In this document: piece by piece, positions 1 through 34,702 of the stretch
Numbering within the stretch: the stretch's first letter is position 1
How the letters are laid out: every line of letters starts with the position of its first letter
Source of the DNA: a virus
Taxonomy: Duplodnaviria > Caudoviricetes
Virus record (IMG/VR): IMGVR_UViG_3300017716_002150
Span: 1 to 34,702 of that record
DNA length: 34,702 nt
Direction: 5' to 3' (one strand)
Notes under the pieces: model-generated
What the model was told of the DNA's origin: nothing
What the model saw: the letters and a program-made list of their open reading frames with translations, nothing else
Database searches by the model: none
Translations under genes and position numbers: made by a program

Positions 1-28
1 CCATGTTAATATATAGAAAGGTAATATT

Positions 29-295
29 ATGAAATTGATTAATCCAGAAACTAAGACGTTTAAAGTATTTTCCGCATTGCAAGAAGGTCAAGCATTGACA
101 GCTAGCCAAGCCAAGAAAATGGGCGTGGGCAATTTGTCTGCTGAAGTAACACGTATTCGCCAACACGGTTTTGCTGTTTATGCAAATAATCGTAAAGCTG
201 GCAACGGTGTAAATGTTACCGAATATGTACTCGGTAAGCCAAGCCGCAAAATTGTAGCCGCTGGTTACAAAGCTATTGCTGCTGGTTTAGTTTAA
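29..295 (+). CDS. small basic winged-helix/HTH-like DNA-binding protein
   Basis: 88 aa with AAAGG SD; LTASQAKKMGVGNLSAEVTRIRQHGFAVY resembles a wHTH; followed by a terminator. Confidence 0.55.
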   Translation: MKLINPETKTFKVFSALQEGQALTASQAKKMGVGNLSAEVTRIRQHGFAVYANNRKAGNGVNVTEYVLGKPSRKIVAAGYKAIAAGLV

Positions 296-334
296 TACAC
301 GCCTGAATACCCCATTCGAGGGTATTCCAAATAC

Positions 335-364
335 AGCCCCGAGTGCAATGCTTGGGGCTTTTTC
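335..364 (+). terminator. intrinsic terminator
   Basis: AGCCCCGAGT(335-344)/GCTTGGGGCT(350-359) stem plus T-run; preceded by hairpin GAATACCC(305-312)/GGGTATTC(320-327). Confidence 0.8.
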
Positions 365-369
365 TATGG

Positions 370-398
370 TTGACCGACAATGATATTTTGCGTACAAT
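370..398 (+). promoter_or_regulatory. sigma70-type promoter, leaderless transcript
   Basis: TTGACC-17-TACAAT, ATG 405 lies 6 nt downstream with no SD. Confidence 0.75.
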
Positions 399-404
399 AG
401 TGTT

Positions 405-836
405 ATGATCAAAAAACTCATGCAACGTCTAGGAAGATATAGGGTTATTATGGACCGAGAAGATAACGAACCGTATCTCGAGAGGTATTACATCTTTTTA
501 AAAGATCGTACTTGGTTTCCATTCAACATGTTTGTCCACAAGTTTCTCAAATCAGATCCAGATGAAGTACATGATCATCCATGGCCCTACTGCACCATCA
601 TCTTGCGTGGCGGTTATTGGGAATATCGCCCTGGACGTAGCCTTCCAGAATGGAAAGGTGCCGGAGAAATACGTTTTGGTCGGAGCACAGATTATCATAG
701 GATTGAACTAGAACCCGGAGTTACTCCCTGGACCCTGTTCATTCCGGGACCAAAATTGCGTGATTGGGGATTCCTTGTTAAGAATCGATGGGTCCAACAT
801 GAAGAGTATTTTGAACAACGAAAATTGAATAAGTAA
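405..836 (+). CDS. cupin-fold protein (HDHPW family)
   Basis: HDHPW...GGYWE...YHRIEL metal-binding cupin pattern. Confidence 0.65.
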   Translation: MIKKLMQRLGRYRVIMDREDNEPYLERYYIFLKDRTWFPFNMFVHKFLKSDPDEVHDHPWPYCTIILRGGYWEYRPGRSLPEWKGAGEIRFGRSTDYHRIELEPGVTPWTLFIPGPKLRDWGFLVKNRWVQHEEYFEQRKLNK

Positions 837-845
837 GGATATCAT

Positions 846-1367
846 ATGCCCAATTGGTGTAGTAACCGTGCCGCTATTAGTGGGCCTGCTCCGGTAATTG
901 CTGAAATCAAACAGATCTTAGAAAGTGACGACAAAGCATTGTTGGCTTGGATGGTGCCACAACCCAAGTTTGAAGGTGATCAAGACTGGTATGCGTGGAA
1001 CATTGCCAATTGGGGCACCAAGTGGGATATTTGCGATGTTTACATTGACAACAGTGCAGAAGAAGATTCGATACAGTTTTCGTTTAGTACAGCCTGGGCT
1101 CCACCTGTAGATGCATTCCGCACCTGGGCTGAACAGGATGGGCGTATACAGTTTGCATTGGATTATTGGGAACCAGGTTGCGCTTTTGTGGGTTCGGCCG
1201 ACTATGATGGCGATTACTTGGATGACGATTACGTTGATGGTAATCATGATATAGATGCTTACAGATTAAGAGCCAGTGCAGACTGGGGTTACGAAGAATG
1301 GGAAGAACCCGAGCCCTTGACAGAATGGTACCGACAAGGTGTAGAAGATAAAGGACTAGATAAATGA
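846..1367 (+). CDS. DUF1281/YubB-like ferredoxin-fold phage protein
   Basis: MPNWCSN start, W..ANWGTKWD, F.TAWAPP, EPG motifs. Confidence 0.7.
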   Translation: MPNWCSNRAAISGPAPVIAEIKQILESDDKALLAWMVPQPKFEGDQDWYAWNIANWGTKWDICDVYIDNSAEEDSIQFSFSTAWAPPVDAFRTWAEQDGRIQFALDYWEPGCAFVGSADYDGDYLDDDYVDGNHDIDAYRLRASADWGYEEWEEPEPLTEWYRQGVEDKGLDK

Positions 1368-2167
1368 CCAAAACTATTTTAGCAGCCGGTAGCGGACCCA
1401 GTTATAGCCGATGGCCATACTGGCCGGTTTGGACCAAACTGTTTCCAATGGTGTATTCTGCAAATTTAGTAGATGCATCTGGCCCTGCTGCTGGCAATAA
1501 ATTTTTATATAGGTCGGTGTTAACTAGATTACAAAACTGTACACCTGACCTAGTTTTGATGCAATGGAATTTAGGAAAATTTGATGTTTATGTGGAAAAT
1601 CCACAATTTGTAGATCAAATTATAAATGGTACTGGGGTTAGAAATTTTTTAGTGGATGTACATACCGGAAAAACTACCACTGACGAGGGATATTGGTGTA
1701 GCAGTTACGATAATACAGTACCTTGGAAAAAACAGTATAATGAGCTGGTAAAGACTCAACGAGGAACTGCATTAGATGATTTAGATAGTATGATAAATTT
1801 GCAAAATATTTGTGCAAAAAAAAATATACCTTATAAATTTTTCTTGCACGATGATTTAGATCACGAATATTTTTCAACCGACAATCATATCAAACCCTTG
1901 TACAATGAGGTTGATTGGTCAGCCAATGTATTTCCTAGTGTTCGGGGCATGTACGAACCCCACGAAAGTTATGCGTATAGATTAGAAGGAACGGTTAGAG
2001 GATTTCATTGGGTTCCTAATGCAGACTGGCAGTATTGGTTTGTTACAGAAAAAATGTCTGCATTGACCGAGGAGTTGGGAATAGTTCGAAAAAATAATGG
2101 TGCCACTATTAAAGATTTTTGCCATCAAAAAACCTTAGAATGCTATGATAAAATCGCCGCTAAGTGA
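1364..2167 (+). CDS. SGNH/GDSL-hydrolase-like protein (degenerate)
   Basis: N-terminal GSGPSYS..W, then AAGNKF and DLVLMQW blocks; AT-rich; ATGA overlap. Confidence 0.45.
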   Translation: MTKTILAAGSGPSYSRWPYWPVWTKLFPMVYSANLVDASGPAAGNKFLYRSVLTRLQNCTPDLVLMQWNLGKFDVYVENPQFVDQIINGTGVRNFLVDVHTGKTTTDEGYWCSSYDNTVPWKKQYNELVKTQRGTALDDLDSMINLQNICAKKNIPYKFFLHDDLDHEYFSTDNHIKPLYNEVDWSANVFPSVRGMYEPHESYAYRLEGTVRGFHWVPNADWQYWFVTEKMSALTEELGIVRKNNGATIKDFCHQKTLECYDKIAAK

Positions 2168-2798
2168 TCGAGTTTTTTTGTTTGTGTGTTACGAGTCTGG
2201 GTCTGGTGGCGAAAATTTGTCAACTAAGATATCTAAACTTGAACCATGTATGCCTTTAGAGTTTTACACAACCGAACAAGGTAGAACAATTATAACCAGT
2301 GATTTTTTTGAAAAAGTTTTTTTGTATTCAGTTGCACCTTTTGACACACTATTACAAAAAGCTCAAAATCTGCTACAAAGTAAAGAACTAGTACAAGACA
2401 AAATATTGGTATGTCCTAGTCATTGGGATTTTGATGTGTTGCTACCGTATTTTCCAAACAGTAAATTTGTTAGAATTGTACATGACGATTTAGAATTAAT
2501 GGAGCAAAATCGAATAAACAAGATTCATAATTCAAAATTCTCTAACTTTTTAGAGTTTACAGGATTCTGTTTGTCCTATGTTGAGCACGACACATTGGGT
2601 GAGTTACTAAAACAAAAGAAGATAACTTTTGACATGCAAATTGGCGAAATAGTAGCGGTATTAAATGATTATAGAATTGGGTCAACCGAATCCAAGTTTA
2701 ACCACAACATTATGGTTGACCACAAACAGGTTTTTAACGTACTATATAATACTTTCGAAATAAATCAAACACAAATTTTGAATTTTATTTTGAAATAA
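2145..2798 (+). CDS. hypothetical protein, possible sulfotransferase-like P-loop fold
   Basis: FVCYESGSGGENL near the N-terminus; AT-rich. Confidence 0.35.
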   Translation: MIKSPLSDRVFLFVCYESGSGGENLSTKISKLEPCMPLEFYTTEQGRTIITSDFFEKVFLYSVAPFDTLLQKAQNLLQSKELVQDKILVCPSHWDFDVLLPYFPNSKFVRIVHDDLELMEQNRINKIHNSKFSNFLEFTGFCLSYVEHDTLGELLKQKKITFDMQIGEIVAVLNDYRIGSTESKFNHNIMVDHKQVFNVLYNTFEINQTQILNFILK

Positions 2799-2814
2799 AT
2801 CAAGGATAAAAATT

Positions 2815-3162
2815 ATGGAAATCGTATTAGGAATTTTTGTGGGCATGGGCTTTGCTGGCCTGCTGATATATTTGTACGTTCGCAGATTGGTTCGAGAAGT
2901 CATGGCAGAATTAGACCAGCACATTGAACGAGCCGCTAGTACCTTAATGCCCGTGATTGTGGAGCGTGAAAACAATCAACTGTTTTGTTATGCCAAAGAA
3001 GACCATCAATTTATTTGCCAAGGTACCACAGTGGCAGAAATCCGTGCGGCATTTGCCCAACGCTTTCCAGACAAGACAGCTTACTTAGACGGCGGCGACC
3101 CCGAGTTGGTTGAAGAACTCAGAGCAGAACTCCAAAAGGATTTGCATGCTAAAGTGGATTAA
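2815..3162 (+). CDS. hypothetical protein with N-terminal TM anchor
   Basis: AAGGA SD, hydrophobic first 23 aa. Confidence 0.7.
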   Translation: MEIVLGIFVGMGFAGLLIYLYVRRLVREVMAELDQHIERAASTLMPVIVERENNQLFCYAKEDHQFICQGTTVAEIRAAFAQRFPDKTAYLDGGDPELVEELRAELQKDLHAKVD

Positions 3163-3328
3163 GTATTCTGGTGCCAGTATTATTGTAACATTGAACCCTA
3201 TGCATTGGAGTTTGATTCCACGAGCACAGAAAGATTATAATGAGTGGGCAGGTCCCAATGAGTGGACTGGTTCCGTGACTTGGCTAGGGCTGACCATTCG
3301 AGTATGGATAGATGACGGGAGTTGGTAA
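3146..3328 (+). CDS. hypothetical Trp-rich protein
   Basis: ATG 3146 with AAGGA SD (track starts at 3110). Confidence 0.6.
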   Translation: MLKWIKYSGASIIVTLNPMHWSLIPRAQKDYNEWAGPNEWTGSVTWLGLTIRVWIDDGSW

Positions 3329-3329
3329 T

Positions 3330-3509
3330 ATGACAGATATTGCAATTACAGATACTGATAAACCACTGGATGGTTGCGAAACAGTTGAATTACGCCTGGA
3401 TCGTGAGGAATTGTATCTACTCATGCTTGCGGCACACGAAAGAGATATTACGCTAAATCAGTTGGTAGAAGAGATGTTGCGACAGTATATTAAGGAACAT
3501 AAAGAATGA
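3330..3509 (+). CDS. ribbon-helix-helix/HicB-like DNA-binding protein
   Basis: VELRL..E.....AA.ERDITLNQLVEEML pattern; GGAG SD before ATG 3330. Confidence 0.6.
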   Translation: MTDIAITDTDKPLDGCETVELRLDREELYLLMLAAHERDITLNQLVEEMLRQYIKEHKE

Positions 3510-3703
3510 ACGAGAAAATTAAACAACTTGCTGAACAGGCTGGCATCGATATCACTGATCTTGAAAATTGCCCCGTTGAACTATACGGAGCTGAACAACA
3601 ATTGACTAAGTTCGCCGAGCTGATTGTTCGAGAATGCTTAGATAATTGTATGGCAGCTAATGATCAAGACAGAATTAGAGAACATTTCGGAGTTGAAGAA
3701 TGA
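3506..3703 (+). CDS. hypothetical phage protein
   Basis: MNEKIKQLAEQAG...KFAELIVREC...IREHFGVEE; ATGA overlaps on both sides. Confidence 0.7.
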   Translation: MNEKIKQLAEQAGIDITDLENCPVELYGAEQQLTKFAELIVRECLDNCMAANDQDRIREHFGVEE

Positions 3704-4341
3704 AAGTTTATACCAGCAAATATCGTAATCATTGGCTCAGTCCTTATGTTGTCCTTACGGCTGTATGTTTTTGGGAAAAGGATGTAGATCGTATCTACAA
3801 TCTCAACGACGACGCCAACAATCCTTATGAGCCCTGGGTTAAAGTTTTAAACCCCATATGCCGGGTACTACAAAAATTCCTAGACTTGGTGCATCCCCGC
3901 ATTGAGTATATCAAACTAGATCGTTGGGATACCTGGAGTTTTGATAATACACTAGCTGAAATCATCCTGCCTGGGTTAAAGCAGTTACGAGAAACCAAAC
4001 ACGGTGCTCCGTATACTGATGACAAGGATGTTCCTAAACACTTGCGCAGCACCGAAGCTGAGCCCAAGGAAAACGAGTGGGACACCGACAGCTTGCATTT
4101 TCAGCGTTGGGATTGGATCCTAGATGAAATGATTTGGGCCTTTGAACAAAAGGTCGACGACGATGCTGATAGCGAGTTCTTTGACCGTTCGGAATGTGAT
4201 GATGTAAAATTCCCATGGGACAAGAATGGTCAGTATGTGGGCAAGGTCAAGTATGACAAGAAAGGCCATGCTGCTTGGCAGAAGCGTAAAGCAAATGGAT
4301 TCCGTTTGTTTGGCCGGTACTACGAAAATCTTTGGGATTAA
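3700..4341 (+). CDS. conserved hypothetical phage protein
   Basis: 213 aa, translationally coupled, ends GFRLFGRYYENLWD. Confidence 0.75.
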   Translation: MKVYTSKYRNHWLSPYVVLTAVCFWEKDVDRIYNLNDDANNPYEPWVKVLNPICRVLQKFLDLVHPRIEYIKLDRWDTWSFDNTLAEIILPGLKQLRETKHGAPYTDDKDVPKHLRSTEAEPKENEWDTDSLHFQRWDWILDEMIWAFEQKVDDDADSEFFDRSECDDVKFPWDKNGQYVGKVKYDKKGHAAWQKRKANGFRLFGRYYENLWD

Positions 4342-4848
4342 ATGACCAATAAGAAAAAGTCTAATCTTGCAGATGGGCGTGACAGCCGGGACATGCAGGT
4401 AGGGGATAGCCTGGTTGAGTTTATCAACCGCAATGCTACCCCTTATCCTGTAGAAGTAGGTGGGCCAGCATTTGACCTAATTCCTGTAGAAAAGCAAAAG
4501 GACATCATGGTCAATGTTGCCCGTATGCATGCCAAACAGGAATACAGTCGTATCATGGAGTTGGTGGCCGTGCTACAGAGGCAAGCTGACGAAGTACGCA
4601 CAAGGTTAGATATCACAGATCTTGTGCATGCGGCAAAGTATGAGTTTCAGATTTATCATGGACAGTGTTATTGGTTGATTCGAGATCATCGCAAAGGTGG
4701 TACAAGATTGACACAAACAGGTCCTACAGGTTGGACAACAGGTGGGCCAGAAGAATACGAATATATTTGTCGTGTCAAATGGCTGGGTGATTACACATGG
4801 GTGGAAGTAGATGAAGAGGGCAACGATGTCTGGACAGAGCGTTTTTGA
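4342..4848 (+). CDS. DUF2452-like protein
   Basis: PYPVEVGGPAF...GQCYWL...DYTW pattern. Confidence 0.55.
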   Translation: MTNKKKSNLADGRDSRDMQVGDSLVEFINRNATPYPVEVGGPAFDLIPVEKQKDIMVNVARMHAKQEYSRIMELVAVLQRQADEVRTRLDITDLVHAAKYEFQIYHGQCYWLIRDHRKGGTRLTQTGPTGWTTGGPEEYEYICRVKWLGDYTWVEVDEEGNDVWTERF

Positions 4849-5083
4849 AGGTATGGTAACAGCAATGCAACGAGGGCACACCCCACTAAAGACATGGTCG
4901 GGCAAAATTGATCCCGAAGAGTATGCTCAATGGAAAGAAGATTTTATATGGGAAGCCCTGCATGGGCAACGCTACGGGCAAAGTTTTTGCAATCGCTTTG
5001 GCCTTCACGACAATCACTTATTTTACAATACCGGTGGTGTAGACTGGGCCGACGAGTATATTAGAAAGACCTACATTGACTGA
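4826..5083 (+). CDS. hypothetical protein
   Basis: ORF with GQRYGQSFCNRF; start uncertain. Confidence 0.6.
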   Translation: MSGQSVFEGMVTAMQRGHTPLKTWSGKIDPEEYAQWKEDFIWEALHGQRYGQSFCNRFGLHDNHLFYNTGGVDWADEYIRKTYID

Positions 5084-5303
5084 TCCTAAGTACAATCATC
5101 CAGTTACTGTGTGGCACCGGCAATCAATCACCAGAGAACTTAGTGTTCCGGAATGGGATACCATATCGATATACACTATAGAAACCTTTGGTATGCCTGG
5201 AGACCGGTATGTGGTGGACATGAACATGGACCGTATGATTTGGAACTTTCGAGATTCACGAGATGCACTTATGTTTAAATTACGTTGGAGTGAAGTATGT
5301 TAA
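5076..5303 (+). CDS. hypothetical protein (C-terminal F..xxDAxxFxLxW family)
   Basis: TTG start; ends WNFRDSRDALMFKLRWS. Confidence 0.65.
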   Translation: MTDPKYNHPVTVWHRQSITRELSVPEWDTISIYTIETFGMPGDRYVVDMNMDRMIWNFRDSRDALMFKLRWSEVC

Positions 5304-5728
5304 AAACTAGATTGTATTTTGCGTATGGTGCAAATATGAGCATGGACGCAATGTCATGGCGATGTCCGGCAGCACGTCCAATTGGTGCATTTACTTTAAA
5401 GGATTGGACTTTAGAATTTTACAGCCATGCCAATATTCGTCCTGAAACAGGCAAGGAGGTTCACGGAGTACTTTGGGCAATTACCGAAGATTGTGAACAA
5501 TCGTTGGATGCATTTGAAGGATTCCCAGATTACTATACTAAGAAATCCTGGGTTCAAGATGGACGTCATATTATGTTTTATGAGATGGAAGATTTTAAAC
5601 GAGGCCAACCTACATTGGGCTACATAAGTGATATAAGGAGTTCATATCACCACTGGCATCTGCCAGTTGAGTATCTTGATCAAATAGTTGATGCCACAGT
5701 TAAAAAGACGACAACCGAATACATTTAA
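5297..5728 (+). CDS. gamma-glutamylcyclotransferase (AIG2-like) protein
   Basis: LYFAYGANM, V.GVLW.I, LDAFEG..Y motifs. Confidence 0.85.
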   Translation: MLKTRLYFAYGANMSMDAMSWRCPAARPIGAFTLKDWTLEFYSHANIRPETGKEVHGVLWAITEDCEQSLDAFEGFPDYYTKKSWVQDGRHIMFYEMEDFKRGQPTLGYISDIRSSYHHWHLPVEYLDQIVDATVKKTTTEYI

Positions 5729-5951
5729 ACAGCCTGTGGACTTTGAGGATAAAGAAAGTTTTACATTTGCTAAAGAGATAGTTAAACCATTTGGTGCTAT
5801 CGAAAGTGTATTAGATTGGTCTAAACAAGAGCTGGTTGGCGAATGGCGCTGGCAACTTGTGGAAATAAGTTCAGAACGCCGTCCTGGTCGTTATATATTC
5901 TACTTTGAAAGTGAACGCGATTATCTAGCATTTTTATTAAAATGCTCTTAG
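5691..5951 (+). CDS. hypothetical protein (same C-terminal family as 5076-5303)
   Basis: ends YIFYFESERDYLAFLLKCS. Confidence 0.65.
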   Translation: MPQLKRRQPNTFKQPVDFEDKESFTFAKEIVKPFGAIESVLDWSKQELVGEWRWQLVEISSERRPGRYIFYFESERDYLAFLLKCS

Positions 5952-6002
5952 GTTAGTACACACTAACATAAGGTTGACCAGAAATTCCGTTCTTGTTATA
6001 AT
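5952..6002 (+). promoter_or_regulatory. sigma70-type promoter with upstream GTTAG-N6-CTAAC palindrome
   Basis: palindrome 5952-5967; TTGACC(5974)-17-TATAAT(5997) with extended TG. Confidence 0.8.
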
Positions 6003-6032
6003 ATTAATATAATAAGAAATAAGGAGTTTGAA

Positions 6033-6245
6033 ATGGTTAAAACAAAATTACAATTACGTGGTCGCATGGTAGTAGATGCAACAGTTGATGGAATCGACAT
6101 GACGGATTACCCGGACTTTTGCGATGCTTACTTTGACTCTGCCGTTTATGAAGATGGTACAGCACTCACAGATGATGAGCTAATTGAACTCACAGACACA
6201 AATTTTGATCTATTGCACGAGATGGTATATGACACCATCTACTAA
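6033..6245 (+). CDS. acidic hypothetical phage protein
   Basis: AAGGAG SD; DGIDMTDYPDFCDAY. Confidence 0.75.
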   Translation: MVKTKLQLRGRMVVDATVDGIDMTDYPDFCDAYFDSAVYEDGTALTDDELIELTDTNFDLLHEMVYDTIY

Positions 6246-6369
6246 TCAACCTCGCAAAACAAGGGTACATAATGTGTTGTTTTTTCGCGACACCCCTTTC
6301 AAACCCCAGCGTGTAGAGCTTAAAACACGCTATAAACGTCAGCCAAAACACCGTTTACAAAACGGTTGA
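6229..6369 (+). CDS. small basic protein, ArfA-like
   Basis: 46 aa from ATG 6229; LF..D.PF...RVE.K..Y.R..KH resembles ArfA. Confidence 0.45.
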   Translation: MTPSTNQPRKTRVHNVLFFRDTPFKPQRVELKTRYKRQPKHRLQNG

Positions 6370-6394
6370 CCAGAAAAGGTCCATTTGTTATACT
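6366..6394 (+). promoter_or_regulatory. sigma70-type promoter
   Basis: TTGACC-17-TATACT, extended TG. Confidence 0.8.
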
Positions 6395-6424
6395 AGCATT
6401 ATAGTGAATAAAAAGGAGCAGAAG

Positions 6425-6775
6425 ATGACAACAGAAATCAACAACATTATTCAAGTCAATAACATTGTAAACGAAGCCAAATTGGCTGCCCGCGAAGCCG
6501 CTGAAAAGTTTTTTCAAGAGAAGTTAGGTGGTGTGGATCAATACTCGTGTGGTTTTGCCTGGGTAGACATTTACGGTGTCAAAGGCAACACTCGTTTGGG
6601 CAAGGCTTTCAAGGCCGCAGGCGTTCGCAAGAGCTATACCGGCAGTTACCAGATTTGGAATCCAGCAGGACTTGGTGTGCAGAACATTGACACCTTAGAA
6701 GCAGGTGCAGAGGCAGCCGCCAAGGTGTTTGAGAAATATGGTTTCCGTGCTTATGCTGGTAGCCGTTTAGACTAA
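6425..6775 (+). CDS. conserved hypothetical phage protein
   Basis: AAGGAG SD before ATG 6425; CGFAWV motif. Confidence 0.75.
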   Translation: MTTEINNIIQVNNIVNEAKLAAREAAEKFFQEKLGGVDQYSCGFAWVDIYGVKGNTRLGKAFKAAGVRKSYTGSYQIWNPAGLGVQNIDTLEAGAEAAAKVFEKYGFRAYAGSRLD

Positions 6776-6784
6776 GGGGCGAAA

Positions 6785-7180
6785 ATGAAATTGTTCAAGC
6801 GTAAAACTAAAGAAGTTAGTATGCCCGAAGTAGATCTACGAAACTTTCGTTTTCTAGGTGAAGAAGCAGAAGTATTGGGTCTTAGGTTAGACGCGGCTCG
6901 TAAGAGTCTAGCAGAAAGTACTACACCATGGGCCAAAAATCATTGGACCAAGACTGTAGAGCAGTTAGTAGCGCAGTGGCGTCGTTTGCCAATATTACAT
7001 GATGCAGATGCTAAGATGCAGGTAATACCTAGATGGACTGTGGACTACAACTTTTATGAGTTAAGCGATGAACCTGTTACTAGATTATTTGATATAGACC
7101 ATTTTTATAACCGCAGTCACCCAGATCTTACTTGGTCTTGGGAAAACAATCGAGCACAACGTCTAGCACGGGCACAATAA
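6785..7180 (+). CDS. hypothetical protein
   Basis: 131 aa, AAGGGG SD. Confidence 0.7.
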   Translation: MKLFKRKTKEVSMPEVDLRNFRFLGEEAEVLGLRLDAARKSLAESTTPWAKNHWTKTVEQLVAQWRRLPILHDADAKMQVIPRWTVDYNFYELSDEPVTRLFDIDHFYNRSHPDLTWSWENNRAQRLARAQ

Positions 7181-7189
7181 GGAAAAATT

Positions 7190-7402
7190 ATGAATATCAA
7201 AAAACTTTTTTTATCAATTATTGCTATACTTGTTTTAGTGTTTGCGGTTGCATTTACAACTTATACACTTACTCCCGAAAGTCCAGTAATAATGCCAGAC
7301 GTCAAAAAAACCAGCGACTATCAACGTCCTGTAAGAGAAGGCAACTGTTGGCGTCAGTTTATTGGTACTGGTACCAAAGACAGCATCTTGGTGTGTCATT
7401 AA
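7190..7402 (+). CDS. small secreted/membrane protein
   Basis: AAGGA SD, signal-peptide-like N-terminus, two Cys. Confidence 0.65.
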   Translation: MNIKKLFLSIIAILVLVFAVAFTTYTLTPESPVIMPDVKKTSDYQRPVREGNCWRQFIGTGTKDSILVCH

Positions 7403-7415
7403 TATGGAGACTAAA

Positions 7416-7580
7416 ATGAGAAAGAAATTTACTGGACCTGATGGTAAAATTTTTGTTGTAGAAGAAGTTGTACAAACCCCAGCAGGGTTGACTGTGTTTT
7501 ACATTAATGAAACAACCAAAGAAAAGTATTCTTGTTTGATTGATGCGTTCAGTGAACGCTTTAAGGAGTTAGCAGAATGA
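7416..7580 (+). CDS. small hypothetical protein
   Basis: GGAG SD before ATG 7416. Confidence 0.6.
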   Translation: MRKKFTGPDGKIFVVEEVVQTPAGLTVFYINETTKEKYSCLIDAFSERFKELAE

Positions 7581-7771
7581 TGACCGAAGAACGCCTAATG
7601 GTAGCAGAAGCAGTGTTTAATGGACAGATTGGCGAAGAACATTTAACACAGGCCGAAATTGATGAATTTTTTGAAATAGTATGTGATGCAGCCACTGAAG
7701 CTCTGCTAGTAGATGCTGTGGCACGTGGCAAGAGTGTGTTTGATGGCATCGAAGGAGATACCTTGCAGTAG
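7577..7771 (+). CDS. acidic hypothetical protein
   Basis: ATGA overlap, AAGGAG SD. Confidence 0.7.
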   Translation: MMTEERLMVAEAVFNGQIGEEHLTQAEIDEFFEIVCDAATEALLVDAVARGKSVFDGIEGDTLQ

Positions 7772-7774
7772 AGG

Positions 7775-7816
7775 TTGACTAGAATTGTAGTAAATAGTAA
7801 AGTAGTAACTGTAGTA
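7775..7816 (+). promoter_or_regulatory. promoter region (sigma70-like plus nested TAAATA) with GTAGTA repeats
   Basis: TTGACT(7775)-17-TAAAGT(7798); TAAATA 7791; (G/A)TAGTA at 7787, 7794, 7802, 7811. Confidence 0.5.
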
Positions 7817-7878
7817 TAAATTACCAATGGATCTGCTAATGGCTACGCCGGAGGAAATCACAACTTGAAAGAAATAAC

Positions 7879-9081
7879 ATGACAACAAATTTTATTAGTC
7901 CTGCTATTCCGCAATCATATGCGGCACAGCAAAATGCACAGTATAGTCATACCGGCTCAAAGTATGTTGATTTGAATCAACGATTCAATGATACTATGTC
8001 TGCACTCGAACCCATGAAGGCCGCAGGTGTTCGTAGTCAAATCAAGAATGCTATTAAAGTATTCCAAAAAAATAATCCGCACATTAAATGTTTTCAAGAC
8101 CTGAAGTTATGTAAGGCGGGTGAAACACCCATGGCAGATATTTTAATTGATATTACTATTCAGCGGATCTTGAATCTAACTTGGGTGATTGAAATTATTA
8201 AAAATTTCCGCGAACCCCAGGCCGATCCGATTAAACTGTATGAAGTTATTCCTGGGGGTGACTTAGAAGATTACTATCCTGTAGGTACCAAACTATTTGC
8301 TAGTTGGGATGCTCAGCATACTGCTATTGTTTATTGGATTATTGCGGTAATGATTTTTGGACAAGATCCACGCAAAGTAATGGTTCCAACCATTGAGTAT
8401 TTTGTAAAAAATCGTTCTGAAATCCGCGAAAACTTTGTAAGTGGTAATAGCGACATTGGTAAATTACGCCTGGACTCAATCGACTTGTTCCGCCAAATGG
8501 TACTAGGTGTGCGCCTAGATGGTAATACAAAATCAGAGTGGGTTGAGGCAGAACTTAAACAACAGTATCTTGAGCAAGCTGGTTTGTTTGTAACAGCAGA
8601 AAAGTTTGGGGATACTCACATGCCAGGCGCTATCAGTCGTATGGCAGAGATTGACAAGTATACCAGTGATATTATTCGCAAGTTCTGCATGTACACTACT
8701 ACCATTCCTACCAAACGTAATATTGTTTCGCAGGAAATTGAGATCATGTGTGCTTGGTTTAGTATGGCTAAAGAAAGCGGTATTGACTACACCGATGACG
8801 AAGTTATCAGTTTAGGCGATCATTTACACGAGTTGTTTGACGCCGACTTTCACGAAAGTAGTGATTTCTGGATTAAAGTTCGTAAGGCATATGATAACTG
8901 GTGGACTAAACATTATGACGAAGTTCCGGCAAGCCATCGTCCTAAAAACACCAAGATGTCAAAGAACTGGAACACAGGTGGCACGTTTATCTGGCATCAG
9001 TTGAATAAGACCTGGAACGGACCTATTCCAAAGCTCAATGCTTCTACTCCGTTTATTCCTGCTAAAAAGGATTTATACTAA
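7879..9081 (+). CDS. ParB/Srx-fold DGQHR-like domain protein
   Basis: IDITIQR...IIKNF...SWDAQHT matches the (Y)QR...DGQH(R/T) signature of DndB/DUF262/DUF6551-type domains. Confidence 0.6.
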   Translation: MTTNFISPAIPQSYAAQQNAQYSHTGSKYVDLNQRFNDTMSALEPMKAAGVRSQIKNAIKVFQKNNPHIKCFQDLKLCKAGETPMADILIDITIQRILNLTWVIEIIKNFREPQADPIKLYEVIPGGDLEDYYPVGTKLFASWDAQHTAIVYWIIAVMIFGQDPRKVMVPTIEYFVKNRSEIRENFVSGNSDIGKLRLDSIDLFRQMVLGVRLDGNTKSEWVEAELKQQYLEQAGLFVTAEKFGDTHMPGAISRMAEIDKYTSDIIRKFCMYTTTIPTKRNIVSQEIEIMCAWFSMAKESGIDYTDDEVISLGDHLHELFDADFHESSDFWIKVRKAYDNWWTKHYDEVPASHRPKNTKMSKNWNTGGTFIWHQLNKTWNGPIPKLNASTPFIPAKKDLY

Positions 9082-9082
9082 T

Positions 9083-9661
9083 ATGGAAACCAAAAGCACA
9101 TTACAAGAATCTATGCAGAATATGCGTGGTAAAAAATATATTAATGTCAAGCGTAACAACAAGGCCTATGAACAGGCCTTGTCGACTACAACCGAAGAAT
9201 TAGAACGCTTAGTTGACTTATATCAAACCACAGTAGTTGAGGACGACATGCGAGCAAGGTTGTTAAGAGACAGCATCGATCATTGGGTTCGTCGTTATCA
9301 CAAGTATGCTATCCAAGGTAAGATTAAAAGTCACTATCATCAAAAGGGTGTAAGTTTAGCAGCCGAAGATTGTATTTTTGAACATGTAATTCCGGCATCT
9401 ACTGTGCGTGATAAACTAATTGCCGGTGAAATATCAATAAACCAGGCCTTGAATGTTCCTACTTGTCGGGTAAGTCGTCAAGTCGACCAACTACTTCGCA
9501 AGAAAGGTTTGCACGATAGTACACCAGATGGTTGGTTCTTTTTTAAACGCTATAAAATCGCATTAGACGATATAACCATTGAAACCTATAATGGGCAACC
9601 TATCACTAATTTAGATATGTGGACTTTGCAAGATCACTTTGATTTATTTGGAATTGTATGA
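9083..9661 (+). CDS. putative His-Me finger (HNH/DUF1524-like) nuclease
   Basis: FEHVIP motif followed by PTCRVSRQVDQLL; AAGGA SD before ATG 9083. Confidence 0.5.
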   Translation: METKSTLQESMQNMRGKKYINVKRNNKAYEQALSTTTEELERLVDLYQTTVVEDDMRARLLRDSIDHWVRRYHKYAIQGKIKSHYHQKGVSLAAEDCIFEHVIPASTVRDKLIAGEISINQALNVPTCRVSRQVDQLLRKKGLHDSTPDGWFFFKRYKIALDDITIETYNGQPITNLDMWTLQDHFDLFGIV

Positions 9662-10710
9662 GCTACTTAGACGAAATCCGAGCCCGGTACGATATCAAGG
9701 ACTATGTTGAGCCCACGGTTGCTATACCCGATCTACCTAAAGATGGTATTGTGCTAATCGTGGGTACATCCGGTTCGGGCAAAACTACAATCTTAAAGAC
9801 TGTAGACGATCCCAAACCTATTGTGGTTGATCCAGCAAAAACAGTTATTGAAAACTTTAGCACTCCCAAACGTGGTGAAGAACTATTGCTTGCGTGTGGC
9901 CTGCGTACCATTCCAGCTTGGTTTCGAGCGCCCGGTACATTGAGCAATGGTGAATACCATAGATTTGAAATTGCCGTAGGATTGGATCAAGGGCACTGCA
10001 TCATTGATGAGTTTACTAGTGTAGTAGATCGTGATACTGCTAAGAGTCTCGCATTGAGTGTTCGCAAATATTTTGATCGTAATCCTGGTGTGTTGTATAT
10101 TGCCAGTTGCCACAGAGACATTATTGACTGGTTAGATCCAGAATGGGTTTATGACACTGACCTGCAGAAACTTGATAATCGGAGGTCACTTCTTCGACTG
10201 GGGACCAGACCAGAACTTACACTTACCATCCGAAGCACAACTCCGGACTATTGGCGATATTTCAGTAAGTATCACTATCTAGATACCAACATGAGTCGCA
10301 GTGTTCACTGCTATGTGTTGTTGCTAGGGGACAAGCCTATCGGCTTCCATGCTGCTATACACTCGACTAATAGAGATATTCATAGTTATTGGCGCGGACA
10401 CAGAACTGTGATACTACCAGAGTTTCAAGGCATGGGCATAGGCACAGCGTTTTCAGATGCTATTGCTCAAATCTATGTTAACAAGGGCCTGCGTTACTTT
10501 AGCAAAACAGCACATCCAAGTTTTGGTGAGCATAGAGAACGATCTGATCTATGGCGGCCAACATCAACTAACAAGAAAAGTCGATTAGGCAGTTACCTAA
10601 ACAAAGATGGAACTACCAGAACAATGCCCGGATATGGCGGAACTACTACAGCTAGAGATGCTGGCCGTATTTGTTACAGTCACGAATATATTGGACCCAA
10701 AAAACCATAA
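9658..10710 (+). CDS. ABC-type ATPase fused to GNAT acetyltransferase
   Basis: Walker A GTSGSGKT, signature LSNGE, Walker B IIDEF, H-loop SCH; C-terminal HYL and RTVILPEFQGMGIG acetyl-CoA motif. Confidence 0.85.
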   Translation: MSYLDEIRARYDIKDYVEPTVAIPDLPKDGIVLIVGTSGSGKTTILKTVDDPKPIVVDPAKTVIENFSTPKRGEELLLACGLRTIPAWFRAPGTLSNGEYHRFEIAVGLDQGHCIIDEFTSVVDRDTAKSLALSVRKYFDRNPGVLYIASCHRDIIDWLDPEWVYDTDLQKLDNRRSLLRLGTRPELTLTIRSTTPDYWRYFSKYHYLDTNMSRSVHCYVLLLGDKPIGFHAAIHSTNRDIHSYWRGHRTVILPEFQGMGIGTAFSDAIAQIYVNKGLRYFSKTAHPSFGEHRERSDLWRPTSTNKKSRLGSYLNKDGTTRTMPGYGGTTTARDAGRICYSHEYIGPKKP

Positions 10711-10771
10711 AAATATATTCGCAGGTCCATAGGCACAATCTATTAAAAACCACCATATATACTGCTATAAT
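10707..10771 (+). promoter_or_regulatory. OxyR-like (LysR) operator abutting an extended -10 promoter
   Basis: ATAA-N7-TTCG-N7-ATAG-N7-CTAT (10707-10743); weak -35 TTAAAA; TGcTATAAT 10763-10771. Confidence 0.55.
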
Positions 10772-10795
10772 ATAGTTTTACAATAGGAGAATACT

Positions 10796-10936
10796 ATGGA
10801 ACAGTATGTATGTGGAGTATGTGGCCACGTTCACGATGAGGCCGTTGAAGGTGTGTTTGCAGAACTCAGCGACAACTTTCTTTGCCCTGAGTGTGGGTGC
10901 TACAAAGACGAGTATGCAGTAATGGAAGCAACCTAA
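10796..10936 (+). CDS. rubredoxin (46 aa, missing from ORF track)
   Basis: MEQYVCGVCGHVHDEAVEGVFAELSDNFLCPECGCYKDEYAVMEAT; two CxxC; AGGAG SD. Confidence 0.9.
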   Translation: MEQYVCGVCGHVHDEAVEGVFAELSDNFLCPECGCYKDEYAVMEAT

Positions 10937-10940
10937 CCGG

Positions 10941-10969
10941 TTGCTTCTGAGCAGTAAAAGTAGTACAAT
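10941..10969 (+). promoter_or_regulatory. sigma70-type promoter for rubrerythrin
   Basis: TTGCTT-17-TACAAT. Confidence 0.55.
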
Positions 10970-10995
10970 AAATTTTAACTAAAGGAGAAGTAAAC

Positions 10996-11436
10996 ATGGC
11001 AAAAACCGTAAAAGGTACCAAAACAGAACACGCATTGAAAGATGCGTTCGCAGGCGAATCCAAAGCCAACCGCCGTTATTTGTATTTCGCAAACATGGCT
11101 GACGTAGCGGGCTCACCAGATGTGGCAGCAGTATTTCGCTCCACAGCCGAAGGTGAAACAGGTCATGCCCATGGTCACATGGAATATTTGATCGATGGTG
11201 GAGCAGGTGACCCTGAAACAGGTCTTCCAGCTGGCTCGGTTAAAGAAGCCCTAGAAAGTGCTATCGCTGGTGAAACACATGAGTACACAGATATGTACCC
11301 AGGCATGGCTAAAACAGCACGCGACGAAGGCTTTGACGAAATCGCTGACTGGTTTGAAACATTGGCTAAGGCTGAGCGTAGCCACGCAAACAAGTTCACC
11401 AAGACTTTGACAGCGCATTTAGAAGACATCAAGTAA
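10996..11436 (+). CDS. rbr: rubrerythrin (short form, no C-terminal rubredoxin domain)
   Basis: [38 protein letters not shown] di-iron motifs. Confidence 0.92.
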
Positions 11437-11637
11437 TTGGAAACCCGAACAAGAACTCTTGTTAAAACTTTGATCTACCGGTGCTGGGTGATACTCAGCA
11501 CTTATGTGATGTTGTTGGTCACGGGTCAAAGCATGACAGAGGCTCTTGTTCCAACCATTGTAATAAACTGTGTCTGGATGACGTCCTACTATCTGTATGA
11601 CCGATTCTGGGCACATATTGCCTGGGGACGTAAATGA
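11437..11637 (+). CDS. DUF2061 small membrane protein
   Basis: [14 protein letters not shown]...[11 protein letters not shown]; TTG start. Confidence 0.8.
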
Positions 11638-11943
11638 ATGCAAGTTGTCGCCTGGCCCGTCTGGCTTGAACGCCATATTCCCTACTACGAACGTAATAAA
11701 CAACAAGATCGTTACTATAACAATCCACCTGAGTCGGTGCTGGTTGTAGATCCTGTAGATCGTAATCGTCGAGCAGGACAACATGGTTTTGCTTGGTCAA
11801 CCTGGGAAGCCATGGACAACGACATCCGATCTTTACAGTATCGTGTCGAACCTGTGTTCCTAGACACAGACACACACCAACGCTGGTATTGGGTTTTTTG
11901 GTCAGCAGATGAAGCTCTTATGGCAGTGATACGCTTGTCATAA
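11638..11943 (+). CDS. hypothetical protein
   Basis: 101 aa, ends WVFWSADEALMAVIRLS. Confidence 0.6.
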   Translation: MQVVAWPVWLERHIPYYERNKQQDRYYNNPPESVLVVDPVDRNRRAGQHGFAWSTWEAMDNDIRSLQYRVEPVFLDTDTHQRWYWVFWSADEALMAVIRLS

Positions 11944-11978
11944 CTGTAACAAAACTGTAATATTATCTCTCTTAAATA
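11944..11978 (+). promoter_or_regulatory. Pho box upstream of pstS, followed by TAAATA
   Basis: CTGTAAC-AAAA-CTGTAAT 11944-11961 (11-bp period); extra TTGTCAT 11935; TAAATA 11973. Confidence 0.8.
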
Positions 11979-12018
11979 AAATTGTGCAATCGCACACTCA
12001 ACCTTAAGGGAGATTTCT

Positions 12019-13026
12019 TTGAAACATTTATTTCTAGCAGTACTCGCAGTATTCACCGTAACAGCACAAGCCGCAGACATTACTGGCGCAGGTGCTACAT
12101 TTCCATATCCAATCTACGCCAAGTGGGCAGAAGATTATGCCAAACTTTCTGGTAATCGACTAAACTATCAAAGTATCGGTAGTTCTGGTGGTATTAAACA
12201 AATCAAAGCCAAGACTGTAGACTTTGGTGCCACAGATGCTCCGTTGTCAAGTGACGACCTAGCCAAGTCTGGTTTGGTGCAGTTTCCAGCGGTGTTGGGC
12301 GGTGTTGTTCCTGTGATAAACTTGGAAGGTATTAAACCAGGCGAATTGCAAGTCACAGCCGAAGTACTAGCAGACATTTTTCTAGGTAATATTACTAAAT
12401 GGAATGACGCTCGGCTTGCCAAGTTAAATCCAGGCAAAAAACTACCAGACACAGATATCACAGTGGTTCATCGTGCCGACGGATCCGGTACAACATTTAT
12501 TTTTACCGATTACTTGACGGAAGTCAGCAAGGAATGGAGCACCAAAGCCGGCAAAGGTGCCGCAGTCAAATGGCCAGCCAAGAGCAGTGTAGGAGGCAAA
12601 GGCAATGAAGGTGTAGCAGCAAACGTAACTCGTGTTAAAGGTGCAATCGGCTATGTCGAATATGCCTATGCCAAGAAAAACAAAATTGCACACCTTAAGT
12701 TACAAAATCGCGATGGCAAATTTGTGGATCCTGATGACACCACTTTTGCATCGGCTGCCGCAGGCGCTGATTGGTTTAGTGTTCCTGGTATGGGTATTAG
12801 TCTTGTGAATCAAAAGGGTGCAAGTGCTTGGCCTATTACTGGTGCTAGTTTTGTTTTAGTATACAAGGACCCAGCCAATCCAGCGGCCACACAAGAAGTC
12901 TTAAAGTTCTTTGACTATGCATTTACTTACGGAGCCAAACCGGCAGAGAGTCTTGACTATGTTCCACTACCAAAAACATTAACAGATAAAATCAAATCAC
13001 AAGTTTGGTCAACTGTTAAGAAGTAA
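12019..13026 (+). CDS. pstS: phosphate ABC transporter substrate-binding protein PstS
   Basis: signal peptide; ITGAGATFPYPIY, YQSIGSSGG, RADGSGTT, GKGNEGV. Confidence 0.96.
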   Translation: MKHLFLAVLAVFTVTAQAADITGAGATFPYPIYAKWAEDYAKLSGNRLNYQSIGSSGGIKQIKAKTVDFGATDAPLSSDDLAKSGLVQFPAVLGGVVPVINLEGIKPGELQVTAEVLADIFLGNITKWNDARLAKLNPGKKLPDTDITVVHRADGSGTTFIFTDYLTEVSKEWSTKAGKGAAVKWPAKSSVGGKGNEGVAANVTRVKGAIGYVEYAYAKKNKIAHLKLQNRDGKFVDPDDTTFASAAAGADWFSVPGMGISLVNQKGASAWPITGASFVLVYKDPANPAATQEVLKFFDYAFTYGAKPAESLDYVPLPKTLTDKIKSQVWSTVKK

Positions 13027-13074
13027 TTTTAAAACCGGACATAAAGATAGAGTGTCGCTGGAGCTCGTAACCAG

Positions 13075-13120
13075 TTGTAACAAAAGTGTAATACTTTTTT
13101 CTCTGGCATTGCAGTAAATA
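13075..13120 (+). promoter_or_regulatory. second Pho box plus TAAATA
   Basis: TTGTAAC-AAAA-GTGTAAT 13075-13092; TAAATA 13115, 5 nt before ATG 13126. Confidence 0.7.
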
Positions 13121-13125
13121 GCTGT

Positions 13126-13938
13126 ATGCCAGAGAAAACTTACCGTTCAATTTTTATTTCAGATGTTCACCTGGGCACTCGCGACTGTAAGGCCGAGGCA
13201 CTTAATAATTTTCTCAAACACAATACCTGCGAAACCCTATATCTTGTAGGCGACATCATAGATGCCTGGCGTATTCAACAAAACAAGTGGCGTTGGAAAC
13301 AAAGCCATACTAATGTAGTTCGTCGAGTCATGGGTCATGCCAAACGAGGTACTCGTGTGGTATATGTTGCAGGCAATCACGACGAATTCCTTCGCCCCTT
13401 AATACCATTAGGCATTGGATTTGGGCTCATTGAAGTAGTAAATCAAGCAGAGCACATTGGAGTAGATACCAAACACTATCTGGTCACTCACGGCGACTTG
13501 TTTGATGGCATCACTCGTCTTGCTCCGTGGCTGGCTTTCCTTGGCGATAAAGCCTATGACTTTGTGCTCGGTCTCAATAGCAAATTCAATTGGCTACGTC
13601 ATCGTATGGGATTTGGATACTGGAGTTTAAGCAAGTATCTCAAAGGCAGAGTTAAAAAAGCCGCTGACTTTGTATTTCAATTTGAAAAGAATCTTGTTGT
13701 TTATTGTAAGAAGCGTGGATACGATGGTGTAATATGTGGACACATACACCACGCAGAAATTCGTGATGTAGATGGTATCACATATATGAACGATGGCGAC
13801 TGGGTAGAGAGTATGACTGCCTTAGTTGAAAATCACAACGGATTCTGGGAAATAGTAACCTGGACCAAGGAGACAGACGATGTGGCTGTTGATAATACTA
13901 GCAGTAAACATAAACAATCCAAAAGACGTGCCGGGTAG
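13126..13938 (+). CDS. plcP: PlcP-like metallophosphoesterase (phospholipase C; LpxH-like family)
   Basis: YRSIFISDVHLG, LYLVGDIIDAW, GNHDE, HGDLFD, CGHIHH, NDGDWVES; adjacent GT4 gene as in plcP-agt loci. Confidence 0.75.
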   Translation: MPEKTYRSIFISDVHLGTRDCKAEALNNFLKHNTCETLYLVGDIIDAWRIQQNKWRWKQSHTNVVRRVMGHAKRGTRVVYVAGNHDEFLRPLIPLGIGFGLIEVVNQAEHIGVDTKHYLVTHGDLFDGITRLAPWLAFLGDKAYDFVLGLNSKFNWLRHRMGFGYWSLSKYLKGRVKKAADFVFQFEKNLVVYCKKRGYDGVICGHIHHAEIRDVDGITYMNDGDWVESMTALVENHNGFWEIVTWTKETDDVAVDNTSSKHKQSKRRAG

Positions 13939-14056
13939 GTTAACTATAGAATTTCCTAGCGAATCTGCTTGTGTTCAAGCCCAACAAAGTGTAAAATATT
14001 GGTTAAAGTTTGACAACTTCAGGATAACCACATCATGCCAAAAACAATCCTTATAA
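13880..14056 (+). CDS. 58-aa protein with hydrophobic N-terminus and two Cys (missing from track)
   Basis: AAGGAG SD 13867-13872; MWLLIILAVNINNPKDVPGRLTIEFPSESACVQAQQSVKYWLKFDNFRITTSCQKQSL. Confidence 0.65.
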   Translation: MWLLIILAVNINNPKDVPGRLTIEFPSESACVQAQQSVKYWLKFDNFRITTSCQKQSL

Positions 14057-15030
14057 TCACAGACAATGTCCAAGATCAAGTCAACGGAGTGGTCACAACT
14101 TTCAAAAACTTGGAAGATCATGCTGACCGTAACGGGTATTGTATTGTTTATTGTGATCCCGGGCAGTTTCCTAATATTGCTTGCCCTGGTTATCCTGAAG
14201 TTCGCCTGTGCTGGCCGCATGGTATCAGTAAAAAAATTAAGGCGCTACAGCCGGATTATATACACATCGCTACAGAAGGCCCAGTAGGTTTATTTGCTCG
14301 TTGGTGGTGTGAGCGCAAAAATATACCTTACAACACCAGTTATCACACCAAGTTCCCAGAATTCCTAAACAAATTGTATGGTGTTCCAGAATCTTGGACC
14401 TACTGGTATATGCGTTGGTTCCACAGACACAGTGAGCGTGTGCTGGTCACTACCGAAAGTATGCGTCAAGATTTAGAAAGTCGTGGATTCAAAAATTTAG
14501 TAGTATGGACTCGTGGCGCCGATCGCACCATTCAACCTAGAGTTACACGACCCACTTATCGGGCGCGGCCAAGATTATTATCGGTAGGTCGCGTGTCAAA
14601 AGAAAAGGGGTTGGATGATTTAATACAGTTCCAGGAAGACTATGATTTGATTATAGTCGGCGATGGACCGTATCGTGCCGAGTTGGAACGGAAACTACCT
14701 CAGGCAACATTTTTTGGATACCTGCATGGTCAAGAACTAGTGGATCAATACGCACTAGCTGATGTGTTTGTATTTCCGTCAGTGACTGACACCTTTGGTG
14801 TGGTCATCATTGAAGCATTATCACAAGGTTGCCCAGTCGCAGCCTACCCGGTAGCAGGACCCATCGACATTATCAAAAACGGTGTCACTGGATACTTAGA
14901 TAACAACCTAGCACAATCAGTTCGTAATTGTTTGGCTCTAAACAACGATCGAGTCAAACGAGCCAGTCAAAAATGGACTTGGAAAGAGTGCTGGCGCATA
15001 TTCAAAAAGAACCTGGTTACTGTTGCGTAA
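14035..15030 (+). CDS. GT4 (GT-B) glycosyltransferase, Agt-like diacylglycerol glycosyltransferase
   Basis: QVNGVVTT, HIATEGPVG, SYHTKFPE, VGRVSKEK, FPS.TDTFG.V..EA..G.PVAAYPV.GP. Confidence 0.85.
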   Translation: MPKTILIITDNVQDQVNGVVTTFKNLEDHADRNGYCIVYCDPGQFPNIACPGYPEVRLCWPHGISKKIKALQPDYIHIATEGPVGLFARWWCERKNIPYNTSYHTKFPEFLNKLYGVPESWTYWYMRWFHRHSERVLVTTESMRQDLESRGFKNLVVWTRGADRTIQPRVTRPTYRARPRLLSVGRVSKEKGLDDLIQFQEDYDLIIVGDGPYRAELERKLPQATFFGYLHGQELVDQYALADVFVFPSVTDTFGVVIIEALSQGCPVAAYPVAGPIDIIKNGVTGYLDNNLAQSVRNCLALNNDRVKRASQKWTWKECWRIFKKNLVTVA

Positions 15031-15060
15031 AAACAACATTGTGAAACCCAGCCCAAAAGG

Positions 15061-15089
15061 TTGACCAGAATCTCACCATTTGCTATAAT
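15061..15089 (+). promoter_or_regulatory. sigma70-type promoter
   Basis: TTGACC-17-TATAAT, extended TG. Confidence 0.85.
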
Positions 15090-15118
15090 AGTTGTATAGT
15101 AAATAAAAGGAGTAGTAA

Positions 15119-15283
15119 ATGAATACATATCAAGTAAGTTACACAGCATACGAAAAAAACTCTACTGTGGTATTAGCGGAAGGCACCATGCAAATTCAAG
15201 CCAATCAAGGTAGCCAAGCTGAGAATGTGGTTAAAAGTATGTTTCAAGGCAGTGATGTTATCATTCGTTCAGTATTTGGTTAA
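15119..15283 (+). CDS. 54-aa hypothetical protein (missing from track)
   Basis: AAGGAG SD; MNTYQVSYTAYEKNSTVVLAEGTMQIQANQGSQAENVVKSMFQGSDVIIRSVFG. Confidence 0.7.
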   Translation: MNTYQVSYTAYEKNSTVVLAEGTMQIQANQGSQAENVVKSMFQGSDVIIRSVFG

Positions 15284-15284
15284 T

Positions 15285-15446
15285 ATGATTGATCGAAACA
15301 TTCAATCAGATGAAATGGTACCTCCAGAGTATGATATGGATGCTGGTGAGTATCAAGAGTTTCAAAGAGATTATAACCGTTGGTGTTTGGAAGTTGAGCT
15401 GGCTCAAATTGAAGAACTGAACAAAACGGTTAACCAAAATTCGTAA
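15285..15446 (+). CDS. small acidic hypothetical protein
   Basis: ATG 15285 one base after the upstream stop. Confidence 0.55.
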   Translation: MIDRNIQSDEMVPPEYDMDAGEYQEFQRDYNRWCLEVELAQIEELNKTVNQNS

Positions 15447-15451
15447 TATGG

Positions 15452-15480
15452 TTGACAGGAATTGTCCAATCAGCTATAAT
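15452..15480 (+). promoter_or_regulatory. consensus sigma70 promoter
   Basis: TTGACA-17-TATAAT. Confidence 0.88.
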
Positions 15481-15560
15481 ATGAATATGCTGTAAAATTA
15501 AAACAGCATAGAAGTAAAATTTAAATCAACTTAATAGGCAACTTAGAAAGGCAACACAAA

Positions 15561-15878
15561 ATGGAAAAATTATTCACAGTAGCAGGTACAGCAACTAATC
15601 CTGATGGTACTACTAAAGCTCGTTTTGCAAACGACTTGGTAGCTCGTATCAAGATCTTGAACAAAGCAGGCTGTACTGGTATCAACTTGGTTGAGCTCCC
15701 AAAGCCAATGACTAAGTTAGAAGCTCTACAATATTTGCAAACACAAAACCCAGAAGGTGATGCGGGTTATGCTGTAGCAAACAAGTTGGCAGAGAAGACC
15801 AAGCTCGCTAAGAAAGGCGAAGTAAAGGTCAAAGCAACTGGTGTCAAGGCAACTACTAAAGTAGCAGAAGTAGCCTAA
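15561..15878 (+). CDS. basic hypothetical protein, probably highly expressed
   Basis: own promoter and terminator; Lys/Ala-rich tail. Confidence 0.8.
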   Translation: MEKLFTVAGTATNPDGTTKARFANDLVARIKILNKAGCTGINLVELPKPMTKLEALQYLQTQNPEGDAGYAVANKLAEKTKLAKKGEVKVKATGVKATTKVAEVA

Positions 15879-15886
15879 TACTGATA

Positions 15887-15908
15887 GGGGGCTAAGGCCC
15901 CCATTTTT
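15887..15908 (+). terminator. intrinsic terminator
   Basis: GGGGGC-TAAG-GCCCCC-ATTTTT. Confidence 0.8.
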
Positions 15909-15922
15909 AAGAAAGAAATATC

Positions 15923-16282
15923 ATGAGTAAGCCAGTATTTGAAGATTTATTCAAATTTAGCGGTCGTCGTAATCGACAATCGTTTATTTTCTTGCAATTA
16001 GCAAGTATTGTAGCAGTCTTGCTAGCGGTAGGAATTATTACTACTATTACTGTAGTGGCTCCTACACTAGGTGCAATCCTTTGGTTTGTTGGTATTGTTG
16101 GTTTTATTGCTATTGCAATTATTAACTGGGCAGCCGCTAGTCAACGTATTCGCGACTTTAACCAATCGGGTGTATGGGCATTGGTAATGTTGATTCCATA
16201 CATTGGTCCATTGTTTAGTCTAGCACTTTGGTTAATTCCAAGCACAGAAGGTGAGAACAAATACGGTCCTAGCTGTATTTAA
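15923..16282 (+). CDS. DUF805 (YhaH-like) inner-membrane protein
   Basis: F.FSGR.NR..F, RIRD.NQSG.W, G.NKYGP; 3 TM segments. Confidence 0.88.
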   Translation: MSKPVFEDLFKFSGRRNRQSFIFLQLASIVAVLLAVGIITTITVVAPTLGAILWFVGIVGFIAIAIINWAAASQRIRDFNQSGVWALVMLIPYIGPLFSLALWLIPSTEGENKYGPSCI

Positions 16283-16290
16283 AGAATGTC

Positions 16291-16442
16291 ACCCAGCTTC
16301 AGGGTAAATGAAGAGTGGATCACCAGCTTTAATGGTGTGGGTTAAATGGGTTAGACTGAAATCTATTACGCTTGTTTGGTGCGGAACTAAACTAACGATG
16401 ATACTCCTTGCCCGGGGCCTTACGACAATAGGTAGCCGGGCA
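16291..16442 (+). ncRNA. candidate structured intergenic RNA
   Basis: ACCCA/TGGGT enclosing CTTCA/TGAAG and CACCA/TGGTG; GTTAG/CTAAC; TGCCCGG/CCGGGCA; no credible ORF. Confidence 0.4.
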
Positions 16443-16470
16443 CCTTCTTGACCAGATAAGTATCTTTATC

Positions 16471-16710
16471 ATGACCGAAGATAACGAACTTGACCGACGT
16501 ATAAAAACCTTGATGTTTGATCTTATGCTGGTATTGTACTCGCATGGTATCAAGGAAGTCAATGTCGGTGCAATAATGCGTGTGCTAGGTGTAGAATCAG
16601 AAGTAGCTGCTGAGCACGACGACGAAGCTGTTGAACTCACAGACGAATTTGCTAAGTATGTTAAAGAGGCACGAGAAACCAAACGGCCCGATAACATAAC
16701 CTTACATTGA
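16471..16710 (+). CDS. hypothetical protein
   Basis: 79 aa; TAAGTA at 16457 upstream. Confidence 0.7.
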   Translation: MTEDNELDRRIKTLMFDLMLVLYSHGIKEVNVGAIMRVLGVESEVAAEHDDEAVELTDEFAKYVKEARETKRPDNITLH

Positions 16711-16953
16711 ATGTCATTACCTAGTTATAAATCAGGGGAAGCCCTTTATACTGTGATCATACGAGATCCTGAAGCTAAAAACCGTTTAACTAAATGGACG
16801 GCAACCAGCCGATCAATACAAGCCCGGGTAGAAGACAATCGCATGCATATATACGATCACAACACCTTGAGCCTACTTCTAGTAACCTGGCCGCACGGTT
16901 GGGACAACATGGTTATTTGGGATCCTTGGACAAAACGGCACATTAATATTTGA
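16711..16953 (+). CDS. hypothetical protein
   Basis: 80 aa abutting the upstream stop. Confidence 0.7.
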   Translation: MSLPSYKSGEALYTVIIRDPEAKNRLTKWTATSRSIQARVEDNRMHIYDHNTLSLLLVTWPHGWDNMVIWDPWTKRHINI

Positions 16954-16977
16954 CATACCTACGTTATATGCTATAAT
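16950..16977 (+). promoter_or_regulatory. sigma70-type promoter
   Basis: TTGACA-16-TATAAT, extended TG. Confidence 0.75.
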
Positions 16978-17016
16978 TAATAGGTGCATAACGCACTTAT
17001 AACAAAGGAAATAGCA

Positions 17017-17202
17017 ATGACAACTCATGAACAAATCGTAGAAGCATTTAATAACTATATTGCTGAAAACGAAAAATTCACAACCAAAGGCGTAAAAGCC
17101 TCTGCTGCTCGTGCTCGCAAAGCATTACAAGAAATGAGCAAAGGAATCAAAGAGCGTCGTAAAGAAATTACTGCTGAAAAAGAAGCTCTTGCCGCAAAGT
17201 AA
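17017..17202 (+). CDS. histone H1-like Hc1-family nucleoid protein
   Basis: EKF..KGVKASAARARKAL.E..K..KERRKE; AAGGA SD before ATG 17017. Confidence 0.75.
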   Translation: MTTHEQIVEAFNNYIAENEKFTTKGVKASAARARKALQEMSKGIKERRKEITAEKEALAAK

Positions 17203-17596
17203 GACCAAGCCTCTTAATGGTATGGTATCGCAACCTGGATATGGTGCGGTACCACCTACTCCTATCTACAGTAATGTAACTATCACTAGCACAGGAGCAA
17301 CTACCGCTCCAATCTACACCATAGGTACTGGCGTCGCAAGTCCGTGGATGTCCACTAATGCTGATACTAATAGCACTAAAATAAATTTAAATGGTAAAGA
17401 TGCTGATATAGTGATCAATGGACACAGTTTAACAGAAACCTTGCAAGCTCTACAAGAACGCCTACACATCCTAGTACCCAATACAGAATTAGAGCAGGAA
17501 TGGGCCGAACTTAAACGGTTAGGTGATGCATATCGCAAGTTAGAACAAGACCTTACGGAAAAGGCCTCTATGTGGAAGGCTTTGAAGAAAATCTAA
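17189..17596 (+). CDS. hypothetical protein with C-terminal coiled coil
   Basis: Thr-rich N-terminus, ADIVING.SL, ELEQEWAELK; start uncertain (alternative ATG 17222). Confidence 0.65.
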   Translation: MPQSKTKPLNGMVSQPGYGAVPPTPIYSNVTITSTGATTAPIYTIGTGVASPWMSTNADTNSTKINLNGKDADIVINGHSLTETLQALQERLHILVPNTELEQEWAELKRLGDAYRKLEQDLTEKASMWKALKKI

Positions 17597-18982
17597 ATGT
17601 CTGCATGGCAAGAATTTTATAACGAGATAAAAGACCCTAGTTGGCCGGAGTGTCCTACTGAGGATCAATTCCAACTGCTCCCAGAAAATATACAAAAAGA
17701 ATGTCAAGAAGTTTTTGGCTACGTTCCAGGATCATTTAAAAAAACTTCAAAACTACGCAATCAAGTTTTCCCTATACACACCAAAACTGCTTGCCAACTT
17801 AAATGGAATTGGAGCACTATATTTCTAACTACAGAAGAAACAGGTAGTTGCCATAGAACCAACCATCATAAGTTTGATACCGAAGAATTTAATTTTCATA
17901 ACACTCCTAATAAACTAGAAGATCGTCAACGTATGCTTGAAGGCGAGTGGCCCAAGCGAGGATGTGAGTACTGTAAGAATATCGAAGAAGCCGGGGGCAT
18001 CAGTGACAGAATTACAAATTTAGACTTTCCTGGAATACATGCACCGCCTGAGTTAGAAATCAATCCTCGGGCTGTGCAAGTTACTCCACGAATACTAGAA
18101 GTATATTTTGATAATACCTGTAATTTAAAATGTCTTTATTGCGGACCGCATTTTAGCAGTCTGTGGAATGCAGAAAACGTAAAGTTTGGACAGCCTGCGT
18201 TCAATAAAAGTACCAACATTGAAAAGAACAAACAAAAAATATTTGAATGGTTAAAAGTTAACGGAAAACATCTAACTAACTTTAACATACTGGGTGGTGA
18301 GCCTCTGTATCAACGTGAGCTGGATGATTGTTTAGATTTATTTGAACAATACCCTGCCCCAGAATTAAAACTTCAAATTTTTACCAATCTCAACACCAAA
18401 ATTAGTCACCTAACACAAGTGGTTGAACGTGTTAAAGGATTAGTTGACAGTGACAAACTTAGAGGGTTTGAAGTTACTGCCAGTCTGGATTGCTGGGGGC
18501 CACAACAAGAGTTTGTAAGATACCCGCTGGATTTAGTATCCTGGGAGAAGAACTTTGAATATTTACTATCACAAAAATGGATCAACTTGATTGTGAGCAG
18601 TACTGTTACTCCTTTAACAATTAAAACCTTGCCCGACTTGCTTAAAAAAATACAAGAATGGAATAAAATTCGTCCAGTGTATCATTATCAAAACAGTGTC
18701 AATAGTCCTAGTTATATGTTTATTGATATTTTTGGAAATATTTTTGCCGATGATTTTAATCAGGCACTAGAATTGAAACCAACGAACACACCGGAACAAC
18801 TATCCAGTAAAGAATATCTAAGCGGTATAGCCAAACAATCAAACGCCGCTAGTCCTAACGTAGTAGAAATAACAAAACTATTTGATTTTTTAAATGAGAT
18901 GGATCGACGTAGATCGACTAGTTGGCAGAAAATCTTTCCGTGGCTAGAAAAAGAGTTTAAAAAATATAGTTTAGTACCATAA
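17597..18982 (+). CDS. radical SAM enzyme with extra Cys (Twitch-like) region
   Basis: CNLKCLYC, GGEP, FTN; upstream CQLKW...SCH...GCEYC. Confidence 0.88.
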   Translation: MSAWQEFYNEIKDPSWPECPTEDQFQLLPENIQKECQEVFGYVPGSFKKTSKLRNQVFPIHTKTACQLKWNWSTIFLTTEETGSCHRTNHHKFDTEEFNFHNTPNKLEDRQRMLEGEWPKRGCEYCKNIEEAGGISDRITNLDFPGIHAPPELEINPRAVQVTPRILEVYFDNTCNLKCLYCGPHFSSLWNAENVKFGQPAFNKSTNIEKNKQKIFEWLKVNGKHLTNFNILGGEPLYQRELDDCLDLFEQYPAPELKLQIFTNLNTKISHLTQVVERVKGLVDSDKLRGFEVTASLDCWGPQQEFVRYPLDLVSWEKNFEYLLSQKWINLIVSSTVTPLTIKTLPDLLKKIQEWNKIRPVYHYQNSVNSPSYMFIDIFGNIFADDFNQALELKPTNTPEQLSSKEYLSGIAKQSNAASPNVVEITKLFDFLNEMDRRRSTSWQKIFPWLEKEFKKYSLVP

Positions 18983-19060
18983 TAGCTGTATATAATGACA
19001 AAAACATATCAAAACAAGTAGATTTTTTACTGGTTTAAATTTTTGTCACTAAGTATTTTA

Positions 19061-19341
19061 GAGAGTAGAAAAACAACCAGGCTGTCGTTGAATCGAACAG
19101 CGGAGGATTACAATCTAGATCTACTCCACAACGGATGGTCAGTGCCGCAAAGCTGACCGGTAGTAAAGAGGACTTCGGAAATCCTCTTCATTGACAAATG
19201 GTATGAGCCTTCTGGAAACAAAGGTTGGCTTAGAGAGTATGGCATTGAGGCCCGAGGTCTTGTCTGTCGCCGCCCAACACTCATTCTGTCAATGCGTCCA
19301 TTCGGGACATCCGCTGATGCGTACAGTATTACGCCGAGGAG
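19061..19341 (+). ncRNA. candidate large structured RNA / 5' leader of SleB-like gene
   Basis: at least 9 nested helices, with cUUCGg and GAAA tetraloops; TAAGTA at 19050 just upstream; ends at GAGGAG SD. Confidence 0.6.
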
Positions 19342-19348
19342 AACGAGC

Positions 19349-19996
19349 ATGAGACATTTATTCATATCGTTATTATTGGTAGCAAGTAGTACAGTAGTTG
19401 TAGCAAATGAAGTAGCAGAAGTAACATTTAAAAACACAGTCATCAACCAAACCACACAGTTTGTTGAACGCACTGTTAACATAATTGCCACACCATTCCT
19501 TAGTGATCGGGATATCGAGTGCATGGCACGAAATATATTCTATGAAGCTGGCGGTGAATCAACCGAAGGCAAAATTGCAGTCGGAGTGGTCACACTCAAT
19601 CGCACACGAGATGGTCGCTTTGGAAAAACAGTTTGTGATGTTGTCAAGGCTCGAACCGTGGTTGTCAAGGCTCGAGAAGTTAAACGGAATGAAATAGTTC
19701 AAGTTGGCTACTTCGGTCGTCCTGAAATGGTAGAGAAAAAGGAAGTAGTTGTACAACAAGTTCCTGTGTGCCAATTTTCGTGGGTATGCGCCGGTTATGT
19801 CCGTAAACCCAAAACTGACGACGAGCGTTGGATTGAGAGTCAAGAAATTGCCCAGCGCCTGGCTCAAGGTGACTACGAAGAAGAACGTAGCAAGTACGGT
19901 TCGGCGTTGTTTTTTCACAACAGTGGGATCCGTCCCATATGGGCTAAGACCAAGCAATTAGTGGCTCGAACAGGACGCCATATATTCTACGAATAA
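19349..19996 (+). CDS. SleB/CwlJ-like cell wall hydrolase (Hydrolase_2), secreted
   Basis: signal peptide; CMARNIFYEAGGES..GKIAV..V..NR, CQFSW, GRHIFY. Confidence 0.9.
   Translation: MRHLFISLLLVASSTVVVANEVAEVTFKNTVINQTTQFVERTVNIIATPFLSDRDIECMARNIFYEAGGESTEGKIAVGVVTLNRTRDGRFGKTVCDVVKARTVVVKAREVKRNEIVQVGYFGRPEMVEKKEVVVQQVPVCQFSWVCAGYVRKPKTDDERWIESQEIAQRLAQGDYEEERSKYGSALFFHNSGIRPIWAKTKQLVARTGRHIFYE
19640..19675 (+). repeat. 15-bp direct repeat inside CDS
   Basis: GTTGTCAAGGCTCGA at 19640 and 19661 (VVKAR twice). Confidence 0.85.
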
Positions 19997-20000
19997 CCAG

Positions 20001-20029
20001 TTGACCAAAAACGACCATTTTGTTATAAT
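20001..20029 (+). promoter_or_regulatory. sigma70-type promoter
   Basis: TTGACC-17-TATAAT, extended TG. Confidence 0.85.
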
Positions 20030-20059
20030 AGTTGTATTGTATAAAAATAGGAGAGAGAA

Positions 20060-20599
20060 TTGAAGTCAATCCCCTGGTTTAAGATAGTAGGATTTGTAGC
20101 TGTGGTATTCAGTGTTTATACTGTGAGTACCAATCGCCTGGATACCCTGCGCGGTACCAACGAAGCCGCACGTCAAGGCTTTATCAGTGCCGAGCATCGC
20201 ACACAGCAGTTGGCCTGCCTGACCAAGAACATTTATCACGAAGCTGCCTTTGAGCCATTTGAAGGCAAGGTTGCTGTGGCACAGGTCACAATGAATCGTG
20301 TAGAAGCTGGTCGATTTGGTCAGGATGTCTGCGGTGTTGTATATCAAAAGAATGTGGTCTACGAACGGGTTATTTGTCAGTTTTCGTGGACCTGTATAGG
20401 TGGACTGGCAATTAAACCCGTAGCACCTGCACATTGGAAAGAATCAGAAGAAGTAGCCAAAAAGGTCTTGCTCGAAGGCTTCCGTTTGCCCAGCATGAAA
20501 GACGCCATGTATTATCATGCCGATTATGTCAACCCTAGATGGGGCAAGCCACAAATTACCAAAATTGGTCGCCACATTTTCTACCGTGAAAGCATATAA
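20060..20599 (+). CDS. second SleB-like cell wall hydrolase
   Basis: TTG start with AGGAG SD; CLTKNIYHEA, CQFSW, YYHADYVNP.W, IGRHIFY. Confidence 0.9.
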   Translation: MKSIPWFKIVGFVAVVFSVYTVSTNRLDTLRGTNEAARQGFISAEHRTQQLACLTKNIYHEAAFEPFEGKVAVAQVTMNRVEAGRFGQDVCGVVYQKNVVYERVICQFSWTCIGGLAIKPVAPAHWKESEEVAKKVLLEGFRLPSMKDAMYYHADYVNPRWGKPQITKIGRHIFYRESI

Positions 20600-20925
20600 T
20601 GAATATCGATATTCGAAACAACATTAACATCAATATAAAAAGCATCAACGAGTTTTTAAACAAACACTTATCCAAGATTTCAGCAGAAACCCTGTTATGG
20701 TTAGCCGGAATAGTTATACACTGTGCAACCATACCAACCTTATTGGCCTTGATGACCGGACTTAGTGATCGTACACCTAACTTGGACATTGTGTTGTTTA
20801 TGTGGGTCGGTTTAGTCTTGTTGTTTGGTCGTGCTGTAGTGCTCAAAGACACTTTAAACGTCATCACTATCGGTGCAGGATTTATCATACAAGCCACCTT
20901 AATGGCCATGATCTTGTTCAAATAA
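20599..20925 (+). CDS. small multi-pass membrane protein
   Basis: 3 hydrophobic segments; coupled (TAATG) to the hydrolase. Confidence 0.7.
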   Translation: MNIDIRNNININIKSINEFLNKHLSKISAETLLWLAGIVIHCATIPTLLALMTGLSDRTPNLDIVLFMWVGLVLLFGRAVVLKDTLNVITIGAGFIIQATLMAMILFK

Positions 20926-20954
20926 TTGACTAACACCGCCAAATACGTTATAAT
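20926..20954 (+). promoter_or_regulatory. sigma70-type promoter, leaderless transcript
   Basis: TTGACT-17-TATAAT; ATG 20961 lies 6 nt downstream. Confidence 0.8.
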
Positions 20955-20960
20955 ACTAGT

Positions 20961-21134
20961 ATGATATTAGACAGCGAAGTCAATGCCATGCAGGACGTAC
21001 AGACTGGCCTGTGGTCAGTATTCCGTTTGATTTGGAACGAAACAAGTATCTTTCCTGAGCGGATAATGATAGCAGAAAACTTACAGCGTGAAGAAGTTGA
21101 TCGATGGCTAACCTGGGGGAATTTACAACGATGA
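20961..21134 (+). CDS. 57-aa hypothetical protein (missing from track)
   Basis: MILDSEVNAMQDVQTGLWSVFRLIWNETSIFPERIMIAENLQREEVDRWLTWGNLQR; ATGA overlap with next gene. Confidence 0.65.
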   Translation: MILDSEVNAMQDVQTGLWSVFRLIWNETSIFPERIMIAENLQREEVDRWLTWGNLQR

Positions 21135-21526
21135 CAATGCATCTTGAGGGACCGTGGCTTAGTACCACAGGTAAAAAACGTGGACCTAAAAAGTGGGCTA
21201 GTAGTGAAGCCAAAAAGCTCGCACAAAAACGTCAGGCTGAATGGGATCGTAAGTTGATTGAGTTTGAAAAACTTACACCTAGGTTTAGTACTGGTCCTTA
21301 CAATGCTCCACGCAAAACTATGGCAGACTTCATGCCCAAGACTCCGCCCGGTCGCGAAACAGCCTGTATTAAATCGCAGGACACTGGCTGGGTTACTTGT
21401 ACAGCAGTTAAAGATAATACCTATACTGGCAGTAAGGTCAAGGGAATAGGTACAATGCACAAGAGTAATGGTGTGCCAATTTTCAGTGATGATGAAGCAA
21501 AAGAAATTAGTTCTATGCGCCGTTAA
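21131..21526 (+). CDS. conserved basic phage protein
   Basis: YTG..VKGIGTMHKSN.VPIF...EAKEIS.MRR C-terminus; start at ATGA overlap. Confidence 0.75.
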   Translation: MTMHLEGPWLSTTGKKRGPKKWASSEAKKLAQKRQAEWDRKLIEFEKLTPRFSTGPYNAPRKTMADFMPKTPPGRETACIKSQDTGWVTCTAVKDNTYTGSKVKGIGTMHKSNGVPIFSDDEAKEISSMRR

Positions 21527-21541
21527 TGCTAAATATATTTA

Positions 21542-21760
21542 ATGAGCAAAGATGATTTTATTAAAATGGAAGGCGTTATAGCAGAAGTTCTGCGTAATAC
21601 TCAATACCGAGTTCAGCTTGAGAATTTTGAAAAACCTGTACTTGCAAGCCTAAGTGGCCGTATGCGTCAAAACAACATCAAAGTTTTAACCGGCGACATA
21701 GTAGAGTTAGAATTCAGCCCATATGATTTGACCCGTGGACGAATTGTCCGCCGTAGATAA
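21542..21760 (+). CDS. infA: translation initiation factor IF-1
   Basis: MSKDD.I.MEG.I.E.L.N..YRV.LEN...SGRMR...I.VLTGD.V.LE.SPYDLTRGRI. Confidence 0.95.
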   Translation: MSKDDFIKMEGVIAEVLRNTQYRVQLENFEKPVLASLSGRMRQNNIKVLTGDIVELEFSPYDLTRGRIVRRR

Positions 21761-21768
21761 GTAATAAT

Positions 21769-22317
21769 ATGGACATGCGTAAAGAAATCAATTTAATAGA
21801 AGCAAGCACTCAACCGGCCAAGCTAGAAACTACTCCTTTGCCTTACACGGAACGGGCCTTGGAGCCTGTGATGAGCAAGGCCACAATCGACTATCACTAT
21901 GAGCACCTAGCTAAAGGTTATGCTAAACGCTACAATGCCGATGAAGGCAATGCTGCATTTAACCGTGCTGGTAGCTTCTTACACAATAAGTTCTTTCCTC
22001 AACTACAGCCTCCTAAAGGTGCTAATCGTCCCAAGGGCGCAGTACTAGAGTTAATCGAAAGTAACTTTAAAACCTATGAAGACTTTAAAATCGAATTTAA
22101 AAAAGTGGCCATGGCCATCCAGGGATCAGGCTGGGTATATCTTAGCACATCGGGCACAATTAAAACCATCCCAAATCATCAGGTTAGAACAGATATCTGT
22201 GTACTCGTTGACTGGTGGGAACATGCCTGGGCACTTGACTATCAAAGCGACAAAGAAAAATACCTAGACAATATTTGGAAAATTATTAACTGGTCAGTCT
22301 GTAGCGAACGTCTGTAG
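21769..22317 (+). CDS. sod: Fe/Mn superoxide dismutase (compact)
   Basis: LPY...ALEP.MS..T..YH, LHN.FF, QGSGW, DWWEHA. Confidence 0.9.
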   Translation: MDMRKEINLIEASTQPAKLETTPLPYTERALEPVMSKATIDYHYEHLAKGYAKRYNADEGNAAFNRAGSFLHNKFFPQLQPPKGANRPKGAVLELIESNFKTYEDFKIEFKKVAMAIQGSGWVYLSTSGTIKTIPNHQVRTDICVLVDWWEHAWALDYQSDKEKYLDNIWKIINWSVCSERL

Positions 22318-22352
22318 CCAACATCCAAAGCAGTACCTAACTAAATTTTATA

Positions 22353-23891
22353 ATGATAGATTTTGTAATTTGTGCGATGCCCGCACTGATTCTTGAAAGC
22401 CTTCCTGGTGCACCTGCCATTATTAAATCGGCAGTGGAGCAGACTGGGTATTCTGCTCGGGCGCTGGATTTATCATTGGAGTTTTACATAAAACAATGCA
22501 ACAGTGATGTTGCTACCTATCATCAATTGAGTGGTGTGTTTCGACCTAGCGAGTCATTTGAAAGCTCGGCTCAGGCAGCTAGTGATGAGTGGATTGAAGA
22601 TTCTATACAAAGTATTCAGGCTTTTAATCCTAAAATTATTGGACTTAGTGTATTTTCAGCATTCCAACATAGATCTACCTATCTGTTGGCACAAGAGTTA
22701 AAACGTCGCATGCCCAAAACCAAAATTGTGCTTGGCGGCATGGGGTTATCAATCAACTGTTCTAGTCTTAGTAATTTTAATATTCCTATTAAAAAGATTG
22801 ATCTTGTTAAATCTTATCATCAGTACATGACCGAACTGGGTCTAGCTGACTACATTGTGCTGGGCAGTGGACTTGATGAACTCGTGGGGATCTTAGGAAA
22901 GGAAATAGGTCAAGGACGCACCACAGATACCAAGTTTAACAACACATCTGTAATTTTTAAAACACCTATTCCTGACTACGACGACTATAAAATTTCTGAA
23001 TACTGTTGGCACAATCGCAAGTACCTGCCGGTAACTGGCAGCAAAGGCTGTGTGAGATCCTGTGCGTTCTGTGACATACCAGGACAGTTTGGACGTTTTA
23101 GTTTTCGCACTGGCGAAGACATTGCTAACGAGATGATTTTTCTTAAAGAAAAATACGGTGTGAGTACTTTTGAATTTACAGACAGTTTAGTCAATGGTAG
23201 TTTTAAAGCATTCCGCCAATGGTTGACCATTGTTGCAGAGTACAACGACAATCGTTTAAGTCACGATCAAATACGTTGGTTTGGACAATACATTTGTCGA
23301 CCTCAAGCGCACACGCCCAGCGACATCTACCCATTAATGGCACGCTCGGGTGTGATTGATTTGAAAATTGGTGTTGAAAGCGGTAGTGATGCTGTACTAG
23401 AGGCCATGCGTAAAAAAGTAACTGCCAAGGATGTACTAGACGAGCTGGAACAGTTTGAGAAAAATAAAATAAGTTGTACCTTTTTAATGTTCAGCGGATT
23501 TTATAACGAAACGTCTGAATACTTTTATGAAACTTTAAAGTTTTTGGTCGATTGCCAACCTTATGTGGCATCTGGAACGATCAACACAGCAAGTTTCGGA
23601 CAACCTTTGAATATACATAGCGGAACCTATTTGTACAACGAAGCAGATCGGTTGGGCTTAATTTTAGATCCTTACGACGAATCTCAATGGACTAGTATTC
23701 ATGACCCCGACAACGACTATGTACAACGATCAAAAAATCGTATCATTGCACAACTGCTAGCCGGTGCACTAGGATACCCGTTTTCCAAGTTAGGTGTTGG
23801 ACTTGATTATCAAAATTTACAAAAATTAAAAAGACGCAAACAAGAATTAGAAAAGTTATTACATGACACTACACAGCTCACAACAAACTAA
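22353..23891 (+). CDS. B12-binding-domain radical SAM enzyme
   Basis: IIGLSVFS..IVLGG N-terminal domain; GSKGCVRSCAFC; DSLVNG; IGVESGS. Confidence 0.85.
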   Translation: MIDFVICAMPALILESLPGAPAIIKSAVEQTGYSARALDLSLEFYIKQCNSDVATYHQLSGVFRPSESFESSAQAASDEWIEDSIQSIQAFNPKIIGLSVFSAFQHRSTYLLAQELKRRMPKTKIVLGGMGLSINCSSLSNFNIPIKKIDLVKSYHQYMTELGLADYIVLGSGLDELVGILGKEIGQGRTTDTKFNNTSVIFKTPIPDYDDYKISEYCWHNRKYLPVTGSKGCVRSCAFCDIPGQFGRFSFRTGEDIANEMIFLKEKYGVSTFEFTDSLVNGSFKAFRQWLTIVAEYNDNRLSHDQIRWFGQYICRPQAHTPSDIYPLMARSGVIDLKIGVESGSDAVLEAMRKKVTAKDVLDELEQFEKNKISCTFLMFSGFYNETSEYFYETLKFLVDCQPYVASGTINTASFGQPLNIHSGTYLYNEADRLGLILDPYDESQWTSIHDPDNDYVQRSKNRIIAQLLAGALGYPFSKLGVGLDYQNLQKLKRRKQELEKLLHDTTQLTTN

Positions 23892-24516
23892 CCTGGACTA
23901 TCTAATTCCCCAGGATCTAATTGAATACTGTGAATTTGATCAGTTCAACTTTGGTTTGTCATTGACGGCTACTAGCGCACGAAATCGTTGGCCCACTGTA
24001 AAAGTATGGTTAGACGGAAAACTTATTGCATCAGACATAGTTGACAATCATGGATTTGAGTACCGGTATAGTGAACGACTAGATATGTCTCTATCGGCCA
24101 AGGTATTGGAAATTGAATACAATGGCAAAAACGACGAAGACACTGTAGTTGACCAACATGGCAATATATTAGAAAATCAAAGTCTTTCAATCCGGAGTTT
24201 AATAGTAAATCGTGTAGATATTATTAACAATGATATTATTCAACAGCTAGGTAGCTACACCAGATCATTTAGCCCAGAAAAACTTAAATACTACGAGCAA
24301 AACAATTTAAGTACAGAACCCACTGACAGTTTAGACATGTACGAAAATGGCCGTTGGCGTATGACTTTTCCTATACCCATTGTTACAAACTTGTCTAAAA
24401 TTAAAAACAAAATAGATCCGCAGGTGCAGTGGCCTGATCCTATTTTGATTGGAGAGATAGTAAACACCATACATGCCATTAGAGATTTAGAAAAACAATT
24501 AAAGGAACGCAAATGA
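23863..24516 (+). CDS. hypothetical protein coupled to the B12-radical SAM gene
   Basis: 217 aa overlapping both neighbours. Confidence 0.7.
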   Translation: MTLHSSQQTNLDYLIPQDLIEYCEFDQFNFGLSLTATSARNRWPTVKVWLDGKLIASDIVDNHGFEYRYSERLDMSLSAKVLEIEYNGKNDEDTVVDQHGNILENQSLSIRSLIVNRVDIINNDIIQQLGSYTRSFSPEKLKYYEQNNLSTEPTDSLDMYENGRWRMTFPIPIVTNLSKIKNKIDPQVQWPDPILIGEIVNTIHAIRDLEKQLKERK

Positions 24517-24836
24517 TTATAGAAACAACTGCTGTTGAAAAAATTAAAGATATTTTAGCCGAAGAAAATAATCCAGAATTACGACTACGTGTATTTGTAC
24601 AGGGCGGCGGTTGCTCAGGCATGCAGTATGGATTTACTCTGGATAGTGTGCAAAACGATGACGACTTTAACACCGACATTGATGGTATTTCTGTACTGGT
24701 CGACAGCACAAGTTGGCAATACTTACACGACGCTAAAATACGCTACGATGACGGTGTAATGGGGGCAAGTTTTGTAATTGATAATCCCAATGCTCAAAGC
24801 ACCTGCGGTTGCGGCAGTTCATTTAATCCGTACTAG
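24513..24836 (+). CDS. erpA: A-type Fe-S carrier ErpA/IscA (HesB family)
   Basis: LRVFVQGGGCSGMQYGF, NPNAQSTCGCGSSF. Confidence 0.93.
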   Translation: MIIETTAVEKIKDILAEENNPELRLRVFVQGGGCSGMQYGFTLDSVQNDDDFNTDIDGISVLVDSTSWQYLHDAKIRYDDGVMGASFVIDNPNAQSTCGCGSSFNPY

Positions 24837-24852
24837 CCCAAACTGCTGTAGT

Positions 24853-24887
24853 TTTGAACTCTGCTAAATATACGCAGAGGACTCAAA
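24853..24887 (+). promoter_or_regulatory. late-type TAAATA promoter inside an SD-sequestering hairpin
   Basis: TTTGA.CTCTGC-TAAATATAC-GCAGAG...TCAAA; SD GAGGA 24877-24881 lies in the 3' arm. Confidence 0.65.
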
Positions 24888-24890
24888 TCT

Positions 24891-25157
24891 ATGGCACAAC
24901 AAGTAATCAATGTAGGCGCAGCACCCAACGATGGGTTAGGCGATCCCATACGCACAGCGTATCAAAAATGCAACAGTAATTTTAGCGAATTATACAGTCG
25001 TGTACAGGTAACACCGCCCACGGATCCCAGCGGCTCCATAGGAGATACAACTGGTATGTACGCATTTGATACCACATATTTTTATGTTTGCATAGGCGAT
25101 TACGATGCTACCACAGAGATATGGAAGCGTATTGCATTTGACACTACTCCTTGGTAA
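24891..25157 (+). CDS. small virion protein with T4 gp9/gp10-like N-terminal motif
   Basis: QVINVG...NDG.GDP.R.A..K.N.NF.ELY. Confidence 0.7.
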   Translation: MAQQVINVGAAPNDGLGDPIRTAYQKCNSNFSELYSRVQVTPPTDPSGSIGDTTGMYAFDTTYFYVCIGDYDATTEIWKRIAFDTTPW

Positions 25158-25165
25158 AATAACAC

Positions 25166-27592
25166 ATGGCACAACCTGTTTGGATAACTCCTGCTGGTAA
25201 TCTAGGAACCATACCCGAGGGTGTGTTCTATTCTGTGCCGTTGCAGGCAGTTGATCCCGATGATGTTGACACAATTTACTATAAACTCATCGCTGGACAA
25301 TTACCAGCCGGAGTTGAAGTAGTCACTGCCACTGGCCTAATTGCTGGTGTTCCGCAGTCAATTGTTATTGTAGACGGAGTACCCACTGCTGTCAGCGCAG
25401 ATGTCACTAGCAAGTTTGTTATTCGCGCCTATACCACTAGAGTCGTCAACGGCGTTACCGTGATCAATCGCCTGGCTGACAGAACTTTTACCTTGACAGT
25501 GACCGGGCAAAACAATCCTGAGTTTATTACCCCGCCTGGACAAATTGCTCAATACTTTGATGGCACCCAAGTTTCTAATCTTCAAATTGAATATACCGAT
25601 GTTGATCCAGCCGACACTGTTCTGGTACAACTGGCCGGTGGATTACTTCCTCCGGGATTGACTATTACACCCACTGGTGTAATTTCTGGATTTGTTGCCC
25701 CCAACACAGATGCTGGAGTACCAGCAGGGTTTAGTCGAGATGGACAAGGGTATGATCAATATGCTTTTGATTTTTCAACCAAGAGTTCCACGGTAAACTA
25801 TTCCTTTATATTAGAGATCACAGATGGTAAAACCAGTAACTTACGAACCTTTAGTATTTTAGTCTACAGTCGTAATGCATGTACCGCTGATAACACACAG
25901 TTCACTGCTGACGATACTTTCGTCACAGCCGATTGTACTCCTACTCGTACACCTATCTTGTTGACTCCGCAAGGTTCACTTGGCGTAGTACGTAACGATA
26001 ATTTCTTTGCGTTTAAGTTTGACGGCATCGATCTAGATGGAGATCAGATTACCTATACCATTAGTCTGGGAGGCACAATTGGATACGACGCAGCCACAGT
26101 GAGTTTCACTCCTGGCAGTTATGATTATCCAGGCGAAGGTTTTGACCAAGGCGGATTTACATTACCACCTGGATTGCAACTGGATCCAAACACAGGTTGG
26201 CTGTATGGCTTTATTCCAGACTTAGGAATAACTGAGCTGACTTATAATTTTGCCATCCAGGTTTATAAAACAATCGATCCGACCATAATCAGTGAATACT
26301 ATTTTTATTCAATAAGTATTGTTGGTAACTTGAATACGCAGGTCACTTGGTTAACACCTAGTGATTTAGGCAGCATTGACAACGGCACAATTAGTACCCT
26401 ATACGTCAAGGCTGTAAATTCCAGCGGTATTCCAATTCAATATCAATTAGAATCAGGCAGTACCAGTAGCTTACCACAAGGGCTACAATTACTTCCATCT
26501 GGTGACATAGCTGGAAGGGTGAGTTTTGATACATTTGCACTAGATGGTGGCACCACTACATTTGATGTGCAGAGTCGTAATGTGTACAATCCTAATGTTA
26601 ATGCTAATGTTGTAAGTTCAACCACCGAAACCACATTTGACATGGTGTTCACATTTACTGTGAATGCTTACAGTGTTAACGGTGTAGTTAGTGTGTTTAA
26701 AACATTCTCAATACGTGTGGTGCGTGTTTACAATGAACCATTTGATAACTTGTACATACAAGCTATGCCACCTCAGAATGATCGTGACCTATTGAATAGT
26801 TTGTTGCAGAGTGTTGACATATTCCCTACTGATCTACTGTATCGTCCTCAAGATCCTAACTTTGGTGTTGCTACTCAAGTAAAATATTGGCATGTGTATG
26901 GACTTACGGCAGACACACTTGATGATTATGTCAATGCAATGAATTTAAATCATTATTGGAAGAATTTGGTGTTGGGCAGCATTGAAACTGCACAAGCTCT
27001 GGACAGCGCCGGTAACGTGATCTATGAAGTGGTGTACAGTCGTGTAGTTGATAACCTGGTCAACAATGCCGGTGAAAGTGTTGGCAAAGAAGTTACATTG
27101 GCATACCCAATTAATGCAGGCGACAGCACCGAAATTTCTGTTGTTTATCCAAACAGTTTAGTAGACATGCGTACACAAATTATTGACAGCGTAGGACAAA
27201 TTTCAAATGTATTACCTCGCTGGATGATTAGCACACAAGCCAATGGACAAGTGCTTGGATTTACACCAGCCTGGGTAATTGCTTACACTAATCCAGGCGA
27301 AAGCGGACAAATTGCATATAATATCAAATCTATATTCGGTGAACGATTAAACTTGGTGGATTTTGATGTGGATCGTTATGAACTAGATAACTTATTAACA
27401 AAAAATTGGAATCGTACCACACAACAATGGATTCCAACTCCACCAGAATTGACAACTTTTGATGTAACTCCAGGACCACCCACTGTGTTTGATGGCAATA
27501 GCATACAGTTTATTGCCCCGGTAGATATGTATAGCAACACTCAGATATACGATAAATACCTCGTATTTCCCAAACGGAATATTTTAGAATAA
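25166..27592 (+). CDS. large virion/baseplate protein with Ig-like repeats
   Basis: four (W/F/L)xTPxGxLG and four LPxGLxL..G.I.G units; T/V/G-rich. Confidence 0.75.
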   Translation: MAQPVWITPAGNLGTIPEGVFYSVPLQAVDPDDVDTIYYKLIAGQLPAGVEVVTATGLIAGVPQSIVIVDGVPTAVSADVTSKFVIRAYTTRVVNGVTVINRLADRTFTLTVTGQNNPEFITPPGQIAQYFDGTQVSNLQIEYTDVDPADTVLVQLAGGLLPPGLTITPTGVISGFVAPNTDAGVPAGFSRDGQGYDQYAFDFSTKSSTVNYSFILEITDGKTSNLRTFSILVYSRNACTADNTQFTADDTFVTADCTPTRTPILLTPQGSLGVVRNDNFFAFKFDGIDLDGDQITYTISLGGTIGYDAATVSFTPGSYDYPGEGFDQGGFTLPPGLQLDPNTGWLYGFIPDLGITELTYNFAIQVYKTIDPTIISEYYFYSISIVGNLNTQVTWLTPSDLGSIDNGTISTLYVKAVNSSGIPIQYQLESGSTSSLPQGLQLLPSGDIAGRVSFDTFALDGGTTTFDVQSRNVYNPNVNANVVSSTTETTFDMVFTFTVNAYSVNGVVSVFKTFSIRVVRVYNEPFDNLYIQAMPPQNDRDLLNSLLQSVDIFPTDLLYRPQDPNFGVATQVKYWHVYGLTADTLDDYVNAMNLNHYWKNLVLGSIETAQALDSAGNVIYEVVYSRVVDNLVNNAGESVGKEVTLAYPINAGDSTEISVVYPNSLVDMRTQIIDSVGQISNVLPRWMISTQANGQVLGFTPAWVIAYTNPGESGQIAYNIKSIFGERLNLVDFDVDRYELDNLLTKNWNRTTQQWIPTPPELTTFDVTPGPPTVFDGNSIQFIAPVDMYSNTQIYDKYLVFPKRNILE

Positions 27593-27604
27593 TTAGGATA
27601 ACTT

Positions 27605-28486
27605 ATGACAAGTGCAATTAACCCAAATAACATCGATGGCGCATACCCAGTTGCTGGCCAGGATAATAACTCGCAAGGTTTTCGCGACAATTTTACCAAC
27701 ACCAAAACTAACTTTTCTTATGCGGCCAACGAAATTACCGACTTACAAAACAAGGCAGTGCTTAAAGCAGCTTTGAATGGTACCACTTTAAACAACGACA
27801 TGAATGCTAGTATTTTAAGCAACTTTCAAGGTCAGAATATCAGTGGTACAGTGGTTGCTTTGGGCACAATCAGTGGAGATGTTGGGATCAACTATGCTGC
27901 AGGTCCATATCAAACAGTCACAACCAGTGGCCCAATTAGCCTGGCATTTACTAACTTTACTCCTGCTGGCACAGCAGACTTGGTTGTTGTTCAAGTCACC
28001 GTAGCCAGTGTTGCTCATACATTAACATTCCCAAGTGCGGTCAGTGTGAACAATGCCGGCATTCAAGGCATCGACACTACAACCAATACTATTACTTTTG
28101 CTGCCACAGGCATTTACGCATTTACTTTTACTACCAGCAATGGCGGTACAACTGTTACAGTTACCGAAGCAAACAAACTATTACAACCTTTTAATAATAC
28201 CCAAGAAGATTTGGCTGCTAGTGCCGCTATTAGTTTGGCCACCACAGTCAGTTACTTTACAACAGCGGCTGCTGAAACAGCAACTTTGGCAGATGGTGTA
28301 GAAGGTCAAGTCAAGGTGTTGGCCGCATTGGATGTGGTTGCTGGTGACATGGTTGTTACTGTGGCAAGCCCAGCTTGGTCAGGTGCAGGTACAATTACAT
28401 TTGCTGACGACGGCGATGCATGTACTTTGACATACATTCAAGGTGTTTGGTTCTGCACAGGCAACAACGGTGCTGTATTTGCTTAA
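27605..28486 (+). CDS. virion structural (fibre/baseplate-like) protein
   Basis: YPVAGQDNNSQGFRDNF N-terminus; T/A/G-rich beta character; TAAATA at 27553. Confidence 0.7.
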   Translation: MTSAINPNNIDGAYPVAGQDNNSQGFRDNFTNTKTNFSYAANEITDLQNKAVLKAALNGTTLNNDMNASILSNFQGQNISGTVVALGTISGDVGINYAAGPYQTVTTSGPISLAFTNFTPAGTADLVVVQVTVASVAHTLTFPSAVSVNNAGIQGIDTTTNTITFAATGIYAFTFTTSNGGTTVTVTEANKLLQPFNNTQEDLAASAAISLATTVSYFTTAAAETATLADGVEGQVKVLAALDVVAGDMVVTVASPAWSGAGTITFADDGDACTLTYIQGVWFCTGNNGAVFA

Positions 28487-28495
28487 CCAAAACAG

Positions 28496-28524
28496 TTGAC
28501 AACTAGTTGTTGATCCTGTACACT
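28496..28524 (+). promoter_or_regulatory. sigma70-type promoter, leaderless transcript
   Basis: TTGACA-17-TACACT; ATG 28531 lies 6 nt downstream. Confidence 0.75.
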
Positions 28525-28530
28525 TAGTAC

Positions 28531-28752
28531 ATGGAACATCCATTAATCGCAAATCTAGAAGATCTCTCGCTTGAGCAATTAAGTGAGAAGATTTCAGAAC
28601 TTAGAAAAAAACTCAATATTGCATACAGCACAGGTAACGGATATCTGTGCGACCAAATACGTATGGCCATTGAAAGTTATCAAACCAAGTATCAGGAAAA
28701 ACTCAAGGGCGGCCCTAACACACCATTTGATGAAGTAATTGACATTTCGTGA
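28531..28752 (+). CDS. helical hypothetical protein
   Basis: 73 aa coiled-coil pattern. Confidence 0.75.
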   Translation: MEHPLIANLEDLSLEQLSEKISELRKKLNIAYSTGNGYLCDQIRMAIESYQTKYQEKLKGGPNTPFDEVIDIS

Positions 28753-29354
28753 ACGTAAGACTACAATACACTTTCAACTTCACCGCTGGTGTACACTGGT
28801 CAGGACAACTGATTATGAACGGTTATGAGTTGACTGTTTATATGGTAACCAATGTTAGAGAGTCCGAGCTTACCACTAAAGCATTTGAACGCTTAAAGTA
28901 TTTTATTAACGATGAAATTGACTCAACTGTGTTTATCAACAGCAATGAGCAAGAAGCCTGTAGACTTTACAATGCAGCTGGTGTTAAAATTACTACATTG
29001 CCCAAGGATCCGGTAGATCAAATTGTGGGAGTAATGATGTTTCACAAACTCAACGCTATTATGGAAGATCGTATCAGTATTATTGAAACAGAGTTATCAA
29101 GTCACTTGGGTGATAACATGATCTATCTGCACAGCGAAAACGAAAATACCGAAGACATTGAAATACCCAAATGGTGGACAACTCCAGACTTGACTCATTT
29201 TGAATTAGAATTCCAAGATGGCGACACCATTTTTAAATTAGCCCCAGGAAACTATTCTGTGTGGTCTGATTTAGGGTTGGATTGGCCTAACGAAGAGCCG
29301 AAAGAAACTGGTAACATTGTATTTGCAGACTTTGGAAAAGATGATACAAAATAA
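28749..29354 (+). CDS. hypothetical protein, possible QueD/PTPS-like T-fold
   Basis: GTGA overlap; F.F.AG.H......N.YELTV echoes QueD F.AAH...HGH.Y.V.V but lacks the HGH. Confidence 0.4.
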   Translation: MNVRLQYTFNFTAGVHWSGQLIMNGYELTVYMVTNVRESELTTKAFERLKYFINDEIDSTVFINSNEQEACRLYNAAGVKITTLPKDPVDQIVGVMMFHKLNAIMEDRISIIETELSSHLGDNMIYLHSENENTEDIEIPKWWTTPDLTHFELEFQDGDTIFKLAPGNYSVWSDLGLDWPNEEPKETGNIVFADFGKDDTK

Positions 29355-29856
29355 CGTAGGTGAAATGATTTTTGATGAGCAAGATGTTTGCGACTTGCTG
29401 ATGTCAGGTCGCGAGCCTGCTAGTATCAAGCGTATGCTAGTAAACGAGTCTGTAAACATTGAACAAGCTATTCGATATGTCGAAACTTATCCAGACCTGA
29501 TCAAGTATACCGGACAAGAGGGCGTAATAACAAATGTATTTGACAAGGAGTCACAAGCCAAATGGCACATGCCCGAAGAATATAAGCAGTTGGATATTGC
29601 CGAATATGTTTTAGGATTATGCACTACAGAAGCAGAACTACAGCGTGTTGGGCATGAACTATTACTATATCAAGAGCGCGACCTGTTTAACTTGTTACGA
29701 TATCTAAAGTATCTGGTAGATGTTATGACCGAGAATCGAGTCATCTGGGGTGTAGGACGTGGATCAAGTGTGGCCAGTTATGTGCTGTATAAGTTAGGTG
29801 TACACAGAATCGATTCCATGTTCTATAAATTAGAACCAGAGGAATTTCTCCGTTAA
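29341..29856 (+). CDS. stand-alone DNA polymerase III alpha (DnaE)-like fragment
   Basis: RV..EL, WGVGRGSSVASYVLYKLGVHRID...EFLR matches DnaE GPGRGS.AGSLV.Y.LGIT.IDP...ERFL. Confidence 0.8.
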   Translation: MIQNNVGEMIFDEQDVCDLLMSGREPASIKRMLVNESVNIEQAIRYVETYPDLIKYTGQEGVITNVFDKESQAKWHMPEEYKQLDIAEYVLGLCTTEAELQRVGHELLLYQERDLFNLLRYLKYLVDVMTENRVIWGVGRGSSVASYVLYKLGVHRIDSMFYKLEPEEFLR

Positions 29857-29883
29857 ATATACAACTAGTTCAAGGAAACAATT

Positions 29884-30375
29884 ATGACGCAAAAAGTGTA
29901 CAAATCAGCCATGGGTAGGCCAATCGATCTTGGTTCACTCATATTACAAAATGAAAATGTAAGAGCTGTGGGCAATATGAATGTGAATGCTCGTGGGGAT
30001 TTATTAGATGGCAGTAACAAAGTTATTGATCGTAAAAATCGTCAGGTACAACGACAGTACCAGCGCACCACCAATGTTTCTGCGGATGTGCCAGTACAAA
30101 CCAGCACTCGTGCTGCCAAACAAGCCAAGGCCCAAGAAAAAGCCATTGCTGACTCACAGCATCTCGAAGATCCGTTGTACGCATTAACTACGGAAACTAT
30201 TAACGAACCTTTGCCGGAACCTGTAGTGGCCCCAGAGCCCTTGCCAGAAAATACATTTGGTCCTACCGGAGAAGGTGGTCTGGCAGCTGCTATTGCTCGA
30301 AGTAGATTGATCAAGCAAGAAAAAGAAAAAACACTTCGTGAACGTCAACAAGCTCAAGGAATAAGAAAGATTTAA
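29884..30375 (+). CDS. hypothetical protein
   Basis: AVGNMNVNARGD motif; AAGGA SD; TAAATA at 29854. Confidence 0.75.
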   Translation: MTQKVYKSAMGRPIDLGSLILQNENVRAVGNMNVNARGDLLDGSNKVIDRKNRQVQRQYQRTTNVSADVPVQTSTRAAKQAKAQEKAIADSQHLEDPLYALTTETINEPLPEPVVAPEPLPENTFGPTGEGGLAAAIARSRLIKQEKEKTLRERQQAQGIRKI

Positions 30376-30377
30376 GG

Positions 30378-30776
30378 ATGACTAAAGCCGCATTTGCACC
30401 ACACCAAATTCCACGTGAAAAAATTCAAGCCTTGCACAAAGATGTCTTAGTATCGGACATGGAGTTTGATACTCGCATTACACAATCAGGATTAATATTA
30501 CCCAACGATAACGGTACTAGTCTAGGTATTCGACCACGGTGGGGACGAGTGTATGCTGTTGGACCAAAACAAACAGAAGTTCGTGTAGGACAATGGATCA
30601 TGGTAGCACACGGTCGTTGGACACGTGGTATCGATATCGAAGATGGCGAACTGGATCACAAGCGCACTATTCGCAAAATTGATCCAAATGATATTTTACT
30701 AATAGCCGACCAAGAACAACGTCCGCAAGACGACACTATGAGCACAGCCGTACACATTGCTAAACAGGGACAATAG
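30378..30776 (+). CDS. groES: GroES-like co-chaperonin
   Basis: AL.K.VLV, TQSGLILP, GRVYAVGP, V.VGQ, DIL. Confidence 0.75.
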   Translation: MTKAAFAPHQIPREKIQALHKDVLVSDMEFDTRITQSGLILPNDNGTSLGIRPRWGRVYAVGPKQTEVRVGQWIMVAHGRWTRGIDIEDGELDHKRTIRKIDPNDILLIADQEQRPQDDTMSTAVHIAKQGQ

Positions 30777-30952
30777 TGGTTCGAGTAAAGAAACAACCAA
30801 AGTGCAGTATCTGCAGAAGAATCCCTAAACCCGATTGCGATTGGAAGCAAGGTCGTTGTCCGCACCGTCTCAGTATGTTGGATATGATATTATCCGATCC
30901 TTACAAATCAAGATTTTATAACTTATTAAATTTTTTCAAAGGCAAAAAATGA
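30776..30952 (+). CDS. 58-aa Cys/His (Zn-finger-like) protein (missing from track)
   Basis: GTG overlapping TAG; CSIC...CDWKQGRCPH; ATGA overlap with next gene. Confidence 0.65.
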   Translation: MVRVKKQPKCSICRRIPKPDCDWKQGRCPHRLSMLDMILSDPYKSRFYNLLNFFKGKK

Positions 30953-31107
30953 ATCATCCAGATCCAAAATTACATCGTAATATTAGTTTTGTTAAAAGTG
31001 GATTTCGTATTTTAGCAGGGGTGCTTCTTTGCGCCGGGCAACTATTTGCAGCAGGTGCATTCTTAATTTTGGCCGAAGGCCTGGGAATTGCTGAAGAACT
31101 AGTGTAA
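30949..31107 (+). CDS. 52-aa membrane protein (missing from track)
   Basis: MNHPDPKLHRNISFVKSGFRILAGVLLCAGQLFAAGAFLILAEGLGIAEELV. Confidence 0.7.
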   Translation: MNHPDPKLHRNISFVKSGFRILAGVLLCAGQLFAAGAFLILAEGLGIAEELV

Positions 31108-31108
31108 C

Positions 31109-31276
31109 ATGTTTTTCGCTTACTTAGGATTAGGTCTAAGTGCTCTATTGCTTTTATTCTTTTTCTGTGCTATAATTGTAGCTAGTTTATTGGACTGGTA
31201 CAGTTATCGCCAAAACAAATTATTCATTAAACTTAAACAAGATTATACTAAACCAAGAAGGCCGGCAAAAAAATGA
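31109..31276 (+). CDS. 55-aa single-pass membrane protein (missing from track)
   Basis: hydrophobic N-terminus, basic tail; ATGA overlap with clamp loader; contains TTGCTT-17-TATAAT (31148-31176). Confidence 0.55.
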   Translation: MFFAYLGLGLSALLLLFFFCAIIVASLLDWYSYRQNKLFIKLKQDYTKPRRPAKK

Positions 31277-32193
31277 ATGAACTCTGGGTAGAAAAATATA
31301 GACCAAACACAGCACAAGACTATGTGTTTGTGGATGATGCGCAACGTGAACAAGTCATGTCATGGATCAAAAATAAAACAATTCCGCATTTGTTATTTTC
31401 TGGCAGTCCGGGCACAGGAAAAACTACTTTGGCCAAGATGCTGATCAACGAACTAGGTGTGGATGAATATGATGTACTGTTTGCTAACGGATCAAAAGAA
31501 GCTAGAAAACTCGAGTGGGTTGACAAGTTGATCTCTTTTTGTCAAACTATGCCATATGGTCACTTGAAAGTGGTCCTAATTGACGAAGCTGACTACATGA
31601 ATCCCAACAGTGTACAACCAGCCATGCGTAACTTAATGGAAGACTACAGTGAAACTGTGCGTTTTATTTTAACTTGTAACTATCCAAACAAGATTATTCC
31701 TCCAATACATAGTCGTGTTCAACAAATGCACATTATTAAAACCGATCACACAGAATTTACAGCTCGTGTGGCTACTGTGTTGGTCACAGAAAATATTCAA
31801 TTTGAATTGGATGTCTTGGACACTTATGTCAAGGCAACATATCCAGATCTACGTAAATGTTTAAATCTTGTGCAACAAAACAGCACCAGCGGAACTCTAG
31901 CGGCACCTAGTGTGTCTGACAAATCAGTAGGCGATTGGAAACTTGATGCTGTGACCTTGTTCAAGGCCGGTAAAATTCGCGAAGGTCGTACCATGATATG
32001 TCAACAAAGCACTCCGGAAGAAGCTGAAGATATATTCCGTTGGATGTACGATAACTTGGATTTATGGTCTACTGATGTTCTAAAACAAGACCAAGCCATT
32101 ATTATCATACGCAATGGCATGGCCAATATGCCCTTGGTTGCAGATCAAGAGATCAATCTAAGTGCAACCTTAACCGAACTAACCAATTTGTAA
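31273..32193 (+). CDS. sliding-clamp loader AAA+ subunit (T4 gp44/RFC small subunit-like)
   Basis: LWVEKYRP, GSPGTGKTT, IDEAD, FILTCNY, IHSR, PDLRK. Confidence 0.93.
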   Translation: MNELWVEKYRPNTAQDYVFVDDAQREQVMSWIKNKTIPHLLFSGSPGTGKTTLAKMLINELGVDEYDVLFANGSKEARKLEWVDKLISFCQTMPYGHLKVVLIDEADYMNPNSVQPAMRNLMEDYSETVRFILTCNYPNKIIPPIHSRVQQMHIIKTDHTEFTARVATVLVTENIQFELDVLDTYVKATYPDLRKCLNLVQQNSTSGTLAAPSVSDKSVGDWKLDAVTLFKAGKIREGRTMICQQSTPEEAEDIFRWMYDNLDLWSTDVLKQDQAIIIIRNGMANMPLVADQEINLSATLTELTNL

Positions 32194-33323
32194 TGCCAGC
32201 ATTTGAAGTACTTGAGCCAGCAATAGATCCTAATAATCGTATTAGTTTCTTGCTGGATTGGGAGTTAACAATGAAGTGCAATTTAGATTGCAGTTATTGT
32301 GAGAAGGGTACGTATGGCGGACACGACAATTCAACCAAGCATCCTGCCTTGGATGCGTGTTTGAAGTCCATTGATTTTATGTTTGAGTATGTTGATCAAT
32401 ATATGAAATACAAACCCAAGGGACTTAGAACTGTGGTGTTGAATGTGTATGGTGGTGAGGCTTTACATCATCCAGACATTGTTAAAATACTAAGTGAAGT
32501 ACATAACAAATATTATTCCTACAAAGATAGTTGGCAACTGACTGTAACCACTACTACCAACGCCATTCTTTCTTCCAAACGACTGTTGGACATACTGCCT
32601 TACATTGACGAATTCACTGCAAGTTATCATACCGAAGCCAGTGTAAAACAAAAACAACAGTTTAAAGAAAACTTGTTAACCATACAAGCAACAGGAAATA
32701 GGTTAAAGTGTGTTGTACTAATGAATGACGAAGAAGAATACTTTGCCGATGCTCAGGTTATGATTGAATGGTTAGCAACTAACAATATCAAACTGTTACC
32801 TCGTCAACTGGATGATTTAACCAAAGAAAAAAATAACTATAACCCACAACAAGTTAAATGGTTCAATAACCTGTATCAATCTAAAACGCACGGTATTGCT
32901 GATGAAATTCCGGTGGACAGTGCTGTAAAACTTAATCTAAGCAACACCGGGCGAGCCTGTTGCGGAGGCAGACAAACCTGTCAAGACCAAAATTATCAGG
33001 CAAGAAAATTCTATGTTGTAGATAACAAATTTACCGATTGGCACTGTAGTGTTAACTGGTTCTTCTTGTATGTCAAACAAGTCAACGGAGAAGTATATGT
33101 CAACAAAGATTGCCAAATGAATTTCAACGGTGAAGTGGGACCTATCGGCAATCTCAACAACACACAAGAAATCTTGAATACATTAACCAAACAACTTGAC
33201 ACAAGAACATTACCTGTAATACAATGCAAGAAGTCTGTGTGCTTGTGTGGACTTTGTGCTCCTAAAGCTGAAAAGTTAACCACTTACAATCAAATAATTA
33301 CCAAATATCAGAAAGACTACTAA
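32193..33323 (+). CDS. radical SAM enzyme with C-terminal Cys-rich region
   Basis: CNLDCSYC, GGE, TTN, SYH; CCGG...C...C...CKKSVCLCGLC. Confidence 0.87.
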   Translation: MPAFEVLEPAIDPNNRISFLLDWELTMKCNLDCSYCEKGTYGGHDNSTKHPALDACLKSIDFMFEYVDQYMKYKPKGLRTVVLNVYGGEALHHPDIVKILSEVHNKYYSYKDSWQLTVTTTTNAILSSKRLLDILPYIDEFTASYHTEASVKQKQQFKENLLTIQATGNRLKCVVLMNDEEEYFADAQVMIEWLATNNIKLLPRQLDDLTKEKNNYNPQQVKWFNNLYQSKTHGIADEIPVDSAVKLNLSNTGRACCGGRQTCQDQNYQARKFYVVDNKFTDWHCSVNWFFLYVKQVNGEVYVNKDCQMNFNGEVGPIGNLNNTQEILNTLTKQLDTRTLPVIQCKKSVCLCGLCAPKAEKLTTYNQIITKYQKDY

Positions 33324-33634
33324 TGAGATACCTAATACTAACCTACTATTATCAAGCCAATGGCAAGATTGACGAAGGTATGGTTGTCAGCAACAACATC
33401 AAACGCAAAGACTGGCAAACAGCCAATGTAATCTTGGATTTCAAAGAACAAAAAGTTGTCAAAGCCAGCATGAAAGACACCGCTATTCCTAAAGACTGGG
33501 ATCGCATTGTGAGTTATTACTACCAATTTTACAGCAGCATCATGGAACGTCTGTTTGTAGAAAACGGACACCCGATTGATATCAAAGTAGATGCACACAA
33601 ACAACCCGATACTGCAACTATTACAACAAGTTAG
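33323..33634 (+). CDS. hypothetical protein
   Basis: 103 aa, TAATG coupling. Confidence 0.7.
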   Translation: MRYLILTYYYQANGKIDEGMVVSNNIKRKDWQTANVILDFKEQKVVKASMKDTAIPKDWDRIVSYYYQFYSSIMERLFVENGHPIDIKVDAHKQPDTATITTS

Positions 33635-33679
33635 CAAGTACTAACCTAACTTGACACATAATTCCTTTCGTAGTATAAT
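33630..33679 (+). promoter_or_regulatory. consensus sigma70 promoter (leaderless) with upstream GTTAG-N6-CTAAC palindrome
   Basis: palindrome 33630-33645; TTGACA(33651)-17-TATAAT(33674); ATG 33686 lies 6 nt downstream. Confidence 0.85.
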
Positions 33680-33685
33680 AGTACT

Positions 33686-34294
33686 ATGAAATCGAAATAT
33701 AGCAAGAGAAAAAACTTAATCCTAACTGACTGTGATGGCGTATGCCTTGACTGGGAGTGGGCCTTTAATGTTTGGATGCAGGAACACGGCTTTGAGGAAG
33801 TGGCTGGTAGCAAACTCAACTATGACATGAGCATACGCTACGGCATTCCTAGAGAACAAGTGGTCAAACTCATACGCATCTTCAATGAAAGTGCTGCCAT
33901 AGGATTCTTACCAGCACAGCGCGATGCCATGTACTACATCAAACGATTGCACGAAGAACACGGCTACAGATTTCATGCTATCACCAGCTTGAGTCTAGAT
34001 CCTAATGCTCAGAAATTGCGTGAAATGAACATTCACAAACTATTTGGTGATGCATTTGAAAGAATTGTGTGCTTGGACACTGGTGCCCATAAAGACGAAG
34101 CCTTAGAAGAATATGAAGGCACTGGCTTTTGGTGGATTGAAGATAAAGTGGAAAATGCTGAGGCCGGCTACAAGGCAGGATTAAAACCTCTGCTTGTAGA
34201 ACACGGCCACAACATGCACTACTATCACGAACATGTGACCATCGTAAAAAACTGGAAGCACATTTACGAAGTGGTCACTGGTCAGTCGGCATAA
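33686..34294 (+). CDS. HAD-superfamily 5'(3')-deoxyribonucleotidase-like phosphatase
   Basis: LILTDCDGV motif I, ITS motif II, K, WIEDK motif IV. Confidence 0.82.
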   Translation: MKSKYSKRKNLILTDCDGVCLDWEWAFNVWMQEHGFEEVAGSKLNYDMSIRYGIPREQVVKLIRIFNESAAIGFLPAQRDAMYYIKRLHEEHGYRFHAITSLSLDPNAQKLREMNIHKLFGDAFERIVCLDTGAHKDEALEEYEGTGFWWIEDKVENAEAGYKAGLKPLLVEHGHNMHYYHEHVTIVKNWKHIYEVVTGQSA

Positions 34295-34702
34295 AGGCGT
34301 AACACAGAATCAATGATCTTGTGTCGCTGTATGTCGCGATTATCTAAATCGCATACAGCAATGCCCTTTACACCTCCTTCCTGCAGTCTTTGGCATAGGT
34401 CCAAGAGGCCATTGTTGCCGCGGTTGCGATCCGCCTGTTCTACGTCGCCCGTGATTACTATCTTACTACCTTCGCCAATACGGGTCATTAGCATTTTTAC
34501 TTGATTGGGTGTGGCATTTTGCATTTCGTCTGCAATAATAAAAGCACCCTTGAAAGTACGCCCACGCATAAATGCCAAGGGCGCAATTTCGATCACTTGA
34601 TCGGCGATCATAGCGGCTATATCGGGTTGACGATAATATTCACGCAAGATATCTGTTAATGGCCGTACCCACGGATCCATCTTTTGATTCAAGTCGCCGG
34701 GC
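34282..34702 (-). CDS. phoH: PhoH-family ATPase (5'-partial, runs off the window)
   Basis: PGDL..K.DP, IEIAPLAFMRGRTF, IIADEMQN, TRIGEGSK..ITGD..Q.D. Confidence 0.93.
   Translation of the reverse strand, partial: PGDLNQKMDPWVRPLTDILREYYRQPDIAAMIADQVIEIAPLAFMRGRTFKGAFIIADEMQNATPNQVKMLMTRIGEGSKIVITGDVEQADRNRGNNGLLDLCQRLQEGGVKGIAVCDLDNRDIQRHKIIDSVLRLYAD

What the first reader, a model, noticed from the sequence alone, without database searches (positions are those of the whole stretch)
11944..15030. Pho-box-controlled pstS + PlcP-like + Agt-like cassette: phage-encoded membrane lipid remodelling to mine phosphate
Seen: pstS and a metallophosphoesterase each have their own Pho box, the phosphoesterase is followed by a GT4 glycosyltransferase, and phoH is also in the window. 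Established: in P-starved proteobacteria (Sinorhizobium, Agrobacterium, SAR11), PhoB-induced PlcP cleaves phospholipids to diacylglycerol and Agt-type GT4 enzymes convert it to P-free glycolipids. Phage pstS with Pho boxes is known from cyanophages. Inference: this phage carries the whole two-enzyme pathway, releasing host membrane P for genome synthesis while keeping the membrane intact. I am not aware of a characterised phage example.
Basis: partly seen in the sequence, partly recalled or inferred. Interest (0 to 1): 0.85.

Follow-up and report, generated by a model that had tools for sequence, protein, structure and literature searches.

The report
Jumbo phage phosphate-starvation lipid-swap module
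A giant uncultured lake phage carries close relatives of the two bacterial enzymes that cut the phosphate head off membrane lipids and put a sugar in its place, plus a phosphate-binding protein, each unit behind a conserved DNA box that likely senses phosphate starvation, so the virus likely draws phosphorus from its host's membrane to build its own DNA.

Summary
Observation confirmed, with corrections. 13126-13938 is PlcP/LpxH2-family: 52-56% identical to P. aeruginosa PlcP, 45% to S. meliloti, 23% to E. coli LpxH, and it has His where LpxH has Arg. 14035-15030 keeps the Agt/GTcp catalytic residues. Boxes at 11944 and 13075 are the top two hits in the window of a matrix built from other phages; held-out test 20/29 against 4/315 controls. 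A chimera is unlikely. Enzyme activity, PhoB binding, expression and benefit are untested. Ten literature searches found no phage PlcP; virome papers list 'lpxH' under LPS synthesis. This scan has noted the module before on other phage genomes.

The parts
11944..11961 (+). Pho-box-like direct repeat before pstS; also the 5' edge of the pstS module
   Evidence: top matrix hit in window; homology to close relatives L124/L125 starts at 11945; a contig in run X3 joins 11437 to 11944; all 8 phage pstS genes fetched have a box scoring 10.4-19.4
11973..11978 (+). TAAATA, predicted T4-type late promoter core, 11 nt after the box
   Evidence: sequence; 7 of 8 phage pstS genes have TAAATA 11 or 21 nt after the box; NATAAATA late motif in PMC2984593
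12019..13026 (+). PstS, periplasmic phosphate-binding protein with hydrophobic signal-like N-terminus
   Evidence: NCBIfam over cut-off; hydropathy; dN/dS 0.043 against L124; best cellular matches 69-70% in Burkholderiales genomes
13075..13092 (+). Pho-box-like direct repeat before plcP; 5' edge of the plcP module
   Evidence: second matrix hit; homology to L124/L125 breaks at 13074/13076
13115..13120 (+). TAAATA, predicted late promoter core, 22 nt after the box and 5 nt before the ATG (probably leaderless message)
   Evidence: TAAATA ends 4-8 nt before the called ATG in 39 of 59 phage groups, at 5 nt in 25; Shine-Dalgarno-like word in 1 of 59
13126..13938 (+). PlcP/LpxH2-family metallophosphoesterase (predicted phospholipase C), 270 aa
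   Evidence: identities and metal motifs D13-H15, D43, N84-H85, H122, H206-H208; tree; model matches LpxH fold with helical lid; dN/dS 0.018
13880..14056 (+). 58-aa protein of unknown function with an invariant cysteine pair; overlaps plcP by 59 nt and the GT4 by 22 nt
   Evidence: found after plcP in 47 of 59 phage groups; all 80 best loci fetched with its alignment have plcP upstream; dN/dS 0.15 in the non-overlapping part; beta-beta-alpha-beta model, pLDDT 91.5; like other small phage proteins, no clear PDB match
14035..15030 (+). Agt-type GT4 glycosyltransferase (predicted diacylglycerol glycosyltransferase), 331 aa
   Evidence: 38% to P. aeruginosa Agt1, 37-43% to GT4s beside bacterial plcP, 24-29% to E. 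coli WaaB/WaaG; GTcp residues kept; dN/dS 0.078
34282..34701 (-). phoH, cut by the contig end; not part of the module
   Evidence: PF02562 E 3e-46

Best explanation
A T4-like jumbo phage carries a PlcP-family enzyme, a small unknown protein and an Agt-type glycosyltransferase as one module, and pstS as a second, each behind a conserved repeat box that host PhoB likely binds when phosphate is scarce, so that late in infection the phage likely converts host phospholipids into phosphorus-free glycolipids and likely uses the freed phosphorus for its own DNA. Steps: (1) shown: gene identities, order, boxes, spacing to TAAATA, conservation under purifying selection. (2) inferred: phosphorylated host PhoB binds the box, which in the 11-nt class sits at about -40 to -23 if transcription starts 6 nt after TAAATA, the usual PhoB activator position (recalled). 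(3) inferred from family: PlcP cuts phospholipid to diacylglycerol plus a phosphorylated head group, and the GT4 adds a sugar from a UDP-sugar to the diacylglycerol, keeping the bilayer whole. (4) inferred: host enzymes free phosphate from the head groups, and PstS feeds the host transporter from outside.
For: Family placement of both enzymes. Same plcP-GT4 order in 23 of 29 Burkholderiales and 19 of 20 alphaproteobacterial loci. In phages, 55 of 59 groups have a glycosyltransferase after plcP, 35 GT4 and 20 GT2; of the other 4, three are cut short and one has neither. 78 of 80 GT2 loci have plcP upstream and the other two are cut: two unrelated folds fill one slot, as a need to glycosylate the PlcP product would predict. 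Boxes are specific to plcP and pstS and mark module edges. Box end to TAAATA is 10-11 or 21-22 nt in 36 of the 37 boxes with a TAAATA downstream (43 boxes scored 10 bits or more). Long relatives encode a late sigma factor (5 of 5) and no PhoB/OmpR-type DNA-binding domain was found (0 of 5). dN/dS 0.02-0.15. A rough budget with assumed cell sizes puts membrane P at about 4 to 20 phage genomes per cell. Host PhoBR control of cyanophage genes is published (PMC10976474, passages).
Against: No activity, binding or expression data. Phage half-sites mostly read TGTAA(C/T) while boxes before bacterial plcP read TGTCA(C/T), although some phages have the canonical form at the same place (L048, L077, L079). 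PMC10976474 reports that predicted Pho boxes in a phage often failed binding tests. 9 of 29 held-out groups lack a box. At the GTcp Asp256 position 14 of 18 phage GT4s have Glu, a change that cut GTcp activity by over 90%, though the window has Asp and the P. aeruginosa Agt2 orthologue has Glu. The GT2 has no characterised close relative, and its bacterial relatives (28-33%) do not lie beside plcP. Membrane P is only about a fifth of the three pools counted. Pelagiphage Mosig and cyanophage S-SRM01 have plcP with no glycosyltransferase nearby. The host is unknown.
Confidence: 0.6

Rival explanations
1. Same enzymes and same trigger, different pay-off: the module keeps the host's own remodelling running after host shut-off, or changes the cell surface so the infected cell is less often re-infected or grazed; phosphorus gain is secondary.
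For: 92 of 201 Burkholderiales genomes searched already hold plcP. Remodelled Phaeobacter is ingested less by a ciliate (PMC9457565, passages); a review cites unpublished data that remodelling changes phage adsorption (PMC9804370, passages). GT4/GT2 label changes at least 10 times on the PlcP tree among 55 labelled rows, which could reflect selection on the product.
Confidence: 0.2
2. The boxes are not PhoB sites but sites for another host or phage factor, or part of the promoter itself; the module is a plain late operon not tied to phosphate status.
For: GTAA half-sites differ from the bacterial GTCA form. A T4-type late sigma lacks the region that PhoB normally contacts (recalled). Prediction of phage Pho boxes is unreliable.
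Against: 11-nt period; specificity for plcP and pstS (20/29 against 4/315); canonical boxes in the same position in some relatives; most other TAAATA-led genes have no box (94 of 804 other ORFs have TAAATA; 4 of 315 control regions have a box).
Confidence: 0.1
3. The phosphoesterase acts on other phosphodiesters and the glycosyltransferase modifies another acceptor (LPS, a cell-surface glycan or a virion protein).
For: Phage enzymes form their own long-stemmed clades; NCBIfam has no PlcP or Agt model above cut-off for them; the GT2 is uncharacterised.
Against: Identity to P. aeruginosa PlcP (52-56%) is above that between the P. aeruginosa and S. meliloti enzymes (47%); predicted DAG-contact residues His104, Arg160, Trp316 kept; gene order as in bacteria.
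Confidence: 0.07
4. It is LpxH of lipid A synthesis, as database names say, or a host fragment joined to a phage contig.
For: JGI and RefSeq names read LpxH; best solved folds are LpxH.
Against: 23% identity over 120 aa to E. coli LpxH; His, not the Arg that PMC5016852 calls LpxH-specific; PRK05340 45 bits against cut-off 134. Depth even across 8000-19000 in run X1, which may be the source sample, with contigs bridging both module edges; same order in L124/L125; no pstCAB beside pstS; GC flat.
Confidence: 0.03

Closest known systems
Bacterial PlcP-Agt lipid-renovation operon (P. aeruginosa PA3219-PA3218; S. meliloti SMc00171; SAR11 HTCC7211 PlcP and GTcp; Methylosinus OB3b)
   Same: Same two families, same order, Pho-box-like site upstream; catalytic residues kept.
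   Different: Viral; own old clades not nested in Burkholderiales (AU p 0.013, LG+G4, 47 rows, 8 long rows dropped); extra 58-aa gene not found in 58 bacterial loci; GT4 replaced by GT2 in 20 of 59 groups; box coupled to a TAAATA late-type promoter; GTAA half-sites.
Cyanophage pstS/phoA under host PhoBR control (P-SSM2, S-SM1; S-PM2d genes; PMC10976474, passages)
   Same: Phage pstS behind a host-type box.
   Different: Those supply uptake or nucleotide functions; this adds a membrane pathway. PstS here is proteobacterial type (about 40% to cyanophage PstS; 69-70% to Burkholderiales).
Pelagibacter phage Mosig gene 120 and Synechococcus phage S-SRM01 'UDP-2,3-diacylglucosamine hydrolase'
   Same: PlcP-family genes in cultured phages (48% and 37%); Mosig's lies head to head with pstS.
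   Different: Annotated as LpxH-like; no glycosyltransferase in the flanks read; the matrix finds no strong box there.
LpxH (lipid A pyrophosphatase)
   Same: Fold and metal ligands.
   Different: Arg80 replaced by His; 23% identity; below family cut-offs.

Membership tests
PlcP/LpxH2 | Metallophosphoesterase motifs D-x-H, GD, GNH(E/D), H, GHxH (PMC3087551) | tested here: met
   SDVH 12, GDIID 42, GNHD 83, HGD 122, GHIH 205
PlcP/LpxH2 | Similarity to characterised PlcPs at the level they share with each other (46-47%) | tested here: met
   52-56% and 45% to P. aeruginosa and S. meliloti orthologues from other strains (L090, L091; assigned by length 270 and 281 aa as, mutual identity 46.6% as, and recalled gene order)
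PlcP/LpxH2 | Tree placement with PlcP, apart from LpxH | tested here: met
   95-row tree; LpxH on a branch of 10 changes per column, phage clade SH-aLRT 99
PlcP/LpxH2 | Mn-dependent phospholipase C activity giving DAG | not testable with these tools
   needs assay
LpxH | Arg after the metal-binding Asn (GNRD) | tested here: not met
   His in the window and in all 30 phage rows checked
LpxH | Score over TIGR01854/PRK05340 cut-off | tested here: not met
   33 against 190; 45 against 134
Agt/GTcp GT4 clade | His104-Asp256 dyad; GRVAXEKN and FPSXTDTFG motifs; Gly16, 82, 85, Arg163, Arg190, Lys195, Glu264, Trp320 | tested here: met
   H104, D252, GRVSKEKG (two differences), FPSVTDTFG, G18, G82, G85, R160, R186, K191, E260, W316; mapped by motif and position from the paper's text, the GTcp sequence itself was not in hand
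Agt/GTcp GT4 clade | Identity to clade members well above the under-25% seen for other GT4s | tested here: met
   37-43% to GT4s beside bacterial plcP, 24% and 29% (117 aa) to WaaB and WaaG; the tree does not resolve the outgroups
Agt/GTcp GT4 clade | Glycosylates DAG | not testable with these tools
   needs lipidomics
Pho regulon promoter | Two 7-nt repeats with 11-nt period upstream of a P-stress gene | tested here: met
Pho regulon promoter | Close match to CTGTCAT-N4-CTGTCAT | tested here: inconclusive
   3 and 5 mismatches of 14; GTAA variant
Pho regulon promoter | PhoB binding and low-P induction | not testable with these tools
   no RNA holder listed
T4-type late promoter | (N)ATAAATA-like core at fixed distance, with a gp55-like sigma in the genome | tested here: inconclusive
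   TAAATA at 5 nt from ATG 32 times against 8 over five other distances (25 of the 32 are plcP); late sigma in 5 of 5 relatives; no TAAATA before two capsid genes read; timing not measured

The most novel reading that the evidence does not exclude
Host PhoB activates a phage late-sigma promoter directly, a hybrid switch that turns on a phage-built membrane-mining operon only in starved cells. The operon would hold a phospholipase C, a new accessory protein and either an Agt or a so far unknown GT2-type diacylglycerol glycosyltransferase, so that hundreds of lake jumbo phage contigs labelled 'lpxH' mark a viral route from membrane phosphorus into virions.
Probability: 0.25. Interest if true: 0.88.

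Novelty: new variant of a known kind. Interest (0 to 1): 0.72.

Why it matters
If true, phages rewrite the lipid chemistry of the infected cell to reach an internal phosphorus store, a kind of auxiliary metabolism not found in my ten literature searches. About 980 stored viral stretches are estimated to hold close relatives, so it could affect phosphorus and glycolipid budgets in lakes. It would also correct virome tables that count 'lpxH' as an LPS gene, point to a new glycolipid synthase (the GT2), and offer cultured pelagiphage Mosig as a ready test case for the PlcP half.

Tried and rejected
LpxH identity and chimera rejected (see rivals). phoH as support rejected: cut gene, 19 kb away. 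A fixed three-gene cassette rejected: pstS was within the flanks of 6 of 80 loci (flanks vary) and not found in 5 long relatives, 3 of them at least 90% complete (the query found pstS in other loci). Complex prediction of PlcP with the 58-aa protein gave no verdict (score 0.00). Fold searches for the 58-aa protein gave no clear PDB match (Foldseek best E 0.9, VIA best Z 5.7); Pfam and NCBIfam blank; Atlas gave unnamed clusters. No RNA holder listed. Sigma-70 scan of 10600-16500 found 9 sites against 12.4 expected. Strict box patterns on 5 long relatives found 1 and 3 matches; two of the three lie before plcP, the third (L335) was not tied to a gene. Host assignment failed: PstS points weakly to Burkholderiales, PlcP does not nest there. 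Six genome-contig hits: four look like phage contigs in bins (71-80% identity, phage-type neighbours), two cellular. Wei et al. 2018 on PlcP residues is not held. Shuffle control for GT label changes was printed for five shuffles only (13-18 against 10), so no p-value is claimed.
Full report
Setting. The window is a whole 34.7-kb linear virus record, about 10% complete. It holds a clamp loader, baseplate-like and cell-wall hydrolase genes and many unknown ORFs. Five long records that carry the same module (289-367 kb) have a clamp loader 60-64% identical to the window's and a T4-type major capsid protein (5 of 5), so the window is most likely a piece of a T4-like jumbo phage of about 350 kb. 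The best-matching run is a freshwater metagenome and may be the source.

Observation. pstS, the phosphoesterase and the GT4 are intact at the stated places. phoH exists but is cut by the contig end, on the other strand, 19 kb away. GC is flat. Depth in run X1 is about 50-70 over most of 8000-19000, with contigs bridging both outer edges of the cassette. Two other viral contigs have the same order at 92-98% protein identity and share flanking genes. A chimera is unlikely.

First enzyme. It is 52-56% identical to the P. aeruginosa PlcP orthologue, 45% to the S. meliloti one and 23% over 120 aa to E. coli LpxH. The two references come from other strains than the characterised ones; their lengths (270, 281 aa) and mutual identity (46.6%) fit the papers, and the gene order is recalled. 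It has all metal ligands and His where LpxH has its specific Arg. In a 95-row tree 30 phage rows and the window form one clade (SH-aLRT 99) among PlcPs. With eight long rows dropped and rows thinned to 47, the clade holds (100/99) and a union with Burkholderiales PlcP is rejected (AU p 0.013). The gene is therefore an old phage possession, not a fresh capture. The model has the LpxH fold with an aromatic, basic helical lid predicted at low confidence.

Second enzyme. It keeps the residues that mutagenesis showed to matter in the SAR11 DAG glycosyltransferase GTcp, mapped from the paper's text. It is 37-43% identical to GT4s that follow bacterial plcP, 38% to P. aeruginosa Agt1 and 24-29% to LPS GT4s. 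Against: 14 of 18 phage relatives have Glu at the catalytic Asp position; the window has Asp, and the Agt2 orthologue has Glu.

Relatives. About 980 stored viral stretches are estimated to match the plcP patterns; the best 80 were fetched and fall into 59 groups at 95% nucleotide identity. Counting the first member of each group, 35 have an Agt-type GT4 after plcP, 20 a GT2, none both, 3 are cut short and 1 has neither. From the other side, 78 of the best 80 GT2 loci have plcP upstream and two are cut. The label changes at least 10 times on the PlcP tree (55 labelled rows, one locus dropped for a stop). A RimK-like gene or a fatty-acid desaturase joins in some. In bacteria plcP is followed by the GT4 in 23 of 29 Burkholderiales, 19 of 20 alphaproteobacterial and 0 of 9 Bacteroidota loci (best-scoring loci only, 1.5-kb flanks). 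pstS lay within the flanks in 6 of 80 loci and was not found in 5 long relatives: it is a separate module.

Hidden gene. A 58-aa ORF (13880-14056) overlaps the plcP tail and the GT4 start. It follows plcP in 47 of 59 groups, all 80 best of 407 loci fetched with its alignment have plcP upstream (the query was built from plcP-linked copies), it was not found in 58 bacterial loci, and it is under purifying selection. Its predicted fold resembles many uncharacterised small phage proteins. Most likely it is a co-translated helper of the module; a passenger held by the overlaps is not excluded.

Regulation. A matrix seeded with the published consensus and trained on 30 groups scores 20 of 29 held-out groups against 4 of 315 control regions; trained on all 59, it ranks 11944 and 13075 first in the window. 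All 8 phage pstS genes fetched have a box. Homology to close relatives starts and breaks at the boxes, and one contig joins 11437 to 11944, so box and gene move together. Of 43 boxes scoring 10 bits or more, 37 have TAAATA downstream, 36 of them at 10-11 or 21-22 nt. TAAATA ends 4-8 nt before the plcP ATG in 39 of 59 groups, and 1 of 59 has a Shine-Dalgarno-like word, which fits a leaderless message from a T4-type late promoter (motif in PMC2984593). Relatives encode a late sigma and no PhoB-type domain was found in them. Cautions: rows are related; phage half-sites are mostly GTAA, bacterial ones GTCA; predicted phage Pho boxes have failed binding tests elsewhere; how PhoB would act on a late sigma is unknown.

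Mechanism and odds. Enzyme identities about 0.85; control by phosphate status about 0.75; phosphorus gain as the main benefit about 0.6 overall. With assumed cell sizes, membrane phosphorus equals about 4 to 20 genomes of this size and about a fifth of lipid, chromosome and rRNA phosphorus together. dN/dS against L124 is 0.018 (plcP), 0.078 (GT4), 0.043 (pstS) and 0.15 (small gene).

Literature. Searches (40 of 105 listed; 20 of 55 listed) listed no paper on a phage PlcP or phage-driven phospholipid replacement. Three virome or phage papers list 'lpxH' under LPS (passages); whether those genes are PlcP was not checked. I read passages only of PMC9239053, bioRxiv 10.1101/2021.04.14.439775, PMC8231724, PMC5016852, PMC3087551, PMC10976474, PMC9611531, PMC10653327, PMC13384950, PMC9004378, PMC9804370, PMC9457565, PMC10734472, PMC3037559 and PMC2984593. 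No supplement was read (one list seen), subscription journals are mostly absent, and supplementary gene tables could mention the gene. The S. meliloti, Phaeobacter and P-SSM2 primary papers are known to me through citations in these passages or from recall. Earlier AI notes of this scan describe the same module on other genomes, including the small gene and the late-promoter spacing; my own counts for those features came first, and the notes are not independent support.

Verdict. Real, conserved and widespread; a known bacterial pathway in a viral form with its own promoter design, an extra gene and an exchangeable second enzyme. New variant of a known kind; interest 0.72.

Noticed in passing
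L070:8901-9617 and loci L252-L331: A 238-aa GT2 replaces the GT4 after plcP in 20 of 59 groups; about 480 viral stretches hold relatives. Bacterial relatives at 28-33% mostly lie beside a DedA-like membrane gene (name recalled from the sequence).
   Followed up: partly
L082:4894-6729 (pelagiphage Mosig): Cultured SAR11 phage with pstS and a PlcP-family gene head to head, annotated as LpxH-like; no glycosyltransferase in 6-kb flanks.
   Followed up: partly
L039:7801-7959; L124:4585: A basic 52-aa ORF lies just before the plcP box in 33 groups and between pstS and plcP in the closest relatives, but not in the window.
   Followed up: partly
L060:8895-9785; L048:807-1517: RimK-like ATP-grasp gene inside the module in 6 groups; DesA-like desaturase nearby in 11.
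   Followed up: no
G027:C1:471061-474847 (L119, L149): A small Burkholderiales genome has plcP, GT4, one further gene and pstS-pstC in a row; its PstS is 69% identical to the window's.
   Followed up: partly
window 10996-11436, 21542-22317, 24513-24836, 16984-17202: Host-like genes: rubrerythrin, IF-1, superoxide dismutase, ErpA-like Fe-S protein, Hc1-like protein.
   Followed up: no
window 17597-18982, 22353-23891, 32193-33323: Three radical SAM genes: twitch-domain type over cut-off, a B12-binding type, and a third.
   Followed up: no
window 29317-29856: Stand-alone 179-aa piece similar to DNA polymerase III alpha (phrog_11127).
   Followed up: no
window 9658-10710: ATPase-acetyltransferase fusion (phrog_11143).
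   Followed up: no
window 13027-13074; L043, L055, L058, L059, L069, L076, L077 upstream of plcP: A recurring element ending in CGTAACCAG or CGTAACCGG follows pstS in the window and precedes plcP in several relatives, some of which lack a box; nature unknown.
   Followed up: no
L025, L049, L050 upstream of plcP: Upstream sequence looks like the 3' part of a tmRNA (reading by eye, from recall); these score under 10 bits for a box.
   Followed up: no
window 15061-15089, 15452-15480: Near-perfect sigma-70 promoters start the genes after the cassette.
   Followed up: no

What the first reader, a model, noticed from the sequence alone, without database searches (positions are those of the whole stretch)
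19050..19348. Large multi-domain structured RNA leader upstream of a cell-wall hydrolase
Seen: ~280 nt of non-coding, GC-richer sequence starting just after TAAGTA (19050). Domain 1 is GAGTAGA(19063)/TCTACTC(19120) enclosing GCTGT/ACAGC. Domain 2 is CGGATG(19132)/CATCCG(19308) closing a five-way junction with GTCAG/CTGAC, AAGAGGA-cUUCGg-TCCTCTT, CATTGACA(19189)/TGTCAATG(19287) (with inner GAAA-loop, GAGT/ACTC and GAGGCC/GGTCTT stems) and GTCC/GGAC. Domain 3 is GCGTA/TACGC right before the GAGGAG SD. The helices are nested and mutually compatible. I could not match it by eye to c-di-AMP, c-di-GMP, cobalamin or lysine riboswitches, RNase P or tmRNA. Inference: a novel riboswitch-like lysis-timing element or an independent ncRNA.
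Basis: partly seen in the sequence, partly recalled or inferred. Interest (0 to 1): 0.8.

Follow-up and report, generated by a model that had tools for sequence, protein, structure and literature searches.

The report
Two-state RNA before phage wall enzyme
In front of their predicted cell-wall-cutting enzyme gene, giant uncultured phages carry a conserved, knotted RNA that matches no catalogued family; it likely folds first into a shape that hides the ribosome-binding site and only later refolds to free it, which would delay making the enzyme.

Summary
The RNA is real. There is no Rfam, tRNA or tmRNA match. I found 86 distinct full-length cores, 61% identical on average. All 86 abut a Hydrolase_2 gene, from two subfamilies about 30% identical. 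In the 82 that keep the 3' pseudoknot, it ends 12-16 nt before the start codon. No reading frame is conserved.

Its closing helix CGGATG/CATCCG and its GAGT/ACTC stem fail, the 5' domain is an optional module, and it missed a covarying pseudoknot at 19313-19334.

The core (19166-19341) holds two near-invariant strands, each with a near and a far partner. The near fold is predicted first; full length, the two folds are predicted about equally stable. The far fold ties up an anti-Shine-Dalgarno UCC. Best reading (0.4): a default-off translational switch that refolds on. Neither swap covaries significantly, and no expression data exist.

One internal loop matches E. coli 5S loop E at 13 of 14 bases in 45 of 86 copies. 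The scan has reported this family before on other phage genomes.

The parts
19050..19055 (+). TAAGTA, late-promoter-like motif marking the likely 5' edge of the transcript (promoter function inferred)
   Evidence: TAA[GA]TA lies 26-163 nt before P3 in 78 of 86 copies; 6 of the other 8 are cut by contig ends. The motif occurs 15 times on + and 6 on - in the window, several just before gene starts. Likeness to the T4 late promoter is recalled.
19063..19126 (+). Optional 5' module A: P1 (19063-69/19120-26) enclosing P2 (19081-84/19098-101)
   Evidence: Changes on both sides in 3 P1 pairs and 1 P2 pair among 42 copies. Replaced by other modules or absent in relatives such as L075, L043, L033, L286, L366.
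19137..19158 (+). Optional 5' module C: hairpin 19138-43/19152-57 with a conserved loop
   Evidence: 4 pairs with changes on both sides among 42 copies; a different loop or no hairpin in other clades.
19166..19188 (+). Core P3 hairpin (19166-72/19182-88) with 9-nt loop L3 holding invariant UCGG
   Evidence: 597 of 602 cells paired; one pair significant against a tree-based null.
19189..19196 (+). Near-invariant strand P4a; pairs with 19240-44 (near) or 19287-94 (far)
   Evidence: Near: 86, 86, 86 and 82 of 86 at four pairs, with an A opposite G or C and never U. Far: 638 of 688 cells.
19197..19239 (+). 7x7 internal loop (19197-203/19233-39) resembling bacterial 5S loop E, closing variable hairpin P5 (base 19204-08/19228-32)
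   Evidence: 13 of 14 bases match E. coli rrfH in 45 of 86 copies, 10-12 in 14, 8 or fewer in 27. All 5 P5 base pairs show changes on both sides.
19240..19260 (+). Near partners: TG(G/C)CA 19240-44; P6 (19248-51/19257-60) with loop L6 CCGAG 19252-56, complementary to L3
   Evidence: L3-L6 paired in 502 of 516 cells; one change on both sides in L263, another in the degenerate copy L120; not significant.
19261..19294 (+). Variable C/U-rich linker, then far partner P4b (19287-94)
   Evidence: Linker is 71% C+U and 8% G; it pairs with the SD no better than its shuffles (z -0.09, n=73).
19296..19308 (+). P7 hairpin (19296-99/19305-08) with loop L7, most often AUCCU
   Evidence: 330 of 344 cells paired, with many double changes. 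L7 can form 4 bp with the SD in 64 of 86 copies.
19310..19313 (+). J8 (TCCG): far partner of L3 and candidate anti-Shine-Dalgarno
   Evidence: L3-J8 paired in 337 of 344 cells, with one A-U to C-G swap in a 4-member clade and C-to-U changes that keep wobble pairs. At least 3 bp with the SD in 75 of 86 copies.
19313..19334 (+). H-type pseudoknot: S1 19313-16/19324-27 and S2 19319-23/19330-34
   Evidence: Four S2 pairs and one S1 pair at E<0.05 (columns fitted to the structure). In an unguided alignment two S2 pairs reach E=0.00 and one S1 pair E=0.20. Present in 82 of 86; a plain hairpin in 4.
19336..19341 (+). Shine-Dalgarno GAGGAG
   Evidence: Sequence; GGA lies 2-7 nt after S2 in 82 of 82 copies.
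19349..19996 (+). Hydrolase_2 (SleB-like) cell-wall hydrolase A with a hydrophobic, signal-peptide-like N terminus
   Evidence: PF07486 E 5e-20; PHROG 938 endolysin; family profile matches SleB structures 4F55 and 4FET; hydrophobic N-terminal stretch in 83 of 86 downstream proteins.
20060..20599 (+). Second Hydrolase_2 gene (B), 30% identical to A; its orthologues follow the RNA directly in about 51 of 86 copies
   Evidence: my tally from the table. It has its own sigma-70-like site at 20001-20029.

Best explanation
This is a conserved, non-coding, pseudoknotted leader RNA that sits directly before the phage's predicted cell-wall hydrolase gene and likely works as a default-off translational switch that refolds to the on state after a delay. 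SHOWN: the family, its fixed position, the lack of a conserved reading frame, and helices P3, P5, P7, S1 and S2. INFERRED: (1) Transcription starts just after TAAGTA late in infection. (2) As the chain is made, the 5' half closes on its near partners: P4a with 19240-44 around the loop-E-like loop, and L3 with L6. (3) J8 (UCC) is then free and pairs with the GGA(G) of the Shine-Dalgarno by extending S2, possibly helped by L7, so translation is off. (4) The far strand P4b later displaces the near partner of P4a, L3 swaps from L6 to J8, S1 completes the pseudoknot, and the Shine-Dalgarno is exposed 2-4 nt past it, so translation is on. (5) Slow refolding would act as a timer for an enzyme that is likely exported by its own N terminus. 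The optional 5' modules would tune this.
For: Cis link: 86 of 86 cores precede a Hydrolase_2 gene; 58 of the 86 representative loci came from DNA-pattern scans that did not use the protein. Pseudoknot to start codon is 12-16 nt in 82 of 82. Upstream genes fall in 7 families among 74 loci. One copy in each of 5 of 5 near-complete 317-349 kb genomes. Two partners each: L3 with L6 (502 of 516 cells) or J8 (337 of 344); P4a with the near strand (four pairs at 82-86 of 86) or P4b (638 of 688). Separate bases back each L3 pairing: the invariant U of UCGG fits L6, and the A-to-C change matched by U-to-G fits J8. The near helix always keeps an A opposite G or C (0 of 86 paired), and the first S1 pair is G-U in 81 of 82 and never G-C; both fit helices kept weak on purpose. 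Order and balance: the 5' half alone forms the near L3-L6 pairing with P>0.5 in 99% of 86 (for the window). Full length, the two folds differ by -0.5 +/- 2.7 kcal/mol and by 3 or less in 62 of 86. J8 can form at least 3 bp with the SD in 75 of 86 and is the top SD partner in 43 of 86 when L3-J8 is not modelled. Precedent for silencing a phage lysin at translation: T4 gene e (PMC3014915, passages).
Against: None of the swap pairings covaries significantly (E>30 for every tested L3-L6, L3-J8, P4 and near-helix pair). Short complementarities among invariant segments can arise by chance. Seven of 86 copies break the fourth L3-J8 pair, and L061 breaks a central L3-L6 pair. The extended near helix shows no coevolution (permutation p 0.11). 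In the nested energy model the SD is only slightly freer in the far fold (0.37 against 0.28; freer in 54 of 86), and that model omits all pseudoknots. J8 pairs only 2 bp with the SD in 11 of 86, and the linker is no better an anti-SD than its shuffles. Many related phages express the same hydrolase without the RNA: among relatives 45-60% identical, 23 lack it and 9 have it, 5 unknown. Promoter, export and lysis role are all inferred.
Confidence: 0.4

Rival explanations
1. The same two folds exist, but a bound metabolite, ion or protein sets the balance rather than time. One candidate is free ribosomal protein bL25 binding the loop-E-like loop and holding the near, off fold.
For: Many invariant junction bases. 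The loop matches E. coli 5S loop E at 13 of 14 bases in 45 of 86 copies, with helices on both sides. Loop E is the L25 site (PMC4408793, passages). c-di-GMP riboswitches occur in a prophage lysis module (PMC3649979, one passage).
Against: 27 of 86 copies match loop E at 8 or fewer bases, and a 13-of-14 match also occurs inside a coding gene at 13771. No known aptamer family matches. The near fold's junction has almost no unpaired bases to make a pocket (sequence).
Confidence: 0.2
2. One static fold (P3, P4, L3-J8, P7, pseudoknot) acts as a translation enhancer or ribosome-loading platform late in infection; the near pairings are folding intermediates or chance.
For: The significantly covarying pairs (P3, S1, S2) are all compatible with the far fold. 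The pseudoknot ends at a fixed 12-16 nt from the start codon. A pseudoknot switch for translation of plasmid repZ is in print (title seen in a reference list only; its activating role is recalled).
Against: It does not explain why 19240-44 and the CCG of L6 are invariant and complementary, in register, to P4a and L3. L120 keeps a compensated L3-L6 match after its 3' partners decayed.
Confidence: 0.2
3. An independent late non-coding RNA, possibly a multimer in which one L3 partner is used within a molecule and the other between molecules; the hydrolase gene is only its neighbour.
For: It starts at its own promoter-like motif and has a large, modular 5' part (196-364 nt from motif to start codon). 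Two partners for one loop would suit pairing between molecules. The 3' pseudoknot could protect a processed end.
Against: Never seen away from a hydrolase start (86 of 86), with fixed spacing across two enzyme subfamilies. No terminator-like site on + in 18700-20200.
Confidence: 0.12
4. A self-cleaving or self-splicing RNA that processes the 5' end of the hydrolase mRNA.
For: Size, several pseudoknots and an invariant core are typical of ribozymes (general knowledge). It is present or absent at the same gene junction among relatives, such as L102.
Against: No ribozyme or intron family matches. It interrupts no reading frame, and it is single-copy per genome.
Confidence: 0.05

Closest known systems
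T4 gene e (lysozyme) inhibitory leader (PMC3014915, passages)
   Same: RNA structure in front of a phage cell-wall enzyme that hides the ribosome-binding site to prevent early lysis.
   Different: In T4 the hairpin forms only on early read-through transcripts, and late promoters start inside it. Here the promoter-like motif lies upstream of the whole 185-350 nt element, so any switch must happen within one transcript.
T4 gene 32 and E. coli rpsO pseudoknot operators (PMC3014915, passages)
   Same: H-type pseudoknot in a 5' leader linked to translational control.
   Different: They are small and are bound by their own RNA-binding gene product. Here the product is a predicted exported enzyme, and the pseudoknot is the end of a much larger fold.
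IncI-alpha plasmid repZ pseudoknot switch (title in a reference list; mechanism recalled)
   Same: A long-range pairing near the Shine-Dalgarno is the proposed on state.
   Different: That switch needs translation of a leader peptide and is blocked by an antisense RNA. No conserved upstream frame exists here.
c-di-AMP (ydaO-yuaA) and c-di-GMP-I riboswitches
   Same: Structured leaders linked to cell-wall or lysis genes; c-di-GMP-I occurs in a PhiCD119-like lysis module (PMC3649979, one passage). The ydaO link to wall hydrolases is recalled.
   Different: No match to their Rfam models at E up to 10 (window) or 5 (20 relatives).
Bacterial 5S rRNA loop E
   Same: Symmetric 7x7 loop, 13 of 14 bases identical to E. 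coli rrfH in the window and 44 relatives, with pairable flanks.
   Different: A module inside an mRNA leader, not a 5S rRNA. The flanking helices differ in sequence, and 27 of 86 copies match at 8 or fewer bases.

Membership tests
Any Rfam 15 family (riboswitches, RNase P, introns, ribozymes) | Covariance-model score at the family's gathering threshold | tested here: not met
   0 hits in the window. Best E 2.8 around the locus. One hit at E 2.2, outside the RNA core, in 20 relatives.
tRNA or tmRNA | ARAGORN gene call | tested here: not met
   0 genes in the window.
Riboswitch (general) | Conserved structure in cis to one gene class | tested here: met
   86 of 86 before Hydrolase_2; covariation.
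Riboswitch (general) | Alternative folds that expose or hide the expression signal | tested here: inconclusive
   Two partners for L3 and P4a and near-equal energies, but no significant covariation of the swaps and only a small modelled change in SD exposure.
Riboswitch (general) | Selective binding of a small ligand | not testable with these tools
   Needs in-line probing or binding assays.
T4 gene e-type inhibitory leader | Late promoter lies downstream of the 5' strand of the inhibitory helix | tested here: not met
   The promoter-like motif is upstream of the whole core in 78 of 78 copies where seen.
Leader-peptide or translational-coupling element | Conserved upstream reading frame | tested here: not met
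   Distance from the TTG in P4a to the start codon falls 23, 43 and 20 into the three frames. No frame is open through the core in more than 14 of 86.
Bacterial loop E motif | Symmetric 7x7 loop with the 5S sequence between two helices | tested here: inconclusive
   13 of 14 in 45 of 86 and 10-12 in 14, but 8 or fewer in 27; one chance-like match elsewhere in the window.
Bacterial loop E motif | Non-canonical pair geometry and bL25 binding | not testable with these tools
   Needs structure or a binding assay. The L25-5S structure paper was not held.
Dicistrovirus IGR IRES (recalled) | Pseudoknot replaces initiator tRNA; no SD or AUG needed | tested here: not met
   An SD-like GGA follows the pseudoknot in 82 of 82, and an ATG, GTG or TTG start was found in all 86.

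The most novel reading that the evidence does not exclude
A phage-specific RNA clock for lysis: a 185-nt core folds off as it is made and flips on through linked strand swaps (P4a near to far, L3 from L6 to J8, J8 off the Shine-Dalgarno). Its rate is tuned by swappable 5' modules and, in one large clade, by a 5S loop E mimic that reads free ribosomal protein bL25. It would time a self-exporting wall enzyme without relying on a holin.
Probability: 0.15. Interest if true: 0.88.

Novelty: new variant of a known kind. Interest (0 to 1): 0.62.

Why it matters
A 2010 review noted that no riboswitch had been functionally characterised from T4 (PMC3014915, passage). The phage lysis-gene RNA controls I found in print are simple hairpins or a borrowed host riboswitch. 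This is a larger, uncatalogued, phage-only family with a modular 5' part and a defined set of competing helices. If it switches, it adds an RNA-level route to timing lysis in jumbo phages and gives a new switch scaffold. The hypothesis can be tested directly with a reporter and a few compensatory mutants. If it does not switch, it is still a new large structured RNA family ready for probing and cryo-EM.

Tried and rejected
Rfam on the window and 20 relatives, ARAGORN, and blastn against 50,697 cultured phage records gave nothing; the 2 blastn matches were 28-nt chance hits at E 4.

Model R1 over five whole records (PA5oct, Motura, X1, Bhz51 and one 499-kb viral contig) gave one weak match at E 0.3. 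Four cultured hydrolase loci have only short gaps upstream.

One pattern scan of 185,579 prokaryote genomes gave 30 loci. One is a real copy (L439, a 2.4-kb contig in a metagenome bin, hydrolase downstream, likely phage DNA) and two are weak. The pattern had a gap too long for most copies: 1 of 64 loci was real (L263).

Upstream ORF or N-terminal extension: rejected. TTGACA in P4a as a promoter -35 box: no -10 box follows and the scan did not list it. Linker as a specific anti-SD: rejected. Coevolution of the fully extended near helix: not shown. Hairpin overlapping the promoter motif: z -2.3 in the window, but z below -2 in only 8 of 77 copies. A strict pattern for the catalytic glutamate matched 37 of 86 proteins and was uninformative; E66 is invariant in alignment A1 and aligns with the SleB glutamate.

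Sequencing runs: no RNA holder listed. The hydrolase tree ran only in quick mode and is used only for clustering. It labels L120 as lacking the RNA, although later found a degenerate copy there.

Literature: searches returned 0 papers. Searches returned listings in which I saw no description of this RNA. For the catalogue of 10,006 viral structured RNAs (PMC10690425) I saw the listing, the file list and part 1 of two tables; three smaller files were text-searched with no hit. Its alignments and figures could not be read, so pieces of this RNA may be among those unnamed candidates.

Full report
Setting. The window is a 34.7-kb virus record with T4-like genes: a clamp loader, a baseplate connector, IF-1, superoxide dismutase and radical-SAM proteins. 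Its clamp loader is closest, among cultured phages, to Pseudomonas jumbo phage PA5oct at 52%. Relatives that carry the RNA reach 317-349 kb. The finding lies between a radical-SAM gene (ends 18982) and two tandem Hydrolase_2 genes at 19349-19996 and 20060-20599, which are 30% identical.

The observation. Alone, the stretch folds no better than shuffles (z -0.17), so I gathered relatives with protein scans and protein-independent DNA patterns. Profile searches over all fetched loci gave 210 loci with a hit, 194 full length and 86 distinct cores, 61% identical on average. Partial and duplicate hits were dropped from all later counts. On an unguided alignment of 42 diverse cores, my far fold pairs in 91.2% of cells and my near fold in 90.8%, with 0-1 of 500 shuffles as high on every measure. 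That shuffle control ignores kinship, so I also ran my own tree-based null. On structure-fitted columns, four S2 pairs, one S1 pair and one P3 pair reach E<0.05; the fitting inflates this. On the unguided alignment two S2 pairs reach E=0.00, and the next two are a P3 pair (0.17) and an S1 pair (0.20).

The proposed closing helix overlaps P7 at C19308 and has no partner in 20 of 78 copies. GAGT/ACTC is not conserved. Everything 5' of 19166 is modular: module A, a different pseudoknot-like module B, hairpin C, combinations of these, or almost nothing, as in L043, where the promoter-like motif lies 26 nt before P3. The last hairpin is half of an H-type pseudoknot, kept in 82 of 86 copies. No reading frame is conserved, so neither a leader peptide nor the extension from 19292 explains the conservation.

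It acts in cis, by inference. All 86 cores precede a Hydrolase_2 gene, about 35 of type A and 51 of type B (my tally). The pseudoknot ends 12-16 nt before the start codon in 82 of 82. Upstream genes come from 7 families among 74 loci. Five of 5 near-complete genomes hold exactly one copy. The RNA is not needed for the gene as such. Among hydrolase A relatives found by protein, it is present in 27 of 28 at 60% identity or more (1 unknown), 9 of 37 at 45-60% (23 lack it, 5 unknown) and 0 of 30 below 45%. A later model search of 90 sources added a cut copy (L103) and a degenerate one (L120).

How it likely works. Two near-invariant strands each have two partners. P4a pairs either with 19240-44, closing the 7x7 loop, or with 19287-94. 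Loop L3 pairs either with L6 (CCGAG) or with J8 (TCCG). Different bases support each L3 pairing: the invariant U fits L6, with compensated variants in L263 and L120, and a four-member clade changes A-U to C-G in L3-J8. The near partners are transcribed first, and the 5' half alone is predicted to take the near fold in 99% of copies. Full length, the folds are predicted within 3 kcal/mol in 62 of 86. J8 reads UCC, often CUCC, and can pair with the SD by at least 3 bp in 75 of 86. L3 carries a GGA that can take J8 away. This gives a chain: L6 holds L3, J8 holds the SD, translation is off; after P4b invades, L3 takes J8, S1 closes the pseudoknot, and the SD is free. The downstream proteins have hydrophobic N termini in 83 of 86, so they likely leave the cytoplasm by themselves, which would make a delay at translation useful. 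All of this is inference. No swap pair covaries significantly, the energy model omits pseudoknots and shows only a small SD difference, and the extended near helix does not coevolve (p 0.11). I put 0.4 on a self-timed switch, 0.2 on the same switch set by a ligand or protein, 0.2 on a static enhancer, 0.12 on an independent RNA and 0.05 on a ribozyme.

Loop E. The internal loop matches E. coli 5S positions 72-78 and 98-104 at 13 of 14 bases in 45 of 86 copies, between pairable flanks. Loop E is the L25 site (PMC4408793, passages). The match decays in distant clades, and a 13-of-14 match also occurs in a coding gene of the window. It is a lead for a binding test, not a shown mimic.

Comparison and novelty. 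Its nearest working analogue is the T4 gene e leader, but it fails that type's defining promoter geometry. It matches no Rfam family. My literature searches showed no description, but the alignments of PMC10690425 could not be read. Earlier agents of this scan reported the family on other genomes. One of them describes three linked helix swaps; I read that note after deriving mine, and it is not independent evidence. Verdict: a real, uncatalogued, phage-specific leader RNA family and a new variant of a known kind (translational cis-regulator), interest 0.62.

Noticed in passing
window 18994-19051: A long hairpin just upstream of and touching the promoter-like motif (z -2.3), present only on read-through transcripts. 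It is not general: z below -2 in 8 of 77 copies.
   Followed up: yes
window 20599-20925: 108-aa, strongly hydrophobic protein overlapping the stop of hydrolase B, with no Pfam or PHROG match; holin-like by position and hydropathy only.
   Followed up: partly
window 20001-20029: Near-consensus sigma-70 site (11 of 12) gives hydrolase B its own promoter when hydrolase A sits between it and the RNA.
   Followed up: no
L075, L310, L308, L263 and L120, 5' of the core: Module B: a hairpin whose loop appears complementary to a conserved stretch about 10 nt downstream, a likely extra pseudoknot. L308 and L293 carry modules A, B and C together (read by eye).
   Followed up: partly
L120 1150-1413: Degenerate copy: P3 and a compensated L3-L6 match survive, while P4b, P7, J8 and S1 have decayed and only S2 remains before the SD.
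   Followed up: partly
L102, upstream of its hydrolase match: Same promoter-like motif before a hydrolase A relative, but only about 30 nt to the SD and no RNA: a natural RNA-less control.
   Followed up: no
window 19102-19109 and 19180-19187: The purine-rich loop of module A can pair over 8 bp with the 3' strand of P3 in window-like copies; no changes on both sides.
   Followed up: no
window 13771-13813: A second 13-of-14 match to 5S loop E, inside the metallophosphoesterase gene; judged chance.
   Followed up: yes
window 10996-11436, 12019-13026, 16984-17202, 21542-21760, 21769-22317, 24513-24836: Host-like genes in the phage: rubrerythrin, phosphate-binding protein, Hc1-like protein, IF-1, Fe/Mn superoxide dismutase and an Fe-S assembly protein. 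IF-1 lies 2 kb downstream of the leader and could bear on its translation.
   Followed up: no
L439 912-1100: A full copy with its hydrolase on a 2.4-kb contig binned into a Dehalococcoidia metagenome-assembled genome; likely mis-binned phage DNA.
   Followed up: partly
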